Below are positions 1-64,000 of a DNA stretch of 64,000 nucleotides, piece after piece. The number at the start of each line of letters is the position of its first letter. The stretch's first letter is position 1. The position numbers and the translations under genes were made by a program. The notes below the pieces were generated by a model. That model saw only the letters and a list, made by a program, of their open reading frames with translations, had not been told where the DNA came from and made no database searches. The DNA lies in IMG/VR virus record IMGVR_UViG_3300045988_174823; one strand, written 5' to 3'. This DNA comes from a virus.

Positions 1-8
1 TTGGAAAA

Positions 9-842
9 TTACACTTCTACAGCGTCAAAGTCAATATCAAATTTCTTATATACAATGCGCAACTCGGGCACACCATTGATCGGCTTCTTCTTTTCATCAA
101 CACGAGCGTTAAGCGGCCAACGCTTCAAGATGATATCATGCGCACGTTGAACGCGCTCACGACGTTCGTACACATCCTGGAGACCGCCACCTTGTGTAGC
201 TTCCTTGTTCATCTTACTCTGGAGCAAGAACCGTACGAATCGCGCATACACGATGCCGAGATACATACATTTTAACGAATAGTCGATATCACATTTCAAC
301 TCCAACCGCTCATCAAAGTCCAACTCTAACGTGCGAAGACCCTTGAACACGATAAGGTGTGGAATACCGCCGTATTTGAAACGCGGACTAACGTCGATGC
401 AATTCCAATCAAAAGCACTTTTGCCCATGGTGCCATATTCGAAGTCGGTTTTCATCACCTCTCGGTCGAATTCGTTGAAGAATTCAGCCAACTCTTCATG
501 GGTTTTCAACGACAGTCCGCATTTGGCTTCACCGTCAATTGAGTAGAAGAAGTTGGCGATATCGTCATCCATCACCACAACGGGATACCCCTCGCGCAAG
601 TAGGTATTCTTGCAGAAATTGACTACGTAGCTGTAGCCACGATTCGAGGCTGGAAGCACAATGAGGCGTTCGCGCTCATGCCCGGCTTCAACATATTTTT
701 CAACATCCTCTTTTTCTACCACGATGTGGTAATCCACGCCGCCCTTTTTCAACAATCGAGTCGTGACGCATTTAGGGCGGTTTTTAGACACGACAAAGAA
801 TTGACAGTTCATACTCAAAATGGTAAGTCGCCCTCGTACCAA
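9..842 (-). CDS. hypothetical protein; possible GT-A-like (DxD) glycosyltransferase, similar in layout to 18704..19519
   Basis: 277-aa ORF that overlaps the upstream gene by 28 nt. It has an acidic VVVMDDDIANF (DxD-like) motif after an alternating beta/alpha-looking N-terminal half. ORF 18704..19519 has the same layout (FFLDDNVSF plus a C-terminal GG segment). The family call is from motif pattern only. Confidence 0.4.
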   Translation of the reverse strand: MVRGRLTILSMNCQFFVVSKNRPKCVTTRLLKKGGVDYHIVVEKEDVEKYVEAGHERERLIVLPASNRGYSYVVNFCKNTYLREGYPVVVMDDDIANFFYSIDGEAKCGLSLKTHEELAEFFNEFDREVMKTDFEYGTMGKSAFDWNCIDVSPRFKYGGIPHLIVFKGLRTLELDFDERLELKCDIDYSLKCMYLGIVYARFVRFLLQSKMNKEATQGGGLQDVYERRERVQRAHDIILKRWPLNARVDEKKKPINGVPELRIVYKKFDIDFDAVEV

Positions 843-1495
843 ATTTCCTCAGGCGGGTTCTGTTCTATAAAACGTTGATAATTGTCCAGTGTACTTTCTA
901 ACGATGGATAAAACCTCATGAACAACTCCCACTTAACGTCAAACATATCATCACACGATACGCGGCGTTTCATCAGTAGGCTTTCGCTATTATAGCACTG
1001 CACGCAGACCTGACGACGGCCTCGTAGTACGTACGAATAGGGAAAGTCGCGATAGTATTCCGCACCAGACGCTGTATTATACACCACATCATGGATAAAC
1101 TGGTTGAACGGGTGTCCTGCGCCGAGAGGTGCCAGTAACGTATAACCGGGATTGCGGTGCATAAACTTCCGCAAATGATCGCGAAGCGCTTGTTCGGCGA
1201 AATTAAGGCCGTCATTCCCGAATTTGGCGCGTAAGTACGTATAGACGCTCTCATAATTACAGTCCTTGGAATGGGCCTGAAAATCGCTACAACGGACATT
1301 TTCTAACTCCAGGTCCAGACAATCCATGGCTATACCCAGAAAATTGTACAGAAGCCGCTGCTCTGAAACGCGCTTTGGGTCGCTATCTACAGTAAGCACC
1401 CGAACGTCATATTCGGGTGCTACTAAAACGTGACAAGCACTCATCAGGAGATCACCCGCGTGTGGCTCGACACAGAGGTATTTTATTTTTCCCAT
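815..1495 (-). CDS. hypothetical protein; degenerate PIG-L/LmbE-like deacetylase fold (tentative)
   Basis: 226-aa ORF overlapping both neighbours, as in an operon. YLCVEPHAGDLLMSACHVL resembles the xAHPDDExxxxGG motif of LmbE/PIG-L deacetylases, and LGAGHPFNQFIHDV resembles their HPDH motif. Both matches are degenerate. Confidence 0.35.
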   Translation of the reverse strand: MGKIKYLCVEPHAGDLLMSACHVLVAPEYDVRVLTVDSDPKRVSEQRLLYNFLGIAMDCLDLELENVRCSDFQAHSKDCNYESVYTYLRAKFGNDGLNFAEQALRDHLRKFMHRNPGYTLLAPLGAGHPFNQFIHDVVYNTASGAEYYRDFPYSYVLRGRRQVCVQCYNSESLLMKRRVSCDDMFDVKWELFMRFYPSLESTLDNYQRFIEQNPPEEIWYEGDLPF

Positions 1496-2442
1496 GGCCG
1501 TTTGTATATCTTCTCGACGCAGGGGCCGTCCTTCGATACGTCCTCAGCCATACGGCGAATTTCTGGCGTGATAGGCGGGAGCGTTTTCTTACCCATCTTA
1601 TCAGGCAGGAAACCGACACGGACGCTGACATGTGTACACCCCTGACACGGACGGAACCGACGATCGTTGTTGTACAGCATCACGCGGGCAGCATGAAAGC
1701 GCGGATGGTTCCAGAGGTCTTCGATAGGCATGTCGTGGATGTTGGCGATAGGGTACTCGCCGCGAAAGTCGTCGCAGCACAAGCACACCTGGCCGTTCCA
1801 ACGCACATCCAGTTCGCGGAACGGAAAAGTACATCGTTTGTTGTTGAACGAGTCGTCGAGCGGGAACGCTGCGCCACAGTGGTTAGCCAGACGACGCGTC
1901 ATCTTGTTGGTATCGTCTTCGGCGATAGGCGGCAACAGACAGATACGGCGGCCCTGCTTGGGGTAGTAGTACGGAACGCCCGGTTCCAGCGTAACGACGT
2001 TGTATTTCTCGATGTCGATTTTCTCGACGAAATTCCAGTCACCCTTAGCCGTATAGCAGTCCACCAGAATATCATTCATGCCGGCTTCAAAAAGACGGTC
2101 TAAATATTCCGACGTATCCTTGGCGTGGTTCATACCGTACCCGTTGCTGTACATATGAAATACGGCTTTGGGCAGGTGTTTACGGAACGTAGCCACGATG
2201 TCGATGAATGCGGGGTTGAGCGTCGGTTCGCCGTGCATAGCGAATACGAACTTACATTTCCACCCTACGCGGGCTACCTCTGAAGCGATACGCTCGGCGG
2301 TTTCAACGGTCATGAAATTCCACGGCTTAGTGCCTTTTTCGCGCATGCCGTGGAGACCGCAAAACGAACAACCCAGATTACACCCCTCCGTCGGTTCAAT
2401 CTGCATAGTGAACGGAGGGTCTTGTACGATTTTGTTTTTCAT
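1483..2442 (-). CDS. radical SAM enzyme with C-terminal auxiliary Cys cluster (SPASM/twitch-like)
   Basis: EPTEGCNLGCSFCG is a CX3CX2C motif near the N-terminus. FAMHGEPTLNP is a GGEP-like SAM-binding motif. A C-terminal Cys cluster is present (CLCCDD...RPCQGCTH). Confidence 0.8.
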   Translation of the reverse strand: MKNKIVQDPPFTMQIEPTEGCNLGCSFCGLHGMREKGTKPWNFMTVETAERIASEVARVGWKCKFVFAMHGEPTLNPAFIDIVATFRKHLPKAVFHMYSNGYGMNHAKDTSEYLDRLFEAGMNDILVDCYTAKGDWNFVEKIDIEKYNVVTLEPGVPYYYPKQGRRICLLPPIAEDDTNKMTRRLANHCGAAFPLDDSFNNKRCTFPFRELDVRWNGQVCLCCDDFRGEYPIANIHDMPIEDLWNHPRFHAARVMLYNNDRRFRPCQGCTHVSVRVGFLPDKMGKKTLPPITPEIRRMAEDVSKDGPCVEKIYKRPWEK

Positions 2443-4442
2443 TATTTGGTAACTTTAATGTTAAGTTTCACGTTCTTTAACTTTGGGTTCTTAAACTGGC
2501 GTTTGATAGGCTTGATGAAAGCGCGGGTTGCAGGGTCCCAATCAAAGCCATCAGGAACGTGGTTGACTGTACACCGGCAATTGTGAACCACAATTCCATC
2601 GGCAATGTAGCTTTCATCTTCGGCAACTGAAATATTGTACAATTTAGTGTACTTTTTAGATCTCGGAACTTGTTTAATGTATAAAACCTTCACACCACGC
2701 GAAACTATTTGCCCCCGGTGATTTTTGAACAGCCGTTTCAGGCGGTTGTAAACCATATCGCCGTGGTTGTTTATCTCATCTTCAGTGAAGCGGAATGTCT
2801 CATAGCCGTAACACTCCAAAATGTCCTTATCGCGGTTGGAATCGTATTCCGGATCGTTGTGCCATTTTTCGCCGTCAGCCTCCAAAACAATCTTGAGATC
2901 GGGAATCAGTAAATCGGGGAAATACCCCACAACATCGTTGCGGAACTTTCCGTTATTTTTCAAGAACACCCCTGTCTTAGCTTCAACTCCTAACGACTTA
3001 CACAGATACTCCAACTTGCGCTCGATGAACGACCGTTTCTTACCATTGGTAGAATTAGTCTTCTTCAGCGCCTCAGCCATCCAAGGATACTCACCTTGAT
3101 ATTTATCTTCGATAGCTTTTCTTGCTCTGGTGGTAAGTTTCTGACGATCGACAGCACTCATATTGGCATAACGAACAGCCATCTCTTCTTTGACTTTCTT
3201 ACTCATGTAAGAACGGAACTCTGTGTCTTGCCATTGCGAGACGCACTGTTCGCTCCGGTGACAAGCTATACACAGCCCCCTCTCCAAAAGAGTATCGCTG
3301 GCTGAAACGTATATTGGCATAAACGAACCGCATTTTTCACAACAAACACCTTCGATTGTTATCAAATCGCCTGTTTTCAATGAAGCAGCCTCTCGCCATT
3401 CACCGTTTGAAAGAATTGGATGATTTCCTGTTATACGACGCACCTTCCGTACCTTTTTACGCCCTAAAAGGTTTTTGACGGCATAATAGATGTCGTACAG
3501 GGGTTCATCCTTATGATCGTGAATAATCACTTCCGTAACAGGCCTAAACCTCCCTCGGTGAGTCAAAACCATATCCCCTTTCTTTAGAGAAGATATGTTT
3601 CTCCATCCGTTGATGGTGTACACCTTTGTAGCCGGATTATTGAAACAATAGGGGTGCGTTGGGTCAATCGTAGGGAGCCATTCTGCCACCTTACGACCGA
3701 TGTTGTTACCGTTAGCGATAAGGTCTGCCAAACGGAACAGTTTCGGTTTCGAGGTAGGGTCTTCGGGGTCTTCTAAGTACAACTCCCGGCACTTAGCGCA
3801 CGCGCCTGGATAGACGTCGAAATACACTTTGGCGTCAGGACCGTGTTGCTTGAAAATACTTTCGGCACGGCCCACGTTGTAGGCTTCGTGTAGAAGGTAG
3901 TACGCAATACGCAGCCAATCGCGTCCCCAGTCTTGGGTAAGGTTTCCGAGTTCGCTGGCTATATACCGGGCTCCCTTACGGAGTTGAACAGCTTGAATGG
4001 CCTTGTCTTTTATTTGTTGACGTATTTCTGATTGTTGACGGAAATTCGATTTGAGTACAGCGTTGCGTGTTCCGGTGACGATACGATTACCAAGCGACGT
4101 GATGTCGGTATAGGCACGATTCTTGAGGTAGTTGAGCGCGTTTTCTTCCTGTTCGGTAAGCGGAACAAAGTTTCCCGATTTCAAGAACTGGAGAAACTGC
4201 TTGTAATTCATCTTCTTGGCGCGAGTGTCGCCAATTGCTTCGGCCAGTATTCCAAACAAAAAGGCGTGTTCGATGATGCCCTTTGAGTTCTTGTACTTAT
4301 CGACGTTGACCCCTGAAGCTACCAAGATATCAATTTCAGACTGCGTGAGGTAGTCCAATCCGACGTGCTTGGCAATAAAGAGATATTGCCAACGCCGGAG
4401 AATACCGACCATGTCGTCTATTTGACGGTTGTTGAAAATCAT
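2442..4442 (-). CDS. MuF / SPP1 gp7-type head morphogenesis (minor head) protein, interrupted by an intein
   Basis: The extein sequence ...YPGACAKCRELY... plus THPY|CRCTV reconstitutes the C-x2-C ... HPxCRC signature of the Phage_Mu_F family. The ATG at 4442 overlaps the upstream TGA as ATGA. The ORF-track start at 4472 is the alternative. Confidence 0.7.
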   Translation of the reverse strand: MIFNNRQIDDMVGILRRWQYLFIAKHVGLDYLTQSEIDILVASGVNVDKYKNSKGIIEHAFLFGILAEAIGDTRAKKMNYKQFLQFLKSGNFVPLTEQEENALNYLKNRAYTDITSLGNRIVTGTRNAVLKSNFRQQSEIRQQIKDKAIQAVQLRKGARYIASELGNLTQDWGRDWLRIAYYLLHEAYNVGRAESIFKQHGPDAKVYFDVYPGACAKCRELYLEDPEDPTSKPKLFRLADLIANGNNIGRKVAEWLPTIDPTHPYCFNNPATKVYTINGWRNISSLKKGDMVLTHRGRFRPVTEVIIHDHKDEPLYDIYYAVKNLLGRKKVRKVRRITGNHPILSNGEWREAASLKTGDLITIEGVCCEKCGSFMPIYVSASDTLLERGLCIACHRSEQCVSQWQDTEFRSYMSKKVKEEMAVRYANMSAVDRQKLTTRARKAIEDKYQGEYPWMAEALKKTNSTNGKKRSFIERKLEYLCKSLGVEAKTGVFLKNNGKFRNDVVGYFPDLLIPDLKIVLEADGEKWHNDPEYDSNRDKDILECYGYETFRFTEDEINNHGDMVYNRLKRLFKNHRGQIVSRGVKVLYIKQVPRSKKYTKLYNISVAEDESYIADGIVVHNCRCTVNHVPDGFDWDPATRAFIKPIKRQFKNPKLKNVKLNIKVTK
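2580..3647 (-). mobile_element. intein (356 aa) with Zn-ribbon and Vsr/DUF559-like PD-(D/E)xK endonuclease domain
   Basis: The N-terminal splicing block is CFNNPATKVYTINGW...GDMVLT and block B is RITGNHPIL. The C-terminal block is YIADGIVVHN followed by +1 Cys (CRCTV). The insert contains CCEKCG...CIACH and YFPDLLIPDLKIVLEADGEKWHNDPEYDSNRDKDILECYGYETFRFTEDEI. Confidence 0.75.
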
Positions 4443-4963
4443 AACTTTTCGACGTCTTTTCGGGGAATCCATTTCCCAGTGCCACGTGGTGCGCCGCTGT
4501 ACGAAGGTTTACCTGTAAGTTGAATTAACTGTATTTCCGTGTCACCTTCCTTGATGTTTTTCACTGAATACACGCTGCGAACTCTTCCGGCGTAACGGAC
4601 CTTATCGCCAATTTTCACTTTTTCGTAGTGCTTGACGTATTTCTCCACCTTTTGATTTTCATAAAAATCGTTACGTGCAACGCCGTCGTCGCCAATTACA
4701 AGTGCTTCGGTGCCATCGCCAACCGTGAGCGTGTGAATATACGTATCGTCTTGACGACATTCAGAGTTTCGGCGTTGACTGGGATCGGGAAACTTTGCGC
4801 GTCCCGTGTAAAGTGCGCCGACGCGGCCTAACTTTCGGTTCTTAGACGTGTTGGCGTATCGTCCTGTTCTCGAACGCGCCTTTTCAATGAACCCCGCCAC
4901 CACCTGCTCACGCATTGTATTGTGGTGTTCGTGTATTGCTTTTGTGATCGCGTCTATTTCCAT
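4439..4963 (-). CDS. hypothetical protein (shares N-terminal leader and NRxLGRVG motif with 5641..7428)
   Basis: 174-aa minus-strand ORF. Its segment FIEKARSRTGRYANTSKNRKLGRVGALYTG parallels EKARHGVYADNAQNRRLQRVGQEYG in ORF 5641..7428. Confidence 0.55.
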   Translation of the reverse strand: MEIDAITKAIHEHHNTMREQVVAGFIEKARSRTGRYANTSKNRKLGRVGALYTGRAKFPDPSQRRNSECRQDDTYIHTLTVGDGTEALVIGDDGVARNDFYENQKVEKYVKHYEKVKIGDKVRYAGRVRSVYSVKNIKEGDTEIQLIQLTGKPSYSGAPRGTGKWIPRKDVEKL

Positions 4964-5469
4964 AATCTGACCCGTGAAATTTGACTGCGTTTGACAACCA
5001 TGTGTAGGCCGTTGTTTAACTCGATTTCCGCACCTTCATCGCCGGACACCAGAACCTTCCCGAACCTGTAGTAGAAACCTGCCTCGGAGTTTCCAGTCTT
5101 TGCGATAACGGTATTATTCTGGGATAGTTCGGCGAGGTCTTTAATCTTGATGGCGTCATCGTCAAACATCTTCTTCCAAAACCACTCAACATCGGGGCAA
5201 AGACGGATCTCTTCGTCGGGCTGTAACGATACTGTGATCGATGTGCCGGAGGGGTGCATCTTCACTTCACACCTACCATCACTAATGCGTGATAGCGTGC
5301 CGACGTTATACTTCATCTGCCCTCTTTCATCCCTCATACGAGTAACGACCCATACCGGGTATGGTGGTTCTTTCTCCAGCGCGCTATTGACGGCAATCAC
5401 TGTGCCGATATTCCAAACCTGTTCAATCTTCCTTGGCGGTATGGCCCAAATTGCCTTTCTTTGTTTCAT
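4954..5469 (-). CDS. hypothetical protein
   Basis: 171-aa minus-strand ORF packed between neighbours. No recognisable motif. Confidence 0.55.
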   Translation of the reverse strand: MKQRKAIWAIPPRKIEQVWNIGTVIAVNSALEKEPPYPVWVVTRMRDERGQMKYNVGTLSRISDGRCEVKMHPSGTSITVSLQPDEEIRLCPDVEWFWKKMFDDDAIKIKDLAELSQNNTVIAKTGNSEAGFYYRFGKVLVSGDEGAEIELNNGLHMVVKRSQISRVRLWK

Positions 5470-5641
5470 CCTCGTTTAGTTCTTTAATCGCCGCAGCCGT
5501 AGCGTCGGCGATGTACTTCAAGACATCACCGAGCGCCGCGGCATTATTGGCGTTCCATTCCCGGATAAACCGATTTTCGTACTGAGTAACGGTGGGGAAT
5601 GGCGACGGAAGAAAGTGGGTATGTTTGGCGTTGTAGGGCAT
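5423..5641 (-). CDS. hypothetical protein
   Basis: 72-aa ORF. Its start abuts the stop of the 595-aa gene, and it overlaps the next gene by 47 nt. Confidence 0.45.
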   Translation of the reverse strand: MPYNAKHTHFLPSPFPTVTQYENRFIREWNANNAAALGDVLKYIADATAAAIKELNEDETKKGNLGHTAKED

Positions 5642-7428
5642 TACTCTTCGGTGTTACCGCCGTAAATCTCCAGGAACTTGTCAACGAATTCCTTGTTGGT
5701 GCGTTTCATTACCTCCAATTGCGCGTCAACCTTCTTGCGGTATTCTTCCGGGTCATACACCCCGCGAAGCGAATCGCGTGCAGCCTGACGCTCGTCAGCG
5801 ATTTTCTTCAACTCGGGATGACTGAGGAGTTCTTGACCAACACCCTGATCACGCGACTGCGGATCGGTAAGCGAATTGAGACTCAAAGCAGCACGCTGGG
5901 CCTCCTTGTCGCCAGATGCGATCCTTGCCTTCAGAGCGCGGGCAATACCTTCAGGGTTCTTGGCGATCATCTTGGCGTACTCAGCCGGATCAGCTCCCCT
6001 GTCGGTTTTCTTGATGAATTTGTCCGCGGCAGCGTTGTCCTTCTCGGGCGAAGACTTTGCGGCTTTGTCGGTCTTGGCTTTTGCGCCCTTCTCGGCACTC
6101 TTCACTTCAGCCTTCGCCTTCTCGCCTTGCTTAGTGGCGCTTTCCTCCTCGCCGCCAATCAGCGCGTCGAGTTCCTTCTGGCCGTCCTTCGATACCTTCA
6201 CGCCAGCCATCTCGAACATATTGGCGATGGTGTCGGCAATTTCGTCGTCCGTAGCGTCGGACTGAGCGCCGCTGACATCAGCCGGGTTTGCTTTCATGGC
6301 TGCGGCCAGTTCCTTGATAGCTGCAGCGTCACCCTTCTGCTTTACGAAGGACTTGAAGCCTTTGGTGTCGAAGTCGGTATCGTTTTCGGCCATATCGTCG
6401 AAACTCTGAACGAGGCTTTCAGCGCTGCTGACCTTACCATCGCCGTTGGAATCAGCACGCATCTTGTCGAGCGTGGCTTGGCCTTTCTTCGAAAGATCGA
6501 TTCCGGCCTCTTCGAAGATATTGGCAATCTCGTCGGCGATTTCATCATCACCCAGATCACTCTGTCCAGCCTCACTGGGCGTCTTACGGATAGCGTCGGC
6601 CAGTTCCTTCACAGCCTTTCCACCCTTTTCCTTGACGAAAGATTTGAACGACTTGGCGTCAAAATCAGCGTTACCTTCAGCCATTTCGTTGAAACTGTCA
6701 ATGAGCGATGCGGCATCAGCCTTTCCGCCCTTTGCTTTAGCGTCGGGGTCGCCGAATTTAGACGCAGCGCCCTCAACATCGCTGATTTCCTTCACCGTCG
6801 TAGATTCAAAGTTGTCCACGTCGGCGTAAGGATATTTATCTACGCGGTAGCCGTCGCTGGTCTTGGTAACTACCAGATCGAAACCGTCTTCGTCGCCGCC
6901 TACTTGCTTGATAAAAGCATGAGAAGCGTCCTCTACCCCGGCGTATTGCTCCAGATCACGATCGTCCATTTGACGGAAGCCCATGCCCTCAAACGTCGAG
7001 GTAGATTTGGCATCGCCGTCAGCCAGCCCATTGCGCAGCGACGTATCGCCTTTCTTATTCTTGGCGCGAACGTTTATGCCACGACGCTCCAACTCAGCCG
7101 TGGCTACCTTACGCATCTCAGCGTCGGCCGACGGGTCGTTGGCTACTTTCACGAGGGCCTCTTCTGAAGCCTGACGTGCATGGTTCTGGAGGCTGACGTT
7201 CCCCTCGGGTACACCCTCGCCGCCTTCTTGACCTGCCTCGGGCTTTTCCTGAGCGGCATGACCATATTCCTGTCCCACGCGCTGCAGACGACGGTTTTGA
7301 GCGTTATCAGCATAAACACCGTGACGCGCTTTTTCGATCGGCGTTTCCTCAACGCACTCTTCTATGTTGGTAAATCCTTTCAAAATCTGTTGACGACGCG
7401 CTTCGCCATAGTTGATAATTTCTTTCAT
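5641..7428 (-). CDS. acidic repeat-containing virion-module protein (function unknown)
   Basis: 595 aa, rich in D/E/K/A. It has two tandem ~96-aa repeats (SFNEMAEGNADFDAKSFKSFVKEKG / SFDDMAENDTDFDTKGFKSFVKQKG). A promoter-like motif lies 34 nt upstream. Confidence 0.6.
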   Translation of the reverse strand: MKEIINYGEARRQQILKGFTNIEECVEETPIEKARHGVYADNAQNRRLQRVGQEYGHAAQEKPEAGQEGGEGVPEGNVSLQNHARQASEEALVKVANDPSADAEMRKVATAELERRGINVRAKNKKGDTSLRNGLADGDAKSTSTFEGMGFRQMDDRDLEQYAGVEDASHAFIKQVGGDEDGFDLVVTKTSDGYRVDKYPYADVDNFESTTVKEISDVEGAASKFGDPDAKAKGGKADAASLIDSFNEMAEGNADFDAKSFKSFVKEKGGKAVKELADAIRKTPSEAGQSDLGDDEIADEIANIFEEAGIDLSKKGQATLDKMRADSNGDGKVSSAESLVQSFDDMAENDTDFDTKGFKSFVKQKGDAAAIKELAAAMKANPADVSGAQSDATDDEIADTIANMFEMAGVKVSKDGQKELDALIGGEEESATKQGEKAKAEVKSAEKGAKAKTDKAAKSSPEKDNAAADKFIKKTDRGADPAEYAKMIAKNPEGIARALKARIASGDKEAQRAALSLNSLTDPQSRDQGVGQELLSHPELKKIADERQAARDSLRGVYDPEEYRKKVDAQLEVMKRTNKEFVDKFLEIYGGNTEE

Positions 7429-7461
7429 GACTTTATAGGTTCATAAGTTTCATTTCCAATA

Positions 7462-7494
7462 CAAAGGTAGTTAAATTTCTCCAAACTGCCAAGA
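7462..7494 (-). promoter_or_regulatory. promoter-like motif TTG-N20-TACCTTTG
   Basis: The minus strand reads CTCTTGG-N-TACCTTTG. The -7 box is an exact TAnnTTTG. It lies 34 nt upstream of the ATG at 7428. Confidence 0.55.
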
Positions 7495-7500
7495 GCGTTG

Positions 7501-8058
7501 TTAAAATTTTATGCCAAAATCTAACGTGTAGCCCCATTGGTCATCAATTCTTATAGCTGACGCACCAACCAAAAACCGTTGGCGGAAGTCGGCCCCAGCG
7601 GAAAACTTTTGCGTACCAAAATCCAAAGAAGTACCTATCTGGGCATAACCCTGTATGAAGGGGATCTGTTTATCAATAATCGTGCGTTCTACCTCATGAA
7701 CGCGAATAAGCGGCTTGACGTGTGACACAACCTCTGTAATGGCGTTGCGCTGGACAGTGGCGTCAACGCGGAACTCGCCGATACTGTCGTTAGAAAAATC
7801 AAGGCGGTATTCCTTGCGTGCCAGATAGTCGGCCAGCAAAGCTGCGGTATCTATTTCGCCCGGTAAGTATATCGTAGTATCGCGGACGATGATCTGCGGA
7901 ACAGGAATCTTAACCGTATCGCGATATTCGACCGTGTCATACTTTGTCAGCCACTTTTCAACGACTTTAGGGGGTTCAGGGGTATAACTACTCCGCCCCA
8001 GAAAGAACGCGAAAATTAAGGCCGCTACAACGATAATTATAGATGCCGCCGTCTTCAT
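7501..8058 (-). CDS. membrane-anchored protein with beta-rich C-terminus ending in Phe (lysis/envelope-related guess)
   Basis: The N-terminal hydrophobic helix is AASIIIVVAALIFAFFLG. The C-terminus ...WGYTLDFGIKF ends in an aromatic residue, as in outer-membrane beta-barrel signals. ATGA overlap with the upstream gene. Confidence 0.5.
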   Translation of the reverse strand: MKTAASIIIVVAALIFAFFLGRSSYTPEPPKVVEKWLTKYDTVEYRDTVKIPVPQIIVRDTTIYLPGEIDTAALLADYLARKEYRLDFSNDSIGEFRVDATVQRNAITEVVSHVKPLIRVHEVERTIIDKQIPFIQGYAQIGTSLDFGTQKFSAGADFRQRFLVGASAIRIDDQWGYTLDFGIKF

Positions 8059-8555
8059 GACCTTTTGCCACTTTTAATCATTTCTTCATAAGCCATTATT
8101 GATGCCTCCAGTTCGTTGATTCGCTCTTTGTAAACCTCAGCTGCCTGGCTGGCTTCACGCTCCTGAGCGCGGAACTCTTCCATTAGGCGGTTATATTTAT
8201 CGCGGTCTGCCTGGCGTTGCGCCTCGTATTCCTCGCGAATCTTGTTGAGCTCATTACGAAAGTTCGTCGTCATTTCGTTAGATAACTTACGTTCGTTTTG
8301 AACTTCCTGATACAGGTTATCATAGCGCTCCTTCCACCACGATTCTTTCTTATCAAGTTCCGCCATCAGGGTATCATAGCGCCCTTTCCAGAATTCCTCC
8401 CCTTTCAGGTCAGCGTCAGCCTGGCTATAACGTACCTCTTGAGCATATTTCTTACGATCCAACATACGCGCCACAATGGCGTAGCCAATACCGCCCGCCC
8501 CGAATAGAAGCGAAATTACAGGGAAGATGGTGGTCATGAAATTTCCGTCAGCCAT
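8055..8555 (-). CDS. membrane-anchored coiled-coil protein (spanin/holin-like by architecture only)
   Basis: The N-terminal TM segment is TTIFPVISLLFGAGGIGYAIVA. It is followed by a long charged heptad-like region (EEFWKGRYDTLMAELDKKESWWKERYDNLYQEV...). Confidence 0.5.
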   Translation of the reverse strand: MADGNFMTTIFPVISLLFGAGGIGYAIVARMLDRKKYAQEVRYSQADADLKGEEFWKGRYDTLMAELDKKESWWKERYDNLYQEVQNERKLSNEMTTNFRNELNKIREEYEAQRQADRDKYNRLMEEFRAQEREASQAAEVYKERINELEASIMAYEEMIKSGKRS

Positions 8556-9117
8556 TGCGTTTCATTCTTTCGTTAATACGTATGCGCGCGGCCTTGGCAG
8601 CCAAGGAATACGCATGGGAATCGTAATTAGAGCGAAGACACCTCAAGATTTCGTCGGCAAACACTTTTATAATATCCGGTTGAGCGCTTTTGTAAGCGTC
8701 CATGTCTCCTTCGTTTGTAAGTGTAGCGGGATAAATGATGAGTTTCACCTCAGCACTTACATGATTGAAGAAACGATACCATTGAGAGTCGTATGAATCA
8801 ACAAATGAGAACGACCGCCAACGTATTTGAGGTGTTAAAAGGTCATAGTGATTTGACAAGTTGTAGGCGAAGTCGCGTGTCAATATCGGACAAGCCCGGT
8901 TTAGTGTTAGACTGCAACCGTCCTTACGATCGGCGAAGAAGTCAATCGCCAAGGCTATGCCGTATGTGCGGTGCGGCCGAAAATAATTCCAAACATCATA
9001 AGCGTTACCAACGACAACTTCGATATGTCGCCGTCGCAGTTCCTCAGCCAGTGCCTGAACGAAACGGCGTGCTTCAGCGTTGAAACGCTTCGATGTTAAA
9101 TAGACCACCTTACGCAT
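8548..9117 (-). CDS. hypothetical protein
   Basis: The ATG at 9117 sits 1 nt after the TAA of the upstream gene, so the longer ORF-track start at 9255 would overlap it by 137 nt. There is a weak resemblance to the Amidase_3 layout, but without the Zn-ligand His/Glu, so no function is called. Confidence 0.5.
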   Translation of the reverse strand: MRKVVYLTSKRFNAEARRFVQALAEELRRRHIEVVVGNAYDVWNYFRPHRTYGIALAIDFFADRKDGCSLTLNRACPILTRDFAYNLSNHYDLLTPQIRWRSFSFVDSYDSQWYRFFNHVSAEVKLIIYPATLTNEGDMDAYKSAQPDIIKVFADEILRCLRSNYDSHAYSLAAKAARIRINERMKRNG

Positions 9118-9118
9118 G

Positions 9119-10744
9119 TTATATGATGTATGTAACTTCAGAAATGAAGCATTCGAAGTTGAGCGTTTCTTCCGATACATATTCGCTTGCCCACGCCACA
9201 AGATGGTAATACCCCTTAGACATCTGATAGTCCCTCGTTCCAGTACCATCAACAATCTTAAGATTTTGGGTAGTACTCGGATTGGAATGTATGATTACTT
9301 CAATCGCTCCGCCAACGCTCTCACGCGTGTACATTTTCAAAGCCGAAGGGGAATTAAGCATACCAAGCCGCAAAGTCCAATTTTGCGAACCAACGGCCGC
9401 ATCAATATTGAAGAAATAGCGTCCCCCCAACTCCAGGTTGTAATTATTTCCACCAGCGAGAATCGTAAATCCTGTGGCGCCACCAACAATTCCATTAGCC
9501 AGATGTCGTTTCAATATACTACGATCGTATATAGAATCCGTAGCGACTAATTGCCGCAACTTACTACCTTCGTCGTCACCTGTAAGGATATTGGTCAATA
9601 CACTCCAAATTGTTTCCAGACCTGTATAAACGCTGCCTGCGGTGTTGAAAGCGGTATTGTAAGGAATTCGCGGAAAATCGGTTGACTTACCACCTACCTT
9701 GATATTGTTAGAATCGCCGTATTCGGAAAAGTCTATGTCCAAAATAGCGCGGTGAAGTAACGCTATGGCCTGTTCAACAGGATCGCCTGCTGCAGGCATA
9801 GGACTTTCAGCAGCGGCAGCGGCATATCCTGACGACAGGCTCATTCCAGTAGCCAGTTTCAAACGGTTATACCAACCCTGAATTTTATTCAGGGCTGCCA
9901 TTAGGTCGTCTTCCGTGGTAAGATCTTGTGGATTGGCGATAGTGGCCGTAACGGGTGCGACATTGGTCAGCTTGGCCGAAAATATTATCGTTTGAGAACC
10001 ATTCTGCCAATCGGTGACGATTTTCTCAACCTGTTCGAATATCTTATTCATCGCGGCGTAATCGACCACGTACTGCTTGTATCCGACCACTTGGGTATCG
10101 TTAGCTTGCTCAGAAACGATAACGCCGCTCATCGCCGCACTGAAGTCAAAGAACAGACCATTTACGAACCCTAACGAATTCTTGGATGACGTCGAGAGCA
10201 ACGACTTCACACTACGTTTAACCAGCATGGGGTTATCACTAACAACCCGCATGCCATACAACACGTCGGTCAACGCCGGGTTGTCTGTTAACTGCTGAAA
10301 ATCGAAATTGAGCTGTGACGTCCTTTGGTCGAAAGTCGCCACAACGTTGTCGAAGAAATAGTTTGTCGAAGCAACGTATTGCGTGGTTGTGCCTTGGCCT
10401 GCAAGATCTTCGACGATGATGTTGTTCTGTTTATCAACGTATTGAATACGTGTTTGACCTACCACCCACACCATAGTATTCCATGACGGATCGGAATCGC
10501 GTTTCAAGACGTTGTAGAACGCCGCGATAGGTAAACCGCCGGGAAGATTAGCTTTGTTGATAAGGTCGTTAAAATCGTTTATCTGAGACACGATTGCCTG
10601 CGACATCGGAACCCACTGCCCGAGCGAGGCATCGTAACTTTTGTGGAGTTTGTCGGTAGTGTCGTACCAAATAATCGCCGAATTCGACGGCGGCGTCGTG
10701 CCAATAGAAATACCTGATACAGTTCCGACGTCAATAGTTGCCAT
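9119..10744 (-). CDS. structural protein, fibre-like N-terminus (tentative)
   Basis: 541 aa. The N-terminus TTPPSNSAIIWYDTTDKLHKSYDASLGQWVPM resembles the conserved N-terminal motif of many phage fibre proteins. It lies in the morphogenesis region downstream of the portal gene. Confidence 0.4.
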   Translation of the reverse strand: MATIDVGTVSGISIGTTPPSNSAIIWYDTTDKLHKSYDASLGQWVPMSQAIVSQINDFNDLINKANLPGGLPIAAFYNVLKRDSDPSWNTMVWVVGQTRIQYVDKQNNIIVEDLAGQGTTTQYVASTNYFFDNVVATFDQRTSQLNFDFQQLTDNPALTDVLYGMRVVSDNPMLVKRSVKSLLSTSSKNSLGFVNGLFFDFSAAMSGVIVSEQANDTQVVGYKQYVVDYAAMNKIFEQVEKIVTDWQNGSQTIIFSAKLTNVAPVTATIANPQDLTTEDDLMAALNKIQGWYNRLKLATGMSLSSGYAAAAAESPMPAAGDPVEQAIALLHRAILDIDFSEYGDSNNIKVGGKSTDFPRIPYNTAFNTAGSVYTGLETIWSVLTNILTGDDEGSKLRQLVATDSIYDRSILKRHLANGIVGGATGFTILAGGNNYNLELGGRYFFNIDAAVGSQNWTLRLGMLNSPSALKMYTRESVGGAIEVIIHSNPSTTQNLKIVDGTGTRDYQMSKGYYHLVAWASEYVSEETLNFECFISEVTYII

Positions 10745-10755
10745 TTTGAACTTTG

Positions 10756-11040
10756 TTAGCGTGAATATACGTAGGTCTTACGGTCAGCCCACACGAAATT
10801 ATAACTCATATCCCCCTGAGGATACTCGGTAATGGTAATACCATCAGCAGTGGTTTCCCGCTCGATGCGCCATCCTGCCTGCTGTTGACCTGTGCCAATA
10901 GGCGCATAACCGCGGTAGATAACGTCGCCCCCTGAGGCGTCAACAATCGGTTTCGGCATAGCATCGCTCAGCAATTGGACAATGGGCGCGGTGTTTTTCT
11001 CGTTACTCGTCATGGTGTATTGCTTTTTGTAAGTATTCAT
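10756..11040 (-). CDS. hypothetical protein
   Basis: 94-aa ORF between the portal gene and the 541-aa structural gene. The internal ATG at 11013 is an alternative start. Confidence 0.5.
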   Translation of the reverse strand: MNTYKKQYTMTSNEKNTAPIVQLLSDAMPKPIVDASGGDVIYRGYAPIGTGQQQAGWRIERETTADGITITEYPQGDMSYNFVWADRKTYVYSR

Positions 11041-12766
11041 CGAATGCAGCTACGAGAGGATTGGACTCGCGTGCCTTCATAGTTTCTTCTTGATCACCCT
11101 CAGCGTAAAGGTCAAACGGATTTCCTGGCTGAGCGGTATCGTCTTCTTCCTCTTCGTCGCCAGCCACGGGTTGATCAGCAGGGCCTCCAGCTTCCATCCC
11201 CATACCAGCAGCCTCTTCAAACGGATTGCCTCCGCCCATACCGCCCATTGCGGCCTGTTGCTGTTGTTGCTGCTTGGCGCTGATGGCTTGCTGTATAACA
11301 GAGTTTTCGATAGTATCGCCACCCTTTTCTTCGCCGATAGCCGGGAGGTCCCACTTCTCGCGAATTTCGTCCACGGTCTGGAAAGCCTGGAGACGTTTGA
11401 TGTCCATATCCAGTTCCTCAGAGATGGTCATTCCGTTGAGGCCCATGAATACGAACTCGAAGTCGGGGTTGATTTGCTCGACGATGAACTTGTTAACCTT
11501 ACGTTGGATGAATTTCAGCATCGGGTAAAGACCCTTGTCCTTCGACTGCTCCATGCGCTGCTTTTGGCCGTCGCCGAACGTTAGGCCACTGCCATTGGAA
11601 CGCGAAATATCCCAGCCAATTTCCGTAGGGTCAATGCAGAATACTGCACAGGCGATTTTGATCAGATATTCCATCCACGAGTTATACTCCATATCGCGGT
11701 TGTTCTTCTGAAGGTCAACCCAGTCGATATCTCCCTCAACGACAGGCGTCTTCCATGACTGCATAACACCCGATATCATGGCCTGCCATTGCTGCTTGAA
11801 CTGCTGAAGCGAGGCTTCGTTCACGTTACCTTTGATACGCAGAAGACCTTTCGGAGCCGAACCCTGTGAGAAGAAGCGGCGGTTGTACTCGTCGCCCCAA
11901 AGCATCGATGTCACAACGTTGATTAACTCTTCCAACTCAGAGTTTCCGTAACCGTTAGCGTAAATCGACGTGGTCGGATTGCGAATTCCAAAGCACAACT
12001 CCCATGGGTAGAACTGCGCTACCTTGGCCGTCTGGTACACCTGGACGTAGGCCGGATAATAGCCATCAACCTTAGGTCCCCAGTTCTGGCGATCGTCCAT
12101 CATCGCTCCTTCAAAGTAGGGGTTGTTGTACTCGCCATCGAAATACGATTCCGCCAGGCGGAATGTAGCGGCATCAACGGCCTGGAAGCGGACCAGTTTG
12201 CCGCGGCGGTTGCGAATGCACTCAAACGTCATCTGATCGAACGTTAGCGAGTCGTCCACAATCTTACGTATAAATTCGTCAAACTCGTCGCCGTCCCACA
12301 TAGCGGTATCGCCACAGTTGAGGATGAAGTCGGTGATGGAAGACGCAATTTTGCGGTCCTGCGTGTCCATCTTCTGCTCTTGGCCGAACTTAGGCTTGCG
12401 TCGAATAACAAATCCCGTTGAATAGCGGTCGGCCTGCGGTTCGGCGAAGTCAGCTATCTGGTTTTTACGGGTCTTGATAATCGAATTAATAATGGGGGTG
12501 CGACTCATCCGGCGTAACGTTTCGTACGAAAGCGAAAACGGCTTATCCTTATATCCTAAAAACGAGTTGAACTCCAAAGGATCGATCAGATATGCCTTCG
12601 GGGCAACGTTAGCAGGCTTGTGTTGCTGGTTTAATATTTCAGCAGCTTTGAGTATATCAGACGGGCTCTCGCTGCGCATCGCACGCTCTAACAACAGCGA
12701 TTTGCGTATCGTCAAAGCCTGCATGGCGCGTTCCACCGATTCCAATCTTTCTTTCACACCGGACAT
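11003..12766 (-). CDS. portal protein
   Basis: The core block GYGNSELEELINVVTSMLWGDEYNRRFFSQGSAPKGLL is typical of tailed-phage portal proteins. It has a poly-Q and acidic C-terminal tail. The start is either the ATG at 12766 or the GTG at 12778. Confidence 0.7.
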   Translation of the reverse strand: MSGVKERLESVERAMQALTIRKSLLLERAMRSESPSDILKAAEILNQQHKPANVAPKAYLIDPLEFNSFLGYKDKPFSLSYETLRRMSRTPIINSIIKTRKNQIADFAEPQADRYSTGFVIRRKPKFGQEQKMDTQDRKIASSITDFILNCGDTAMWDGDEFDEFIRKIVDDSLTFDQMTFECIRNRRGKLVRFQAVDAATFRLAESYFDGEYNNPYFEGAMMDDRQNWGPKVDGYYPAYVQVYQTAKVAQFYPWELCFGIRNPTTSIYANGYGNSELEELINVVTSMLWGDEYNRRFFSQGSAPKGLLRIKGNVNEASLQQFKQQWQAMISGVMQSWKTPVVEGDIDWVDLQKNNRDMEYNSWMEYLIKIACAVFCIDPTEIGWDISRSNGSGLTFGDGQKQRMEQSKDKGLYPMLKFIQRKVNKFIVEQINPDFEFVFMGLNGMTISEELDMDIKRLQAFQTVDEIREKWDLPAIGEEKGGDTIENSVIQQAISAKQQQQQQAAMGGMGGGNPFEEAAGMGMEAGGPADQPVAGDEEEEDDTAQPGNPFDLYAEGDQEETMKARESNPLVAAFDEYLQKAIHHDE

Positions 12767-12803
12767 AATTGTTTTCACGAGATTTGTTTACCTATAATTG
12801 GTA

Positions 12804-13127
12804 TCAACACAACAGTTTCAAAATGTCGTTCCGCGCTGTTTTACGAATTATCAATGCCTGATGAAGAAGGTCGCCCCATACCGCTATCTGGTAACCATTC
12901 CACGTGTAATAATCCGTTTGATCGTCGTACGAGCCATTCCATTCACCGTCGTGGCGTATGTCAGCGACGAGGCGTTTAAAACGCGCTGTTTCTTCGGTGG
13001 TAAGGGGTGATATGAAAGTGCCGACGACTACTAATCGTGCGGCACTTGTGGAAAGATCATCGGCCAAAATCTGAAAGTCGATGCCCATAAAATCGCCCGT
13101 TTCCAACGGCGTGTGAAAGGTTATCAT
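12804..13127 (-). CDS. hypothetical protein
   Basis: 107-aa ORF with an ATGA overlap with the upstream gene. Confidence 0.55.
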   Translation of the reverse strand: MITFHTPLETGDFMGIDFQILADDLSTSAARLVVVGTFISPLTTEETARFKRLVADIRHDGEWNGSYDDQTDYYTWNGYQIAVWGDLLHQALIIRKTARNDILKLLC

Positions 13128-14134
13128 TTGCCTATCAATTTACAAGCTCTTGGTTCAAATGTAGAGCGTTGTTTACCTTCACCAATCTTCATTTTCCAGT
13201 ACTTTTGATACTCACACAGCCACATTTCCACCTGGTGAAGTGATATCTCGCCCGACGGCGTGACGTAATACCCCGATTCAAGTTTGTGCCAGTGTAGGTA
13301 CGGAAAATCGCCAAACGAAGATAACGCTGCCTGTGCCTCATCACGCAGGCGATATATACCGTCAATTTGACGCTTCAACGATGGGAACACCAACCGCAGC
13401 CCTATGGACGCACCAGGCCCCACATTGGTATAGTCATCCTGGGTAAAGTGCATGAAACGGCGATAGGTATAGCGCGGTATGTAGGTGAAGTCTTGGTAGA
13501 ATTCGTGAGCGATAAATGTCGCCGACGAAGGTAACTCCTGAAGGAACTTGATAATCTGCCCAGGATCGGTAGCCGTCAACACCGTCCGCATCAGTTTACC
13601 TAACTTACGATGAAGCGTAGGCACAACCAAATGCGTGTAGCAGTAGTCGCGCGGTTTTCCAGGTGTGGCCATCGAATTGATGAGGTAGGCCGTGGTGTAG
13701 GGGTTGTTGCCTGTGGCACGGTACGACGTTATCATTTCCGCAAAGCGGTCCTCGTCGTATTGGTTATAATCCGGAATGCCCGCTCCCCAACCGTACTTTT
13801 CACGAGCATATTCAAACGTTTCAGGGTTGTTAAAATACCGGAACACCATCATCTTCCAAACCAGATTCGTCAGCGTTAATTCGTCATCCAGCAAGATATT
13901 ACGTATCTGCCACTGCGAATTACGATCCAGTTCACGATACACATTGGTGAATTTGTAATCGCGTAATATAGGATCATCAGTCCACGGACGCGGTTTCTGA
14001 TCCAGGAACCGTCGCTTCCATATCATTTGGCGCTCAAACATCGTGCGGAAGAACTCGTGATAGTGTTCCTCGCTGACGTCAAGTGCGGCGTCAGGTAATT
14101 TATCAGCCCAAGGGTAATGATCAAATTTCGCCAT
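13124..14134 (-). CDS. conserved phage protein; tentatively aGPT-Pplase-like DNA base hypermodification enzyme
   Basis: 336 aa. The motifs WTDDPILRDYKFTNVYRELDRNSQW and EMWLCEYQKYWK recall the alpha-glutamyl/putrescinyl-thymine pyrophosphorylase family. This is from memory and not verified. Confidence 0.35.
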   Translation of the reverse strand: MAKFDHYPWADKLPDAALDVSEEHYHEFFRTMFERQMIWKRRFLDQKPRPWTDDPILRDYKFTNVYRELDRNSQWQIRNILLDDELTLTNLVWKMMVFRYFNNPETFEYAREKYGWGAGIPDYNQYDEDRFAEMITSYRATGNNPYTTAYLINSMATPGKPRDYCYTHLVVPTLHRKLGKLMRTVLTATDPGQIIKFLQELPSSATFIAHEFYQDFTYIPRYTYRRFMHFTQDDYTNVGPGASIGLRLVFPSLKRQIDGIYRLRDEAQAALSSFGDFPYLHWHKLESGYYVTPSGEISLHQVEMWLCEYQKYWKMKIGEGKQRSTFEPRACKLIGK

Positions 14135-14486
14135 TTTGTTTACGATAAGTTCTAATCAACAATTCACGCCGTGCCTCCGTGCTTTTTCCTACCAAATGCC
14201 GCAACGCGGCGTCCGTAATCTTCATCAACGGACGCTTAGGGGCATTTACAAGTCGCGTTTCAGGCACGCCGAGGTTTACTCTTATGCGTTTACCTCGAAT
14301 CGGTTTAAGGGACTCTGCAGCGATTAATGGACAGTAGTCGTTACCGTGAAACGAACGTATCACAAAAGTCGTCCGACCCCATACCTCGGGGTCTGCTACG
14401 ATATCGCCTATTTTGAAATATCTCCATGCGTTCATACAGTTAAAAACTTTGGCCCCGAAACGCTTACGAATCGGAGCCGTTGTCAT
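14121..14486 (-). CDS. hypothetical protein
   Basis: 121-aa minus-strand ORF that overlaps the next gene by 14 nt. Confidence 0.5.
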   Translation of the reverse strand: MTTAPIRKRFGAKVFNCMNAWRYFKIGDIVADPEVWGRTTFVIRSFHGNDYCPLIAAESLKPIRGKRIRVNLGVPETRLVNAPKRPLMKITDAALRHLVGKSTEARRELLIRTYRKQNGEI

Positions 14487-14519
14487 AACTACCTACAAAA
14501 TAGAAACAGAAAAAAGAAA

Positions 14520-15197
14520 CTAAAACCCGAATATCGTCAGCTGACGAGGCGACAGCTGATAGCGTTCGTTGTCGGAAAGATTGGTCTCGAGAATTTCACA
14601 CGTCTTGATGTCGGTAGCCACGTTGGCGTATTCACGCACCTTTTCGTTATACTCCTCGCGGCAACGACACATTTCAGGAGTAATCGGGTTCTCCTTTTCC
14701 TCGTCAACAAGCGTACCAGCCAATTGAGGACCGGGATTGCAATCGCGGTCCTCCCAGCTGAAGATACGGAACGGCAGTTCCATCTTGATTTCGCCCGTCC
14801 ACCACGTAGGCGCACTTTCGGTAGGTACGCCACCACACTCCTCAAGTTTACTCTCGATTTCAGCCGAGAGGACTTGCAATTTAGCGTTCAGCGACGGAAG
14901 AATCTCGGCCTTGATTTTGGCCTTGATTTCTTTGCCCAGTTTACTGAACTTGATGTTGGAATCGTAACCGCTGATGGCGTTCATGATATCCGACTTTTCG
15001 ATTTCAGCCTGAAGAGCTTCCTTGGCGTCGTTGAAACAAGACTTCTCGATGGCATTGGCCATTTTCTCGAAGACGTTATCCCCCTTTTCCACCTTATCGC
15101 TTTCGGTTTCGTCGCCTACAGGGACAAATCCCTTCAGCATGTGTTCCTGGCGCTCAGCGCGAGCGCTAAGGATAGTTTCACGAATGTTTTCCATCAC
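14520..15197 (-). CDS. hypothetical acidic coiled-coil protein
   Basis: 225 aa. Its N-terminal leader (ERQEHMLKGF) is similar to the leaders of ORFs 4439..4963 and 5641..7428. Confidence 0.55.
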   Translation of the reverse strand: MMENIRETILSARAERQEHMLKGFVPVGDETESDKVEKGDNVFEKMANAIEKSCFNDAKEALQAEIEKSDIMNAISGYDSNIKFSKLGKEIKAKIKAEILPSLNAKLQVLSAEIESKLEECGGVPTESAPTWWTGEIKMELPFRIFSWEDRDCNPGPQLAGTLVDEEKENPITPEMCRCREEYNEKVREYANVATDIKTCEILETNLSDNERYQLSPRQLTIFGF

Positions 15198-15378
15198 CGT
15201 TGCCCTGTTTAACAGCCTTGGCGGCCACGTACTTGCCCCACGCCCAATGAGCCACCACTCCCGCTACAAACGAGAATATAGCCACCAGCGTGTGAATAAT
15301 CTTTGCCTCATGGGCGTAAATCACCGCAGCAATCGTCAAGACCACTGCAATAATCAGAATCCACATCCACTTTTTCAT
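15178..15378 (-). CDS. small two-TM membrane protein (holin-like by architecture only)
   Basis: 66 aa with two hydrophobic segments (WILIIAVVLTIAAVIYA and LVAIFSFVAGVVAHWAW) and a charged C-terminus. Confidence 0.45.
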   Translation of the reverse strand: MKKWMWILIIAVVLTIAAVIYAHEAKIIHTLVAIFSFVAGVVAHWAWGKYVAAKAVKQGNGDGKHS

Positions 15379-15397
15379 AGCGTCTTATCTTGGTTAG

Positions 15398-16390
15398 TTA
15401 CTTTATTAACATTCCGTAGAAGTCTTCAAGCGTGTACGCCTTTTTATAGTTGTATGAATCCTTCGTGTTGGCTACTTCCTCAGCCATCGTCACCAATAAT
15501 TCTTCCTGACGCGGCCCATACACCGACGGTGACAACCACGTCAACTGGACGTTGAACAAAATCTGCCCTATTTCTTCGGTGCTCAACGGCACTCCAAGAA
15601 ATTTCTCGAACTTGGATTGAATCCACAACGCCATCTTCGTAGAACTATACCCCTGGAATGTAGTCGGCGACGGAAGACGCCCATTCAGTTCTCCTTTCAA
15701 CGACTCTATAAAACGGTTAAATGCCTTATCGCCAAATCCACGACGCACCTTGGGGATATTATCCGACTTATCACCCATCAACACCTTATAGAGCAGAACC
15801 TCCAACGCTTCAGTCGTGAGTACCTGGATGTCGGCATCCAAGTGTTCATTCCAAAACCCCTCTTTCCCTGGAAAGACGTAGAATTTCATGAACTTGGAGT
15901 TGTAGTTGAAGACCGAAACCGTTGGCGTTATCAACTGCCGAATATCGCTATCGGCCGTGAGTATTACGGTTTCTTCATCGGGGAGTTCATCCAGCGCGAA
16001 AGCCCACAACATCATCAGATCGTCACCTTCAGCGCCTGGCACACGTGTGACAATTAACCCGCGTTTACGCAGCAGCGCTTCAAACTCACCAAGAACCTCT
16101 ACAAATGCGTCGCTCCACGGTTCCTTCACACGCGTGAGGGCGTATTTGTAGTCTTCGTACACCTCACGTCGCCACGAATGAGAGTCGATGACTACCACCA
16201 CGCGGTTTACGTCATCGCCAAATCGCCGCACCGCAGCGCACAGGTTCATCACGCATTTACGTATCAGAACCTGGCGCTTTTCGCGGTCGTCCAAGACCTC
16301 ACAGAGATCTTCGTTGCGGTAGTACGTCGAAAATATCGAGAACGACAGATGGTACAGGAAATTCCCGTCAAATACGAGGTTTATTTTCAT
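15398..16390 (-). CDS. 5'-3' exonuclease / flap endonuclease (T4 RNase H / PIN-53EXO family)
   Basis: Motifs present: VFDGNFLYH, VVVIDSHSWRREVYEDYKYALTR, GAEGDDLM, LTADSDIRQL and GDKSDNIPKV. Confidence 0.85.
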   Translation of the reverse strand: MKINLVFDGNFLYHLSFSIFSTYYRNEDLCEVLDDREKRQVLIRKCVMNLCAAVRRFGDDVNRVVVVIDSHSWRREVYEDYKYALTRVKEPWSDAFVEVLGEFEALLRKRGLIVTRVPGAEGDDLMMLWAFALDELPDEETVILTADSDIRQLITPTVSVFNYNSKFMKFYVFPGKEGFWNEHLDADIQVLTTEALEVLLYKVLMGDKSDNIPKVRRGFGDKAFNRFIESLKGELNGRLPSPTTFQGYSSTKMALWIQSKFEKFLGVPLSTEEIGQILFNVQLTWLSPSVYGPRQEELLVTMAEEVANTKDSYNYKKAYTLEDFYGMLIK

Positions 16391-17214
16391 TGCGCTATCT
16401 GGTTAGGGTTGGTATTCGAAGCAGCGATACCGCCGCGGGTTATATTAACCTTGCGACCATCCTCAAAACCCATCGACATAGCGTGGCTACTGCCAATATG
16501 CCCTGGGCGGGTGGAGCGTAAATTCTTGTAATTCTCAGCCACGTAGTCGTTCAATTTCTGGTCCGTACGCAGCACCAGCGCGTTCACTTGTACCTGAGCC
16601 TGGAGTTCGCGATCACGCTCTTCTTTAAGACGATTCTGAACGCCTTTAGCTGCCCCGGCCAGATACGACCTCAAGAACGTACCGCGGTGCATCCGCTTTT
16701 CGCCCGTAAATACCCGCATCAGCGCCTGCGAATCGTCATTGCAGTACTCCTCGTAACGTTTCAGTGCCAAACGGTACAACTGGCTCGCCAACACGTCAAA
16801 CAGCCATTTTACGACCTCGATATTATGCGGCTCGCCAATAACGACATACTTTTGACGCATTTCACGCACCTCCTTGCCGTTACGGTTTACGCGACACTCA
16901 CGACGTTTACTAACTATCGCGTAGCAGAAATTGTACTTACAAATTCCGTACAGCAGGAATTGATCCCAGAATCCGCCACACTTACGGGACCAGCTGTCGC
17001 CGAGTTTTTCTTCAACGACGTTAGTCGCCTGCTCGTTATCGGCTACCGCGTCCAAGTCGGCCATCGAAAGATTGTACTGGGTGAGGAGATTCTGAATTTT
17101 AGCAGCGGCGTTGGCAGCTTCAGCCTCGGAATTGATGGCCTTTGCTCCTTCGTAGAGCCGCTGCAGTTTCTTCAGTTTCGAGAGAATTGAGTTGATGTCC
17201 TGTGTAGTTTCCAT
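16387..17214 (-). CDS. DUF2786-like protein
   Basis: The N-terminus ILSKLKKLQRLYEGAKAINSEAEAANAAAKIQNLLTQYNL is typical of DUF2786. The ATG at 17214 is preferred, because the track's TTG start at 17244 lies only 4 nt downstream of the promoter -7 box and so is probably upstream of the transcription start. Confidence 0.55.
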   Translation of the reverse strand: METTQDINSILSKLKKLQRLYEGAKAINSEAEAANAAAKIQNLLTQYNLSMADLDAVADNEQATNVVEEKLGDSWSRKCGGFWDQFLLYGICKYNFCYAIVSKRRECRVNRNGKEVREMRQKYVVIGEPHNIEVVKWLFDVLASQLYRLALKRYEEYCNDDSQALMRVFTGEKRMHRGTFLRSYLAGAAKGVQNRLKEERDRELQAQVQVNALVLRTDQKLNDYVAENYKNLRSTRPGHIGSSHAMSMGFEDGRKVNITRGGIAASNTNPNQIAQ

Positions 17215-17247
17215 AACCAATTTTGTTTTACGATTCCTTTCCAAGAG

Positions 17248-17280
17248 CGAAGGTACGGCGAAAAATCGGATTCTCCAAGA
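17248..17280 (-). promoter_or_regulatory. promoter-like motif TTG-N20-TACCTTCG followed by CTCTTGGAAA
   Basis: The minus strand reads TCTCTTGG-N-TACCTTCGCTCTTGGAAA. The 18-mer is identical at 31005..31022 and 34297..34314. Confidence 0.55.
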
Positions 17281-17296
17281 GAATTTGAAAAAATTT

Positions 17297-17587
17297 TCAA
17301 CAATCCATCACCAAATTACCTTTCAACTCCAATTCGTACAACCGTTCGGCATCAGGTTTGGCATAGCAGAATATCAGCTTACCACCACCTGCACACGCCA
17401 ACGCTTGGCGATACACCTCCTTTATACGCGCGAATTCCTCACTGCGATAAAAATCATAATCGCTAACACACAACTCCCACCACCGCTCTTGATGAGACGC
17501 CCAGGCTATGACACCTGGGCGTTCGGCTTCGATACGCTTTACAGCGGCTAATAGTAACAAGGTATATTTCTGGCGATCGGCTTTCAT
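17297..17587 (-). CDS. hypothetical protein
   Basis: 96-aa ORF with an ATGA overlap with the upstream gene. Confidence 0.5.
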   Translation of the reverse strand: MKADRQKYTLLLLAAVKRIEAERPGVIAWASHQERWWELCVSDYDFYRSEEFARIKEVYRQALACAGGGKLIFCYAKPDAERLYELELKGNLVMDC

Positions 17588-18180
17588 AATGTAGCATCTT
17601 CCTCGCCGAGAGAGCGTGCCAACTCCACCAACAAACGGACGTGCACGTGTTCGTCGGCAACGATCTTATTAATGAGTTGGATAGCCAACGCGGAAGTTAC
17701 AGTCGGCGTAGGGTTGTTGGCTTGAATACGCTGACTGAGTTTTTCATACGCAGAAATTGTGTCTTCTTCGGCGACGATATTAATCTGAACAGCTTCGGCT
17801 GCGCTTTTAGTCGTAATGTCCACTTTGGCTGCCGAAAATGCAGGTTGTGATACGTTACCCCCGATGTGGTTAATGAAGTCGCCTAATCGGTCGTAGTGCT
17901 TCATCTCAGTAAGGGCGATGCCGAGGAACGTTTCGCCAATTTCGTCGAAGAGCATCCGCTGCTGCGTGTACTGGAGAATGGCCGTGAGTTCCGACGTGGG
18001 AGCCGTACCGACGTATGCCTTGTAGAACCACTCAGCCGGAACGCCGTCATCGGGTCTGGCCTTGGAAATATCAGGATAATCAACCGCGTTATTGGCGTAA
18101 CGCATCGACTCTACTAACGCGTCAGCCATCGCTTCGACGTTATCCTGTTTGGCGGGGTTATGTAAGAGAATCGTTTTCAT
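17584..18180 (-). CDS. ferritin-like (Mn-catalase/CotJC-type di-metal) protein
   Basis: SELTAILQYTQQ ... LTEMKHYDRLGDFI ... EEDTISAYE ... DEHVHVRLL gives the paired E...ExxH pattern of a ferritin-like four-helix bundle. Confidence 0.55.
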   Translation of the reverse strand: MKTILLHNPAKQDNVEAMADALVESMRYANNAVDYPDISKARPDDGVPAEWFYKAYVGTAPTSELTAILQYTQQRMLFDEIGETFLGIALTEMKHYDRLGDFINHIGGNVSQPAFSAAKVDITTKSAAEAVQINIVAEEDTISAYEKLSQRIQANNPTPTVTSALAIQLINKIVADEHVHVRLLVELARSLGEEDATL

Positions 18181-18182
18181 GG

Positions 18183-18707
18183 CTATTTAATCGTTGAACC
18201 GAACCCTCCGGCGTCGCGCATCGAAGGCGTCAACGTGTCGGTTTCCTCCACTTCAATATACGGCGCAGGGACGATGACCAACTGGGCTACAACGTCTCCT
18301 GCCTTAAATTCCTTGGTGCTCAGATTCACGTTTTGAGGCTTCATCCCCGCAACCTCACCGAAGACGTTGGAAAGTAATCCACAAACGCTCTTGAAGAACC
18401 TGTGAACCAGCGTAGGCAAATGCCACGTCTTCTTGTAACGAGCACGTATCGTGCCGCGGTAGCCAGGGTCGATAACCCCTGGAGCATTACACATCACCAG
18501 GTCCATTTTTGAACAACGCGAATTCGGGACCAGCAACCCGCAATACCCCCTGGGAATTTCGACGGCGATGCCGGTATCGTATTCGATGTAATCTTCAGTT
18601 TCCTTTACGGTTACAGCCACGAGGTCCAGGCCGTTATCCTCACCACCAGGATGAGCATACGTCGGCAGTACGGCTTCAGGGTGTACTTTCTTGAATTTTA
18701 CGGTCAT
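18183..18707 (-). CDS. dut: dUTPase (trimeric type)
   Basis: Motifs present: GEDNGLDLVA, VPNSRCSKM, GVIDPGYRGTI, GDVVAQLVIVP and RDAGGFGST (motif V). Confidence 0.85.
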   Translation of the reverse strand: MTVKFKKVHPEAVLPTYAHPGGEDNGLDLVAVTVKETEDYIEYDTGIAVEIPRGYCGLLVPNSRCSKMDLVMCNAPGVIDPGYRGTIRARYKKTWHLPTLVHRFFKSVCGLLSNVFGEVAGMKPQNVNLSTKEFKAGDVVAQLVIVPAPYIEVEETDTLTPSMRDAGGFGSTIK

Positions 18708-19519
18708 TTCTTGTATCCTTTTAAGTGTAATTTGACTTCTATCATTTCACGATCCTTCATCTCGCCACCCCAGTTGGTACACTTCTTGGTGCGGAGTGTG
18801 ATGTATTCAGGGAACGTTTCCCTTAAACGTTGTGACTCGGCGTTGGAGTTCTCGATAGTTCGGTACACAGAACAACCGCCAGCAGCGTTGGCTCCTGTCA
18901 TTTTATCGAACGAATACTGATACGAAACCACGTTATCCAACCCAGCACGACGCAGGCCACAAGCCAAGGCAAAATCCTCTTTTATAGGCCAATCACTGAA
19001 CCTAACAGGCTGGCTCAGATATTGCTCAATATTCAGCCCCCAAATGGAGAAGAACCGCCCATTAATTTGTACGTCGTGCGTCTTATCGCGGTTGAATGGC
19101 CTATACGAAAGAGCCGCCACGGCGTAGGTGTCCAACTGCTCCGCTACCCAGTCAAACATCATCGAATAGATGCATTCCTGGGCCTCGACGGTGAAATTGT
19201 CGTTGTTTACCACTACAGGGGTCTTGGCATCGTCTAAACGCAGTGAGAAAGACACGTTATCGTCTAAGAAAAAGACTCCGCCAAATCCCCTATCAGCGGC
19301 CTCTACAACAATGTAGTCTCGTATGTCGCCTACACCGCGACATACCGTACTGTATTCCTCGATGGCGGCAACCTTACCGCCCCAGTTGCGTTGGTGAGCG
19401 GCCAATTCGCCAGGGTGACAGAATACCGTTACGCGGCGACGGGCCTCAGGCGTTAGGCGCTGGAGGGTTTTCTGGCGGTCAATACGACCACGGGTGAATA
19501 GTGCTATCAGAGTTTTCAT
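18704..19519 (-). CDS. hypothetical protein; possible GT-A-like (DxD) glycosyltransferase, similar in layout to 9..842
   Basis: 271 aa. It has a FFLDDNVSF DxD-like motif and a C-terminal ANAAGGCSVYR segment. The order of elements matches ORF 9..842. Confidence 0.4.
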   Translation of the reverse strand: MKTLIALFTRGRIDRQKTLQRLTPEARRRVTVFCHPGELAAHQRNWGGKVAAIEEYSTVCRGVGDIRDYIVVEAADRGFGGVFFLDDNVSFSLRLDDAKTPVVVNNDNFTVEAQECIYSMMFDWVAEQLDTYAVAALSYRPFNRDKTHDVQINGRFFSIWGLNIEQYLSQPVRFSDWPIKEDFALACGLRRAGLDNVVSYQYSFDKMTGANAAGGCSVYRTIENSNAESQRLRETFPEYITLRTKKCTNWGGEMKDREMIEVKLHLKGYKK

Positions 19520-19538
19520 ATCACTTAAAACGATGGCG

Positions 19539-22256
19539 CTAACCTAACATATCGAATTTAAATCCGGTAGTCATACGCGACGCCGCCAAGTCGGCCAGCC
19601 AAAACGACGACGAAATATCATCGTGACTACCGACACTCTCCAGCCCTTTTTCGGTAAAGGCAACGGAACCGAGGTCTTGGAAGATGAGGTCCTTGACCTG
19701 CTGAGAATAAACGTTACCTATCGGGATGTGGATTTTGCCGCGCTCGAACAACGTCGAAAGGTGCGGCCATCCGGTCTTCAGGTCGTACTTATCAATTCCC
19801 GTAGTGTGACCAATAACGGGCATACCCTCGGTGTCGGCTGTCTCGACGAATATCTGTTGGAATGTGTTATTCTCCATCACGATAAGGTCAGGCCGGAAGC
19901 GGGAGTTGATACGGCGCAGAACGTTCATCTGCTCGAAAAACTTGGCACCTTTTTCACGGTAGAGGTGCAACAGCCAGCGCTCGTCGGTCAATTCGTCAAT
20001 ACCCCATACGCTAAATACGGCGTAGTCGGCGCCGACGTTGGCTGAAATAGCGAAGTCGCACCCGACAACCACTTTAGAGAACTTAATGGGGAATTCTTCG
20101 CGCGAATCAACCAACGTGTAATTTTCCATCCGCAGTAGCGAACGCGTGAGGATTTCCATCGGGAAGATTGACGACTCGTTGGTAATCGGGCGACAAAGGT
20201 TCTCACGCGAGAAGATGATTGAACCCTGGGTCTCCTTTTTATCCATCAGGTCCTTAAACGACCAACGCTGGGGCCAAAGGATTCGTCCGTCGGGGAAGAT
20301 GGCTGGATACTCGATAACGAACCAACCGTTCTTGGTCTTCAGGTCGCCGTAAAGGTCTTCGGCGTGGAACGGCGTACCGACGACGATAATCTGGCCACCA
20401 GGTACGAGCATATTCATGATTACGGAGTGGAAATAGTCGGTGGACTTATTTCGTTGGAGACTGGAGTAAATGACGTTGTCCTTCAAGCCGTCATCTACGA
20501 TAATCCAATACGGGTGAGCACCACGCACCGACGATCCAAAACCTTTTCCCGTCAAACGTGCTCCGTTACGGCACACGATATTGGTAGCCGACCAGTTGTT
20601 GGCTGTCGATTGGGGAAACAGCCGTTCCTTCAATATCTCGTTTTCCTCAATAGTGCCTTTCAGAATCTCCAAAAGGTCCACACTCTGTTGTAACGAGAAC
20701 GAGAACAAGAATCCGCGATTTGATGAAGCTGCCGCAGGTCGTTTCGAGTAGCGGGTGGTTGACGGCTTCTTGTAACGGTATAGCTGCCACGCGGCGTAGG
20801 CGTTGGAGAAATAGAACGAGTTGTGCGTAACCGTACCGTCACCCAGCACGAAGCGGTGGTCGCCGTCGGTGGTGATAGATATGTAGTCACCTTCACCCGC
20901 GGGCGTGATCTTCAACGACGATACCACCGTAGGGTGTACGCCGTCGATAGTGCCCCAGTCCTTGTGTGACGTCTTGGCGGCCCAGTCGGTTTGGACCTTT
21001 TTACGAGCGATCTTTACTGGGATGCGGTCCAGTTCACCAGAAATAGTCACGCACCACGACGAATAGTCGCGGCCTAACGCTTTACAATACCGCGTTCCAC
21101 CACCCATTCGGGTACAGAAGCCAAGGCTGTCGGCCAAGTTCTTCACGTCACACACCAACTGGTAGTTCGTATTACCGAAGTGATAGCCGCCCTGCCAATA
21201 GTTACCGTCGGAATCGATCAACCCAGCCAACACCTGAAGACGAACTTCTTCGCTGTTGACGAGGTACTGCTCCGGAATGTGCTTATTGTAGAGCAGGTTG
21301 TAACCCTTGAGCATCCTTTCCAGCGGGTTACGCTTACCGCGGCCACGAACGTCAATTCCAAGTGTCACTACCATACCATTTTGGCCATAGTGAAGCCCCA
21401 AGCGCTCGGCGTAAGAGTGTAAGTACTCACACACTTCAGGGTCGGCGGTGGTGATCTTCTGGTTGTTGGAGTTGCCGTCGCCTAACCAGTACCCAAGAAA
21501 ATATGGTTCCAACCCCACGGGCCGCGTGGGGTACTGCACTGCCACCTTGAAACCGCGGTAACGTTCCTTCACCCAGTTCGGGGTCTTGCTTAAAAGCGTC
21601 GGAATATCAATATCCACTATCCGCTTCGACGCTGTAGCGATGGAACCGTTGCGGTCCTTCTCGATCAGCGTACAAATGTGGCGTGAGTTGACGGTGTGGC
21701 TATCACCGCGCGACTGGTCGATACGGTACATCATCGAATCGTGGCCACGGCGCGTAGCAACCACGCGGCGGGGCTTAGAGTCGATGCCCATCAACAAGTC
21801 GCCAACCACAACGTCTTCGACCTTTTTGATAGTTCCGTCGTACATTCGGACGGGGGTTCCGACGGCTTCGCACTTTCCGTGGTCACGCGCTGCGTTGATA
21901 CACAATTTCTTGTGGTTATGGACTAATTCACCCCATTCCAGGTGGTGCCACGACAGCTGGAAGTCAGGGATAACAGAGGTGATGAAATACGTCAAGTTGG
22001 CGCATCGTAGGGTATCTTCTACGACGGCCGAAACGTTTTCTTCGTAGCGGGGTTTGAAGTCAATCGACGCGTCACCCGTGTACATAATACGATATGTGTC
22101 CTCCAACAGAGCGTCGAATATCGTATCAACGTCGTGTATATCGCCACTCATCATCTCATTCAACCCACGCTCGTCCATACCCTCGATTATTTCATCAACG
22201 AGGTCTAAACAAGCCAAACGGTGCGTAACCGAGGGTGCTGTAATCTGAGGTATCAT
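19539..22256 (-). CDS. terL: terminase large subunit, interrupted by an intein
   Basis: The exteins give a Walker A AARDHGK|S, a Walker B YWIIVDDGL, and a C-terminal RNase-H-like nuclease (VVGCDFAIS...). The gene is 905 aa including a 351-aa insert. Confidence 0.9.
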   Translation of the reverse strand: MIPQITAPSVTHRLACLDLVDEIIEGMDERGLNEMMSGDIHDVDTIFDALLEDTYRIMYTGDASIDFKPRYEENVSAVVEDTLRCANLTYFITSVIPDFQLSWHHLEWGELVHNHKKLCINAARDHGKCEAVGTPVRMYDGTIKKVEDVVVGDLLMGIDSKPRRVVATRRGHDSMMYRIDQSRGDSHTVNSRHICTLIEKDRNGSIATASKRIVDIDIPTLLSKTPNWVKERYRGFKVAVQYPTRPVGLEPYFLGYWLGDGNSNNQKITTADPEVCEYLHSYAERLGLHYGQNGMVVTLGIDVRGRGKRNPLERMLKGYNLLYNKHIPEQYLVNSEEVRLQVLAGLIDSDGNYWQGGYHFGNTNYQLVCDVKNLADSLGFCTRMGGGTRYCKALGRDYSSWCVTISGELDRIPVKIARKKVQTDWAAKTSHKDWGTIDGVHPTVVSSLKITPAGEGDYISITTDGDHRFVLGDGTVTHNSFYFSNAYAAWQLYRYKKPSTTRYSKRPAAASSNRGFLFSFSLQQSVDLLEILKGTIEENEILKERLFPQSTANNWSATNIVCRNGARLTGKGFGSSVRGAHPYWIIVDDGLKDNVIYSSLQRNKSTDYFHSVIMNMLVPGGQIIVVGTPFHAEDLYGDLKTKNGWFVIEYPAIFPDGRILWPQRWSFKDLMDKKETQGSIIFSRENLCRPITNESSIFPMEILTRSLLRMENYTLVDSREEFPIKFSKVVVGCDFAISANVGADYAVFSVWGIDELTDERWLLHLYREKGAKFFEQMNVLRRINSRFRPDLIVMENNTFQQIFVETADTEGMPVIGHTTGIDKYDLKTGWPHLSTLFERGKIHIPIGNVYSQQVKDLIFQDLGSVAFTEKGLESVGSHDDISSSFWLADLAASRMTTGFKFDMLG
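20820..21872 (-). mobile_element. intein with LAGLIDADG homing endonuclease in the terminase P-loop
   Basis: It starts at DHGK|CEAVGTPVRMYDG and ends at FVLGDGTVTHN|S. Two LAGLIDADG motifs are present (FLGYWLGDGNS and LAGLIDSDGN). Confidence 0.85.
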
Positions 22257-22329
22257 AGCTTCGGTATTAATAGCAACACCCAGCAGGGGTCTCGATTCCC
22301 TCTGGGTGTTACCGGGCCTACAACAAAAC

Positions 22330-22806
22330 TCACTTCTTCAAATTTAACACCTTGGCGATGTAACGTTCCATTCCCAGGGTCTCGCGCTGATACACCTCTT
22401 CAGGGTATTCTTTCAAGAGTACGGAGTTGTAACTCTCAATAGCTGCCTCAAGCAACGTAGTCAGCTGTATAATCTTGGCCTTATGAACCGCTGCACGGTC
22501 GTCGGCGTTAAAAGTGAAGCAGAATTTTGTTTTGTTGGCGTCCATTATATCGACGTAACCGAACGTCTGAAGTGTTTCCAAAAGATCCAACGCCTTACGG
22601 TGTGACAGCGTCGTCTTCTTTACAACCTCTGTACGGGTGAAAGTGCGTTGAGATCTCATCTCTTGCTCCAAAGCGTCTTTGCACAAAATACGAAGCAATT
22701 CGAGTGCTTTGGAAAAGGCCAATTGGCGGTTTTCGTCCTTTTCGGTGTACTGTTTTGCCGCTTCTACCTCCTCGGGTGTTTGAGCGACACGTGTGTTATC
22801 TGCCAT
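22330..22806 (-). CDS. winged-helix-like DNA-binding protein; small terminase candidate by position only
   Basis: 158 aa, immediately upstream of terL. The segment LSHRKALDLLETLQTFGYVDIMD looks like a winged-helix motif. Confidence 0.3.
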   Translation of the reverse strand: MADNTRVAQTPEEVEAAKQYTEKDENRQLAFSKALELLRILCKDALEQEMRSQRTFTRTEVVKKTTLSHRKALDLLETLQTFGYVDIMDANKTKFCFTFNADDRAAVHKAKIIQLTTLLEAAIESYNSVLLKEYPEEVYQRETLGMERYIAKVLNLKK

Positions 22807-23232
22807 TTTGTTTTACAGTTTCTCGTTTTATAGTTGGAAACAACTCGCCGCGGAAACGCACCATAGTCTGTGCCAAATACGCGTACACGTCTTCAGGTCG
22901 GGCGTAGAGATCGTGCAGCGGCAACCTCGCCATGTATTTCAGTTCGTCGTCCTCCGACAGGCGATACACCACGTGAAACGCATACCGCCCGTCTTCAGGG
23001 TCGCGCATAACACCAACGACCTTGACCTCGATGATTTCGATAACCCCTTCGTTGGCCGACAGTATATAGCGCGAATCGCCAACGTTAGGCAGCAGATTGC
23101 CCTTGAGGCGCGTGGCCTTTCCGTTCTGGTTGACGTCCCGCGGGGGGTTACGCGTTTTTGCTTTCCGGCGCCGCTCTTCAGGCGGTTGTAGGCTTGATTG
23201 GCGTCGAATACCTTTTCAGCCAACGAGTCCAA
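22796..23232 (-). CDS. hypothetical protein apparently requiring a -1 frame change (or carrying a 1-nt deletion)
   Basis: From the TTG at 23232 the frame reads a protein-like DSLAEKVFDANQAYNRLKSGAGKQK and then degenerates. The -1 frame is open and protein-like from about 23160 (NPPRDVNQNGKATRLKGNLLPNVGDSRYILSANEG...) down to the stop at 22796, but it has no start before the ATG at 23008. Confidence 0.35.
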
Positions 23233-23277
23233 ATCAGGCGTAATTTGACCGACAGGCTGGTAGCGGTAACGAATCGC

Positions 23278-23484
23278 CTACTTATCGCCCAAACGTTCTA
23301 CCAGCCCGTTGGCGGTCAGTACCTCGAAAAGCGGCGGCGTGATTTTGGGACTCAGGCCGTTCTTAGCCAGTATAGCGCCAAACGACGCTCCGGGTTCCAA
23401 TACACTCACCCACTTATTCGCGGAACGCTCCAAGACTTCGGTGATTGACGCCTTAACGCGTTGAATAAATTGTTGCTTGTTCAT
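23278..23484 (-). CDS. hypothetical protein
   Basis: 68-aa ORF preceded by the A-rich leader motif GTACAACGAAA. Confidence 0.5.
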   Translation of the reverse strand: MNKQQFIQRVKASITEVLERSANKWVSVLEPGASFGAILAKNGLSPKITPPLFEVLTANGLVERLGDK

Positions 23485-23534
23485 TTTCGTTGTACAGTTT
23501 TTGTTGTTAGACGCACTGTATAACGTTGGCTATT

Positions 23535-24203
23535 TTATTTGGCGCACTTGAACTCGAAGAACTCGTTCCCGCGACGGCGAGATCTTTTCTCGGTGGCGGA
23601 TGACATATCACCTGTAGCGCGTAACCGTCGTACACAGTAGCGAAAATACTCGGCCGTGGCTTCCACGTCGTTCATCGCGCCGTGGGCATCGGTAAGTACA
23701 ATTCCTGCACGATCACACGTAGCGCCAAGAGTCATTTTCTCATCACCCGTCAGCCCGTACATCATCTTGGAAAGATACATCGTATCCAGCGTCTGATCCT
23801 GGATGTAGTTGAACAGGCTCTGCTTTTTACCGTGTACGGAATAGTAGAACGCTGCTTCCAACATCCCTACATCGAACATCACGTTGTGACCCACGGCTAC
23901 CAACCGCCGTTGGTCCTTACCCTTGACGTCAGCAAAATTCTGGACACAAAACCGCATAAACGCGTCAATAAACGCATTCAGTTCCATACCGCGGTTCACC
24001 TCCGCCATATTTACCATCGTCTTTGCGATGGATTCCTTCGTTATTTGGAGATCGTTGTAGGGCTTCACGTAAGTCTCCCAGCGATCTATCTCTTTCAGGG
24101 TGTTAAAGTCTAACACAACGGCTGCAAATGACGTTATGGGATTTTTTGCGGGATCTAAGCCTCCCGTTTCGGTATCCATTACAAGGTACGGCGAACGTTT
24201 CAT
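23535..24203 (-). CDS. DEDDh 3'-5' exonuclease (DnaQ-like)
   Basis: Exo I is LVMDTETGGLDP, Exo II is VGHNVMFDVGML and Exo III is HGAMNDVEATA. Confidence 0.85.
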   Translation of the reverse strand: MKRSPYLVMDTETGGLDPAKNPITSFAAVVLDFNTLKEIDRWETYVKPYNDLQITKESIAKTMVNMAEVNRGMELNAFIDAFMRFCVQNFADVKGKDQRRLVAVGHNVMFDVGMLEAAFYYSVHGKKQSLFNYIQDQTLDTMYLSKMMYGLTGDEKMTLGATCDRAGIVLTDAHGAMNDVEATAEYFRYCVRRLRATGDMSSATEKRSRRRGNEFFEFKCAK

Positions 24204-24232
24204 ATCATTTCATTTTTCGTAAGTAACGCTGT

Positions 24233-24269
24233 AAAAAAACCGCCTCGCTGTATCACTACTGTGGGGCGG
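24233..24269 (-). terminator. weak terminator-like hairpin plus T7 run
   Basis: The minus strand reads CCGCC-N20-GGCGG followed by TTTTTTT. The stem is only 5 bp. Confidence 0.3.
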
Positions 24270-24425
24270 TTGGGGATGGATTAAACCTTTGATTGATGGA
24301 AGTATGTTAAATACTTTATGGTCGGGGCGATATTTCACGCCCCGTGTTCGTCGGTTGTCGTTCCTATTGGTGCTCCCCTGTGCCGGCCGGGCGAACTGCC
24401 ACAACGATGACGAACGAAATTTCTT

Positions 24426-24488
24426 AAAAAGCCCCTCACCCATGGACTTTCGGGCCGCGTCTGCCGCACGCGGTTTTAATTGGGGCTT
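24426..24488 (-). terminator. compound hairpin plus T-run just downstream of the tRNA
   Basis: The minus strand has AAGCCCC ... GGGGCTT (7 bp) enclosing CCGCGT/ACGCGG (6 bp), followed by TTTAAG. Confidence 0.4.
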
Positions 24489-24492
24489 CTTG

Positions 24493-24563
24493 TTGACCCG
24501 GAAGGATTCGAACCTCCAACACCGGAACCAAAATCCGATGTGTTACCATTACACCACAGGTCA
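24493..24563 (-). tRNA. tRNA-Gln (anticodon UUG)
   Basis: Hand-folded 71-nt cloverleaf. The acceptor stem is TGACCTG/CGGGTCA with a U1-A72 pair. The D-arm is GTGT-AATGGTA-ACAC. The anticodon arm is TCGGA-TTTTGGT-TCCGG, giving anticodon TTG. The T-arm is GGAGG-TTCGAAT-CCTTC. No CCA is encoded. Confidence 0.85.
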
Positions 24564-24945
24564 GTTAAGGGGCGCGACGCATCGCTTATACTCTTCCCCC
24601 CTTGTAGAGTCTGTCTCCTCCGCTCCGGCGCTCGCTATGGAGGAAGTCTGCGTTGCTGCCTTGGAGACAATTTTGTTACTGGTGTCAGGACTTATACGTT
24701 CCGAGACCTGACTTAACCCCACCAGCCTTGAGGTATTGGTGCCAGCCGACTGGGCGTCGGGACGGACACTGTGTAGAGTAATTCGTGGCCACTCTTTGAC
24801 TCAACAGCACCCTTTTCTGGCCAAAAGTAGAGGAAATACCGCGGTTGGAAAAGAAACTACACTCGTTGAAAACCTAACTCTTCATTGCTTGGCGTTAAGC
24901 GGCGTTTCCTCGTTTCAGATACTATAACGTTGAAGCGAAAGTAAC
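24564..24945 (-). ncRNA. candidate structured non-coding RNA upstream of the tRNA
   Basis: About 380 nt lies between a strong terminator and the tRNA, with no minus-strand ORF of 60 aa or more. Several 5-7-bp stems are visible, for example GTCAGG/CCTGAC nested in CTGGT/ACCAG, TCCTCC/GGAGGA, CCGAC/GTCGG and GGCCA/TGGCC. The RNA class is unknown. Confidence 0.3.
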
Positions 24946-24980
24946 TAAAAATCCGCCAGGGGCAACCACATCCCTGGCGG
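24946..24980 (-). terminator. rho-independent terminator downstream of the HU gene
   Basis: The minus strand has CCGCCAGGG-N10-CCCTGGCGG (a 9-bp perfect stem) followed by ATTTTTAG. Confidence 0.75.
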
Positions 24981-25014
24981 ACGTACGAAAGCGAACTGTG
25001 CTACCAGTTACGGG

Positions 25015-25302
25015 CTATTTCTTAGCCTTTTTGCCGTAGGCGCGGAAACTGTACGCCGGACGGAACTGGATAGTCTTGTAGGGGTCAGTGGGGGCCGTAA
25101 CACCCGTCTGCGGGTTACGTGCCATACGCGACGGTTGGTCCTTGGGGACGAACTTTCCCACCTTACCGATAGGGATGATTTCGTCCTTGTCGCGAACCTC
25201 CTCGGTGAGAATCTCTTCCAAAGCACGGACGAAAGCAATCGCCTGGGCCTTGGTAGTGCCGGCCTTGGCGGCCAAAGCACCGTAAAAATCTTGCACTTTC
25301 AT
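25015..25302 (-). CDS. HU/IHF-family DNA-binding protein
   Basis: MKVQDFYGALAAKAG...GKVGKFVPKDQPSRMARNPQTGVTAPTDPYKTIQFRPA matches the HU beta-arm pattern (R-NP-TG). The start is placed at the internal ATG at 25302. Confidence 0.85.
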   Translation of the reverse strand: MKVQDFYGALAAKAGTTKAQAIAFVRALEEILTEEVRDKDEIIPIGKVGKFVPKDQPSRMARNPQTGVTAPTDPYKTIQFRPAYSFRAYGKKAKK

Positions 25303-25340
25303 TGTACGATAATTTTGATTGTTGATAAATATGGGGTTTG

Positions 25341-25820
25341 TTAAACCTTTGTCGAAGCGATGGTAATTCCTAATTCTACCAGCTGTGAACGTAACGAATT
25401 CCAAGCAGCGTCGCGGGCTTCGGGGTTTATCCACCATTCGGAGAAATTATCACCTTCCGCAGCCATAGTGTCGTGGTTAAGGACGATGCCGTATTCGAAG
25501 CGTTGTTGTGAGTCGTTATATCGATCTACGCGGACTATCGACCGGATGGCGTACCACGGGACCACGACATCGCCCAACTCAATAAACACGCCATTCAAGC
25601 GTTTTTTATTCGTCGCTTCGTCAGCGTGACCCAGGAAGTCGGTTAACGACATATCGTAATCTGGACCATCGTCGGCGTTGCGTTCGGCGTCATACGGCCG
25701 TGCCTTTACCGTCGCGGGCTTATCACCAAATAGCGGCAGGCCATTGGCGCCGCGAGGTATCTTATGAGCCTTTTCAGGCGGCTGTTTTTCGTCAATTTTC
25801 GACGTGCGGACCTTTACCAT
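25341..25820 (-). CDS. hypothetical protein
   Basis: 159-aa minus-strand ORF. No recognisable motif. Confidence 0.55.
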   Translation of the reverse strand: MVKVRTSKIDEKQPPEKAHKIPRGANGLPLFGDKPATVKARPYDAERNADDGPDYDMSLTDFLGHADEATNKKRLNGVFIELGDVVVPWYAIRSIVRVDRYNDSQQRFEYGIVLNHDTMAAEGDNFSEWWINPEARDAAWNSLRSQLVELGITIASTKV

Positions 25821-26730
25821 CTTGTTTCATCATTCTGACGTATCCGGCCTTCACCAACTTACGCATGGCGTTACGGGGGTTGAGGGCCTGTAAGTAAACG
25901 CAATCGGGGTTGTATTGAACCTTAACAGCACGACGCGCAGTCGGTTTCCCGGTGGCGACATCTAACTCCAGTGTTGTTGTGGTGTCAATCTCCCTACATT
26001 CTCCGGTCTTATAGTTGAACTCGAATGATCTCATTCCCGGAAGCAGCGTGGATGAACCCAAATAGCGTTGTTCCTGCTTTTGGCGTTCTAACTGCTCGGT
26101 ACGTGTAGGTTCGGCATCCTGCTGATCGAAACGTCCGGTGTGGAAGAATTCACTCATCTTGAAAATGTTTAATCCTCGTTCTATGCCTGCCAACATTTCG
26201 CTGGTAAAGGCGTGAATAATATCAAGTCGGGTGTTACAGCGCCAATACGGAACCGCTCCTCCTACGTCAGGCCCGGTGAGGCGATACTGCATAAGCGAAA
26301 ATTCCAACGCGTAATCAGCCTCCGGGGAGTTGTAATTACCCGGCAGCCGTACTTGAACCTGAAGCAGGTGGGCATATTGGCCACAGAATATCTCATCACG
26401 ACGCTGAGCGGGTTCCAAACGAATACGATAGGCGTCCATCGTAAGTTGGAATTCGCGAATGTAGGTAAAATTGACGAGATTCACCGTTTTCGTCAAAACG
26501 TGATGCGTGTTGTCTTCCCAATTGGCGTGAATTACTTCGGCGTGATTTGGCAGGTGGAGTATTACCGCAGCCCAAATTTCTTGAGGGATGATGGACGATT
26601 TGCGTTCAGGACGCTGGCGAAATGCCTCAGGCCATGTAGCTTCGAATTCGTCCGCGACCGCCTCTTGCACCAAGGCGGTGATTTCTTCGGCGTAGAGCCA
26701 ATTGATTATCCAACGAATCAGGCGTTTCAT
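25792..26730 (-). CDS. hypothetical protein
   Basis: 312-aa minus-strand ORF. No recognisable motif. Confidence 0.55.
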   Translation of the reverse strand: MKRLIRWIINWLYAEEITALVQEAVADEFEATWPEAFRQRPERKSSIIPQEIWAAVILHLPNHAEVIHANWEDNTHHVLTKTVNLVNFTYIREFQLTMDAYRIRLEPAQRRDEIFCGQYAHLLQVQVRLPGNYNSPEADYALEFSLMQYRLTGPDVGGAVPYWRCNTRLDIIHAFTSEMLAGIERGLNIFKMSEFFHTGRFDQQDAEPTRTEQLERQKQEQRYLGSSTLLPGMRSFEFNYKTGECREIDTTTTLELDVATGKPTARRAVKVQYNPDCVYLQALNPRNAMRKLVKAGYVRMMKQDGKGPHVEN

Positions 26731-26743
26731 CGTGTTAAGGATT

Positions 26744-27007
26744 TTACCACTGGACCATCATCCGGAAATAGGCGAAATATTTCCTTGTGCGGTTCAGGCC
26801 CACAGTTTCGGTTTTGTAAACTTCATCTATCGTTACTTCGTAACCTTGTTTCTTCAAACGCTGAGCAACGTATTTCAACCTGTTGCCGTTGGCGTCTTCG
26901 TTGAAGAATTCGCGTTTCCCCCTGGCGATAGCGCGTTGGATTCCAAACTCTACGTCAGCCAATGCCAATTCGTAAATCCAATTCCCCAGCCAAAAGATCT
27001 TCGGCAA
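26744..27007 (-). CDS. hypothetical protein (no ATG start; TTG start, or fused to the upstream ORF by a frameshift)
   Basis: The 87-aa frame opens right after a TGA and its only start codon is TTG. It overlaps ORF 26955..27158 by 53 nt. Confidence 0.4.
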   Translation of the reverse strand: MPKIFWLGNWIYELALADVEFGIQRAIARGKREFFNEDANGNRLKYVAQRLKKQGYEVTIDEVYKTETVGLNRTRKYFAYFRMMVQW

Positions 27008-27158
27008 TTTCGTAATTCAGGTGGCGCTGGGCCAAGGTGGTAAGTTTACGAGCCTGGGCGGCGGTGAGTATGGGACGGAATTGCTTGTTATCGAGTTGTA
27101 CGCTGGGTGTTTGCTGTTGGCGTTCCATTTCGTGATTTTTGAGGTTTTCAACACTCAT
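26955..27158 (-). CDS. hypothetical protein
   Basis: 67-aa ORF, the first gene downstream of the large intergenic region. Confidence 0.45.
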   Translation of the reverse strand: MSVENLKNHEMERQQQTPSVQLDNKQFRPILTAAQARKLTTLAQRHLNYEIAEDLLAGELDLRIGIG

Positions 27159-27181
27159 AACGTTGGCGATGTCTTACGCTG

Positions 27182-27290
27182 GTGTGTACGCGTGTGTACG
27201 CTGGCGTGTGGGGTGCTTGGCGGCTTGCTTCTCTCGCGCGCGCGTATGTCCACACGTGTACGCGCTTGCACGCGCGTGAGGCCCCAAAGT
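27182..27290. repeat. alternating purine/pyrimidine tracts with repeated GTGTACGC(G)
   Basis: GTGTGTACGC occurs twice in tandem (27182..27201, 20 nt of perfect RY alternation). Further RY tracts follow: CGCGCGCGCGTATGT, ACACGTGTACGCGC and GCACGCGCGTG. Confidence 0.7.
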
Positions 27291-27320
27291 GTAGAGAGAA
27301 GTGTTTTTTTCTCTCTACAC
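27289..27320. other. perfect 12-bp hairpin
   Basis: GTGTAGAGAGAA - gtgttttt - TTCTCTCTACAC. Confidence 0.8.
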
Positions 27321-27328
27321 CGGGTATT

Positions 27329-27458
27329 GGGGTAAAGGAGGGGGGGATTATAGGGGGGAAGGATAGGGAAGGTTAGGAAGTAAGGGGGTGTGGGGGGAGA
27401 GAAACCTGCAGGAAGGGGAAGTAAGGGGGGAAGAAAGGGGAGGAGGAGAAGGGGGAAA
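27329..27458 (+). repeat. polypurine (G/A) tract with nine runs of four or more G
   Basis: About 130 nt is almost entirely purine on the plus strand. G-runs lie at 27329, 27340, 27353, 27384, 27392, 27415, 27425, 27437 and 27451. Confidence 0.8.
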
Positions 27459-27640
27459 CCGCCAAAAGGGCGAAAATCTCTCTAAAAAACGAGAAAAATC
27501 TCAACGACAGAAAATCGTCAAAACCAAAAACTGCCAAAGGGTGAAAACCGTCAAGAAAATCTTACAAGAAGAGCGAAACTGCCAAGACAGTCAATCAGGA
27601 AATCGCCAACAGCGAAAACCATCAACAGTCGTACAGCCCT
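27455..27640. repeat. iteron-like array of degenerate GAAAAYYGYCAA(G/C)A boxes at ~16-17-nt spacing
   Basis: GCCAA/GTCAA/TCAAC cores lie at 27461, 27500, 27517, 27533, 27550, 27581, 27590, 27605 and 27621. Five of the eight spacings between successive cores are 15-17 nt. Confidence 0.6.
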
Positions 27641-27844
27641 CTTGGCAGCCAGGCGAAGGATGAAAGACGTCGCTGGAATGTCGTGGTCGGTGCTGGTGAG
27701 GCGTTACAGCCGAGGTGAACGTGTAACATCGTTCAACATGTCGCTGCGAGGTCGTTAAGACGTTAACGCGATTTTAGACCATTTGACGAACTATCTATCC
27801 TCAGGGGACCCCGGTGTACCGGAAAAGCATTTTGCGCAGTCAAA

Positions 27845-27884
27845 CGAAAAGAAAAAGGGCCAATACAACAATTTGCATTGACCC
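27845..27884 (-). terminator. rho-independent terminator downstream of gene 27910..28908
   Basis: The minus strand has GGGTCAAT-N12-ATTGGCCC (8 bp including one G-U pair) followed by TTTTTCTTTTC. Confidence 0.6.
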
Positions 27885-27909
27885 TCTACAGACGCAAATA
27901 GCCTACGTG

Positions 27910-28908
27910 TTACGATACAGGCTTTTCGTCGGCTTTCAACACAGCTTCAGCATCAGCGACCTTGTCGTCCAGGTCCGTCACCTGAGGCTCGCTACCATCG
28001 GTGGGGACGTCAATACGCTTCAGCCCTACCTTGGACCCCAGCTCACGACCTAACATCGCAGCCAACGCCGCCATGGGGTTATCCTGGGAAGCGAAAGTGG
28101 GTTGTTCCTCTTCGTCAGGGTCAGGGATACCGTGTTCGCGACGAAAAGCCTCCGACTGAGTACGAAAACGTGCGTGGTACTCTTGTTGAATGCCGTCAGG
28201 ATTGGTACGGAGCCAACCCTCATCAGCCAGCGTGGCCAACAGCGGTACGTTGAAAGCGACCAGTTTCTCTACCAGGAACGTACCAACGCCAAACACGTTG
28301 ACCAATAGCACACCGTCGGTGCGGCGATACGTAGCGCCCATCAGGTCCTGATCTACCAACACGAACTGACCGTAGAGTTCGCGCGGATTGGTAGTGGGGA
28401 CGTGTTGAGCAATTTTCTCCACACCGATGCCGCAGTGGCCGTAACGTTCGTTGACGATCTCCAGTATCGTACGCTCGATAACGCGCCACTCCTCGTCCAG
28501 CACCGGGCCGTATTTTTCGATAGCCTTGGCGCCAAGGGCGGTGAAGTAAAGCGCATCGTCGTCAGGGCAGAACTCCATCAATCCGGCGTCGGTACATTCG
28601 TGCGACAAACGCTTGATTTCGCTGACGACCGTGGCGCCATCGCTGATAGGTATCACCGCCCTAAACGCCAGGTTGTTATCCAGGAACGTTCCCAGCCACT
28701 GACGAATTTCGCCGTAACGCGGAGCAGCCTCAGCTACGTCAGTGAAAGGCAGCGGACCCTCATCCACACGGATGATACTCGGGCGGTCGGCAGCAGCGTT
28801 GGCCGCAGCGTACAGGAACAGGACCTGAGTCTTGGTGATACGCGCTTCGTCGTTGATAGGTAACGCCTCCTGGGCGTTGAACACGGTGGTAATTACGTTT
28901 GTTTCCAT
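27910..28908 (-). CDS. hypothetical protein
   Basis: 332-aa minus-strand ORF with the A-rich leader GTACAACAAA before the ATG. Confidence 0.6.
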   Translation of the reverse strand: METNVITTVFNAQEALPINDEARITKTQVLFLYAAANAAADRPSIIRVDEGPLPFTDVAEAAPRYGEIRQWLGTFLDNNLAFRAVIPISDGATVVSEIKRLSHECTDAGLMEFCPDDDALYFTALGAKAIEKYGPVLDEEWRVIERTILEIVNERYGHCGIGVEKIAQHVPTTNPRELYGQFVLVDQDLMGATYRRTDGVLLVNVFGVGTFLVEKLVAFNVPLLATLADEGWLRTNPDGIQQEYHARFRTQSEAFRREHGIPDPDEEEQPTFASQDNPMAALAAMLGRELGSKVGLKRIDVPTDGSEPQVTDLDDKVADAEAVLKADEKPVS

Positions 28909-28947
28909 TTTGTTGTACTATGTTTTGAATGGTTTGTCTAATTTCGG

Positions 28948-29178
28948 TTATTGGGCGGCTTCCTTCTCGAATGCCCGTAGCAGTTCACGGGTGTCGGCTA
29001 TACGCTCACACAACCGACGAACTTCTTCTTCGCTGGCGTTGGCCTTAGCGCGGTTAAGTGATTTTACCTGCTCGCGATACAGGGCTACCTGTACGCGGAG
29101 AGCCTCCTTGGAATGGGTTTTAGCGTAGCCACGGGCCGTAGCCATGGCCGTGGCGCGGGTTACTCGGTTAGGTGCCAT
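28948..29178 (-). CDS. hypothetical protein
   Basis: 76-aa basic, helical-looking ORF. Confidence 0.5.
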   Translation of the reverse strand: MAPNRVTRATAMATARGYAKTHSKEALRVQVALYREQVKSLNRAKANASEEEVRRLCERIADTRELLRAFEKEAAQ

Positions 29179-29196
29179 AATTCGTTGTATTAGGGG

Positions 29197-29499
29197 TTAA
29201 ACTTCGATTTCTACTTTCTCGAACATCTGACGATCGGGGTCGAAGTCGCCAAACGTCACCCCTACGCGATACCACGCCTCGGTCGCCTCGCGGTGTGTAA
29301 TGTTATTGACCGCTATGGCGTTTCGCCGTTCGTCATGGATTATTACGTGGGCGAAGATGTTAGGATCGGGCAGCAGCTCACGTGCCATTATCAGCCGTCG
29401 CTCTTCGACTATACAGCGTTCGTTGTCGCCCATATCGCGTAGGTCGCTGTTGGCGTCGGTATTGACGATGTAAAGATTTACGCGGGTTTCAGGTTTCAT
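29197..29499 (-). CDS. hypothetical protein
   Basis: 100-aa minus-strand ORF. Confidence 0.5.
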   Translation of the reverse strand: MKPETRVNLYIVNTDANSDLRDMGDNERCIVEERRLIMARELLPDPNIFAHVIIHDERRNAIAVNNITHREATEAWYRVGVTFGDFDPDRQMFEKVEIEV

Positions 29500-29502
29500 G
29501 GC

Positions 29503-30387
29503 TTACCAGTTTTGAAGTTCGTACTCTTCGAAGCGGGCTTCGTAGTCCTCCAAGCCGAGTTCACGTAATTGAACGTTGGCGGTGCTGATGGCAGTCGTCA
29601 TCCGTCTTACGCCGGACCCGTACCTTACCATCGCCTCTTTAAGCGATTTTAGGCGGTCGTCCAACAGCAGTAGCCCCATCCACGCATATCGGACGAACTG
29701 CGGTCCCACCTCTTCGCACGAAAACCGCCCTTGATTCTCGACTGCGGTCACCAGCGTGGGTTCGTCGTTGCCGGTAACGCCACGATAGATGTGAAAAGTC
29801 AACGCCGATCGCTGGTCGATTTTACCTTCTGCGTCCACCAACCCAAACGTTACGGAGTTCTCGCTATACCGCGCCACACGCCAGTCGGCGCAGTTACGGT
29901 TCTTTTCCAGGAACTCAACCAAATCGCGGGAGAAATTATTCGTTAACTCCTCGACGGCGGCGTGATAGGTGTTAATCTTTTCACGCAGGGCTTCGTGTTC
30001 GCTCTTTCCGGCGTCGGTGGAAAGATAGCAGTGCTGGGTGTAGAAACGGAACCATTCCAGGCGAGCGTCGCGGAACAGCGACTCCATATCGTTCAGGTAT
30101 TTGACCATTTCGCGCTTTGATTTCTGGTACTCACCCACCCGGAACGAATTACCACCCATCGACTGGAATGCCAGATCGTACGCCTTTTGAGCCTCGAACG
30201 TAGGTTCGGGGTTGATGCCGGTACGACGGGCCTCAGCTTCGGTCCAGTCCTCGCGACGTTTGAAGACCTCGATGATAGCGTCCATGACGGCCTCCTTGGT
30301 TCTGAATTGGTTGATACGATACGTTTTCATCGTGCTATTTGGTTTTGCGGTTTTGACTATTTTATTCAGTGATGATTTCAGCGCCAT
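29503..30387 (-). CDS. hypothetical protein
   Basis: 294-aa minus-strand ORF. Confidence 0.55.
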   Translation of the reverse strand: MALKSSLNKIVKTAKPNSTMKTYRINQFRTKEAVMDAIIEVFKRREDWTEAEARRTGINPEPTFEAQKAYDLAFQSMGGNSFRVGEYQKSKREMVKYLNDMESLFRDARLEWFRFYTQHCYLSTDAGKSEHEALREKINTYHAAVEELTNNFSRDLVEFLEKNRNCADWRVARYSENSVTFGLVDAEGKIDQRSALTFHIYRGVTGNDEPTLVTAVENQGRFSCEEVGPQFVRYAWMGLLLLDDRLKSLKEAMVRYGSGVRRMTTAISTANVQLRELGLEDYEARFEEYELQNW

Positions 30388-30979
30388 ATTTACCTACCAA
30401 CTTGGCAGCCAGCGGAGCTGTCTTAGCGAATTCCGCAATAGCCTCCTGTGTGGTCGGCATTTTGGCTGACGAAATAATCACACGGCCAAGGTAGTCGCCG
30501 CCTTCGGTGTTAAACTGGAAGAGCCATTGTTTAGGCTCGCCACCCGATATGCGGCGAACGTAGTCAGCAGCCGATTCCTCGTTCTTGGGTTCTTCAGGCT
30601 GGATAGGCGCCTTGGCCCACTCCATCCACGCCTTATTCCACGCCGAGCGAACGAACAACATATCACCGCTACCATCACCCCACCAATCGTTACAGTGCGA
30701 AAGGTGAGCGCCAATCTGGTTACGGTTAGCGGTGCAGAGTTTCTTGTAAATTGAGCGGAACATCGTCGATACCGCACGCCCAGCGAAATGACCACCTTCG
30801 CGAGCGTCGTTGGTACAATACCCCCAAGCGCCAACGGTTTCTACCTTACCCTCTTCGTTGAGGAACTCAGTTTCGGTATCGCCCCAGGCTCCAAACAAGA
30901 AGGTATCTTTCAGGAGCTGCTGTTCTTCGGAGGTCAGGACCTTCACGATTTCGCGGATGGTTTCAACGGTTGCTTTCAT
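30362..30979 (-). CDS. hypothetical protein
   Basis: 205-aa ORF with a promoter-like motif 36 nt upstream. Confidence 0.55.
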   Translation of the reverse strand: MKATVETIREIVKVLTSEEQQLLKDTFLFGAWGDTETEFLNEEGKVETVGAWGYCTNDAREGGHFAGRAVSTMFRSIYKKLCTANRNQIGAHLSHCNDWWGDGSGDMLFVRSAWNKAWMEWAKAPIQPEEPKNEESAADYVRRISGGEPKQWLFQFNTEGGDYLGRVIISSAKMPTTQEAIAEFAKTAPLAAKLVGKYGAEIITE

Positions 30980-31014
30980 AGTTTACGAGTGTTTTAGTTT
31001 AACTTTTCCAAGAG

Positions 31015-31047
31015 CGAAGGTACGGCGAATTTCCCAAACCGCCAAGA
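31015..31047 (-). promoter_or_regulatory. promoter-like motif TTG-N20-TACCTTCG followed by CTCTTGGAAA
   Basis: The minus strand reads TCTCTTGG-N-TACCTTCGCTCTTGGAAA. It lies 36 nt upstream of the ATG at 30979. Confidence 0.55.
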
Positions 31048-31159
31048 GAATCTTGAAAATTTTTCTATTTTTACGAAGATTTTTCCAAGACCCTCGTTCT
31101 ATCAACACCAGAAGGCGTATAACGTCATCGCCAATAACGCCAATACTACCGACCAAGCC

Positions 31160-31201
31160 ATAAAATAAAGGAGGTTGGCGACCACACGGACCACCAACCT
31201 C
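31160..31201 (-). terminator. rho-independent terminator downstream of gene 31230..31613
   Basis: The minus strand has GAGGTTGG-N15-CCAACCTC (8 bp) followed by CTTTATTTTATGG. Confidence 0.6.
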
Positions 31202-31229
31202 AGTATATACGTCAACAATTTCATCGCGT

Positions 31230-31613
31230 TCAATTCTTATAAGCATCCATCAATTTATCAAACGCACGAATTCGCGGTTCAATTTCGCGCCATGGCCACC
31301 AATAGTCCTCGCCGTCTATTTGAGTACCGCCAAGAAATTCGGGGTTAAACTCTGGTATCACCAAACGGAGCCACACAGGGTTGTAGAGCGGCTTTCCATA
31401 CACAAATTGTCTAACGGCGTACCCCTTACCCTCATCGCGCAAGATATCGGCCAGCTGAAGGGTCAATTCTTCCGACTGCCACGCCGTATCATGGAACGCT
31501 ACACACATTCCCAGACCGCTGTGAGGCGAAACGTGTTTCGACTTTTCAAAATAGTCTTTTCGCGCTGCCATAATCCAACGTGCAATAACGGTTCGTTTTT
31601 CGGTGATAGTCAT
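31230..31613 (-). CDS. hypothetical protein
   Basis: 127-aa ORF with an ATGA overlap with the upstream gene. Confidence 0.55.
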   Translation of the reverse strand: MTITEKRTVIARWIMAARKDYFEKSKHVSPHSGLGMCVAFHDTAWQSEELTLQLADILRDEGKGYAVRQFVYGKPLYNPVWLRLVIPEFNPEFLGGTQIDGEDYWWPWREIEPRIRAFDKLMDAYKN

Positions 31614-32047
31614 GGTTTAAACAGCATTTTGTTACACTTAGGACAGCGGAGTAGCACCTTGGGGAGGTAGCGTTGTTCGAGTGCTCCGCGTATGAATATC
31701 CGCACCTGGTCGTGAGTTAGCACAATTCGTTCGCCACACTCACACGTCAGCGTCACCTCAACGGTGTATTTACCTTCACCAGGCTCTTCATCCAAGAACA
31801 GACGGTCGGGAAACTGGCGGAACTCCAGTACACCGTTGGCGTTGCGTGTCCACGAATTACAGCGTTCTTTACCAAACCCCATATCCATCGTGAATGCGTA
31901 CCCCTTAGTGTTGGCCAGGAATTCGGGTGTCAGATAGATCTTAACGTCGTGCGGACGCTCAGGGTCGCCGCTGGGTAAGGTGTAACACCCGTAACGGCGC
32001 ATTTCGTCACTAAGTCGCGGGTCGTCGTAGTTGCGTTCTTGGTCCAT
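31610..32047 (-). CDS. hypothetical protein with C-terminal zinc-ribbon-like Cys pairs
   Basis: 145 aa with CECGERIV ... CPKCNKM. Confidence 0.5.
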   Translation of the reverse strand: MDQERNYDDPRLSDEMRRYGCYTLPSGDPERPHDVKIYLTPEFLANTKGYAFTMDMGFGKERCNSWTRNANGVLEFRQFPDRLFLDEEPGEGKYTVEVTLTCECGERIVLTHDQVRIFIRGALEQRYLPKVLLRCPKCNKMLFKP

Positions 32048-32062
32048 ATCGTTTACGAGATT

Positions 32063-32623
32063 TCAGTTAAACAACGTTCCGTTGGCGTATTTCATCACCC
32101 AGGCAGTAGATTCTAACAGATAATCACCTTCCTTAGCCATATCCACCAGCCGCCAATATTGAGGAAATACGCGACCCGTAGGATCTTCTCCGGTAGCGGA
32201 GTTGTAACGTACTTCCATCCGGGTAGTACGAAAATCGCGGAACCCTAACCGCGCAGCACGAAAATGGTGTTCGTCCTCAGGACTGGTAAGGGTTACGGCG
32301 ATAGCGTCACACAGCGGCGCCACTTTTAACAACCCCTCTACGTCAGGAAACCCCGTGAAGAGTTTAACACGCACGTTGGCGTTGGCGGAACGGAGTTCGG
32401 TGATGACGTCAATAACGCGTTGAGGGTAGTTCATCGGTTCACCACCGATAATCTGTACCACCGTGAAGGAATCGCCCAGAGCGCGGCCAGTTGAAACACA
32501 AACCTTACCCTGCTTGGCCCACAGCTCACGCGCTGTGGATAATACTCGCACACCGTAAGCGTCAACGGGCAGTTCATCCACTATCAGGCGACATATGCGT
32601 CCTTTGTAATCCATCACTATCAC
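32063..32623 (-). CDS. hypothetical protein; radical-SAM-activase-like (NrdG/QueE-like) but lacking the CX3CX2C triad
   Basis: VDAYGVRVLST and IIGGEPMNYPQ resemble the GxR and GGEP blocks of activases. No Cys triad is present. Confidence 0.3.
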   Translation of the reverse strand: MIVMDYKGRICRLIVDELPVDAYGVRVLSTARELWAKQGKVCVSTGRALGDSFTVVQIIGGEPMNYPQRVIDVITELRSANANVRVKLFTGFPDVEGLLKVAPLCDAIAVTLTSPEDEHHFRAARLGFRDFRTTRMEVRYNSATGEDPTGRVFPQYWRLVDMAKEGDYLLESTAWVMKYANGTLFN

Positions 32624-33105
32624 TATCGGTTTTTAGTGTGTTGAAGAACACGACCTGTTTCTTCTGGCGTTTTATCCAGCCCCCGATTATAGGGTGCGTC
32701 GGCGATTTCACTGAACGGATACGGTACAGGCATCGTGTTGAGTTCGGCACGCGATGAGGGCGTTCTCCAAGCGCGTGAATAGCGACCTCTCAGCTGTTTA
32801 AGTAACGATGGCGGAATCATATCCTTTGGCGGTTCGTAAGCTGGTACGAGCAGGGTTTCGGGTTCGGGCTTAGGCGACGAGGGGTGCTTAATGCCCCTAT
32901 CCGTGTTGGCGGTGCCGATTTTAGCCTCTTTCCCGCGAAAACGGCGTAAACCCCTCCGCGATGCCGTAGAACGAACTGTAGAGATCGCCAATCCCCATTT
33001 AGCACAAAACGCTTCTACATCCATAGTGGCGTAGTTTTCTACGAGTTCCTTTAAAGCCTCACTCCCCTCACACAGCACAGCGTGTTTATCACGTAAATTA
33101 GCCAT
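32623..33105 (-). CDS. hypothetical protein
   Basis: 160-aa ORF with a possible HTH near the N-terminus (FCAKWGLAISTVRSTASRRGL). Confidence 0.5.
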   Translation of the reverse strand: MANLRDKHAVLCEGSEALKELVENYATMDVEAFCAKWGLAISTVRSTASRRGLRRFRGKEAKIGTANTDRGIKHPSSPKPEPETLLVPAYEPPKDMIPPSLLKQLRGRYSRAWRTPSSRAELNTMPVPYPFSEIADAPYNRGLDKTPEETGRVLQHTKNR

Positions 33106-33106
33106 A

Positions 33107-33364
33107 TCACAGATAGGTTAAGGTGGTGGTGTATTTAGCCCGTTCTTCGTTCAGTAGGGCCAACAGCCGATCCTCGCTACGCGACGAAGAACCTTCGTAA
33201 TGGTATTCTTCCAACACGAGTTCTACTTCGGCGTCGTTGTGAACCGGATAACCGCGTCTTCGTGCTATCAACTGGCGTTCGGTCTTGGTGCGTTGGCGAC
33301 GGACATCCTCAATTTGACGGATTATTTCGTCCTTAGTCATCACCGCGTCAGTTTTAACATCCAA
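33107..33364 (-). CDS. hypothetical protein
   Basis: 85-aa minus-strand ORF. Confidence 0.5.
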   Translation of the reverse strand: MDVKTDAVMTKDEIIRQIEDVRRQRTKTERQLIARRRGYPVHNDAEVELVLEEYHYEGSSSRSEDRLLALLNEERAKYTTTLTYL

Positions 33365-33669
33365 TCGCGGAACTGGTACGGCGCACGCGGTTCGCGTTCT
33401 ATCAGCTGGCCTGTACGTAGGTTACGAAGATGATAGGTCGGAAATTCGTCTTCGGTATCGCCGCCAACGATAAGGCACGTGTCTTCGCCCTTACCGGCAG
33501 CGTCGTACATTTCATCCAACAACCCAATAGGGTCGTCGTTAGCTTCGTCGTACACTACGCCGTACAACTCACGAAATTCTTCCTCGGTGAAGTCCACGCC
33601 AGTGTAGGCGGCTATCTCGACCCACGTCTTCACCTTTACGCGGGTGCCGATACGGTACAGCGGATTCAT
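33340..33669 (-). CDS. hypothetical protein
   Basis: 109-aa minus-strand ORF. Confidence 0.5.
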   Translation of the reverse strand: MNPLYRIGTRVKVKTWVEIAAYTGVDFTEEEFRELYGVVYDEANDDPIGLLDEMYDAAGKGEDTCLIVGGDTEDEFPTYHLRNLRTGQLIEREPRAPYQFRDWMLKLTR

Positions 33670-33827
33670 TTCTGTGCTTGATTGGTGTAATATGCCATTT
33701 GTTTTACGATTTAAGTTCTACAATCTTACGGCGTCGGCCAAATAGGCTTCAGCTCCGGTAGCGTTGGGCGTTTCAGCGCCCCACCCAGCGGCATACGCAG
33801 CAGCAATAAGAACTTCGGGAGTCATAG

Positions 33828-34019
33828 CTACCTACGATTTAAGTATTCGATAACACGATCTATCGCATACGCGCCATACCCGATAACGAGCATCCCGAAT
33901 AGTTTCACCAGCCCGTCGCCGTACCAAATCAAGTTGATACCCACAAACGCTATCACAGTGACGATTATTACTAACATCCAAACGGCGCGCTCTTCCTGCT
34001 GTTTACGATTCTTGTTCAT
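33828..34019 (-). CDS. small two-TM membrane protein
   Basis: The ATG at 34019 is 1 nt after the upstream TAA. The protein reads MNKNRKQQEERAVWMLVIIVTVIAFVGINLIWYGDGLVKLFGMLVIGYGAYAI... Confidence 0.5.
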   Translation of the reverse strand: MNKNRKQQEERAVWMLVIIVTVIAFVGINLIWYGDGLVKLFGMLVIGYGAYAIDRVIEYLNRR

Positions 34020-34020
34020 T

Positions 34021-34275
34021 TTACAGAGTCTTGAGGAGATTTTCGATAGCCTCACGACGCGTTGCGCCGTAAGCGGGGATATTGGTGTTACCTTGTGCGT
34101 CGATGATTTCAGCAGCCGACCAACGGAGTTCGTAGTTACCGCGCAGCCCCTCATCGCGAGCCCAAGAGCGGCACAGCCCCGTATTATCGTCTTCGTAAAC
34201 TACTTCGTCGCGGACCAGAACCTGGCACAGAACCTCAACTTCGAATTTTACAGTCTTTTTTACAATCGCCTTCAT
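34021..34275 (-). CDS. hypothetical protein
   Basis: The ATG at 34275 is preferred because the track start at 34296 lies only 11 nt from the -7 box. Confidence 0.5.
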   Translation of the reverse strand: MKAIVKKTVKFEVEVLCQVLVRDEVVYEDDNTGLCRSWARDEGLRGNYELRWSAAEIIDAQGNTNIPAYGATRREAIENLLKTL

Positions 34276-34306
34276 AGCTTTAGAGTTTAGTTTCATTTTC
34301 CAAGAG

Positions 34307-34337
34307 CGAAGGTAGTGTAAATCTCCAAGACTTCAAA
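34307..34337 (-). promoter_or_regulatory. promoter-like motif TTTG-N19-TACCTTCG followed by CTCTTGGAAA
   Basis: The minus strand reads TCTCTTTG-N19-TACCTTCGCTCTTGGAAA. Confidence 0.55.
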
Positions 34338-34390
34338 GAGAATCGCGAAAAATCTTCCAAGAAAAGTGAATTATTTCGTAAATCGCCAAC

Positions 34391-34425
34391 AGAAACCCCC
34401 AGCGGACGAGTTGGTCCACCGGGGG
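34391..34425 (-). terminator. terminator-like hairpin downstream of gene 34446..34997
   Basis: The minus strand has CCCCC-N20-GGGGG followed by TTTCTGTTGG. The stem is short. Confidence 0.4.
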
Positions 34426-34445
34426 CACAGATAATACAACGGTTG

Positions 34446-34997
34446 TTAGATGAATTTACGTGTTATCCACTGGATGTACTCCTTTCTCACTTTCAACCGT
34501 TCATCGTCGCCGCGAAGACTATTTTGCTCACACACATACGACCGCTTGGCTATTTCGTAACACGTCATTTTATCCATTTGTTCCATCATCCACTGATACG
34601 CGTCGCCAAATTGTGCCGTTGACTCAATACCTGTAATATGTCCCACGGGATGTTCCGTACTTATATGCACTACCAACGGGAATTGGCGCATATCTTGACG
34701 CTTTAGGTATAGCCTAATAAAAGCCGGATACGTGCCACCAACGTTTGGCGGTGCTCCTGGAATATATTCCGCATATACGCCGTTAGATAACGCTACGCGG
34801 TTATGGTAGTACGCATTCAGAGCACGCTTAGTAATACGATTCACCACTTCGTCAAAATCCATCGTATTAACGTCAACGGTTTCGAGTCCTACCAGTTGGC
34901 GCACCTTAAACAACGACGGACGGTATTCATACCACATCGCAATTAATATAACCACGATACATACCGCTGCGGCGAAAAGTGTCGATTTGTCGTCCAT
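34446..34997 (-). CDS. hypothetical membrane-anchored protein
   Basis: 183 aa with an N-terminal TM segment, LFAAAVCIVVILIAMWY. Confidence 0.55.
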   Translation of the reverse strand: MDDKSTLFAAAVCIVVILIAMWYEYRPSLFKVRQLVGLETVDVNTMDFDEVVNRITKRALNAYYHNRVALSNGVYAEYIPGAPPNVGGTYPAFIRLYLKRQDMRQFPLVVHISTEHPVGHITGIESTAQFGDAYQWMMEQMDKMTCYEIAKRSYVCEQNSLRGDDERLKVRKEYIQWITRKFI

Positions 34998-35015
34998 AGT
35001 GCTCTTGAATTTTCG

Positions 35016-35588
35016 TTATCGCTCAGCGAACGTTACCTTGTACCACCCCGCTCCCGCCACGGCCACAAATCGCACGTTACGGTCTCTTTCGTCAAGGGAG
35101 ATATACACCGCTGCTGACGTGTTGGCGAACGCCGGAACTACACCTGTCTCGCGGGACGACGCTACGGCAGCTATTTCTGTCGCGGTCATCTTCTCCACCG
35201 TGGTGTCAGGGCGAACGTCAAAACCCAGCGAACGGATGGCGCCCATCACGTAGTCTGAAACCTCAACGCGCGTCTGCAGCGTGCTCATCATATTTTCGAA
35301 GTCGCGTCGAAATTCGCCAAACGAACGCACCTTGGTGGTGGTAGTTACAGGCTTCCCTACCACGTCGTCGCCAACGAATATCAGGTTACGAGTATGCTCG
35401 GCCCAGCCGTTGGCGACGGATACTACCTTTGAGGCCTGCCAACCGATGGTTTCGGCCTTTTGAGTGACATACGACGCACGCTCTTCCAGTTCGCGCGGAA
35501 GATTTACCAACACGCACGCTTCCTCGTTGCTAATGAGCTCGATGGGCTGGCCATTCCAGCGCTGCTTGAATTCTTGAATTTCCATCAC
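35016..35588 (-). CDS. hypothetical protein
   Basis: 190-aa ORF with an ATGA overlap with the upstream gene. Confidence 0.55.
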   Translation of the reverse strand: MMEIQEFKQRWNGQPIELISNEEACVLVNLPRELEERASYVTQKAETIGWQASKVVSVANGWAEHTRNLIFVGDDVVGKPVTTTTKVRSFGEFRRDFENMMSTLQTRVEVSDYVMGAIRSLGFDVRPDTTVEKMTATEIAAVASSRETGVVPAFANTSAAVYISLDERDRNVRFVAVAGAGWYKVTFAER

Positions 35589-36823
35589 TTCTTGAATTTA
35601 GATTTTTGTTTTTTGTTGAATTTGTGTTGCGGTACGCGTCCCTCTTCACGTGTTAGTTCGTGGTCCTCGTCCGGCGTTTTATTAAACTTTGAACGCCAAA
35701 AATCAACCTCGGCCTCTGCTCGGTGTTTAGGCCCTTCCAAGGTCTCACGCTGCTTGGCGATACGCTGAAGGAAGAGCTGTTTTATGGCTTCGCTGGAAGT
35801 ACGTTCTTCGTCAGTCAGGGGCTGTGCCTTAACGTCCTCAACCTCATCGATGCCATTAACAGCGTGGTTGTGCTGAATACGGTTGAAATCGTAGTTCATC
35901 GACGATGGATATTCCATCTCGGCTTGGGGGTCGTATTCGTCGTTTGTAGGCATGAATTTAGCGTAATACGAGTTATGCAACCCGGCTACCAGTTTAGCCA
36001 GATCCCAGTTCATACGTGCAGCCACACGGCCAAGGATTATCTCCTTGAGGTTTACCGATTTGTAGATGGTTTGCTGGATGTGGAGGCGAATCTCTGTTTC
36101 GACGTTGACGTCTATGGCGCCGTTAATGAATATCTGGTCACCTTCGGCCTCTTTACGTATCTGTTCCAGAGTGCGTAGCATCGAATTATAGGCGTCGTTC
36201 GAGCGGAGGGCCTTGTAGCGCATTTTCATCTGGGTGTACATCCAGCTGAGTTCCTCCAACCGCGGACGCTTCGAGTACAGGCGCACATCCTGGACGCGGT
36301 TACGGAATTCCTCGCGACGTTTTTCAATATCGTTAATAAACCGCTTCAACACGTCCTGGACGTAGTTCAGTTCTACCTCTATTTCACGACTTTCAGCCAA
36401 TATACGGACTACCTCCCGCGGGGTGAACATCTTCCCCAAGAGTTCCTTTATATCCTCTACCAGCGTCACGTCGCTCATATGAAGCGATTTGTGTTCTTCG
36501 CGCTCGGCCTGTTTACGCTTACGCGCCAATTCGAACGAACCCCGTGCCACGGCTAAGAGGCGGTTGGCCGTCACCTGGACCTTACGGCGTTCGGTGTACA
36601 TTTCCAGAATTTCTTCGCGTTCGCTGGCAGAGAGGTGCTTAATAGTGTCGTGTAGCTTACGCGGGAACCACATCAGGTTGATTTCCGTACCGTCAGAAGC
36701 CAGCACGTGAATACGTTTCAACGTGGCCGACTCTTTCATCACCAGATATTTCTTCCACGCCACTGTATCAACGATTTCCGGAGGCACCGGGGCGTTTAAT
36801 ATGTCCTTGAAGTCTTTTTCCAT
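35585..36823 (-). CDS. hypothetical protein (basic C-terminal tail)
   Basis: 412-aa ORF with the leader GTACAACGCA before the ATG. Confidence 0.6.
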   Translation of the reverse strand: MEKDFKDILNAPVPPEIVDTVAWKKYLVMKESATLKRIHVLASDGTEINLMWFPRKLHDTIKHLSASEREEILEMYTERRKVQVTANRLLAVARGSFELARKRKQAEREEHKSLHMSDVTLVEDIKELLGKMFTPREVVRILAESREIEVELNYVQDVLKRFINDIEKRREEFRNRVQDVRLYSKRPRLEELSWMYTQMKMRYKALRSNDAYNSMLRTLEQIRKEAEGDQIFINGAIDVNVETEIRLHIQQTIYKSVNLKEIILGRVAARMNWDLAKLVAGLHNSYYAKFMPTNDEYDPQAEMEYPSSMNYDFNRIQHNHAVNGIDEVEDVKAQPLTDEERTSSEAIKQLFLQRIAKQRETLEGPKHRAEAEVDFWRSKFNKTPDEDHELTREEGRVPQHKFNKKQKSKFKK

Positions 36824-36867
36824 TGCGTTGTACTGTATATGAGTCGTTGGAATAATAACTGTTGGCG

Positions 36868-37206
36868 CTATTCATCTACCATTGACGATGGTTGCGATGA
36901 ACGATCAACGTCGTTGTGGTATAGCGCTGGCGCCACTTCATTACGATAATCCACAAATGCCCAACGGTTGTGGTCGCCGCTGAGAGCGCCGAGTAATTCG
37001 CGATCGCGCCAAATGTTGTTATGCACGGGAAACGGTTGGCGTTTCATACGTGTAGGAACTATGCCGTAAACGACAGTGTTACGTGCTATACCCTCACTGA
37101 CCTTCACAGCGTCGGGAACCGTTAAGCGAAACGCCTGACCCGCGTCCTCTGGGTAGAGTACAGGGATCAGGAGTCCGTCGCGTGTTTTATAGATTTCGTA
37201 TTTCAT
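36868..37206 (-). CDS. hypothetical protein
   Basis: 112-aa minus-strand ORF. Confidence 0.5.
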   Translation of the reverse strand: MKYEIYKTRDGLLIPVLYPEDAGQAFRLTVPDAVKVSEGIARNTVVYGIVPTRMKRQPFPVHNNIWRDRELLGALSGDHNRWAFVDYRNEVAPALYHNDVDRSSQPSSMVDE

Positions 37207-37419
37207 CTATCGTACAGGTAAGCGGTCGCGTTTCGCTCGTTCCTTAAACAACAACCATCGTAAACGATTCGATATTTTAGCCAACTTCTCATCATCCAGC
37301 ACAACGCTTGGTTGGCGATCGATATACGTGTTCAATATTCCAACCAACGCTTCCAATTCGTCGATTTCCAATCTGATGTTGTTACGCGGCGTGTTATTCA
37401 TAACGTTCGTATTCGTCAA
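37207..37419 (-). CDS. hypothetical protein
   Basis: 70-aa minus-strand ORF that abuts the next gene. Confidence 0.45.
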   Translation of the reverse strand: MTNTNVMNNTPRNNIRLEIDELEALVGILNTYIDRQPSVVLDDEKLAKISNRLRWLLFKERAKRDRLPVR

Positions 37420-37702
37420 CCAGTTCTTCTGCTGTTAGGCGTACTTTTTTCTCATAGAACAACCGCCAACGCCAATAAGGTATATATGTATCAGGGTCAA
37501 CAGGTACGCGCTGCCCACACTCAGGGCATGTCGTGAAGTCGTTGTCGTAACGCATGCCTGTGGGGACAATTTCGGCGTTAGTGAACAAGAGTTTCGCGCC
37601 ACACATTTCACAACGTTTCTTATACACTGGATTTTGGAGATATTCTTTTCTGCGTTGTGATCTTTTATATCGTCTTGGATCTCCCTTTTTGAGTGTTATC
37701 AT
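37394..37702 (-). CDS. zinc-ribbon protein
   Basis: 102 aa with CEMCG ... CPECG. Confidence 0.5.
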   Translation of the reverse strand: MITLKKGDPRRYKRSQRRKEYLQNPVYKKRCEMCGAKLLFTNAEIVPTGMRYDNDFTTCPECGQRVPVDPDTYIPYWRWRLFYEKKVRLTAEELVDEYERYE

Positions 37703-38247
37703 CGCTTACGATTCTTGTACATCAACCGTATATTCTGACCTGTCAAATCGGCAAATGCCTCTTTGGATACCTCGATGCAGTCGGCAGGTATTTTGGCGCG
37801 TCCCGATTCTACCATCCATTTTGATACGGCAAAACCTAATTTAGAGCCAACGATCTTGATATTGGCCTCTACCTTTAAACAACATCCGCCAAAATAGTCC
37901 GTATAACCAACCAAGGCGTTAACCTCGTTACACCCCACACGCGGCAAGCGCTGAATACGTTCGTAAACCGCACGTCCCTCAGGTGTGCGGTCGGGACGAT
38001 ACATATTGGCCAACGGTGAACCGTCTCGCTGCCATCCTGGCGGTGGAGTGGTGGTGAATTCCACAGCACTGATTCCACCAGCCCAAAGCAATTTAGCTGG
38101 ACGATAGCTTACACCGCCAACACTCTTTACAAACGCTCGCGCGGCGTTAAGAGCTTGTATTCGTTTCCACGCCAACGAGAATATCTCGTCGTAGGTTTTG
38201 GTTCCAACGTCCGCGACGTAGTATTTCATCGCTTCTTTTTTTTTCAT
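37699..38247 (-). CDS. hypothetical protein
   Basis: 182-aa ORF with ATGA overlaps at both ends. Confidence 0.55.
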   Translation of the reverse strand: MKKKEAMKYYVADVGTKTYDEIFSLAWKRIQALNAARAFVKSVGGVSYRPAKLLWAGGISAVEFTTTPPPGWQRDGSPLANMYRPDRTPEGRAVYERIQRLPRVGCNEVNALVGYTDYFGGCCLKVEANIKIVGSKLGFAVSKWMVESGRAKIPADCIEVSKEAFADLTGQNIRLMYKNRKR

Positions 38248-39047
38248 ATCGCGCTTTCTTTTTGTAACATCGCTGTAGCGTACAATAAGGCGCCAAATGA
38301 CGCCATGGCGATATTACGATCAACGTACATATTCCTTGACTGGTCGATTTCTATCAACACACGTCCATCATCCAACAATTCGAGGTGAACACGTCCGTAC
38401 GTCAACAGTTCCATCAACACGTCCTCCAAAGTAAACGCTGGCTGATAGCGGTGTGAACGTAAGATTTCGTACGCTCGCGGTTGATTGGTGGTGAGCAGTG
38501 CGCCTGATTGGTGTCCACGACGTAATAAATACCCTAATTGCTTTCGCGGTTTCAAGCCCCTTTTCAAGAGTTCTGCCGAAGCCATAGCAGGTAATACATC
38601 AGTACCAATCAAAGACTCTGTATAGGCTTGTTTAGGGCCATATTGTGAGGGGTATTTATCGTCTGGGGTTGGGATACGCGGCAGACGTCCTTCCAACACA
38701 CGTTTATCTACCAATTCCGAACGACCATCGGTGGTGTACCATTGACCGTCGTAGTATGACGGTCGGCGTTCAAACCAATGAAACGTACCATCAGCATCGG
38801 CGGTATAATATCCAGGTTTGATAGCTACCATCGACGACGAACGCAGTTGGACATATTCACCGTTCTTTAGTGTAGCGCCATCCAACAAGACATTAGCTTG
38901 TTCAGGTGTTATGTGAGTGGACTTGGCCTCGCTAAAGAACAACTGATGGTCTTTAATCCTAATTGGGTGCCGGTTGGTGAGGATGTAACCCTCCACGGCG
39001 TGTCTAACCAACCAGGCCATGGCTGTCCAGTATTTCGTAGAACTCAC
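38244..39047 (-). CDS. hypothetical protein
   Basis: 267-aa minus-strand ORF. Confidence 0.55.
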   Translation of the reverse strand: MSSTKYWTAMAWLVRHAVEGYILTNRHPIRIKDHQLFFSEAKSTHITPEQANVLLDGATLKNGEYVQLRSSSMVAIKPGYYTADADGTFHWFERRPSYYDGQWYTTDGRSELVDKRVLEGRLPRIPTPDDKYPSQYGPKQAYTESLIGTDVLPAMASAELLKRGLKPRKQLGYLLRRGHQSGALLTTNQPRAYEILRSHRYQPAFTLEDVLMELLTYGRVHLELLDDGRVLIEIDQSRNMYVDRNIAMASFGALLYATAMLQKESAI

Positions 39048-39474
39048 GCGGCCAAACGATATTATCAGGCAGTGGTACCAAGAACGACCCTAATGCCACG
39101 GCAAATGCCTGCGCCACATCCTTCACTTCCCAACTTGCTATTCCGCAACCGATTTTAGTCACGTAGAATGTCTGTTCGGGGTGTTGGCTGGTGTAGAGGA
39201 TGAAGCGGTCACATGCATCTATCAACGCTTTATACGGAACGTGTGTCTTTCGGTACAACGGGCGATTGGTGTAATCTTCTTCAACCTCGACGTACTCCAT
39301 CGTCGGGATGGCGTAGCTTCGGCCCTGCGGACCTTCAGCTTGACCGTTTATGGCGCCAAAACGTTTCATCGCCGTGTAAGCCGCACCACCGCAGTGGTCA
39401 CCGTCAGTATTAGAACCAAACACAAATACGCCATCGTCGGGCAGTTCGTCAATATTTTCAGGTGTAAATTTCAT
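39004..39474 (-). CDS. conserved phage protein (FGSN-x4-H-x-GGAA ... IGCGIA motifs), function unknown
   Basis: VFVFGSNTDGDHCGGAAYTA ... GRSYAIPT ... FYVTKIGCGIASW is a Rossmann-like pattern that recurs in phage genomes. I could not name the family with confidence. Confidence 0.5.
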   Translation of the reverse strand: MKFTPENIDELPDDGVFVFGSNTDGDHCGGAAYTAMKRFGAINGQAEGPQGRSYAIPTMEYVEVEEDYTNRPLYRKTHVPYKALIDACDRFILYTSQHPEQTFYVTKIGCGIASWEVKDVAQAFAVALGSFLVPLPDNIVWPREFYEILDSHGLVG

Positions 39475-39480
39475 AGGTAG

Positions 39481-39693
39481 TTAGATTTCTTCAATTTCTC
39501 CTCGTTGGAGTGCTTTCTTGTAGTTTACTAAATTAACCGATTCGACGTCCGAAGTGGAGCAATCAGGACCGATGAATTGAACGTTCATTGCGTTCTGTTC
39601 AGGGCGTATCTTTACCACGACAAATGTCGTGCCTACAGGCAACAGATACCTCTTCCCTACACGAAAGAACCGCGCTTTACTCTTCTTCGCCAT
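39481..39693 (-). CDS. hypothetical protein
   Basis: 70-aa minus-strand ORF. Confidence 0.45.
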   Translation of the reverse strand: MAKKSKARFFRVGKRYLLPVGTTFVVVKIRPEQNAMNVQFIGPDCSTSDVESVNLVNYKKALQRGEIEEI

Positions 39694-40351
39694 CTACTTT
39701 CTTGATTATTTTGGTGGCCGATTTGATAAGCGCCTCGGTGTCTTTCAACGCAGCTAACTGGTCCGCGGTGTACTCACGCCAACGGTCCTTGTTAATTAAA
39801 CCGCTGATTTTAACGGCAATTCGCCGAACGTTTTCGCGTAGAGTGTCGTACTTGAGTATATCCAGCTGGCGAGTTGTAATGTACTGAAAATAACTACCCG
39901 TGATGGTCTTTGTTTCACCCGATACCGTAATGACATTTTCGCTGGTAACGATGGGATCTACGTTGGGCACAGGTTCGCCACCCGTTGGCGTAAGGTCGTA
40001 GAAATTCAACGGCACCAAATTATATTTTATCGAAAAAGAAAGAGCCGCTCCTGATTCCTCTTCAGTCACCCTGTAAATCTGCACTATCGAGCCGTGATTA
40101 AATCGGGCGACGAGGTCTCCAGAAAACAGCGTCGCAGGACACAGACAACGTTCGCGGAACTTTTCCAGGGGGATCAATACCGAATTTTTGGATGTAGGAA
40201 AGTTCTTGACGACTACCATCATTTCAGAACTCTCCGTCGTTTCTCCTGGCGTTTCCATTACAGGCATACAACCCGTGGTAAAGACTCGGGCGATGGTGTT
40301 ATCGACACGATAATACCATTCGCGATTTACATAATTTTCAACAGTTTTCAT
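39677..40351 (-). CDS. hypothetical protein
   Basis: 224-aa minus-strand ORF. Confidence 0.55.
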   Translation of the reverse strand: MKTVENYVNREWYYRVDNTIARVFTTGCMPVMETPGETTESSEMMVVVKNFPTSKNSVLIPLEKFRERCLCPATLFSGDLVARFNHGSIVQIYRVTEEESGAALSFSIKYNLVPLNFYDLTPTGGEPVPNVDPIVTSENVITVSGETKTITGSYFQYITTRQLDILKYDTLRENVRRIAVKISGLINKDRWREYTADQLAALKDTEALIKSATKIIKKVDGEEE

Positions 40352-40899
40352 TATGCGTAGTTTTTACGTAATTCTTCCAATTTGGCAGTGTAAACCTCCA
40401 TTAGAGCTGGATCGCAGGTCATACGGCGTTTCCAAACCTCGATATTTTCGGTGGCCGGAAGTACGTTTTTGTATTCAGAAGTTGAACTCTCATCAGCCCA
40501 CGAACGTTGAGCGTCGTCCATCATGTAGGCTACCAACTGCCATTCGTAGGGTGACTGGATTTCCGTGCGGAGGTATTCGTAATGTGCCAGGATTTCGATA
40601 GGATCCTTGGTGCGAAACGCGAAGTCGGGGTCTGACGATTCCGAAAAGCCGCGCCCTCGGCCTATCAACCCCGACCGGAGCCACTGGTGATAAGCGGGCT
40701 TCCCATCATCAGTATTACATTTCAAAAGGTAGTATAAATTTTTCATCGTTGTTAAAAAGTTTTCATTTCTTAAAAACGTTGGCGATTTCTTTGGGCGACG
40801 GGAATCGTGTCCGTTGGCGTGGTGCACGGCGGGGGAAATGACGCTCGATGGTTTCCTCTTCACGGTCCTCGATACGGTCTTCGGCCTTGTTGAGTTCAT
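40351..40899 (-). CDS. hypothetical protein
   Basis: The ATG at 40899 forms an ATGA overlap with the helicase stop. The first ~50 aa are basic and low-complexity, so the ATG at 40746 (MKNLYYLLKC...) is an alternative start. Confidence 0.45.
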   Translation of the reverse strand: MNSTRPKTVSRTVKRKPSSVISPAVHHANGHDSRRPKKSPTFLRNENFLTTMKNLYYLLKCNTDDGKPAYHQWLRSGLIGRGRGFSESSDPDFAFRTKDPIEILAHYEYLRTEIQSPYEWQLVAYMMDDAQRSWADESSTSEYKNVLPATENIEVWKRRMTCDPALMEVYTAKLEELRKNYA

Positions 40900-42431
40900 C
40901 CTCGTGAACCTTGGATCGGATATCTTCCGTTGAATGGTTGGCTGATGTCATAACTTGCTTGATTTAAGGGAACGTATATTAGTGAATTTTTTGCGCGTGT
41001 AATGGCTACATATTTAAGGTTAGATTCTTGTTCCAACTGCCACGGCTGTGTAGCGAAGCGCGACGGGATAAGTTCTGGAGCCAGAAAGAACACATTGTCG
41101 CTTTCAAGGCCCTTGGATTTGTGGATAGTCATCAACATTATTCCCTCAAGGTCGTCGGTAAAAATTCCCTCGATTATTTCACGCAGTTCTGCTACCGTAT
41201 CGGCTTCAACGGCCAACGCGCGTAACACTTCTATTTTCTCCAATAGTTCGTCCATCTTCGGCGACGCATCAGGGTTCTTCCAACCCTTAGCACGCAATTT
41301 CTGAGCCAGTTTGTCAGCTTCTTTCCAAAGTAGCTTTTCCAACTCGTCGATAGTACGGGCTCCTGTCTTGGATACCAAATCCACCAAACTGCGGCCGATG
41401 TCCTTGCCACGAACGCGTGATTTAATCTTGTTTTTCAACAACCACAGGTAAACCTCCACCAGCGGGCGCAGGTTACGGCATATTATCCAATCACCGTCCT
41501 CAATGTCGTTCAAAGAGCCGACGCTGACCTCGCCCTCGTGAGCGCGTTCGTAGGGACGTATATAGGGAACAATTTTTTCGGCTTCTTCGACAATACGGCG
41601 TCCACAGCGATAACAAACCGACAACGGCATTTCCACACTTTCGCCATTTAATTCAGCCAACCGGGAATAACTGTTGGCGTCGGCGCCTGCAAAACCGTAT
41701 ATAGCTTGACGTGGATCGCCAACGGTTATCAACCGTGAACGGCGGTCCAGCGCGTGTTTTATCAATTCGTGCTGCAGGAGACTCATATCCTGGCTCTCGT
41801 CCACCATTATCACCTCATACTTACGGAAGCGAATACTGGGGTCCGTCACCGGGACATACAACATATCGGTAAAATCAAACTGTGAATGGTCAGCAGCTCC
41901 CTTGGCAAACGTTTCCAATGCCAGTTGTTTCTCCAGCAAGTCACAGTCGATATCGTGATATTCGCACAATGCCTCAATTTCGCCGATTTCAGGACGGCAA
42001 AGCGACGTCCGCATCAAATCTACTATCTTCGGAATTAAATAAAACAGATATCCCTTTTTACGCCTCAACAACAATTCCTGTACCTGCTCGTCGCGGGCGT
42101 GATGTTTCAACACCACTTCTAACTTGGCTATGGACTTATTCGGGTTCATCTGGGCGGTACGGCCGTACCGACGTAGCAACAACCGCCACCCATAGGAGTG
42201 CAACGTCATTATATCGACGTTCGGGCGACGGTTTCGGGCCTGCAATTCCTTCACGATGGAATTGTTGAAGGCCATGAAGATGATGGATTTTCCACGTGGT
42301 ATGCGTTCCAAGCAACCGAGTAGAGTGGTAGTCTTACCACTGCCAGCCACAGCGTTAACATTGATATTGTGGTTTGTAGTAGCTACCTCATTGTATATTG
42401 CCTGTTGATAAGGCGACGGCTGAAAAGCCAT
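40896..42431 (-). CDS. UvrD/PcrA-like SF1 DNA helicase
   Basis: Motifs present: AGSGKTTTL (Walker A), VMVDESQDMS (motif II), VGDPRQAIYGFAGA, YRCGRRIV, TIHKSKGLESDNVF and YVAITRAKNSL. Confidence 0.85.
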   Translation of the reverse strand: MAFQPSPYQQAIYNEVATTNHNINVNAVAGSGKTTTLLGCLERIPRGKSIIFMAFNNSIVKELQARNRRPNVDIMTLHSYGWRLLLRRYGRTAQMNPNKSIAKLEVVLKHHARDEQVQELLLRRKKGYLFYLIPKIVDLMRTSLCRPEIGEIEALCEYHDIDCDLLEKQLALETFAKGAADHSQFDFTDMLYVPVTDPSIRFRKYEVIMVDESQDMSLLQHELIKHALDRRSRLITVGDPRQAIYGFAGADANSYSRLAELNGESVEMPLSVCYRCGRRIVEEAEKIVPYIRPYERAHEGEVSVGSLNDIEDGDWIICRNLRPLVEVYLWLLKNKIKSRVRGKDIGRSLVDLVSKTGARTIDELEKLLWKEADKLAQKLRAKGWKNPDASPKMDELLEKIEVLRALAVEADTVAELREIIEGIFTDDLEGIMLMTIHKSKGLESDNVFFLAPELIPSRFATQPWQLEQESNLKYVAITRAKNSLIYVPLNQASYDISQPFNGRYPIQGSRG

Positions 42432-42463
42432 GACGATTTTGTTTTACAATTTTGTTACTGATA

Positions 42464-42787
42464 CTATCCGCGAGTCGATGTCCAGTAAATCCATTTGACG
42501 CTTTTGTGAAACTGGAAATTCAGCGCTTTCTGGTTCTGTACGATGGATTCGAGTTTCGACAGCACAGCCGCCTTTCCTCGATGTATATCTAACGACTCTA
42601 AGCGTATAAACGCTGTAATATCATACCCCGTTACCTCGCAGTAGTCGATTGACGCCACGTTGGACTCTACTGACGGTGTAAATTTGTTTACTAAGAACAC
42701 CAACGGGTCGTTACCGTACATCCAAACCTCCAAAACGGCAAAACCGCTTTCCAAAATGGTGGTGATGATTTCAATCTTTCTTTCCAT
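42464..42787 (-). CDS. hypothetical protein
   Basis: 107-aa minus-strand ORF. Confidence 0.5.
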   Translation of the reverse strand: MERKIEIITTILESGFAVLEVWMYGNDPLVFLVNKFTPSVESNVASIDYCEVTGYDITAFIRLESLDIHRGKAAVLSKLESIVQNQKALNFQFHKSVKWIYWTSTRG

Positions 42788-43409
42788 TGTGATATTCCTT
42801 TTTGATGTTTTCTAATAGCTTTTTCATGCGTACCAACGCGCGGCTGTAAAGGTTTTCGGTGACGTCAGGATTATCGGCCAAGAACTCTGATTTACGCTGG
42901 CCTGCTAATCGCGACATCGTGATCCTTCGTTCCAAATCAGTAAATCCCAGTGTGTCAAACGTTATTTCCATATCGTTGACATAACCTGGAGTGCGCATAT
43001 CGGGGTGCGAAGACTCTACGGCGTCCGATATTTCACCATGACGTGCCTTGAGGTTCTTCTTGTAGAGTGTGTAGAAATTACGCGCGATAGATTTGTTGAA
43101 ATAGAAATAGAAATTCGCACCCGGAAGGATGGTAAACTTTTCTATACATTTGTCAAACATCGCGTAACAATCGGCAATGGCTTCGTCGCGTGAGGGGATA
43201 TCCGGCGTGTTAGAACCGTTCAACAGATTGATGTAGTTCGTGATGTTTTTCAACACGATATGCCCCATCATCCTGAATACAAGGTTACGATACGCAGACG
43301 CCCGGCGCGGGTCGTCACAATGTCTGATGATGAGAATACATTTATTCACCAGCCCGATTCGGTATTTGAATGACTGGCGAAACATTTGACGCTCGACCGA
43401 CTTACGCAT
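42771..43409 (-). CDS. sigma-70-family-like factor (tentative)
   Basis: The region-2-like segment is DEAIADCYAMFDKCIEKF...FYFNKSIARNF. The region-4-like HTH is LTDLERRITMSRLAGQRKSEFLADNPDVTENLYSRALVRMKKLL. Confidence 0.45.
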   Translation of the reverse strand: MRKSVERQMFRQSFKYRIGLVNKCILIIRHCDDPRRASAYRNLVFRMMGHIVLKNITNYINLLNGSNTPDIPSRDEAIADCYAMFDKCIEKFTILPGANFYFYFNKSIARNFYTLYKKNLKARHGEISDAVESSHPDMRTPGYVNDMEITFDTLGFTDLERRITMSRLAGQRKSEFLADNPDVTENLYSRALVRMKKLLENIKKEYHNGKKD

Positions 43410-43417
43410 AACCGCTT

Positions 43418-43747
43418 CTATTTTTTCAACATCGACTTAGCTTCAGCACGAACGGCAGCCAACTTTGCGCGGCGTTCCGGAGCGATTTTCTTCTTGAAGT
43501 GTTCATGAGAGCGCCGCTTTAGGGATTCCTGCTTCTGCTCCTTGGACATCGCTCTAAAACGGCCGAAATAGATACCTTTCAGGTCAGCGGGCGTTTCCTT
43601 TTTGATTTCTTCACGTATCTTACCACAAGCCGGGCACGGCGATTGCTTACAGAACGGCTTACCGTCACGCATCACCACGCTTACCGATGAATAGTAGTCG
43701 CGCTGGTCGTAGCGCGGACATTCGGGGTTTTTACAAACGAATTCCAT
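43418..43747 (-). CDS. zinc-ribbon protein with basic C-terminus
   Basis: 109 aa with CKNPECPRYD ... CPACGK. Confidence 0.5.
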   Translation of the reverse strand: MEFVCKNPECPRYDQRDYYSSVSVVMRDGKPFCKQSPCPACGKIREEIKKETPADLKGIYFGRFRAMSKEQKQESLKRRSHEHFKKKIAPERRAKLAAVRAEAKSMLKK

Positions 43748-43755
43748 AGGGCTGA

Positions 43756-44229
43756 TTATTGACGGCTACCGTACAACGCAATCAGCATCGCGTCGCAAGT
43801 GGCCAAAGTTACGTTGAATTGCGGGAATAGCTGCTGGGCCTTAGCTTTGAGTTTGTTCTTCCATTCGGTCTTGGTCATCTTGCCGCGAACGCCGAGTTGA
43901 AATTCCTTCTGCCATTTCTGGGGTGTTACGGTCTCGGTCGGAATACGACACGCCAACAGAGCCATCTCTAAATGACCGTAACCGCGGCCGAAATTGAACA
44001 TCGCGTTGGCGCCGTTACCCGGTATGCCTCCAACCTTCTCCAAATAGCATTTCGAGTTGAGCGAATGGAGTTTCAGGAACGCCAAAAGGTCAGTTGGTGT
44101 TTCGGGCATTTTTACCGCCGCCACCAACCGACCTTTGTCAATGGAGTAAACTCCGATACCACCTGCGGCTCCGGGGTCTATGCCGATTATCAATCGGTCC
44201 TTGTAGTAGGTTGTTACAGATGATTTCAT
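43756..44229 (-). CDS. RuvC-like Holliday junction resolvase
   Basis: IIGIDPGAAGGIGVY supplies the first catalytic Asp. Also present are EKVGGIPGNGANAMFNFGRGYG and ATCDAMLIALYG. Confidence 0.65.
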   Translation of the reverse strand: MKSSVTTYYKDRLIIGIDPGAAGGIGVYSIDKGRLVAAVKMPETPTDLLAFLKLHSLNSKCYLEKVGGIPGNGANAMFNFGRGYGHLEMALLACRIPTETVTPQKWQKEFQLGVRGKMTKTEWKNKLKAKAQQLFPQFNVTLATCDAMLIALYGSRQ

Positions 44230-44248
44230 CGTTATATCTTAGTTGAAA

Positions 44249-45100
44249 CTATAAGATAATAACGTTGGTGCGAATCATACCCTTGAACCACCCATCAGGT
44301 ACGGGAACTCCCTTTGGTAAACGTTTATTTTTCAATCCATTATTAATCCATACAAATTTCGTTCCGGTTAGCGGATGTGGATGGGTAGAATAGTATTTCT
44401 TCATCCGTTCCGACACCACATTTTTATGTTTACTATAATATTTCTTGTTAGCTTCAGAAATTTTGCGTTTAGTATCATCCGACATTGCGCCTCGTACACG
44501 CCCTGACATAATTTCCGAATGTCTTCTTTTCCATTCTTCGGTGTGATGTTTACCGCGCAACGCCTCGGCAACTTTGTTTATGTGCTCTTGAGTCTTTTTC
44601 TTTCCTCTTAACGCTTTCGATATCTTTTCGCGGTGTTCTGCAGTGATAATTCTCCCGATAAGAGATTGGGACTTCTTGGCTTTTGACTCTTCTGATTGCT
44701 TAATTCCTGTCATCCGAATCCTTATTGCTTCTCGCGCTGCTGGAGAAGATAACCTCCGTTTAGCGGCGATTGACATTTTACACTTAACCTCAGGAATTTT
44801 AGCCGGGTTTACTTGACCAAACATATTCGATGAACCCGGAAGGATGTTATATCCTATGTCCTTTTCAGTCGAGTGCAGCTTCTTGATGTAAAGCATCTCC
44901 CAAGCATCCAACTGAGGTTGTGTGTCGCAAATACGGAGCGTTTCACGCTTGAAATTCTCAGGGCCGTAATGTCTAACAGCTAAGAGCAAGTTCCTTCCGC
45001 TTCCCAAATACCCGTCGAATTCGTCAGATTCACAAACGTGTTAACCGATGTAAATCTTGCCGTTGACGAGGTTCGTAGTTTTGTAAATTATACCGTACAT
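44249..45100 (-). CDS. GIY-YIG / NUMOD3 homing endonuclease (copy A) with an in-frame TAA at codon 20
   Basis: The ATG at 45100 gives MYGIIYKTTNLVNGKIYIG-TAA-HVCESDEFDGYLGSG...ENFKRE... This is followed by repeated basic NUMOD3-like segments and a C-terminal WINNG...PDGW. The intact copy at 54976 has CAA (Gln) at the stop position. Confidence 0.7.
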
Positions 45101-45129
45101 ATTACCAGTTTTGTACGGTTATAATTGTT
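45006..45129 (-). repeat. ~125-nt module nearly identical to 61845..61968 (5' end plus leader of the homing endonuclease genes)
   Basis: 95 nt are identical and the next 29 nt have 2 mismatches. A more divergent copy lies at 54882..54976. Confidence 0.85.
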
Positions 45130-45140
45130 TAGTAGGCTTA

Positions 45141-47012
45141 TTAGACAAGTGTAGAAACGCCGTCTATTTTACGAACACAAATAACGCTATCAAAGAAAGA
45201 GGGGTCTTCTATATTCTGAGTGATAAGTAAAATGGTTGTTTTAAGCCGTTTCATCGTTTTAACGATAGACATAGTTCCCAGTGAATCGACCCCACTCAGA
45301 CTTTCGTCTAATAACAACATGTCCAAGCCGCGTCCATCGGTACTCATGTTAAGCAAACGCTGAACTCCTAAAAGAGCCGCAATACCTACTCGTTGTCGCT
45401 CACCGCCAGAGTACGTTGCGTAACCGTTAGTAGATATTCCATCCGAAGATATGAAGACTTCCATTTTATCACGCGCATCGCCATTCTTAAGCGTTTGAAA
45501 CGGAGTAATATGTAAGCGAAAATCCATGTCCATTATCTCCAAGAATCGGTTGGCGCTACCTGTCAAAGCGTCAATTGCTTTGTTAGCGAGATACGTAGTG
45601 AACCCGTTCTTGCCCATATGGAAGTCCCAGAACGCCATCGACTCGGCCAAATACCGGAAGTCGGCCAGTTCGGCCTTAGCGGTCTTTAGTTCGGCTTTGG
45701 CTGCTTTAATCTTACTTTCGATAGATTTAATTGAAGTATCCTCGGCGGCGGCTTGTTTAGCCGCTTCAATACGTTTAGCCAGATCTTCCTTACGACGGTC
45801 GATTTCATCCATCTGGCGTTTCAACCTGTCGGCCCGGTCGCGAATGTCCTTCATGTTACGCTTTACACGAGCCAGTTCAGCTTCCACCTGTTCGTAGTCC
45901 CGTTGTTTTTCTTCGAGTTCTTCAAGCGCCTTTTCGGCCTTTTTGACGTCCAGCGCAAACTGTTCGTCGTCGCGTTCCAGCTGGGCGATATTCCTACGAA
46001 TCTGGGCTGGGGTAAGGTTAAGTTCGCTATTGGGGAGAAACTGCTCGCCACACTTAGGACATTCGATAACACCCTCCAACGCCAATTCCAAATCGACCTT
46101 AGCGCGGCGATTCTTCTTGCGTTGGTTTTTGAGGGTAGTAATATTATCCTCCGCCGCGGCGATATCTTCCGCAAAGTTCGGCGCAGTTTCCAGCTGTTGT
46201 TCGAATTGAATGCGTTTAGTCTTTTCTTCCTCGAATTCGCGGCGAATTTCCTTGGCTTGAATACCAAGCAAGGCAGCATCCTTAATGTATTCGCCAAGCA
46301 GATCACGCATTCCCTTGATATTGGTCGCTGAAGCGTTATTGGCTTTTAACTCCTTCAGGTTCTCTTCGAGGGTCTCGATCTTGGTATTCAGCGTAAGTGC
46401 CTTTGTATCGTATTCCGCCACACGCTCGTCGGCGGTCTTGTGATCGGCCTTGATAGCGTCCAAAACAGGCTGGAGCATATCAGCATTAGTGATACGGTTC
46501 AGAATCTCCTTTTTGGTAGTATCGGGTGCGGTCAGAAAGTTGTACTGACGATCCTGGCTGATAATGTAGTAGCGGAGGAGATCCTCACGGCTCAGTCCCA
46601 GCAACTCCAATACTCGCTTATCTACCTCGGCCACGGACGTCAACTGAGTGTTCTCATGGCCGTTTTCGAAGAGCGCGGCCTTTGCGCTTCGCTTACGATA
46701 AAAGCGACGACGAATCTCCATAGTGTGGTGAAGAACATCGTTAGCCAACTGCATCGCCACCCACGCTTCGTCGCTGGAACGGTTGATGGCCTTATCGCGC
46801 GTGATAGGTGTATCGCGTGGCAACAAATCGCCTGTAAGCGCCAGTGATATCGCTTCGAACAGCGTCGATTTACCGGAGCCGTTATTCAGTGAACCGCGGT
46901 CGGTCTGGTTATCGCCGAATATTACCGTACATTCGCCGCGCTTGAATACTACCTCGGCCCGGTCACGAAACGCGAACAAGCCGCCAAATTCTATTTTTAC
47001 AGGATACCACAT
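45141..47012 (-). CDS. sbcC: SbcC/Rad50/gp46-like recombination ATPase
   Basis: Walker A is NNGSGKSTLFEAI. A long coiled coil carries a CPKCG zinc hook. The signature motif is YSGGERQRV and Walker B is LLLDESLSGVD. Confidence 0.85.
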   Translation of the reverse strand: MWYPVKIEFGGLFAFRDRAEVVFKRGECTVIFGDNQTDRGSLNNGSGKSTLFEAISLALTGDLLPRDTPITRDKAINRSSDEAWVAMQLANDVLHHTMEIRRRFYRKRSAKAALFENGHENTQLTSVAEVDKRVLELLGLSREDLLRYYIISQDRQYNFLTAPDTTKKEILNRITNADMLQPVLDAIKADHKTADERVAEYDTKALTLNTKIETLEENLKELKANNASATNIKGMRDLLGEYIKDAALLGIQAKEIRREFEEEKTKRIQFEQQLETAPNFAEDIAAAEDNITTLKNQRKKNRRAKVDLELALEGVIECPKCGEQFLPNSELNLTPAQIRRNIAQLERDDEQFALDVKKAEKALEELEEKQRDYEQVEAELARVKRNMKDIRDRADRLKRQMDEIDRRKEDLAKRIEAAKQAAAEDTSIKSIESKIKAAKAELKTAKAELADFRYLAESMAFWDFHMGKNGFTTYLANKAIDALTGSANRFLEIMDMDFRLHITPFQTLKNGDARDKMEVFISSDGISTNGYATYSGGERQRVGIAALLGVQRLLNMSTDGRGLDMLLLDESLSGVDSLGTMSIVKTMKRLKTTILLITQNIEDPSFFDSVICVRKIDGVSTLV

Positions 47013-47013
47013 A

Positions 47014-48072
47014 TCACAGTTCTTTAAGCATCGCCAGGCCCTCTTTCATACGCTCGCCACGTATGTCGCGTTCCTTACAGAATTCCATGAAATTCTTAAC
47101 GATGGTTGATTTACGGAACGTTACAATCTTCTCAGGGTCGGCCGCTGTGGCCATGGCTGCGGCAGTTTCGTCAGCTTGAAACTTGATTTCGATACCCACG
47201 GCCGAGAACTCTGAAGCGTTGAGTTTCTCGCAATCGGCTTTAGACCCCGTTACGACGATTCTGACGCGATCATAATCCTCGCCGGAGTACTTATCCATGA
47301 GGTTACGCAAAGTCGCTGTATCGGTCGCTGAGACAGTTTCACGGATATACCGCGGAAAGCGTAACGGGCGGTGCTCCCATGTGCCGTCATCATACACGAT
47401 GGTCACCCCCTTATCGTCGGCCGTTTCGCCAAAGTTGTTCTGGCACATCGAACCCAGATAGTGGACCTTTTCACCCACGTCCGAGGCGTTATGATAATGG
47501 CCTACAAACACCGCGTCGTAGTTACGGAACATATCCGGACGGATGTCGCTTTCAACCTGCGTACCGTCGTTATTACGAACGCCCTCCACAGCCACGTGCG
47601 TTATCATGAACCGCGGCCCGTCAAACGTTTCGCGTTCCAAACCGTTATCGACGGCCAGTTTCTCCTCTAACCACTTGGCGTCGCCATAGTAGGGTATCAA
47701 CACGAACGACACCCCATTCCACACAAACTCCGACGCCCGGCTTACAACCGTAGCCGCTCCCGGGCACGCGCTGAGGTAGCTGCGATCGGAGTTCGGGTCG
47801 GTCTTATCGTGGTTGCCGGGGATAGCCGCGATTTCCAGTCCACGCGCTTCAGCTTCTTCGGTAATTTCACGCCAAGCGTCGAGGACTTCCAAAGGTTGTG
47901 CCGAGCGGGACGTGAATACGTCACCGCCCAGAATCACAATCTTACAACCTATTTCTTCAGCCAGCGCAAACGTCTGGTTGAATAAATCCCGTACCACCAT
48001 CACGTTGTCTTTCGACAAGTGAGGGTCGAAACCTAAGATGGCCACAGGACTTTTGTTCGATTTCCGTTTCAT
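47014..48072 (-). CDS. sbcD: SbcD/Mre11/gp47-like nuclease
   Basis: Phosphoesterase motifs ILGFDPHLS, GGDVFTS, GNHD and GHYH are present. The ATG at 48072 avoids overlapping the upstream gene. Confidence 0.85.
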   Translation of the reverse strand: MKRKSNKSPVAILGFDPHLSKDNVMVVRDLFNQTFALAEEIGCKIVILGGDVFTSRSAQPLEVLDAWREITEEAEARGLEIAAIPGNHDKTDPNSDRSYLSACPGAATVVSRASEFVWNGVSFVLIPYYGDAKWLEEKLAVDNGLERETFDGPRFMITHVAVEGVRNNDGTQVESDIRPDMFRNYDAVFVGHYHNASDVGEKVHYLGSMCQNNFGETADDKGVTIVYDDGTWEHRPLRFPRYIRETVSATDTATLRNLMDKYSGEDYDRVRIVVTGSKADCEKLNASEFSAVGIEIKFQADETAAAMATAADPEKIVTFRKSTIVKNFMEFCKERDIRGERMKEGLAMLKEL

Positions 48073-48101
48073 TTTGTAAAGTTTACCGAGATAAACGTTG
48101 G

Positions 48102-49235
48102 CTAATTGTCGGAAACGACTTCCGCCTCCTCTGCCATCTTGCTTCTCCACTCACGAAGATCCTTGTGGCGAGTAGCTGCAATAACCTTTTCCAGCGCCGA
48201 AATGAGCGGGTTCTGGTCATAGTACAGCTGGTAGAGTTCGCGGTCCGATTTCCAACGTAGTTTACCATTCAAGGCCGAGTACACGGTCTTGGACGGTTTC
48301 TGGATAATACCGCGTTCAACGCCGTACTCGATGTCTTCCTCGGAAAGGATAATGCCGTACCCAAGCAAGATACGGATGTACGTCTTTTGGCGCGAACCGA
48401 AGTCGTTCTTGATAACCTTAACCTCTGAAATTTGAGCCACCTCCACGTCGTCAATTTTCTTCATTTCCGTCACGCGCATCTGGAGACGCATAGTGGGCAT
48501 GAGTTCCACCCATTCTCCGCCAGTACTTTTGCGCGACGTAACGCCCATGACGTTCTGTTCGTACTGGTGGTTGAGGATGACGAAATGGATGATATTGGTG
48601 TAGCACAGCCCGACCAACCCCTTAGCGAACATCTTGGCCGATTTGGCGAACGCCATCATCTTCGGTTCCTGGAGTTTCTCCAACTCTTCGCCCCTGGAAG
48701 CGGCCTTGTCCATATTATCGACGTTGGCGCGGAGGGCGTCGTACTCGGCCTTAGAAAGCGTTGCGCCAAGCGAGTCCCAAAGGAAGAAGAACCGCGGCTT
48801 TTCTTTGATACCCGCCTCGGCGAACAGCGCGTGAGCGTCCTTTACGAACTTACTAACGCGCACGAACATCTGCTCGACGTAGTGAATTTTGATGATAGCC
48901 ACACGAGAAATATCCACGCCCAGCTGGATGGCGTAGTCCTTGTTGTCGCGGTTTTCGGACGAAAGGATACATGCCAACCCGGTATCGGGATTCTCGGCCA
49001 GAAAGTATTTCATGGCCTCCAGGCCCTCGGTAGTCTTACCACTGCGACTACGACCCGCAATCTCGATGATACCCGTTGGCAAACCGAACGTGCGCAAATT
49101 CCAGTCTAATTCGGGACTACCGGTATAGGCCCACGATTTAATCTCCGAGAAACCATCTTTCTTCTTGAACGTGATGACGTCTTCAGAGTTGAACTGGGCC
49201 GTGAGTTTATTCAAAACGCTTGAAATTTTCGACAT
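48102..49235 (-). CDS. RecA-superfamily recombinase-like ATPase (UvsX/RecA-like)
   Basis: Walker A is AGRSRSGKTT and the Walker-B-like motif is FFFLWDSLGAT. It lies next to the SbcCD and SSB-like genes. Confidence 0.65.
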   Translation of the reverse strand: MSKISSVLNKLTAQFNSEDVITFKKKDGFSEIKSWAYTGSPELDWNLRTFGLPTGIIEIAGRSRSGKTTEGLEAMKYFLAENPDTGLACILSSENRDNKDYAIQLGVDISRVAIIKIHYVEQMFVRVSKFVKDAHALFAEAGIKEKPRFFFLWDSLGATLSKAEYDALRANVDNMDKAASRGEELEKLQEPKMMAFAKSAKMFAKGLVGLCYTNIIHFVILNHQYEQNVMGVTSRKSTGGEWVELMPTMRLQMRVTEMKKIDDVEVAQISEVKVIKNDFGSRQKTYIRILLGYGIILSEEDIEYGVERGIIQKPSKTVYSALNGKLRWKSDRELYQLYYDQNPLISALEKVIAATRHKDLREWRSKMAEEAEVVSDN

Positions 49236-49248
49236 AGTGTAGATAGTT

Positions 49249-49279
49249 AAAAACGGCTGGCCAACCACGAAAGCCAGCC
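49249..49279 (-). terminator. terminator-like hairpin between the SSB-like and RecA-like genes
   Basis: The minus strand has GGCTGGC-N10-GCCAGCC followed by GTTTTTAA. Confidence 0.45.
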
Positions 49280-49304
49280 AGCCGCGGGGAAAGTATCACG
49301 GGGG

Positions 49305-50576
49305 TTATTTCTTACCGAGTTTGGCGCGAATCGACGCCAGCGAGCGGGTTGCGCTTGAGGGTTCCGGAGCTTCAGCTTCGTCTTCCGGTTCAGGTTCCGG
49401 AGCTTCCTCTTCCTCTTCGTCGCCGCCGTTTAACCCCAGGGCTTCGCGAATCTTCTCGCGAATCTGGTCGTCGGTCGTGGACTTGTAAACCTTAACCACT
49501 TCGCCGAGATCGTTGTCGTGGATGAACGCCTTGAGTTCGGCGCGGTCCATATCGTCCAGACCATCGTCGCTGCCTTCTGCCTCAGGCTCCGGTTCAGGTT
49601 CGTTGTCCGGTTCCTCTTCCAGCTCCTCGGGCTCGGGGATGCGGACACCGGGGCGGTTCTTCTTCGTGCGAACTGCCGGAACGTCATCCTCTTCGTCATC
49701 GTCACGACGCTTGGCAGCTTTCTTAGTTACCTTCTTCTTGGGCTCGTCGTCAGAGTCACTGTACTGGGCGCGTACTTTCTCCACGATTTCCATCCATTCG
49801 TCGTCGCCGAAGACGTCGATACCGTGCTGCTCGTCGAAATTCTGGAGACCCTCCAAAGCGCGTTCGAACGTTTCCAGCGTGTACGTTCCGGCGACCTCCT
49901 CGATGGGCTTCAGTTTCATGAATTTCTCGATAGCCTCGTCCGTGAGGGGGCATGCCTTGGGCTTCTTGCCGAGCGACACGTCGTAGTAGTTCTCACCCTT
50001 TTTCTTGTTCGGGTTTTTGATGTACTTGACGAACAGCGGCAGACCCTCGTCCGGGTCGGTGAACGGGTCAGTCTCGATAGGTTCATCCTCCTCCTCGGTA
50101 ATGGCCAGGCGGTTCATGGCGTCGCGGACGGTCTTCTTGAACTCCCACAGCTTGGGGTCCATATCGTCTTCCTTGACCTCAGCGGCGTAGCACAGCCACG
50201 AAAGCGACGGCAGCAGGCCATCGCGCTGAGCCGTAACGGCGGCCACGGCATTCTCCGACCCGTGGGCCTTCACATAGGCGACATACTCCTGGACAATGTC
50301 CATGGCGGTCTTGCCGTGGAAAATGGAATCCAGTACCGTACCGCGGCGCTCGTCGCCAGAGTCCGTAGTAAACGGCAGCCAGTAGCATTTCCGGGGTACG
50401 TAGAAATTGTCGTGGTCGGGATGGGCGGGGAAGATACGAATCTTCATAAGTTTGCCATCCTCAAGCGACAGGAACTCGGCGTTGCCGTTGTTCAGCATCG
50501 AGTTGTCTTCGTCGATGCGGGCCTTGAGTTTTTTGATGGGAGTTGCTTTCAGCTTACTCCGCAAATCATTTGCCAT
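49305..50576 (-). CDS. putative ssDNA-binding protein with long acidic C-terminal region
   Basis: 423 aa. The N-terminal half (GKLMKIRIFPAHPDHDNFYVPRKCYWLPF) is reminiscent of gp32-type OB-fold proteins. The C-terminal part is extremely acidic. It lies inside the recombination/replication cluster. Confidence 0.4.
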   Translation of the reverse strand: MANDLRSKLKATPIKKLKARIDEDNSMLNNGNAEFLSLEDGKLMKIRIFPAHPDHDNFYVPRKCYWLPFTTDSGDERRGTVLDSIFHGKTAMDIVQEYVAYVKAHGSENAVAAVTAQRDGLLPSLSWLCYAAEVKEDDMDPKLWEFKKTVRDAMNRLAITEEEDEPIETDPFTDPDEGLPLFVKYIKNPNKKKGENYYDVSLGKKPKACPLTDEAIEKFMKLKPIEEVAGTYTLETFERALEGLQNFDEQHGIDVFGDDEWMEIVEKVRAQYSDSDDEPKKKVTKKAAKRRDDDEEDDVPAVRTKKNRPGVRIPEPEELEEEPDNEPEPEPEAEGSDDGLDDMDRAELKAFIHDNDLGEVVKVYKSTTDDQIREKIREALGLNGGDEEEEEAPEPEPEDEAEAPEPSSATRSLASIRAKLGKK

Positions 50577-50614
50577 AATACTTTGATTTTGTTAAGGTGT
50601 TAATATAAACGTTG

Positions 50615-51154
50615 TTAACTGTCGTCTTCGTCGGGAATCAGTTTGCGGCGTTTGCGTACTTTCATAACCGAATTCGCCTTACTCTGGAGGAGGTGCTCCT
50701 CGATATCGCCTGCCGGTATCGACAGCGATAGCTTATCCAGTTTCGACGACTTATCCTTAGCGGAAAAAAGAAGCGAAGCGACATAATCACGCGTCTTCTG
50801 GGCCTCAAACAATTTGAGTTTGTTAGCCTTATAAACCGGGCTCTGATAGACCGCCGTGTTTACCTCATCGACGGTTGCCGGTTTCTTACGGTCCTCTTCA
50901 TCGTTGAGGGCGGTGCGTATCTCCTCGCGAACCTTGGCTTCCATAATCTCGCAGTTGAGTTTCGTTTCAGCCAGCGCCCGCTCGGCATCGGCCAGCAACA
51001 GGCCGAGACGGTTTACGACAACCGGGAAAGTGATAATCTCACCAACCAGATTTTCGTAGTGGATGGTCATCAATTCGTCAACGTCTATTTCGCCCTCGAA
51101 CTCCTGAAATTCGATTTCGTAAACGTTCTTTCCAATCAGCAGTTTCCGTTTCAT
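50615..51154 (-). CDS. hypothetical protein
   Basis: 179-aa minus-strand ORF. Confidence 0.55.
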   Translation of the reverse strand: MKRKLLIGKNVYEIEFQEFEGEIDVDELMTIHYENLVGEIITFPVVVNRLGLLLADAERALAETKLNCEIMEAKVREEIRTALNDEEDRKKPATVDEVNTAVYQSPVYKANKLKLFEAQKTRDYVASLLFSAKDKSSKLDKLSLSIPAGDIEEHLLQSKANSVMKVRKRRKLIPDEDDS

Positions 51155-51516
51155 TCTTTAGGTTCATGTTGGTTTACGTCGCCAAAACGTACACGACGCG
51201 TAATTTCGATAATGAGATAATGAGCGGCTTTTTCCAAGTCGCGAATCAGACGGCTCTTGTTGTGCCCCACGGTGATGTATCGCTGGAGATAGCGCGTTAC
51301 CTGGTAGATGTTAATGGCCGCACCGTGGTCCATGCCATATAACATCTTTTTGGTGTCGATAACCTTTTCACCATCGGCGTACTTATCAGAGTAGGTTCCG
51401 GCAATGTGGTTGATAGTCATTGCCAGGGCCTGCGCGGCTTCAGGTTCAGATTGGCAGATACGCTCGATGTCATAAGACACCTGCGAAATTAATGAATCTT
51501 GAGTTTTCTTGTCCAT
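51151..51516 (-). CDS. hypothetical protein
   Basis: 121-aa ORF with an ATGA overlap. Confidence 0.55.
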   Translation of the reverse strand: MDKKTQDSLISQVSYDIERICQSEPEAAQALAMTINHIAGTYSDKYADGEKVIDTKKMLYGMDHGAAINIYQVTRYLQRYITVGHNKSRLIRDLEKAAHYLIIEITRRVRFGDVNQHEPKE

Positions 51517-51517
51517 G

Positions 51518-52165
51518 TTAAATTATATCGTTTTGTAAGTCATTAATGGCTCCTACCCATACGTACATCAGGCGTTCTTGCTCACAAATATCCGCCGATA
51601 CACACGTACTTTGTAACGTTGAAACCGCCCTACGATAGCTATCCTTACAATACGGTAATAAATCCAAAGGCCAAGAGCGGTTTCCCATCCCCACCTCACG
51701 ATGCAAGAAATACAACAACGCCATCCAATCGGCCACCTTTACAATCGCGTGAGCAACGTCGTAATACGGTGCATCCTTTGAAAGCGTTTTGGCAATTACC
51801 GAATCGTCTCCGAATTCGGCCATTACCTGGTGCGCAACAAACTCGTCCAAAACGTTACGCAGTTCCGACCCGTTATAAGCGTTATATTTAAGTTCGTGGG
51901 TGATATCGCGACGCAGAATAGCCTCGTCGAAGTCATGCATCAGCGCCATCTTCAGCGTCTGATACTTGAACGTAGCCACCGTATTATTATCGTCCCCTCC
52001 AGGCCAGAGATAGTCCAGCAGGCACATCGTGAAGACCGATACCTTGTACGAATGTTGCGAAACGCTTTCCTGCTGGTGGCGGTCATACTCCAACCACTGC
52101 TTGATGTTATCCAACCGCGCAAGATGATCGCGGTTGAAGAGTTTGATTAAATCATCCTTTTGCAT
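51518..52165 (-). CDS. HD-domain phosphohydrolase (YfbR-like 5'-deoxynucleotidase candidate)
   Basis: QHSYKVSVF ... LMHDFDEAILRRDITHELK gives the H...HD...D pattern. Confidence 0.65.
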   Translation of the reverse strand: MQKDDLIKLFNRDHLARLDNIKQWLEYDRHQQESVSQHSYKVSVFTMCLLDYLWPGGDDNNTVATFKYQTLKMALMHDFDEAILRRDITHELKYNAYNGSELRNVLDEFVAHQVMAEFGDDSVIAKTLSKDAPYYDVAHAIVKVADWMALLYFLHREVGMGNRSWPLDLLPYCKDSYRRAVSTLQSTCVSADICEQERLMYVWVGAINDLQNDII

Positions 52166-52180
52166 AACCGATTTGTTTTA

Positions 52181-54226
52181 CTATTGTAATATCTCTAACC
52201 TTGTAGATTGTGAAGACTGTACGGTCTTCTTTCCAGCGAAATAATTCACACGCCCTGAAACAGCCACAATACGGTTCAACAGCGTAGCTTCGTTTTCCGG
52301 CTGATGAAGCCAAAAGTCAGGCCACAACGTAATCTGGATGATGAGGTCGTTGACCTCCACTTGCAGTACACCGTAAGAATCGCCACCTTTGGTTTGACGT
52401 TCGAATACGTTATTCGCACGACCAACGATACAAACCTCGTCGCCCTCGTGTTTACGCTCAAACTCGGCGGCGGTAACGTACAGCCGAACCATCCGTTTTC
52501 CGAGTCCGTATTCGTTCATCATACGTTCGTAGTCCACCTCGCCGTACCCGGTTAATTCACGCTGTTTGAAGACCCACCAGGCGTTAGTGTGAGCATCAGG
52601 CGAAGTGAATTCGTCGGAAAGCGGTTCACCGCGGCGTTCGAGATATTGCTTGACGATATCCAGACGCTGACGAGGATTGCGTATGTCTTCTACCAGATCG
52701 AACGCTCCAGCCATAATAAGACGCAACACCACAGTACGGTTTATGCCTTTAGGGGCAGAAGTTATGAAGTCCTCAAACGAGAACACTTCGCCGTGTTCAT
52801 CTTTCATGGCTTTCAATAGCGTCAACGCCCGCTCGCCTACTCCCTTGACCTTACCCAGCGAAAAGAAGATACGGTTCGTCTTGGGGTCGCACGTAAAGGT
52901 TTCACCCGAGAAATTGATATCCGGCGGACGGACCTCAATTTCGGCCCCGGTTTTCTTCATCTCCACCAAGCGATACGGGATATCGGACTCCTTCGAGGCG
53001 TACTGAAGCGACGTCGTCCAGAACTCCAGCGGGTAGTTAACCTTAAACCACTGTGACCAGTACGACATCATGGTATAGGCCACGGCGTGCGACTTGTTGA
53101 AGCCGTACCCTGAAAAGGCCAGCAGTTTGCTCCAAACCTCATCAGCCCGCGCTTCAGGTTTCTCAGTCAACCCGCGTTCGCGCAACAAGGTCGCGTATCC
53201 GGCACGGAACTTATCGTGAAACGACTCGATAAGGTCCATATTTTTCTTCTTGATGGCGGTACGCAGGATATCGGATTCCACTGGACTCAGACCGCCTACA
53301 ACGACGGCTTTCATTATCTGCTCCTGGTAGGTATAGAGCGAATAGGTGTCGCGCGTTATTTCCTCCATACCGGGGTCGAATTTAGGCTTCCGGGCGCCAT
53401 TCTTAATTTCAACGAACGTTTCGTGCGCCTTAACATCCATAGGACCCGGACGGAACAACGCCGTCATAGCGATAAGGTCGTCCAGGCTATGCGGTTTGGC
53501 CTCGCGGCAGTAGTTCATCAACCCCATAGCGCCAAACTGGAACACATCCTCGCACCAACCGCGCTGGAAATACCGGAATACCTCCTCGTCGTTGAACGGG
53601 ATGGTGTTGACGTCGATTTGCTCCTTGCGGTTCTTGGCGATAAGTTTCAGAATAGATGAAAATTTATCCAGCTGGTTGAGACCTAAAATATCCTCTTTCA
53701 AGAACCCTGACTTGTCGATATACTTACCCTCCCACTCGGAGACCAGCACACCACCCATGCGTTTCATAGGCATCCACCCGTAAAGGTCGATGGGGTTTCC
53801 GTCTTCGTCTTTCCGGGGTACGATGATAACGGCCGACGGATGAACTGAACCCGTCTTACACTGCGTAAGGGCGTATTTCGTCATGTGCACCAACTCCGGA
53901 TGGTCCTGGACGAAACGGAACAATTCCCGCGACGTAGCGGCGTAGTTGAACAGGTCGCCCCACGTGTATTCTATCTGGTCGTCAATGTCCTTGGTGAGTT
54001 TATTCATCACCGCAAACGGCACGCCCATAACCTTACCAAAGTCCTTCAAACAGGTTTTCAGTTTCATGCGTGTGTACGTACCCACGGAGCAAACGTGGTC
54101 AACGCCGTAACGACGAGCCATGTACTCCTTTACCGTATCGCGGAACGCCACCGGGAAGTCGCAATCCACGTCCGGCATGCTGTCCTGACGAGCAACTTCA
54201 ATCTTTTTTATTTTTAGAATTCTCAT
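52181..54226 (-). CDS. dnaE: DNA polymerase III alpha (DnaE-type), C-terminal fragment (palm catalytic site to OB fold)
   Basis: It begins MRILKIKKIEVARQDSMPDVDCDF, which contains the catalytic PDxDxDF. Also present are LFRPGPM, FNKSHAVAYTMMSYWSQWFKVNYPLEF, the HhH motif GKVKGVGERAL and a C-terminal OB-like region. The ATG at 54226 overlaps the endonuclease TGA as ATGA. Confidence 0.85.
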   Translation of the reverse strand: MRILKIKKIEVARQDSMPDVDCDFPVAFRDTVKEYMARRYGVDHVCSVGTYTRMKLKTCLKDFGKVMGVPFAVMNKLTKDIDDQIEYTWGDLFNYAATSRELFRFVQDHPELVHMTKYALTQCKTGSVHPSAVIIVPRKDEDGNPIDLYGWMPMKRMGGVLVSEWEGKYIDKSGFLKEDILGLNQLDKFSSILKLIAKNRKEQIDVNTIPFNDEEVFRYFQRGWCEDVFQFGAMGLMNYCREAKPHSLDDLIAMTALFRPGPMDVKAHETFVEIKNGARKPKFDPGMEEITRDTYSLYTYQEQIMKAVVVGGLSPVESDILRTAIKKKNMDLIESFHDKFRAGYATLLRERGLTEKPEARADEVWSKLLAFSGYGFNKSHAVAYTMMSYWSQWFKVNYPLEFWTTSLQYASKESDIPYRLVEMKKTGAEIEVRPPDINFSGETFTCDPKTNRIFFSLGKVKGVGERALTLLKAMKDEHGEVFSFEDFITSAPKGINRTVVLRLIMAGAFDLVEDIRNPRQRLDIVKQYLERRGEPLSDEFTSPDAHTNAWWVFKQRELTGYGEVDYERMMNEYGLGKRMVRLYVTAAEFERKHEGDEVCIVGRANNVFERQTKGGDSYGVLQVEVNDLIIQITLWPDFWLHQPENEATLLNRIVAVSGRVNYFAGKKTVQSSQSTRLEILQ

Positions 54227-54976
54227 TTCTTTCTCGGTTTCATTCCATGCCAAAATCCATCGGGGAGAGAGGCGTCCTTGCAAATAGTAGCGTTTATTTC
54301 GCCGTTAGTTATCCTAACTTTGCCTTGCATAGGGTTCGTGTATCCACGTTCATACCTATCGCGTAATTTCTTTCCAAAATCTTTTCGCCGCTCCTCGGGC
54401 CAGCGATTATGCCAGTTAGGGTTATTTTCACCCTTGTATCGCCCTTTCATTTTAGCCGACAAATTTGCCTTTTGTTCAGCCGTCCATCGGTTGCCGTAGT
54501 TTGGATTCTTTTCGCCTATGTATCGCCCTTTTAAGGTCTTCGAAATTTTTTTTCTTATAATCAGTATTATCTAAAGCAATTTGACGTTTTTGATGAATTT
54601 GCTTCATTAATTCTGGATGATTCTTGAATGTCTTTTTAAGCGACCGTGAAACTTTCAAAGCAACCTCTGGAATCAACATGGGTGAGCCGCTTCCAAACTT
54701 ATTAGCCGTACCCGATAAGATATTGTAGCCAATCCTCTTATTGGTTGAATTGAGTTTCTTGATGTATAGCATTCCCCAGGCGTCGAGTTGTAACTGGGTA
54801 TCGCATACGCGGAGCGTTTCACGCTTGAAGTTCTCAGGTCCGTAATGTTTAACCGCGTTCGTCAAAGATACACCACTACCCAAATACCCGTCAAACTCGT
54901 CAGATTCGCAAACATGTTGGCCGATATAAATCTTGCCGTTAATTAGGTTCGTAGTTTTGTAAATTATACCGTACAT
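54223..54976 (-). CDS. GIY-YIG / NUMOD3 homing endonuclease (copy C) inside dnaE, frameshifted at an A8 run
   Basis: The intact N-terminus is MYGIIYKTTNLINGKIYIGQHVCESDEFDGYLGSG...ENFKRE. The frame breaks at the A8 run (54546..54553). Removing one A gives ...KKKISKTLKGRYIGEKNPNYGNRWTAEQKANLSAKMKGRYKGENNPNWHNRW..., which runs into ORF 54223..54462. Confidence 0.75.
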
Positions 54977-56667
54977 AAAGTTCGCAATTTATCAATATCT
55001 ATGTCGAGGTCTATATTTGATAAATCGCAGTCTATGTCTATCGCTTCCCCGCTTCGAAGAGGAATCTTAGTATTTTCAGGCAACTTGAATTTCCCGTATC
55101 CTTCTATTTCTATCTCCCAGAATTTTGGGATGTTAACACGCGTCTCGTTCAAGAAACGCTCAAACATCAAGTTGTATTTCAGCGGATCAACATCCGTAAT
55201 ATACAGGCAATACGCAATCAGCGAACCACACACTGAACCACGGCCCGACCCGGTCATGATACCTTGTTCGCGGCACCAGTTCATGATGTCCCAAAGTATC
55301 ATAAAGTAGTCGCACAGCCCGTTCGGCACGATAATGGCACATTCCTTTTCCAACTCGGCCATATAGTGGTCGAGATTATCGACTTTACCTACTAACCGCT
55401 CTTGTACGCCAGCTTCAAGTTTTTCAAAAAAGGCGTCTTCAACCGTAGTTTTTACAAACTCGTATTTCGGTAGATGGCGTATTCCGACGGGTATCTGAAA
55501 GTCTATACTCTCCGTCAACGTAGTGGAATTAGCCATGCCATCAATTATCTTTTCGTAAAGGGGCGCGGCTACGTCCATCCACTCTTCATACGCTAAAATC
55601 GTCTCTTTTGAGTTTTTGAAATACTGGGTTGCGCTTTCGGCATTGACCACGCCTGCCACCTTGTTCAGGAGCGACTTCAGCGGAGCCTCTTCAGGGTCGA
55701 GATAGTACGAGTCGTTGATAACGAGCGGTGGTGTATCGCGGTAAAGTTTAATTTTACGGCAACGACATACGTAGGTATCAATACTTTCCAAGTGATCGCG
55801 GAATAAGGTTTCGGACGCGTACTCCACCGTATCGATCTGGTAATACACACGGTCGAATGCGGCGTGATAGGCCGTCAGTAACCGCTTGCAACGCTCGACA
55901 TCTCCCTTGAAATAGTTTAATTCACTGTCAGGCGGTATTACACATACCAGGCCGCGTCCTAACTTGTAGAGTTCTTCCGCGGGTATAAACCCCTGATAAT
56001 CGACGTTTATAGCCTTATTAACCAATAACAGGTTACGCCATCCGTGGGTACTCATGGCGTATAGCTTCAACGAAAAAGTTTCCTGAACATCAGCTGCCGG
56101 ATCATAGTTACAAACCACGGTAACGGTTTCACCGATGATAGGTTTCAGTCCCTTGCCTAAGCAAGCGGTCTGAAAGGCGAGCGTGCCAGCCAGCGTATTA
56201 CGGTCACAAATACCCAGAGCCGTCATACGGTTGAATTTGGCCTTAGCAGCCCACTCTTCGCAGTTGGACGAACCGTTCAAGAACTCGTATTCGCTATGAA
56301 CACCCAGGTGAACGAACGGAACCAGTTCCTCAGCCGTGCTTGTACCAAGATATTTGAAGTCGCGGAATTCGGGACGGAAAACCACAGTTTTATCCAGCCG
56401 CAGGTGGTCCTTTTTGATATTCGAGTAGTAGAACTTGCCGCCGAATTCGAAGAGAATGTATTTCACCACGCCATCGTACAGTGCGTCGAATTCAGCAGCC
56501 GTTACTGCGAACGAGAATCGTTCGTCGATTATCTTTCCGCTATCGTCGGGGTGTAGGTACAAGAAGTCCCCTACACCCTCAATGGCGATTATGTTCAATT
56601 CGTCGTCGCGCTTTTCTTCGATAGCCAGATAGTTATCTTCCGCCCACCGACGTAGCGAGTCAGTCAT
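54964..56667 (-). CDS. dnaE: DNA polymerase III alpha (DnaE-type), N-terminal fragment (PHP domain and start of palm)
   Basis: The PHP motif is LGICDRNTLAGT. GRGSVCGSLIAYCLYITDVDPLKYNLMFERFLNETRV is present. DnaE-like sequence stops at 55135, followed by a 56-aa unrelated tail. Confidence 0.85.
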   Translation of the reverse strand: MTDSLRRWAEDNYLAIEEKRDDELNIIAIEGVGDFLYLHPDDSGKIIDERFSFAVTAAEFDALYDGVVKYILFEFGGKFYYSNIKKDHLRLDKTVVFRPEFRDFKYLGTSTAEELVPFVHLGVHSEYEFLNGSSNCEEWAAKAKFNRMTALGICDRNTLAGTLAFQTACLGKGLKPIIGETVTVVCNYDPAADVQETFSLKLYAMSTHGWRNLLLVNKAINVDYQGFIPAEELYKLGRGLVCVIPPDSELNYFKGDVERCKRLLTAYHAAFDRVYYQIDTVEYASETLFRDHLESIDTYVCRCRKIKLYRDTPPLVINDSYYLDPEEAPLKSLLNKVAGVVNAESATQYFKNSKETILAYEEWMDVAAPLYEKIIDGMANSTTLTESIDFQIPVGIRHLPKYEFVKTTVEDAFFEKLEAGVQERLVGKVDNLDHYMAELEKECAIIVPNGLCDYFMILWDIMNWCREQGIMTGSGRGSVCGSLIAYCLYITDVDPLKYNLMFERFLNETRVNIPKFWEIEIEGYGKFKLPENTKIPLRSGEAIDIDCDLSNIDLDIDIDKLRTLCTV

Positions 56668-56668
56668 A

Positions 56669-57886
56669 TTACAGGAGTTTATTGATTTCTGCGTTAGAAA
56701 ACCTTGCCGCGAAGAAATTGCGAGCCAACATCAGGTAGTCCCACTTTTCTTCAACGGATACGGTCCCTGTGATACGGTCCATCAGCACAAAGCACGACTT
56801 CAGCAACGAATCACGGTCATCCTTATAGGCACCAATATTTCGCTTGTAGAAGACGTACACCTTCAACATCTGGTAAACTACCCAGAAATAGGTTGATTTC
56901 TCAAATACGTAGTTCTCAAACCCGGCCTCGTCTTCCAAGATATTGCCTTTTGCGTATCGCACCGCCAAACGATTTATCATCTCTTCCATAAAGGCCGTTA
57001 TTTCACACAGGCGGTTTACCGGAACCTCCGATTCGAACTTAAAGTCCATCATATACGACATCGCTCCCTCGTAATACAAGCTGCGGCGCGTATTATTGGA
57101 CACGAAAAGTTCGCTCATCTGCTCGGCGATATTATTCCATTCGTAGATATGGAGCGACTGCGAGTTGTGAGTCTGAACACCTAACTCTACCCCCAAGCAG
57201 AGGGACATTACCTCCGTCAGGAACGAGAACTGAAAGATGTTCGTTGGTAAGCCCCAGTGGAGATCATTCGAACGGTTCTGGACCGTGGTAACGAGTTTCC
57301 CATCGCGGATTTTCAACATCACCATATCGTTACACGGCAAGTCCTTCGATTTCACGCCGAGGTCAAACTTAGGATTCCAAATCGACATCACAACCTGACG
57401 TGTTTCCGGGTCAGTGCTCAGCAGGCGAATGGCTTCCTTCACCTGATCCAGGCCCGGGTCCATCGACTCACCCTCGGACGAAATACCCCAATGACGCAAA
57501 CGCCAGCCGTAGGGAGCGTGGAACGTAACGCCATTATCGGAAAAATCGACCATCTTGCCGTTGAAGATCTTCAGGAACTCGACGTCCTTACGGCCCGTAA
57601 CTATCCACATAGCTTCAGCCAGCAGGAAGAAGATGTTGATGTTGCGGGCATAGCCGCCTACACAGCGGCGATACGGGTTGTTGATTATTGTCTTGACATC
57701 GAGCAGTTCGCGTACCTTACCAGCACGAGAATCCTGAAGCGGGAGCGTCGTCATCATCGTGCGGTTGATATACGGATACACCTCGGCGAACGAACCGCGC
57801 GGATCGGTAAATACCACACGCCGCCGATAGTCAAACTCAAAACGGCTAATGCCTGTTTCGGTCTGGGAAATTGATTCTTGCTTCAT
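56669..57886 (-). CDS. thymidylate-synthase-fold enzyme, dUMP-type (thymidylate synthase or dUMP hydroxymethylase) with a ~130-aa C-terminal extension
   Basis: The catalytic Cys is in DLPCNDMV. QNRSNDLHWGLPTNIFQF has Asn at the base-specifying position, which is Asn in ThyA and Asp in dCMP hydroxymethylase. SLHIYEWN is present. At 405 aa it is much longer than the ~260-320 aa typical of ThyA. Confidence 0.7.
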   Translation of the reverse strand: MKQESISQTETGISRFEFDYRRRVVFTDPRGSFAEVYPYINRTMMTTLPLQDSRAGKVRELLDVKTIINNPYRRCVGGYARNINIFFLLAEAMWIVTGRKDVEFLKIFNGKMVDFSDNGVTFHAPYGWRLRHWGISSEGESMDPGLDQVKEAIRLLSTDPETRQVVMSIWNPKFDLGVKSKDLPCNDMVMLKIRDGKLVTTVQNRSNDLHWGLPTNIFQFSFLTEVMSLCLGVELGVQTHNSQSLHIYEWNNIAEQMSELFVSNNTRRSLYYEGAMSYMMDFKFESEVPVNRLCEITAFMEEMINRLAVRYAKGNILEDEAGFENYVFEKSTYFWVVYQMLKVYVFYKRNIGAYKDDRDSLLKSCFVLMDRITGTVSVEEKWDYLMLARNFFAARFSNAEINKLL

Positions 57887-57936
57887 ATCCTTAATACGGT
57901 TTTATCTGGGGTAAATAACGTTGAAGACGGGTGGAC

Positions 57937-57963
57937 GAAAAACCCCGGCCGTCATGGCCGGGG
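57937..57963 (-). terminator. rho-independent terminator
   Basis: The minus strand has CCCCGGCC-ATGAC-GGCCGGGG (8 bp, all GC) followed by TTTTT. It lies 40 nt downstream of the stop at 58003. Confidence 0.8.
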
Positions 57964-58002
57964 CGGGTAATTTAGTAACCTATCATATCCTCCCTTCCGG
58001 GT

Positions 58003-59043
58003 TTATTTCTTGGCGGCCTTGGCTTTCTTAGCGGCCGCCGCTTTCATGAGCGCAGCACGGGCCTTAGCTTTGGGATCCTCGGCGGGCTCATTTGCTTCAG
58101 CCTTGGGAGCAACTTTCTTCGTAGCGGGCGCGGGTTTCTTAGCGGCCGGAGCGGCGGCTTTATTGCCGGTTGCCTTCAGATCGGCCTCCATCTTTTCGCG
58201 GTTCTTACCCAGACGCGTATCGGCGGTAGAAACGGCCGACTTGATATCGTCGAGGTAGGTCTTTACAACCTCCATCGCGTCGTTCCAGGCGATACCCTTG
58301 AGCCAGGGCAGGTTGTTCCACGTCATGACGAAGTCAAGACCATCCTCGGCCAGCTTGTCCTGCGAAGCCTGACTGCGGAACGTATTCAGGACGACGTTGG
58401 TCGTAGTGAACTGGCCGTCTTTCGAGTACACGTTCTCGAACATGATGACCACCGGATGCGAGTTGGCGCCGCCGAACTTGATGGAGATACCCTGCGACAC
58501 GGCGACGTACTGGAACTCCTTTTCAGGGAAGAACTTGCTCAGTTCCTTGCGGAGCAGGTCGAGGTGCTCAGGGTTCGTCTGAGGCTTCAGACGAATACCC
58601 TTTTCGTCGTGCTTCGAAGGCTTTTTGGTGGTCTTAGTTTTCTTGGGCTCGGCCTCTTTCTTGGTGGCGGGTTTCTTAGCCTTGGGCTGCGGCTTGGATT
58701 CCTCAGGCTCGGGCTCTGCTTCCGGTTCAGCTGGAGCGGCCTCTTCAGCCTCCTGAGCAGCCTCTTCTTCCTCTTCGGCGGCTTCCTCAGCCAGCTCGTC
58801 GGCCTGCTGCTCGGCGGGCGTAGGTTCTTCAGCCGGAGCGGCCTCTTCAGCCGAATCGCTCTCCAGTTCGGCGAACGAACCGACGATGTCAATCAGGTTG
58901 TCAATCGTCTCCTCGTCCATGCCGGGGATTCCAGCCTGCTCAAGACGCTCAATGAGGATCTTCTTTGCCTCATCCTCGGTATTGGCGGTAATACCGAGTT
59001 TCTTCAGCCGTTCGGCGTTCACTTTCGAAATTTTAGTTGCCAT
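58003..59043 (-). CDS. low-complexity DNA-binding-like protein (HeH/SAP-like N-terminus, acidic PAE repeats, histone-H1-like K/A tail)
   Basis: The N-terminus is ERLKKLGITANTEDEAKKILIERL. The middle is EEAAPAEEPTPAE... The C-terminus is KKPAPATKKVAPKAE...AAAAKKAKAAKK. Confidence 0.45.
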   Translation of the reverse strand: MATKISKVNAERLKKLGITANTEDEAKKILIERLEQAGIPGMDEETIDNLIDIVGSFAELESDSAEEAAPAEEPTPAEQQADELAEEAAEEEEEAAQEAEEAAPAEPEAEPEPEESKPQPKAKKPATKKEAEPKKTKTTKKPSKHDEKGIRLKPQTNPEHLDLLRKELSKFFPEKEFQYVAVSQGISIKFGGANSHPVVIMFENVYSKDGQFTTTNVVLNTFRSQASQDKLAEDGLDFVMTWNNLPWLKGIAWNDAMEVVKTYLDDIKSAVSTADTRLGKNREKMEADLKATGNKAAAPAAKKPAPATKKVAPKAEANEPAEDPKAKARAALMKAAAAKKAKAAKK

Positions 59044-59076
59044 GATTTTTGTACGTTTTAGTGAAACAATTTTTAT

Positions 59077-59709
59077 TTATTCATCGTTTAATCGGTAATA
59101 ATCGTATCTTGTTGGCGTATAATATAACGCTGACTTGTGATTTGCCAACAAGTAGGCTTGCTGTTCGGCAATAATTTGGTCAACAAGCGTACACGCGTCA
59201 CTGAAGAGCATGTTAGGGTCGTATCCCTCAACAGCAGCCCGCGGTGTGCGTAACATACGCGCCATCATGCCTTTACTGCGTCCCCGTATGTGGAGAGAAA
59301 ATATAACGCGCTTCATTCCTGTAAGATTGGCCAGGACATCAACGCCATTTATCACAAAACGGTTCAGCTCCGGCTCAGTTTGGACGACGTCCTCAATGCC
59401 GCAATCGTAAGCCGTTTGGTCGATTCTCAGTTTGTGGTTTTCCTTGCGGATAGCACGCATTAGGTCAGTACACTTATTCGAGCAAGCGCACTCAACGTAG
59501 TACCGCAACGGAACAGGTCGTGTAGCTGTACCGCGTCGATACGCTAACCAACGGCGTCCATACGCCTTTATTGAAGTGAAGATTTTTAGGCGAAACTCTT
59601 GTAACAAATCGTCGCGTTCCAACGACAATTCCTCATAAGAGTAGAGTTTGTTGGCGTATTTAACGGCCAGGAACTCTAATTCTTTGTAGGCTTTTTCCGA
59701 CGCTTTCAT
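59077..59709 (-). CDS. sigma-factor-like protein (tentative)
   Basis: The region-2-like segment is DDLLQEFRLKIFTSIKAY and the region-4-like HTH is LTGMKRVIFSLHIRGRSKGMMARML. A promoter-like motif lies 48 nt upstream. Confidence 0.4.
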   Translation of the reverse strand: MKASEKAYKELEFLAVKYANKLYSYEELSLERDDLLQEFRLKIFTSIKAYGRRWLAYRRGTATRPVPLRYYVECACSNKCTDLMRAIRKENHKLRIDQTAYDCGIEDVVQTEPELNRFVINGVDVLANLTGMKRVIFSLHIRGRSKGMMARMLRTPRAAVEGYDPNMLFSDACTLVDQIIAEQQAYLLANHKSALYYTPTRYDYYRLNDE

Positions 59710-59756
59710 GCCAATTAGGTTTTACGATTGCGGACGTTTTACATACATCCACAGTA

Positions 59757-59787
59757 CGAAGGTAGGTGAAAATTTCCAATGTACAAA
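59757..59787 (-). promoter_or_regulatory. promoter-like motif TTTG-N19-TACCTTCG
   Basis: The minus strand reads TTCTTTG-N19-TACCTTCG, in the 105-nt gap upstream of gene 59077..59709. Confidence 0.5.
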
Positions 59788-59814
59788 GAACTTTACAAAA
59801 ATTTTCAAAATTTT

Positions 59815-60243
59815 TTACAACACACGTATCACTTCTGACTTAGGTACGTTGTCGGCATATACCTGGCTTCGCTCGTTGTAGAGCGTTATAAAATCGCCTT
59901 TCACAGCGTCGAGTTTCCACACTTCACCCCGGTAGGAAAAATCGCTGTTGACCGAATAATAATTCATCCAATCCTTCGCACTCATGGCGAACAGCGGACG
60001 GTTCAACGAGTCAAACAGTTCAGCCCTTACATCACGCATCTTCTCAGGTGAAGTGAAGATAGAAGTCAACTTATTACGGTTAGCGATATCGCATATTTTC
60101 TCGCGCTTGAATTCCATCACGCGTGAGAAATATCGCTTATCCTTGGGGGAGAAATATATTTTGCGCCTGAATTCGGCCATCAGATATTCACGCTGTATAA
60201 CGCGGAAATACTCCGCTACCGACAAACTCCTTGCGTTATTCAT
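59815..60243 (-). CDS. hypothetical protein
   Basis: 142-aa minus-strand ORF. Confidence 0.55.
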   Translation of the reverse strand: MNNARSLSVAEYFRVIQREYLMAEFRRKIYFSPKDKRYFSRVMEFKREKICDIANRNKLTSIFTSPEKMRDVRAELFDSLNRPLFAMSAKDWMNYYSVNSDFSYRGEVWKLDAVKGDFITLYNERSQVYADNVPKSEVIRVL

Positions 60244-60246
60244 GAT

Positions 60247-61161
60247 TCACCTTTTTAGTTTTCCTATCACATTCCAAGCAAAATCGCGTGGACGCTGTAA
60301 ACGCTCAAATACTTCCAGCGTCTCGGCTTCATTACACTCGTCAATATCTTTCTTGGTCGTGAAAACTATATTTGTTGAAAAGTACTTATCCAATTCGAAT
60401 GCATACTTTTTAATCTCTTTTATGGCGTCAAAATCGTAAAGTAATACTACCGCGCGAACACCCTTTTTCTGGAGCATGGCGCGTTGGTAGTCGCTTATTT
60501 TCTTGCCGAACGTAGCACAGCACTTGACATCATCACAGTCATCTAATCGCAACCGACGATCAACAGCTATTTTGTCAAATACACCCTCAACCAATATCAC
60601 CGTTACGCCAGAGGTCTTTATGTCGTCATAGCCATACAACATCTTAGCGAAGTCGGCCCCGGTATCATTACGCCAGCGTAGGACGTCGGGCGGAACCTTT
60701 TTGGAAGCGTAGCGGCCCTGAAAAGCCGTGATGACTCCGTCGGTAGTAACGGGTATCAATATGTAGTCGGCGTACCGCTTCATGAGGTGAGTGCGCCCCA
60801 GTCCGTACCGTTTCATCACCGCCGGAGTCAGCCCGCGGTCACGTTCGAGGTAGGCATCGTGTAGGCAGACTTTGTAGCCTACTGGCATCTTCCGCGCCGG
60901 TAGGGCTTCCAGTTTAACGTCTTCAGCGGCAGCCGTCGTCAAATCGCGGATTTTGGGTATTACCTCGCGTTGTTCGATGGTGGCGCCTTCTAACAGGTAC
61001 AGTTTATCAACAGCTGCAAGTAATTTATATATTCCACCACTATTGCCACATTTTTTACAATCCCAGGCGCCTGTATTCTTATTGACGTACATATGTTTTG
61101 ATTTCCCGCAAAACAGGCAATCACATATTATTTGGTCTCGCTTTCCAAAAACTGGATTCAT
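60247..61161 (-). CDS. dnaG: DnaG-like primase (zinc finger plus TOPRIM)
   Basis: The zinc finger is CLFCGKSKHMYVNKNTGAWDCKKCG. TOPRIM motifs are ILVEGVFDKIAV and VLLYDFD. The ATG at 61161 avoids overlapping the endonuclease gene; the track start at 61242 is the alternative. Confidence 0.8.
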   Translation of the reverse strand: MNPVFGKRDQIICDCLFCGKSKHMYVNKNTGAWDCKKCGNSGGIYKLLAAVDKLYLLEGATIEQREVIPKIRDLTTAAAEDVKLEALPARKMPVGYKVCLHDAYLERDRGLTPAVMKRYGLGRTHLMKRYADYILIPVTTDGVITAFQGRYASKKVPPDVLRWRNDTGADFAKMLYGYDDIKTSGVTVILVEGVFDKIAVDRRLRLDDCDDVKCCATFGKKISDYQRAMLQKKGVRAVVLLYDFDAIKEIKKYAFELDKYFSTNIVFTTKKDIDECNEAETLEVFERLQRPRDFAWNVIGKLKR

Positions 61162-61183
61162 CAAGACCTCACGCCAATCAATA

Positions 61184-61939
61184 TTACCTACTCTTCTTGA
61201 CATAAATACGGTTATTCTTGCTCCTACCTTTACGCCATCCATCTGGAATATCCGAACCGCGTTTTATGAGAACGTCATCGACGCCGTTAGTTATCCAAAA
61301 TTTACCAAACGATGGATTTCCTTCACCACTCATTCTCTTTGAATGACGTTTTTTGAATTCTTCACTGTGGTGATGTCCGTAAAAAGCCGTTTCCGCGCCT
61401 CGCTTTCCAAAATTAGGATTCTTATCTCCCAAAGTCGCTTTCCGTATATTAAGGCGATGTTGTTCAGTAAATTTCATACCTTTCCTCGCTTCAGATAGTT
61501 TTCGGCGAGATTCTTCACTCATCTTAACGCCAAGCCGCCGTTCTCGAGCGCGTTGGCGTTCCTCTTCAGTGAAAACGTGTTTATATATTGGATTTAATTT
61601 TCCCATCCTTGAAGCAGATATCTTTGCCCTGACAATAGGATGTTTACTCGGCGCACCGTGTTTGAATCTACAACTTTTCAACAAGTTATATCCGCAACTT
61701 TCGTCAGTGGCATTAAATTTCAAAATAAAGTAACATTCCCAGCCATTCAACTGAATTTGATTGTTACAAATCTTAAGCGTTTCGCGCTTAAAATTTTCTT
61801 TACCAAATTCATCAATAGCCTTTAATATTTCACTCCCGCTGCCTAAATACCCGTCGAATTCGTCAGATTCACAAACGTGTTAACCGATGTAAATCTTGCC
61901 GTTGACGAGGTTCGTAGTTTTGTAAATTATACCGTACAT
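61184..61939 (-). CDS. GIY-YIG / NUMOD3 homing endonuclease (copy B) with an in-frame TAA at codon 20
   Basis: The ATG at 61939 gives MYGIIYKTTNLVNGKIYIG-TAA-HVCESDEFDGYLGSGSEILKAIDEFGKENFKRE... NUMOD3-like repeats follow (GDKNPNFG, GEGNPSFG), then a C-terminal WITNG...PDGW. It sits between the primase and helicase genes. Confidence 0.7.
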
Positions 61940-61968
61940 GTTACCAGTTTTATACGGTTATAATTGTT
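61845..61968 (-). repeat. second copy of the ~125-nt homing-endonuclease 5' module (see 45006..45129)
   Basis: Direct comparison of the two segments shows 95 identical nt followed by 29 nt with 2 mismatches. Confidence 0.85.
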
Positions 61969-61984
61969 CATTCTTCAGTAAAGA

Positions 61985-63400
61985 TTATTCGTCATCGTCC
62001 ACCGACGTATTACGCCGCCCACGTTTCGTTTTTGTAGCGTGCTGTTCTTCAACGATATCCTCCCAAGGCATTTCCAGCGTTCGCTTACGATCGTAGAAAC
62101 GTGAGTAGGTCATATTGTTACAAATACGGATAATATCCCCAGCCCTGTGTTCACGCGCCTTATCGAGATACAAACGCATGATTTCTTCCTTACGCTCGTC
62201 GGATGTGAAATTCATCGTCACGAAACCGTCCATCGGGTTTACCTTACCTTTAGCCTCCGCCAGATTGTAACGTGTAATGACAAAGTCAGGATCGTTGAGG
62301 AGTTCAGGCGGAATACCGTTAGCCTGGGTAGCGACATGAACCACAGCGTTGAATTCCATGGCCATCATCTTAGCTTGTTGAGCCAGTTTCATCTGGCGAA
62401 AACGCTCCTCGTTCATCGAATAACTATGACCATCGCCTAACTCGGCCAATTCGAGGTAATCCCACAATATCATGTCCACCTTACCGTAGGCCCGTTCTAT
62501 GTCTTGGATTTCTTGACGCATTTGAGTGACAGTCATGCCGCCAAAACTTTCCACTGCCACGACAATAATATCGGTTTTGCCTAACTTGGCCACGACGCGT
62601 TGCGCCATCTTCAGTTTAGTATCGGAAATATTACCGACCTTTACATCCTGGTATATACCGCCTAACCACGCAGAATCGTAACGGGCCATGGCTTGCTCGC
62701 GTGTGCCTTCCAACTGAAAATGAACTACGCGATACCCTTGCCGTGAAGCCGCGATACCCAGGTGTACCAGTGCTTGTGATTTACCTGCACCCGATATGCC
62801 CATCCACAGCCACGCTTCACCCGTTTCAGGGCCACCAGTAGCACCGCCCAACTTGTAATCCAGTTCGTCAATACAAGTAGGAATCTTGAATCGGTAATTC
62901 CAATCGGTACTCTGTCGTTCCAACTGACGACGATTGAAGTCGCTAAACACGCGGTCGTATTTGGCGTCCTGGATGGTAAAGTGCGATATTTCCTCAGCCG
63001 CTTTAATTAGGATGTTGTATGCCTTTTCCTTATCGCCCATGTTGTAGGAATCGGCAATACGGTCGTTAGCGTCGAGGAATTTCATCTGGCGAATGTACGC
63101 TTCCAGCGACGCTATCAACGACGGAATATCTTCGTCCGTAACATCTACGTCGCGTATATTCTCGATTAATTCCAAAACCCCCTCGTTGTCCAAAAAAGCC
63201 TGTTGCAACTGGCCTATGGTCGGTACGCGCCCGGTTTTAGAATACCGTTCAGTCATCTTTTTCCACACTTTCTTTTCGGCCTCAACCTGAAGATACGAAA
63301 AGCGCAGATATTGGTTCAATATATCAAACACTGAACGTTTACGAATAGCTGCCGAAAACAGCTCGGTGATTAAGTTGGACGATAGTCTATCTTTAAGCAT
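61985..63400 (-). CDS. dnaB: DnaB-like replicative helicase (SF4)
   Basis: Walker A is GISGAGKSQAL and the Walker-B-like motif is MILWDYLEL. It has a RecA-like C-terminal domain. The ATG at 63400 is 2 nt after the upstream TAA. Confidence 0.8.
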   Translation of the reverse strand: MLKDRLSSNLITELFSAAIRKRSVFDILNQYLRFSYLQVEAEKKVWKKMTERYSKTGRVPTIGQLQQAFLDNEGVLELIENIRDVDVTDEDIPSLIASLEAYIRQMKFLDANDRIADSYNMGDKEKAYNILIKAAEEISHFTIQDAKYDRVFSDFNRRQLERQSTDWNYRFKIPTCIDELDYKLGGATGGPETGEAWLWMGISGAGKSQALVHLGIAASRQGYRVVHFQLEGTREQAMARYDSAWLGGIYQDVKVGNISDTKLKMAQRVVAKLGKTDIIVVAVESFGGMTVTQMRQEIQDIERAYGKVDMILWDYLELAELGDGHSYSMNEERFRQMKLAQQAKMMAMEFNAVVHVATQANGIPPELLNDPDFVITRYNLAEAKGKVNPMDGFVTMNFTSDERKEEIMRLYLDKAREHRAGDIIRICNNMTYSRFYDRKRTLEMPWEDIVEEQHATKTKRGRRNTSVDDDE

Positions 63401-63995
63401 ATCCTCGTATTTTGTACACAAGAGGGTAGTTTTTACCCAGTAGTTTCTTGCACTGTTCCTTGAACTTACACGTCGCACACCAAGGGCTCCGGTGGTGATA
63501 TAACGTCGTATTCACGATACACCACGCAAACCCCTTATTAGTGCTGTAAAACGCCGCTTTGGCTTTTTCTTCGCGGTCTATAAGCCTAACTAATAACGCT
63601 GGTAACTCGGTCTCGCTCTTGAGCGTAGAGACGTCAAAACGGCTTTTCAGCCCCTTAGCCACAAAACGCGCGGCCGACGTCGGATAGACCTTTTCCCACG
63701 ATTTTATGGCCGCCTTACTGACCAGCCACGCCAATCGTGTACGACTTAGCGTCTTGCGTGATAAGCCAGAACGCTCGCCGTAACGACATTGTAATTGAAA
63801 CAGAATGAAACGCCGGGTGAAGTCCTCGGTAGCGGAGGTGTAACGTTCTGTGAAGTGATTCCACGCGTGGATGTCAGTATCGTTCACGCGGAATGTCTGA
63901 CGCATATCGCACCCCATCTGGTACAACACGTCCACCAACAGCCTCACGGCGTATCGGTAGAGTGCAGGTTTACGGATAACCAAATCGTCAGCCAT
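63393..63995 (-). CDS. hypothetical protein (C-terminal Cys/His cluster)
   Basis: 200-aa ORF with HHRSPWCATCKFKEQC near the C-terminus. It lies immediately upstream of the helicase gene; a loader role would be pure speculation. Confidence 0.5.
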   Translation of the reverse strand: MADDLVIRKPALYRYAVRLLVDVLYQMGCDMRQTFRVNDTDIHAWNHFTERYTSATEDFTRRFILFQLQCRYGERSGLSRKTLSRTRLAWLVSKAAIKSWEKVYPTSAARFVAKGLKSRFDVSTLKSETELPALLVRLIDREEKAKAAFYSTNKGFAWCIVNTTLYHHRSPWCATCKFKEQCKKLLGKNYPLVYKIRGYA

Positions 63996-64000
63996 CGTTC

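What the first reader, a model, noticed from the sequence alone, without database searches (positions are those of the whole stretch)
2580..3647. Intein in the HPxCRC motif of a MuF-type head morphogenesis protein, carrying a Vsr/DUF559-like PD-(D/E)xK nuclease
The 676-aa ORF has clear Hint boundaries: THPY|CFNNPATKVYTINGW...RITGNHPIL...YIADGIVVHN|CRCTV. Removing aa 276-631 restores HPYCRC, the signature of Phage_Mu_F/SPP1 gp7 proteins. The insert has no LAGLIDADG or HNH motif. Instead it carries a Zn ribbon (CCEKCG..CIACH) and YFPDLLIPDLKIVLEADGEKWHNDPEYDSNRDKDILECYGYETFRFTEDEI, which matches the Vsr/DUF559 restriction-endonuclease-like pattern (PD...E-x-DG..H...D..R...L...G). Inteins are usually found in replication and terminase genes. 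This host protein and this nuclease class are both unusual.
Basis: partly seen in the sequence, partly recalled or inferred. Interest (0 to 1): 0.75.

Follow-up and report, generated by a model that had tools for sequence, protein, structure and literature searches.

The report
Mobile intein splitting phage MuF protein
A phage head-assembly (MuF-like) gene is interrupted by a self-splicing protein element (an intein) carrying its own Vsr/DUF559-type DNA-cutting enzyme, and population data show it moving between related phage genomes; such elements are well known, but this enzyme type built in-frame into an intein has hardly been described.

Summary
Window 2580..3647 (- strand) is an exact 1068-bp in-frame insertion in a 310-aa phage protein. 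118 of the 120 closest homologue clusters read HP[YFW]-CRC without interruption, and an intein-free relative aligns base-for-base across the gap.

The insert is a class-1 intein: Cys1, TxxH, terminal His-Asn and +1 Cys. Its model matches solved inteins (Foldseek prob 1.0). Between the Hint lobes lie a 4-Cys zinc ribbon, a helical region and a Vsr-like nuclease. Pfam DUF559 scores above its cutoff. A domain profile hits the DUF559 structure 3hrl (E 4e-12) and homing endonuclease I-Bth0305I (E 8e-8), with the catalytic residues conserved.

The host protein is a divergent MuF: no direct Pfam hit, but hhalign gives 96%.

The intein is recently mobile. Two intein alleles (about 83% identical to each other) sit in shuffled phage backbones, with sharp identity breaks at the splice junctions. 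The nuclease has the lowest dN/dS (0.025).

MuF inteins have been reported since 2004, and this Hint+DUF559 type forms a large, mostly MuF-specific metagenomic family. The in-frame Vsr-like nuclease appears undescribed in the papers I could search.

Verdict: real, with moderate novelty.

The parts
2442..4442 (-). Whole precursor gene: MuF-like protein plus intein, 666 aa from Met11. The mechanical ORF extends to 4472.
   Evidence: Homologues start at MIF...; ATGA overlap with the upstream ORF; public gene calls give a 666-aa product.
3648..4442 (-). N-extein (265 aa from Met11). It ends ...PTIDPTHPY and contains the MuF-like core (LRIAYYLLHEAYNVGR ... C-x2-C).
   Evidence: hhalign 96.2% to spliced PF04233 domains over extein residues 187-281.
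3348..3647 (-). Intein N-terminal Hint lobe (intein aa 1-100): Cys1, block N2 GDxVLTH, block B T73-x-x-H76.
   Evidence: Invariant columns; pLDDT >=90; Foldseek hits to gp41-1, MchDnaB-1, Mtu RecA and PI-SceI inteins.
3258..3347 (-). Four-Cys zinc ribbon (intein C102/C103-x2-C106 ... C126-x2-C129); presumed DNA-binding or linker module.
   Evidence: The Cys columns are invariant or nearly invariant in 50 relatives. Positions.
3039..3257 (-). Helical region between the zinc ribbon and the nuclease (intein aa 131-203); presumed DNA-recognition region. Residues 175-205 are modelled with low confidence.
   Evidence: helices 127-182. PHROG 9529 aligns across intein aa 101-279.
2712..3038 (-). Vsr-like / DUF559 / EDxHD-type nuclease domain (intein aa 204-312). 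Conserved residues: E209, D245, E256, D258, H263, R272.
   Evidence: Pfam DUF559 35.9 bits against a cutoff of 20.6. Domain profile vs PDB: 3hrl E 3.7e-12, 3r3p (I-Bth0305I) E 8e-8, PvuRts1I 6e-5, Vsr 0.045. Foldseek 3r3p TM 0.73. dN/dS 0.025.
2580..2711 (-). Intein C-terminal Hint lobe (aa 313-356): block F LYNISVAEDESYIA, block G GIVVHN.
2445..2579 (-). C-extein (45 aa), starting with the +1 Cys of CRC. The stop codon is at 2442..2444.

Best explanation
This is a complete, currently or very recently mobile class-1 intein. It is inserted before the first Cys of the H-P-x-C-R-C motif, at the C-terminal end of a divergent MuF (Mu F / SPP1 gp7-type) head-morphogenesis domain, in a roughly 100-kb phage.

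The gene is translated as a 666-aa precursor. The two Hint lobes fold together. Cys1 starts an N-S acyl shift, the +1 Cys attacks, Asn356 cyclises, and a 310-aa MuF protein with a restored HPYCRC motif is released together with a free 356-aa intein. This splicing pathway is inferred from the residues and the fold.

The free intein, or the precursor, carries an in-frame zinc ribbon, a helical region and a Vsr-like (DUF559 / EDxHD-type) nuclease. In a mixed infection this nuclease would cut the intein-less allele near ...CACCCCTAY|TGCCGNTGT.... Recombinational repair from the intein-bearing genome would then copy the intein in, with a short co-conversion tract. Cleavage is inferred; the resulting population pattern is shown.
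For: Exact insertion:
- Homologues and an intein-free contig are colinear across the gap.
- Only 1 of the 120 closest extein clusters carries an intein.

Splicing module:
- C1, T73/H76, H355-N356 and the +1 Cys are conserved.
- Intein_splicing, PT-HINT, Hint_2 and Vint all hit the insert.
- The AF2 model has Hint-lobe pLDDT of about 90 and matches many solved inteins at prob 1.0.

Nuclease:
- DUF559 scores above the Pfam cutoff.
- A domain profile hits 3hrl, I-Bth0305I, PvuRts1I and Vsr. The I-Bth0305I active-site positions D196 and H213 align to intein D245 and H263.
- Foldseek match to 3r3p, TM 0.73.

Host:
- 26 of 50 full-length intein relatives sit in PF04233 proteins.
- 8 of 8 spliced relatives match PF04233 through the junction.
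- hhalign of the extein family against those domains gives 96.2%.

Mobility:
- Intein allele alpha (window, L005, L006) is >=99.6% identical at nt level, while the flanks are about 85-92% identical.
- Allele beta (L007-L009, about 83% identical to alpha) sits in backbones 97-99% identical to the window.
- The N-extein of L007 is 96-97% identical to that of the intein-free L001 (Fisher p = 4e-10).

Selection and decay:
- dN/dS between alpha and beta is 0.06 overall and 0.025 in the nuclease.
- Relatives with partly or fully deleted nuclease domains (P0125, P0113, P0126, P0127, P0129) fit the homing-cycle decay stage.
Against: - There are no experimental data on splicing or cleavage.
- For this sequence the Intein_splicing score (34.8) is 1 bit below Pfam's cutoff.
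- Block F has Asn338 where, as I recall, many class-1 inteins have Asp. This is family-wide, not a lesion.
- The mosaic pattern could in principle arise from ordinary phage recombination with breakpoints near the junctions rather than from nuclease-initiated homing.
- dS is about 1.1-1.3, close to saturation, so the dN/dS values are approximate.
- The phage encodes DNA-hypermodification genes, which might impede a nuclease.
- The MuF assignment rests on profile-profile and motif evidence. There is no direct Pfam hit, and fold matches to named MuF proteins are weak.
Confidence: 0.86

Rival explanations
1. The intein is splicing-competent, but its nuclease no longer performs homing. It would be inactive, or retained for another role such as DNA binding or nicking. 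The intein would then spread only by ordinary homologous recombination among co-infecting phages.
For: Mosaicism alone does not prove endonuclease-initiated transfer. Many relatives have lost the nuclease yet persist. The phage DNA is probably hypermodified.
Against: All catalytic positions are conserved across the family. The nuclease is the most constrained part of the intein (dN/dS 0.025). Identity breaks coincide with the splice junctions in several independent contigs. Presence is sporadic among close alleles.
Confidence: 0.1
2. The insert is not a true intein. It would be a Hint/BIL or pre-toxin-HINT-type autoprocessing module that cleaves the MuF protein into pieces rather than ligating them. 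From my own knowledge, HINT domains play such a role in polymorphic MuF-toxin proteins.
For: Pfam PT-HINT hits the N-lobe (25.7 bits). Some relatives are long multidomain MuF fusions.
Against: A +1 Cys nucleophile and a terminal His-Asn are present. Removing the insert restores a strongly conserved motif and the full 310-aa length of 118 intein-free clusters. The 45-aa C-extein is conserved and continues the MuF-like domain. The best structural matches are bona fide inteins.
Confidence: 0.03
3. The segment is an ancestral domain lost in most relatives, or an assembly chimera, rather than an inserted mobile element.
For: None specific. This is listed as the null hypothesis.
Against: The identical 666-aa protein is found on 4 independent public contigs. 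The intein also occurs in further contigs from other samples. The same intein family sits at the same residue in MuF proteins as little as about 30% identical in their exteins. GC and GC3 are lower than in the exteins. Intein and flank histories are decoupled.
Confidence: 0.01

Closest known systems
Intein in protein F (Mu gp30) of the Mu-like prophage of Methylococcus capsulatus Bath (PMC517821, 2004)
   Same: An intein interrupting a MuF head-assembly protein. That paper already proposed that head morphogenesis depends on splicing.
   Different: That intein was described as lacking a recognisable endonuclease and as degenerate. Its insertion site was not compared here. The present intein has a complete nuclease and shows signs of recent mobility.
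Actinobacteriophage minor-capsid (IPR006528) inteins with non-canonical homing endonucleases (bioRxiv 10.1101/2025.01.02.630785)
   Same: The host protein class is the same (phage head morphogenesis / MuF-type minor capsid). That preprint also describes Vsr-like homing endonucleases (HHpred match to 3R3P) encoded within inteins, and shows mobility through intein/extein phylogenetic conflict.
   Different: There, the Vsr-like and LAGLIDADG nucleases are encoded on the antisense strand of the intein. Here the nuclease is translated in-frame as part of the intein polypeptide, preceded by a zinc ribbon. The phage lineage is also different: about 100 kb, with relatives among Chryseobacterium and Bacteroides phages.
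EDxHD homing endonucleases: I-Bth0305I (PMC3239194) and the free-standing Vsr-like genes of 'fractured genes' with split inteins (PMC2677866)
   Same: Vsr-like nuclease fold with a conserved E/D/H/D-type active site. Bipartite layout: DNA-binding region followed by a C-terminal nuclease. Phage habitat.
   Different: I-Bth0305I is encoded in a group I intron and has NUMOD/HTH N-terminal motifs. The fractured-gene enzymes are separate ORFs between split-intein halves. Here the domain is fused in-frame inside a contiguous intein and is closer in sequence to DUF559 (3hrl, E 4e-12) than to I-Bth0305I (E 8e-8). This arrangement matches the in-frame integration step that Dassa et al. proposed in their model.
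Canonical LAGLIDADG inteins, e.g. PI-SceI, and the TerL P-loop intein in this same window (20820..21872)
   Same: The same logic: a Hint splicing domain split by an in-frame homing endonuclease, inserted at a conserved functional motif.
   Different: A different nuclease superfamily (Vsr-like/DUF559 instead of LAGLIDADG), and a structural/assembly host protein rather than a nucleotide-handling enzyme.

Membership tests
Intein (class 1) | In-frame insertion that is absent from orthologues and whose removal restores a conserved host motif | tested here: met
   There is an exact 1068-bp gap relative to L001, and 118 of 120 homologue clusters read HP[YFW]CRC.
Intein (class 1) | Catalytic residues: Cys/Ser1, block B TxxH, C-terminal His-Asn, and a +1 Cys/Ser/Thr | tested here: met
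   C1, T73, H76, H355, N356 and +1 Cys. Block F position 4 is Asn across the family.
Intein (class 1) | Hint fold | tested here: met
   AF2 model with Hint-lobe pLDDT of about 90. Foldseek prob 1.0 to the gp41-1, MchDnaB-1, Mtu RecA, Ssp DnaB and PI-SceI inteins.
Intein (class 1) | Pfam Intein_splicing (PF14890) at or above the gathering score | tested here: inconclusive
   34.8 bits against a cutoff of 35.8 for this sequence. 45 of 50 full-length relatives match at E<=1e-3.
Intein (class 1) | Protein splicing that yields ligated exteins | not testable with these tools
   Requires expression followed by SDS-PAGE or MS.
DUF559 (PF04480) / Vsr-like restriction-endonuclease-like superfamily | Profile match above the curated cutoff | tested here: met
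   35.9 bits against a cutoff of 20.6. 46 of 50 relatives match. Domain profile vs the DUF559 structure 3hrl gives E 3.7e-12.
EDxHD homing endonucleases (I-Bth0305I type) | Vsr-like catalytic fold with conserved acidic and His active-site residues | tested here: met
   3r3p: hmmsearch E 8e-8, with I-Bth0305I D196 and H213 aligned to D245 and H263. Foldseek TM 0.73. E209, D245, E256, D258, H263 and R272 are invariant in 22 sequences.
EDxHD homing endonucleases (I-Bth0305I type) | N-terminal NUMOD/HTH DNA-binding region; stand-alone ORF in an intron or between split-intein halves | tested here: not met
   No NUMOD or HTH Pfam hit. A Cys4 zinc ribbon and helices are present instead. The domain is in-frame inside a contiguous intein.
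EDxHD homing endonucleases (I-Bth0305I type) | Site-specific cleavage of the element-free allele, driving homing | not testable with these tools
   Indirect support only: decoupled intein and flank histories and purifying selection on the nuclease.
Phage_Mu_F (PF04233) / SPP1 gp7-type head morphogenesis protein | Direct Pfam match of the spliced extein | tested here: not met
   No PF04233 hit even at E<=1. PHROG 595 matches only at E 2e-4.
Phage_Mu_F (PF04233) / SPP1 gp7-type head morphogenesis protein | Profile-profile homology and conserved core motifs (E..A.N.G, C-x2-C, P-x-H-P-x-C-R-C) | tested here: met
   hhalign 96.2%, E 2.3e-9, against 44 spliced MuF-motif domains, 8 of which were confirmed as PF04233. 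Motifs are visible.
Phage_Mu_F (PF04233) / SPP1 gp7-type head morphogenesis protein | Location in the head-assembly module near the portal and terminase genes | tested here: met
   The portal gene (11003..12778) and TerL gene (19539..22256) lie upstream on the same strand. The arrangement is the same in L001.
Phage_Mu_F (PF04233) / SPP1 gp7-type head morphogenesis protein | Fold similarity to annotated MuF proteins | tested here: inconclusive
   BFVD matches to 'phage head morphogenesis domain' proteins reach only prob 0.6-0.8, E>0.2. The strong hits are intein-bearing relatives of the same family.

The most novel reading that the evidence does not exclude
This window holds a working example of an intein architecture that the searchable literature does not describe: a contiguous intein with an in-frame zinc ribbon plus a Vsr-like (DUF559/EDxHD) homing endonuclease. 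It belongs to a large metagenomic family that specialises on the H-P-x-C-R-C motif of MuF proteins, at two adjacent insertion points. This would be the in-frame integration stage that Dassa et al. (2009) proposed in their model. In addition, the host phage encodes thymidine/cytosine hypermodification enzymes, so the nuclease may have to recognise and cut hypermodified DNA. It shows detectable similarity to PvuRts1I-type modification-dependent nucleases.
Probability: 0.4. Interest if true: 0.6.

Novelty: new variant of a known kind. Interest (0 to 1): 0.5.

Why it matters
- It adds a further nuclease superfamily to those known to be fused in-frame into inteins. By my reading of the literature, these were LAGLIDADG and HNH.
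- It supplies a natural, apparently active example with intein-plus, intein-minus and two divergent intein alleles in nearly isogenic phage backbones. That is an unusually clean system for measuring homing and co-conversion.
- It shows that a virion-assembly protein, rather than a DNA enzyme, is the main target of a whole intein family.
- Practically, small monomeric Vsr-like homing enzymes and new Cys-dependent splicing domains are of interest as tools.
- Unrecognised inteins of this kind inflate and confuse annotation of MuF and minor-capsid genes in viromes.

Tried and rejected
- Megablast of window 1-12000 against GenBank phages found nothing, so no close cultured relative exists.
- A single-sequence phmmer search of the intein against PDB gave only marginal hits (E 0.2-1). 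A domain profile was needed.
- Pfam and PHROGs on the spliced extein did not identify MuF. Fold search of an intein-free homologue against BFVD gave only weak matches to named MuF proteins.
- I looked for a co-conversion tract against the 83%-identical intein-free contig L001. It was uninformative because the flanks are uniformly diverged. Closer contigs (L005-L009) were needed.
- tblastn of the nuclease region against 50,697 phage records found one hit, a helicase intein in Vibrio phage 1.088.O. Free-standing close relatives in cultured phages were therefore not found.
- Rfam found no intron anywhere in the window.
- Antisense ORFs inside the intein (67-92 aa) were considered because of the antisense nucleases reported in actinophages. 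I set them aside because the in-frame domain accounts for the nuclease.
- dN/dS for the C-terminal Hint lobe could not be computed because synonymous sites are saturated.
- Literature searches for 'intein + MuF' and 'intein + Mu protein F' were noisy or empty.
Full report
**1. What is there**

The minus-strand ORF 2442..4472 encodes 676 aa. Residues 276-631 map exactly to nt 2580..3647. They begin CFNNPATK, end GIVVHN and are followed by CRC. Deleting them gives ...DPTHPY|CRCTVNH....

All homologues start at the ORF's Met11 (MIF...). That ATG (4442) overlaps the upstream stop as ATGA, and public gene calls for the identical sequence give 666 aa. The precursor is therefore 666 aa and the spliced product 310 aa.

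**2. It is a precise insertion**

- The in-silico-spliced protein aligns in one tblastn piece across the junction to 16 GenBank phages: Chryseobacterium phage MA9V-3 at 36%, SP-10-like Bacillus phages at about 32%, and Bacteroides DAC/SJC phages at about 25%.
- It has 287 metagenomic homologues, and most of the 120 listed are about 310 aa.
- Among the 120 best clusters, 118 read HP[YFW]CRC without interruption and only one (P0113) carries an insert.
- The nearest intein-free contig, L001 (about 83% nt identity), aligns to window 4451..3646 and 2579..1 with nothing in between. The empty site reads CACCCCTAC|TGCCGCTGT.
- The insert has lower GC (43.6% against 48.2%) and lower GC3 (47.8% against 53-57%) than the exteins.

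**3. The splicing domain**

- Pfam gives Intein_splicing (34.8 bits, 1 bit under the cutoff), PT-HINT, Hint_2 and Vint on the insert.
- In an alignment with ten relatives, C1, T29/H30, T73, H76 and P77 are invariant, and H355 and N356 are nearly so. This is the class-1 set, with +1 Cys as the nucleophile.
- An AlphaFold2 model has a mean pLDDT of 76, and about 90 over residues 1-100 and 320-356.
- The model matches gp41-1, MchDnaB-1, Msm DnaB, Mtu RecA, Ssp DnaB, PI-SceI and hedgehog Hint structures at Foldseek probability 0.98-1.0.

**4. The inserted nuclease**

Three elements lie between the Hint lobes:

- A Cys4 zinc ribbon (C102/C103-x2-C106 ... C126-x2-C129), whose Cys columns are conserved in 50 relatives.
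- A helical region.
- A domain that scores above the Pfam cutoff for DUF559 (35.9 against 20.6).

A 22-sequence profile of this domain gives the following PDB hits:

| Structure | E-value |
|---|---|
| 3hrl, DUF559 structure | 3.7e-12 |
| 3r3p, catalytic domain of homing endonuclease I-Bth0305I | 8e-8 |
| PvuRts1I | 6e-5 |
| Vsr | 0.045 |

The two residues mutated in the 3r3p crystal (D196A, H213A; PMC3239194) align with intein D245 and H263. E209, D245, E256, D258, G259, W262, H263 and R272 are invariant. Foldseek independently matches 3r3p, with TM 0.73 normalised on the target. No LAGLIDADG or HNH domain is present.

The nuclease therefore belongs to the Vsr-like branch of the restriction-endonuclease fold. 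It is closest to DUF559 and clearly related to the EDxHD homing enzymes. It lacks their NUMOD/HTH N-terminal region.

**5. The host protein**

The extein has no direct Pfam hit. The MuF assignment rests on three lines of evidence:

- Of the 50 closest full-length relatives of the intein, 26 lie in PF04233 (Phage_Mu_F) proteins, 2 in Phage_min_cap2 proteins and 6 in proteins that also hit Phage_portal.
- Eight such relatives, spliced in silico, all match PF04233 above its cutoff, straight through the junction to profile position 111-112 of 112.
- hhalign of the extein-family profile against 44 such spliced domains gives 96.2% probability, E 2.3e-9. It aligns LRIAYYLLHEAYNVGR with ARTE..A.N.G, the C-x2-C motif, and P-x-H-P-x-C-R-C.

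The gene lies downstream of the TerL and portal genes on the same strand. Fold search of an intein-free homologue gave only weak matches to annotated head-morphogenesis proteins. Its strong hits were two intein-bearing UniProt relatives, annotated automatically as 'Hint domain-containing protein' and 'Intein splicing domain'.

I therefore call the host a divergent MuF-type protein. This is well supported but not a formal Pfam member.

**6. How common is this intein type?**

A phmmer search of the intein against 1.84 billion representative proteins gives 1,527 hits at E<=1e-3, 420 at <=1e-10 and 91 at <=1e-30. Many align over the full 356 residues.

Of 50 such relatives, 46 have DUF559 and 45 have Intein_splicing.

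Of 141 relatives with both ends present:

- 86 sit at H-x-x|C-R-C/S, the same site as here.
- 12 sit two residues further on, at H-x-x-C-R|C.
- The rest sit at variant or other sites.

By contrast, the nuclease region has a single hit in 50,697 GenBank phage records. It lies within an intein in an SF2 helicase of Vibrio phage 1.088.O. The type is thus abundant in metagenomes and almost absent from cultured phages.

**7. Evidence of recent mobility**

IMG/VR and Logan contigs provide a natural experiment.

- Allele alpha (window, L005, L006) is 99.6-100% identical at nt level.
- Allele beta (L007, L008, L009) is 99.6-100% identical within itself.
- Alpha and beta are about 82-83.5% identical to each other.

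The flanks tell a different story:

- L006 shares the alpha intein, but is only 85-88% identical to the window in the downstream radical-SAM gene and 92% in the C-extein.
- L008 and L009 carry the beta intein, yet are 98-99% identical to the window in the proximal N-extein and downstream gene.
- L007 (beta) has an N-extein 96-97% identical to that of the intein-free L001.
- In L005, identity falls from 99.7% (2 mismatches in 780 nt) to 90.4% (13 in 135 nt) right at the C-terminal splice junction (Fisher p = 8e-10).

Between alpha and beta, dN/dS is 0.06 overall, 0.09 in the N-Hint lobe, 0.10 in the zinc-ribbon and helical region, and 0.025 in the nuclease. dS is about 1.1-1.3, so these values are approximate.

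Relatives at the same site show stepwise loss of the nuclease: P0125 has a 257-aa intein, P0113 228, P0126 197, P0127 193 and P0129 137.

Sporadic presence, decoupled histories, a constrained nuclease and decayed relatives together form the classic homing-cycle picture. Cleavage itself is inferred.

**8. Relation to what is known**

- An intein in Mu protein F was noted in the M. capsulatus prophage in 2004 and described as lacking an endonuclease (PMC517821).
- A 2025 preprint lists minor-capsid (IPR006528) proteins as new intein hosts in actinophages, all with non-canonical nucleases. It states that Vsr-like nucleases had been reported with inteins only in split-intein 'fractured genes'. It adds cases encoded antisense (10.1101/2025.01.02.630785).
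- Dassa et al. 2009 (PMC2677866) proposed in-frame integration of such nucleases as a step in their model.
- Taylor et al. 2011 (PMC3239194) characterised I-Bth0305I.
- One genome paper mentions in passing a 'DUF559-containing' intein gene of the EDxHD family in Thermosynechococcus (PMC9403480).

The components and the logic are therefore known. The in-frame zinc-ribbon plus Vsr-like/DUF559 architecture, and its specialisation on the MuF motif, appear undescribed in the papers I could search. They are, however, plainly visible in databases with automatic domain annotation.

**9. Verdict**

The finding is real and correctly interpreted. Its rarity was overstated with respect to the host protein and to sequence databases, but the nuclease architecture is a new variant of a known kind. 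The locus is also a good experimental system. Interest is moderate (0.5).

Noticed in passing
window 19539..22256 (-); intein about 20820..21872: The large terminase gene carries a second, canonical intein of 351 aa at the P-loop (ARDHGK|CEAVG...TVTHN|SFYF). It has LAGLIDADG motifs and Pfam Hom_end_hint, Hom_end and LAGLIDADG_3 hits. The spliced TerL would be 554 aa.
   Followed up: partly
window 52181..56667 (-): The DnaE/Pol III alpha gene is split into two ORFs (54964..56667 and 52181..54283). The break falls between FERFLNETRV and SMPDVDCDF. The gap holds a 166-aa ORF with a GIY-x10-YIG motif (54476..54976) and a 79-aa ORF (54223..54462). No Rfam group I intron reached threshold. I did not resolve whether this is an intron, a 'fractured gene' or a truly split polymerase.
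   Followed up: partly
window 9..842, 1483..2442, 13124..14134, 56669..57886 (all -): A DNA-hypermodification toolkit is present: a TET-associated glycosyltransferase (TAGT), a radical SAM/SPASM enzyme immediately downstream of the MuF gene, a 5-hmdU DNA kinase, and a thymidylate-synthase-like protein. The phage DNA is therefore probably hypermodified, which bears on what its homing endonucleases must cut.
   Followed up: no
relatives P0157, P0160, P0163, P0167, P0169, P0175, P0184, P0185, P0208, P0212, P0220, P0234: A second insertion point for the same intein family lies two residues downstream in the MuF motif (H-x-x-C-R|C), using the second Cys of CRC as the +1 nucleophile.
   Followed up: partly
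relatives P0019, P0022, P0023, P0073, P0097, P0115, P0131: Some members of this MuF-like family carry a C-terminal extension of about 170 aa. In most of them (P0022, P0023, P0073, P0097, P0115, P0131) it matches Pfam PF18823 'InPase' (inorganic pyrophosphatase). P0131 combines this extension with a full intein.
   Followed up: no
L004 (Vibrio phage 1.088.O, MG592463.1) 1558..4260: This 900-aa SF2 helicase, annotated only as a 'P-loop NTPase', contains an unannotated intein (about aa 136-492). Its internal region is 26% identical to the zinc-ribbon, helical and nuclease region studied here.
   Followed up: partly
window 2445..2579 vs L005-L009: The 135-nt C-extein is the most mosaic segment (80-97% identity in all pairings), and it does not follow either the intein or the backbone grouping. 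This suggests repeated short co-conversion tracts on the 3' side of the insertion site.
   Followed up: partly
window 24493..24563 (-): A single tRNA gene is present (Rfam RF00005, 64.6 bits).
   Followed up: no
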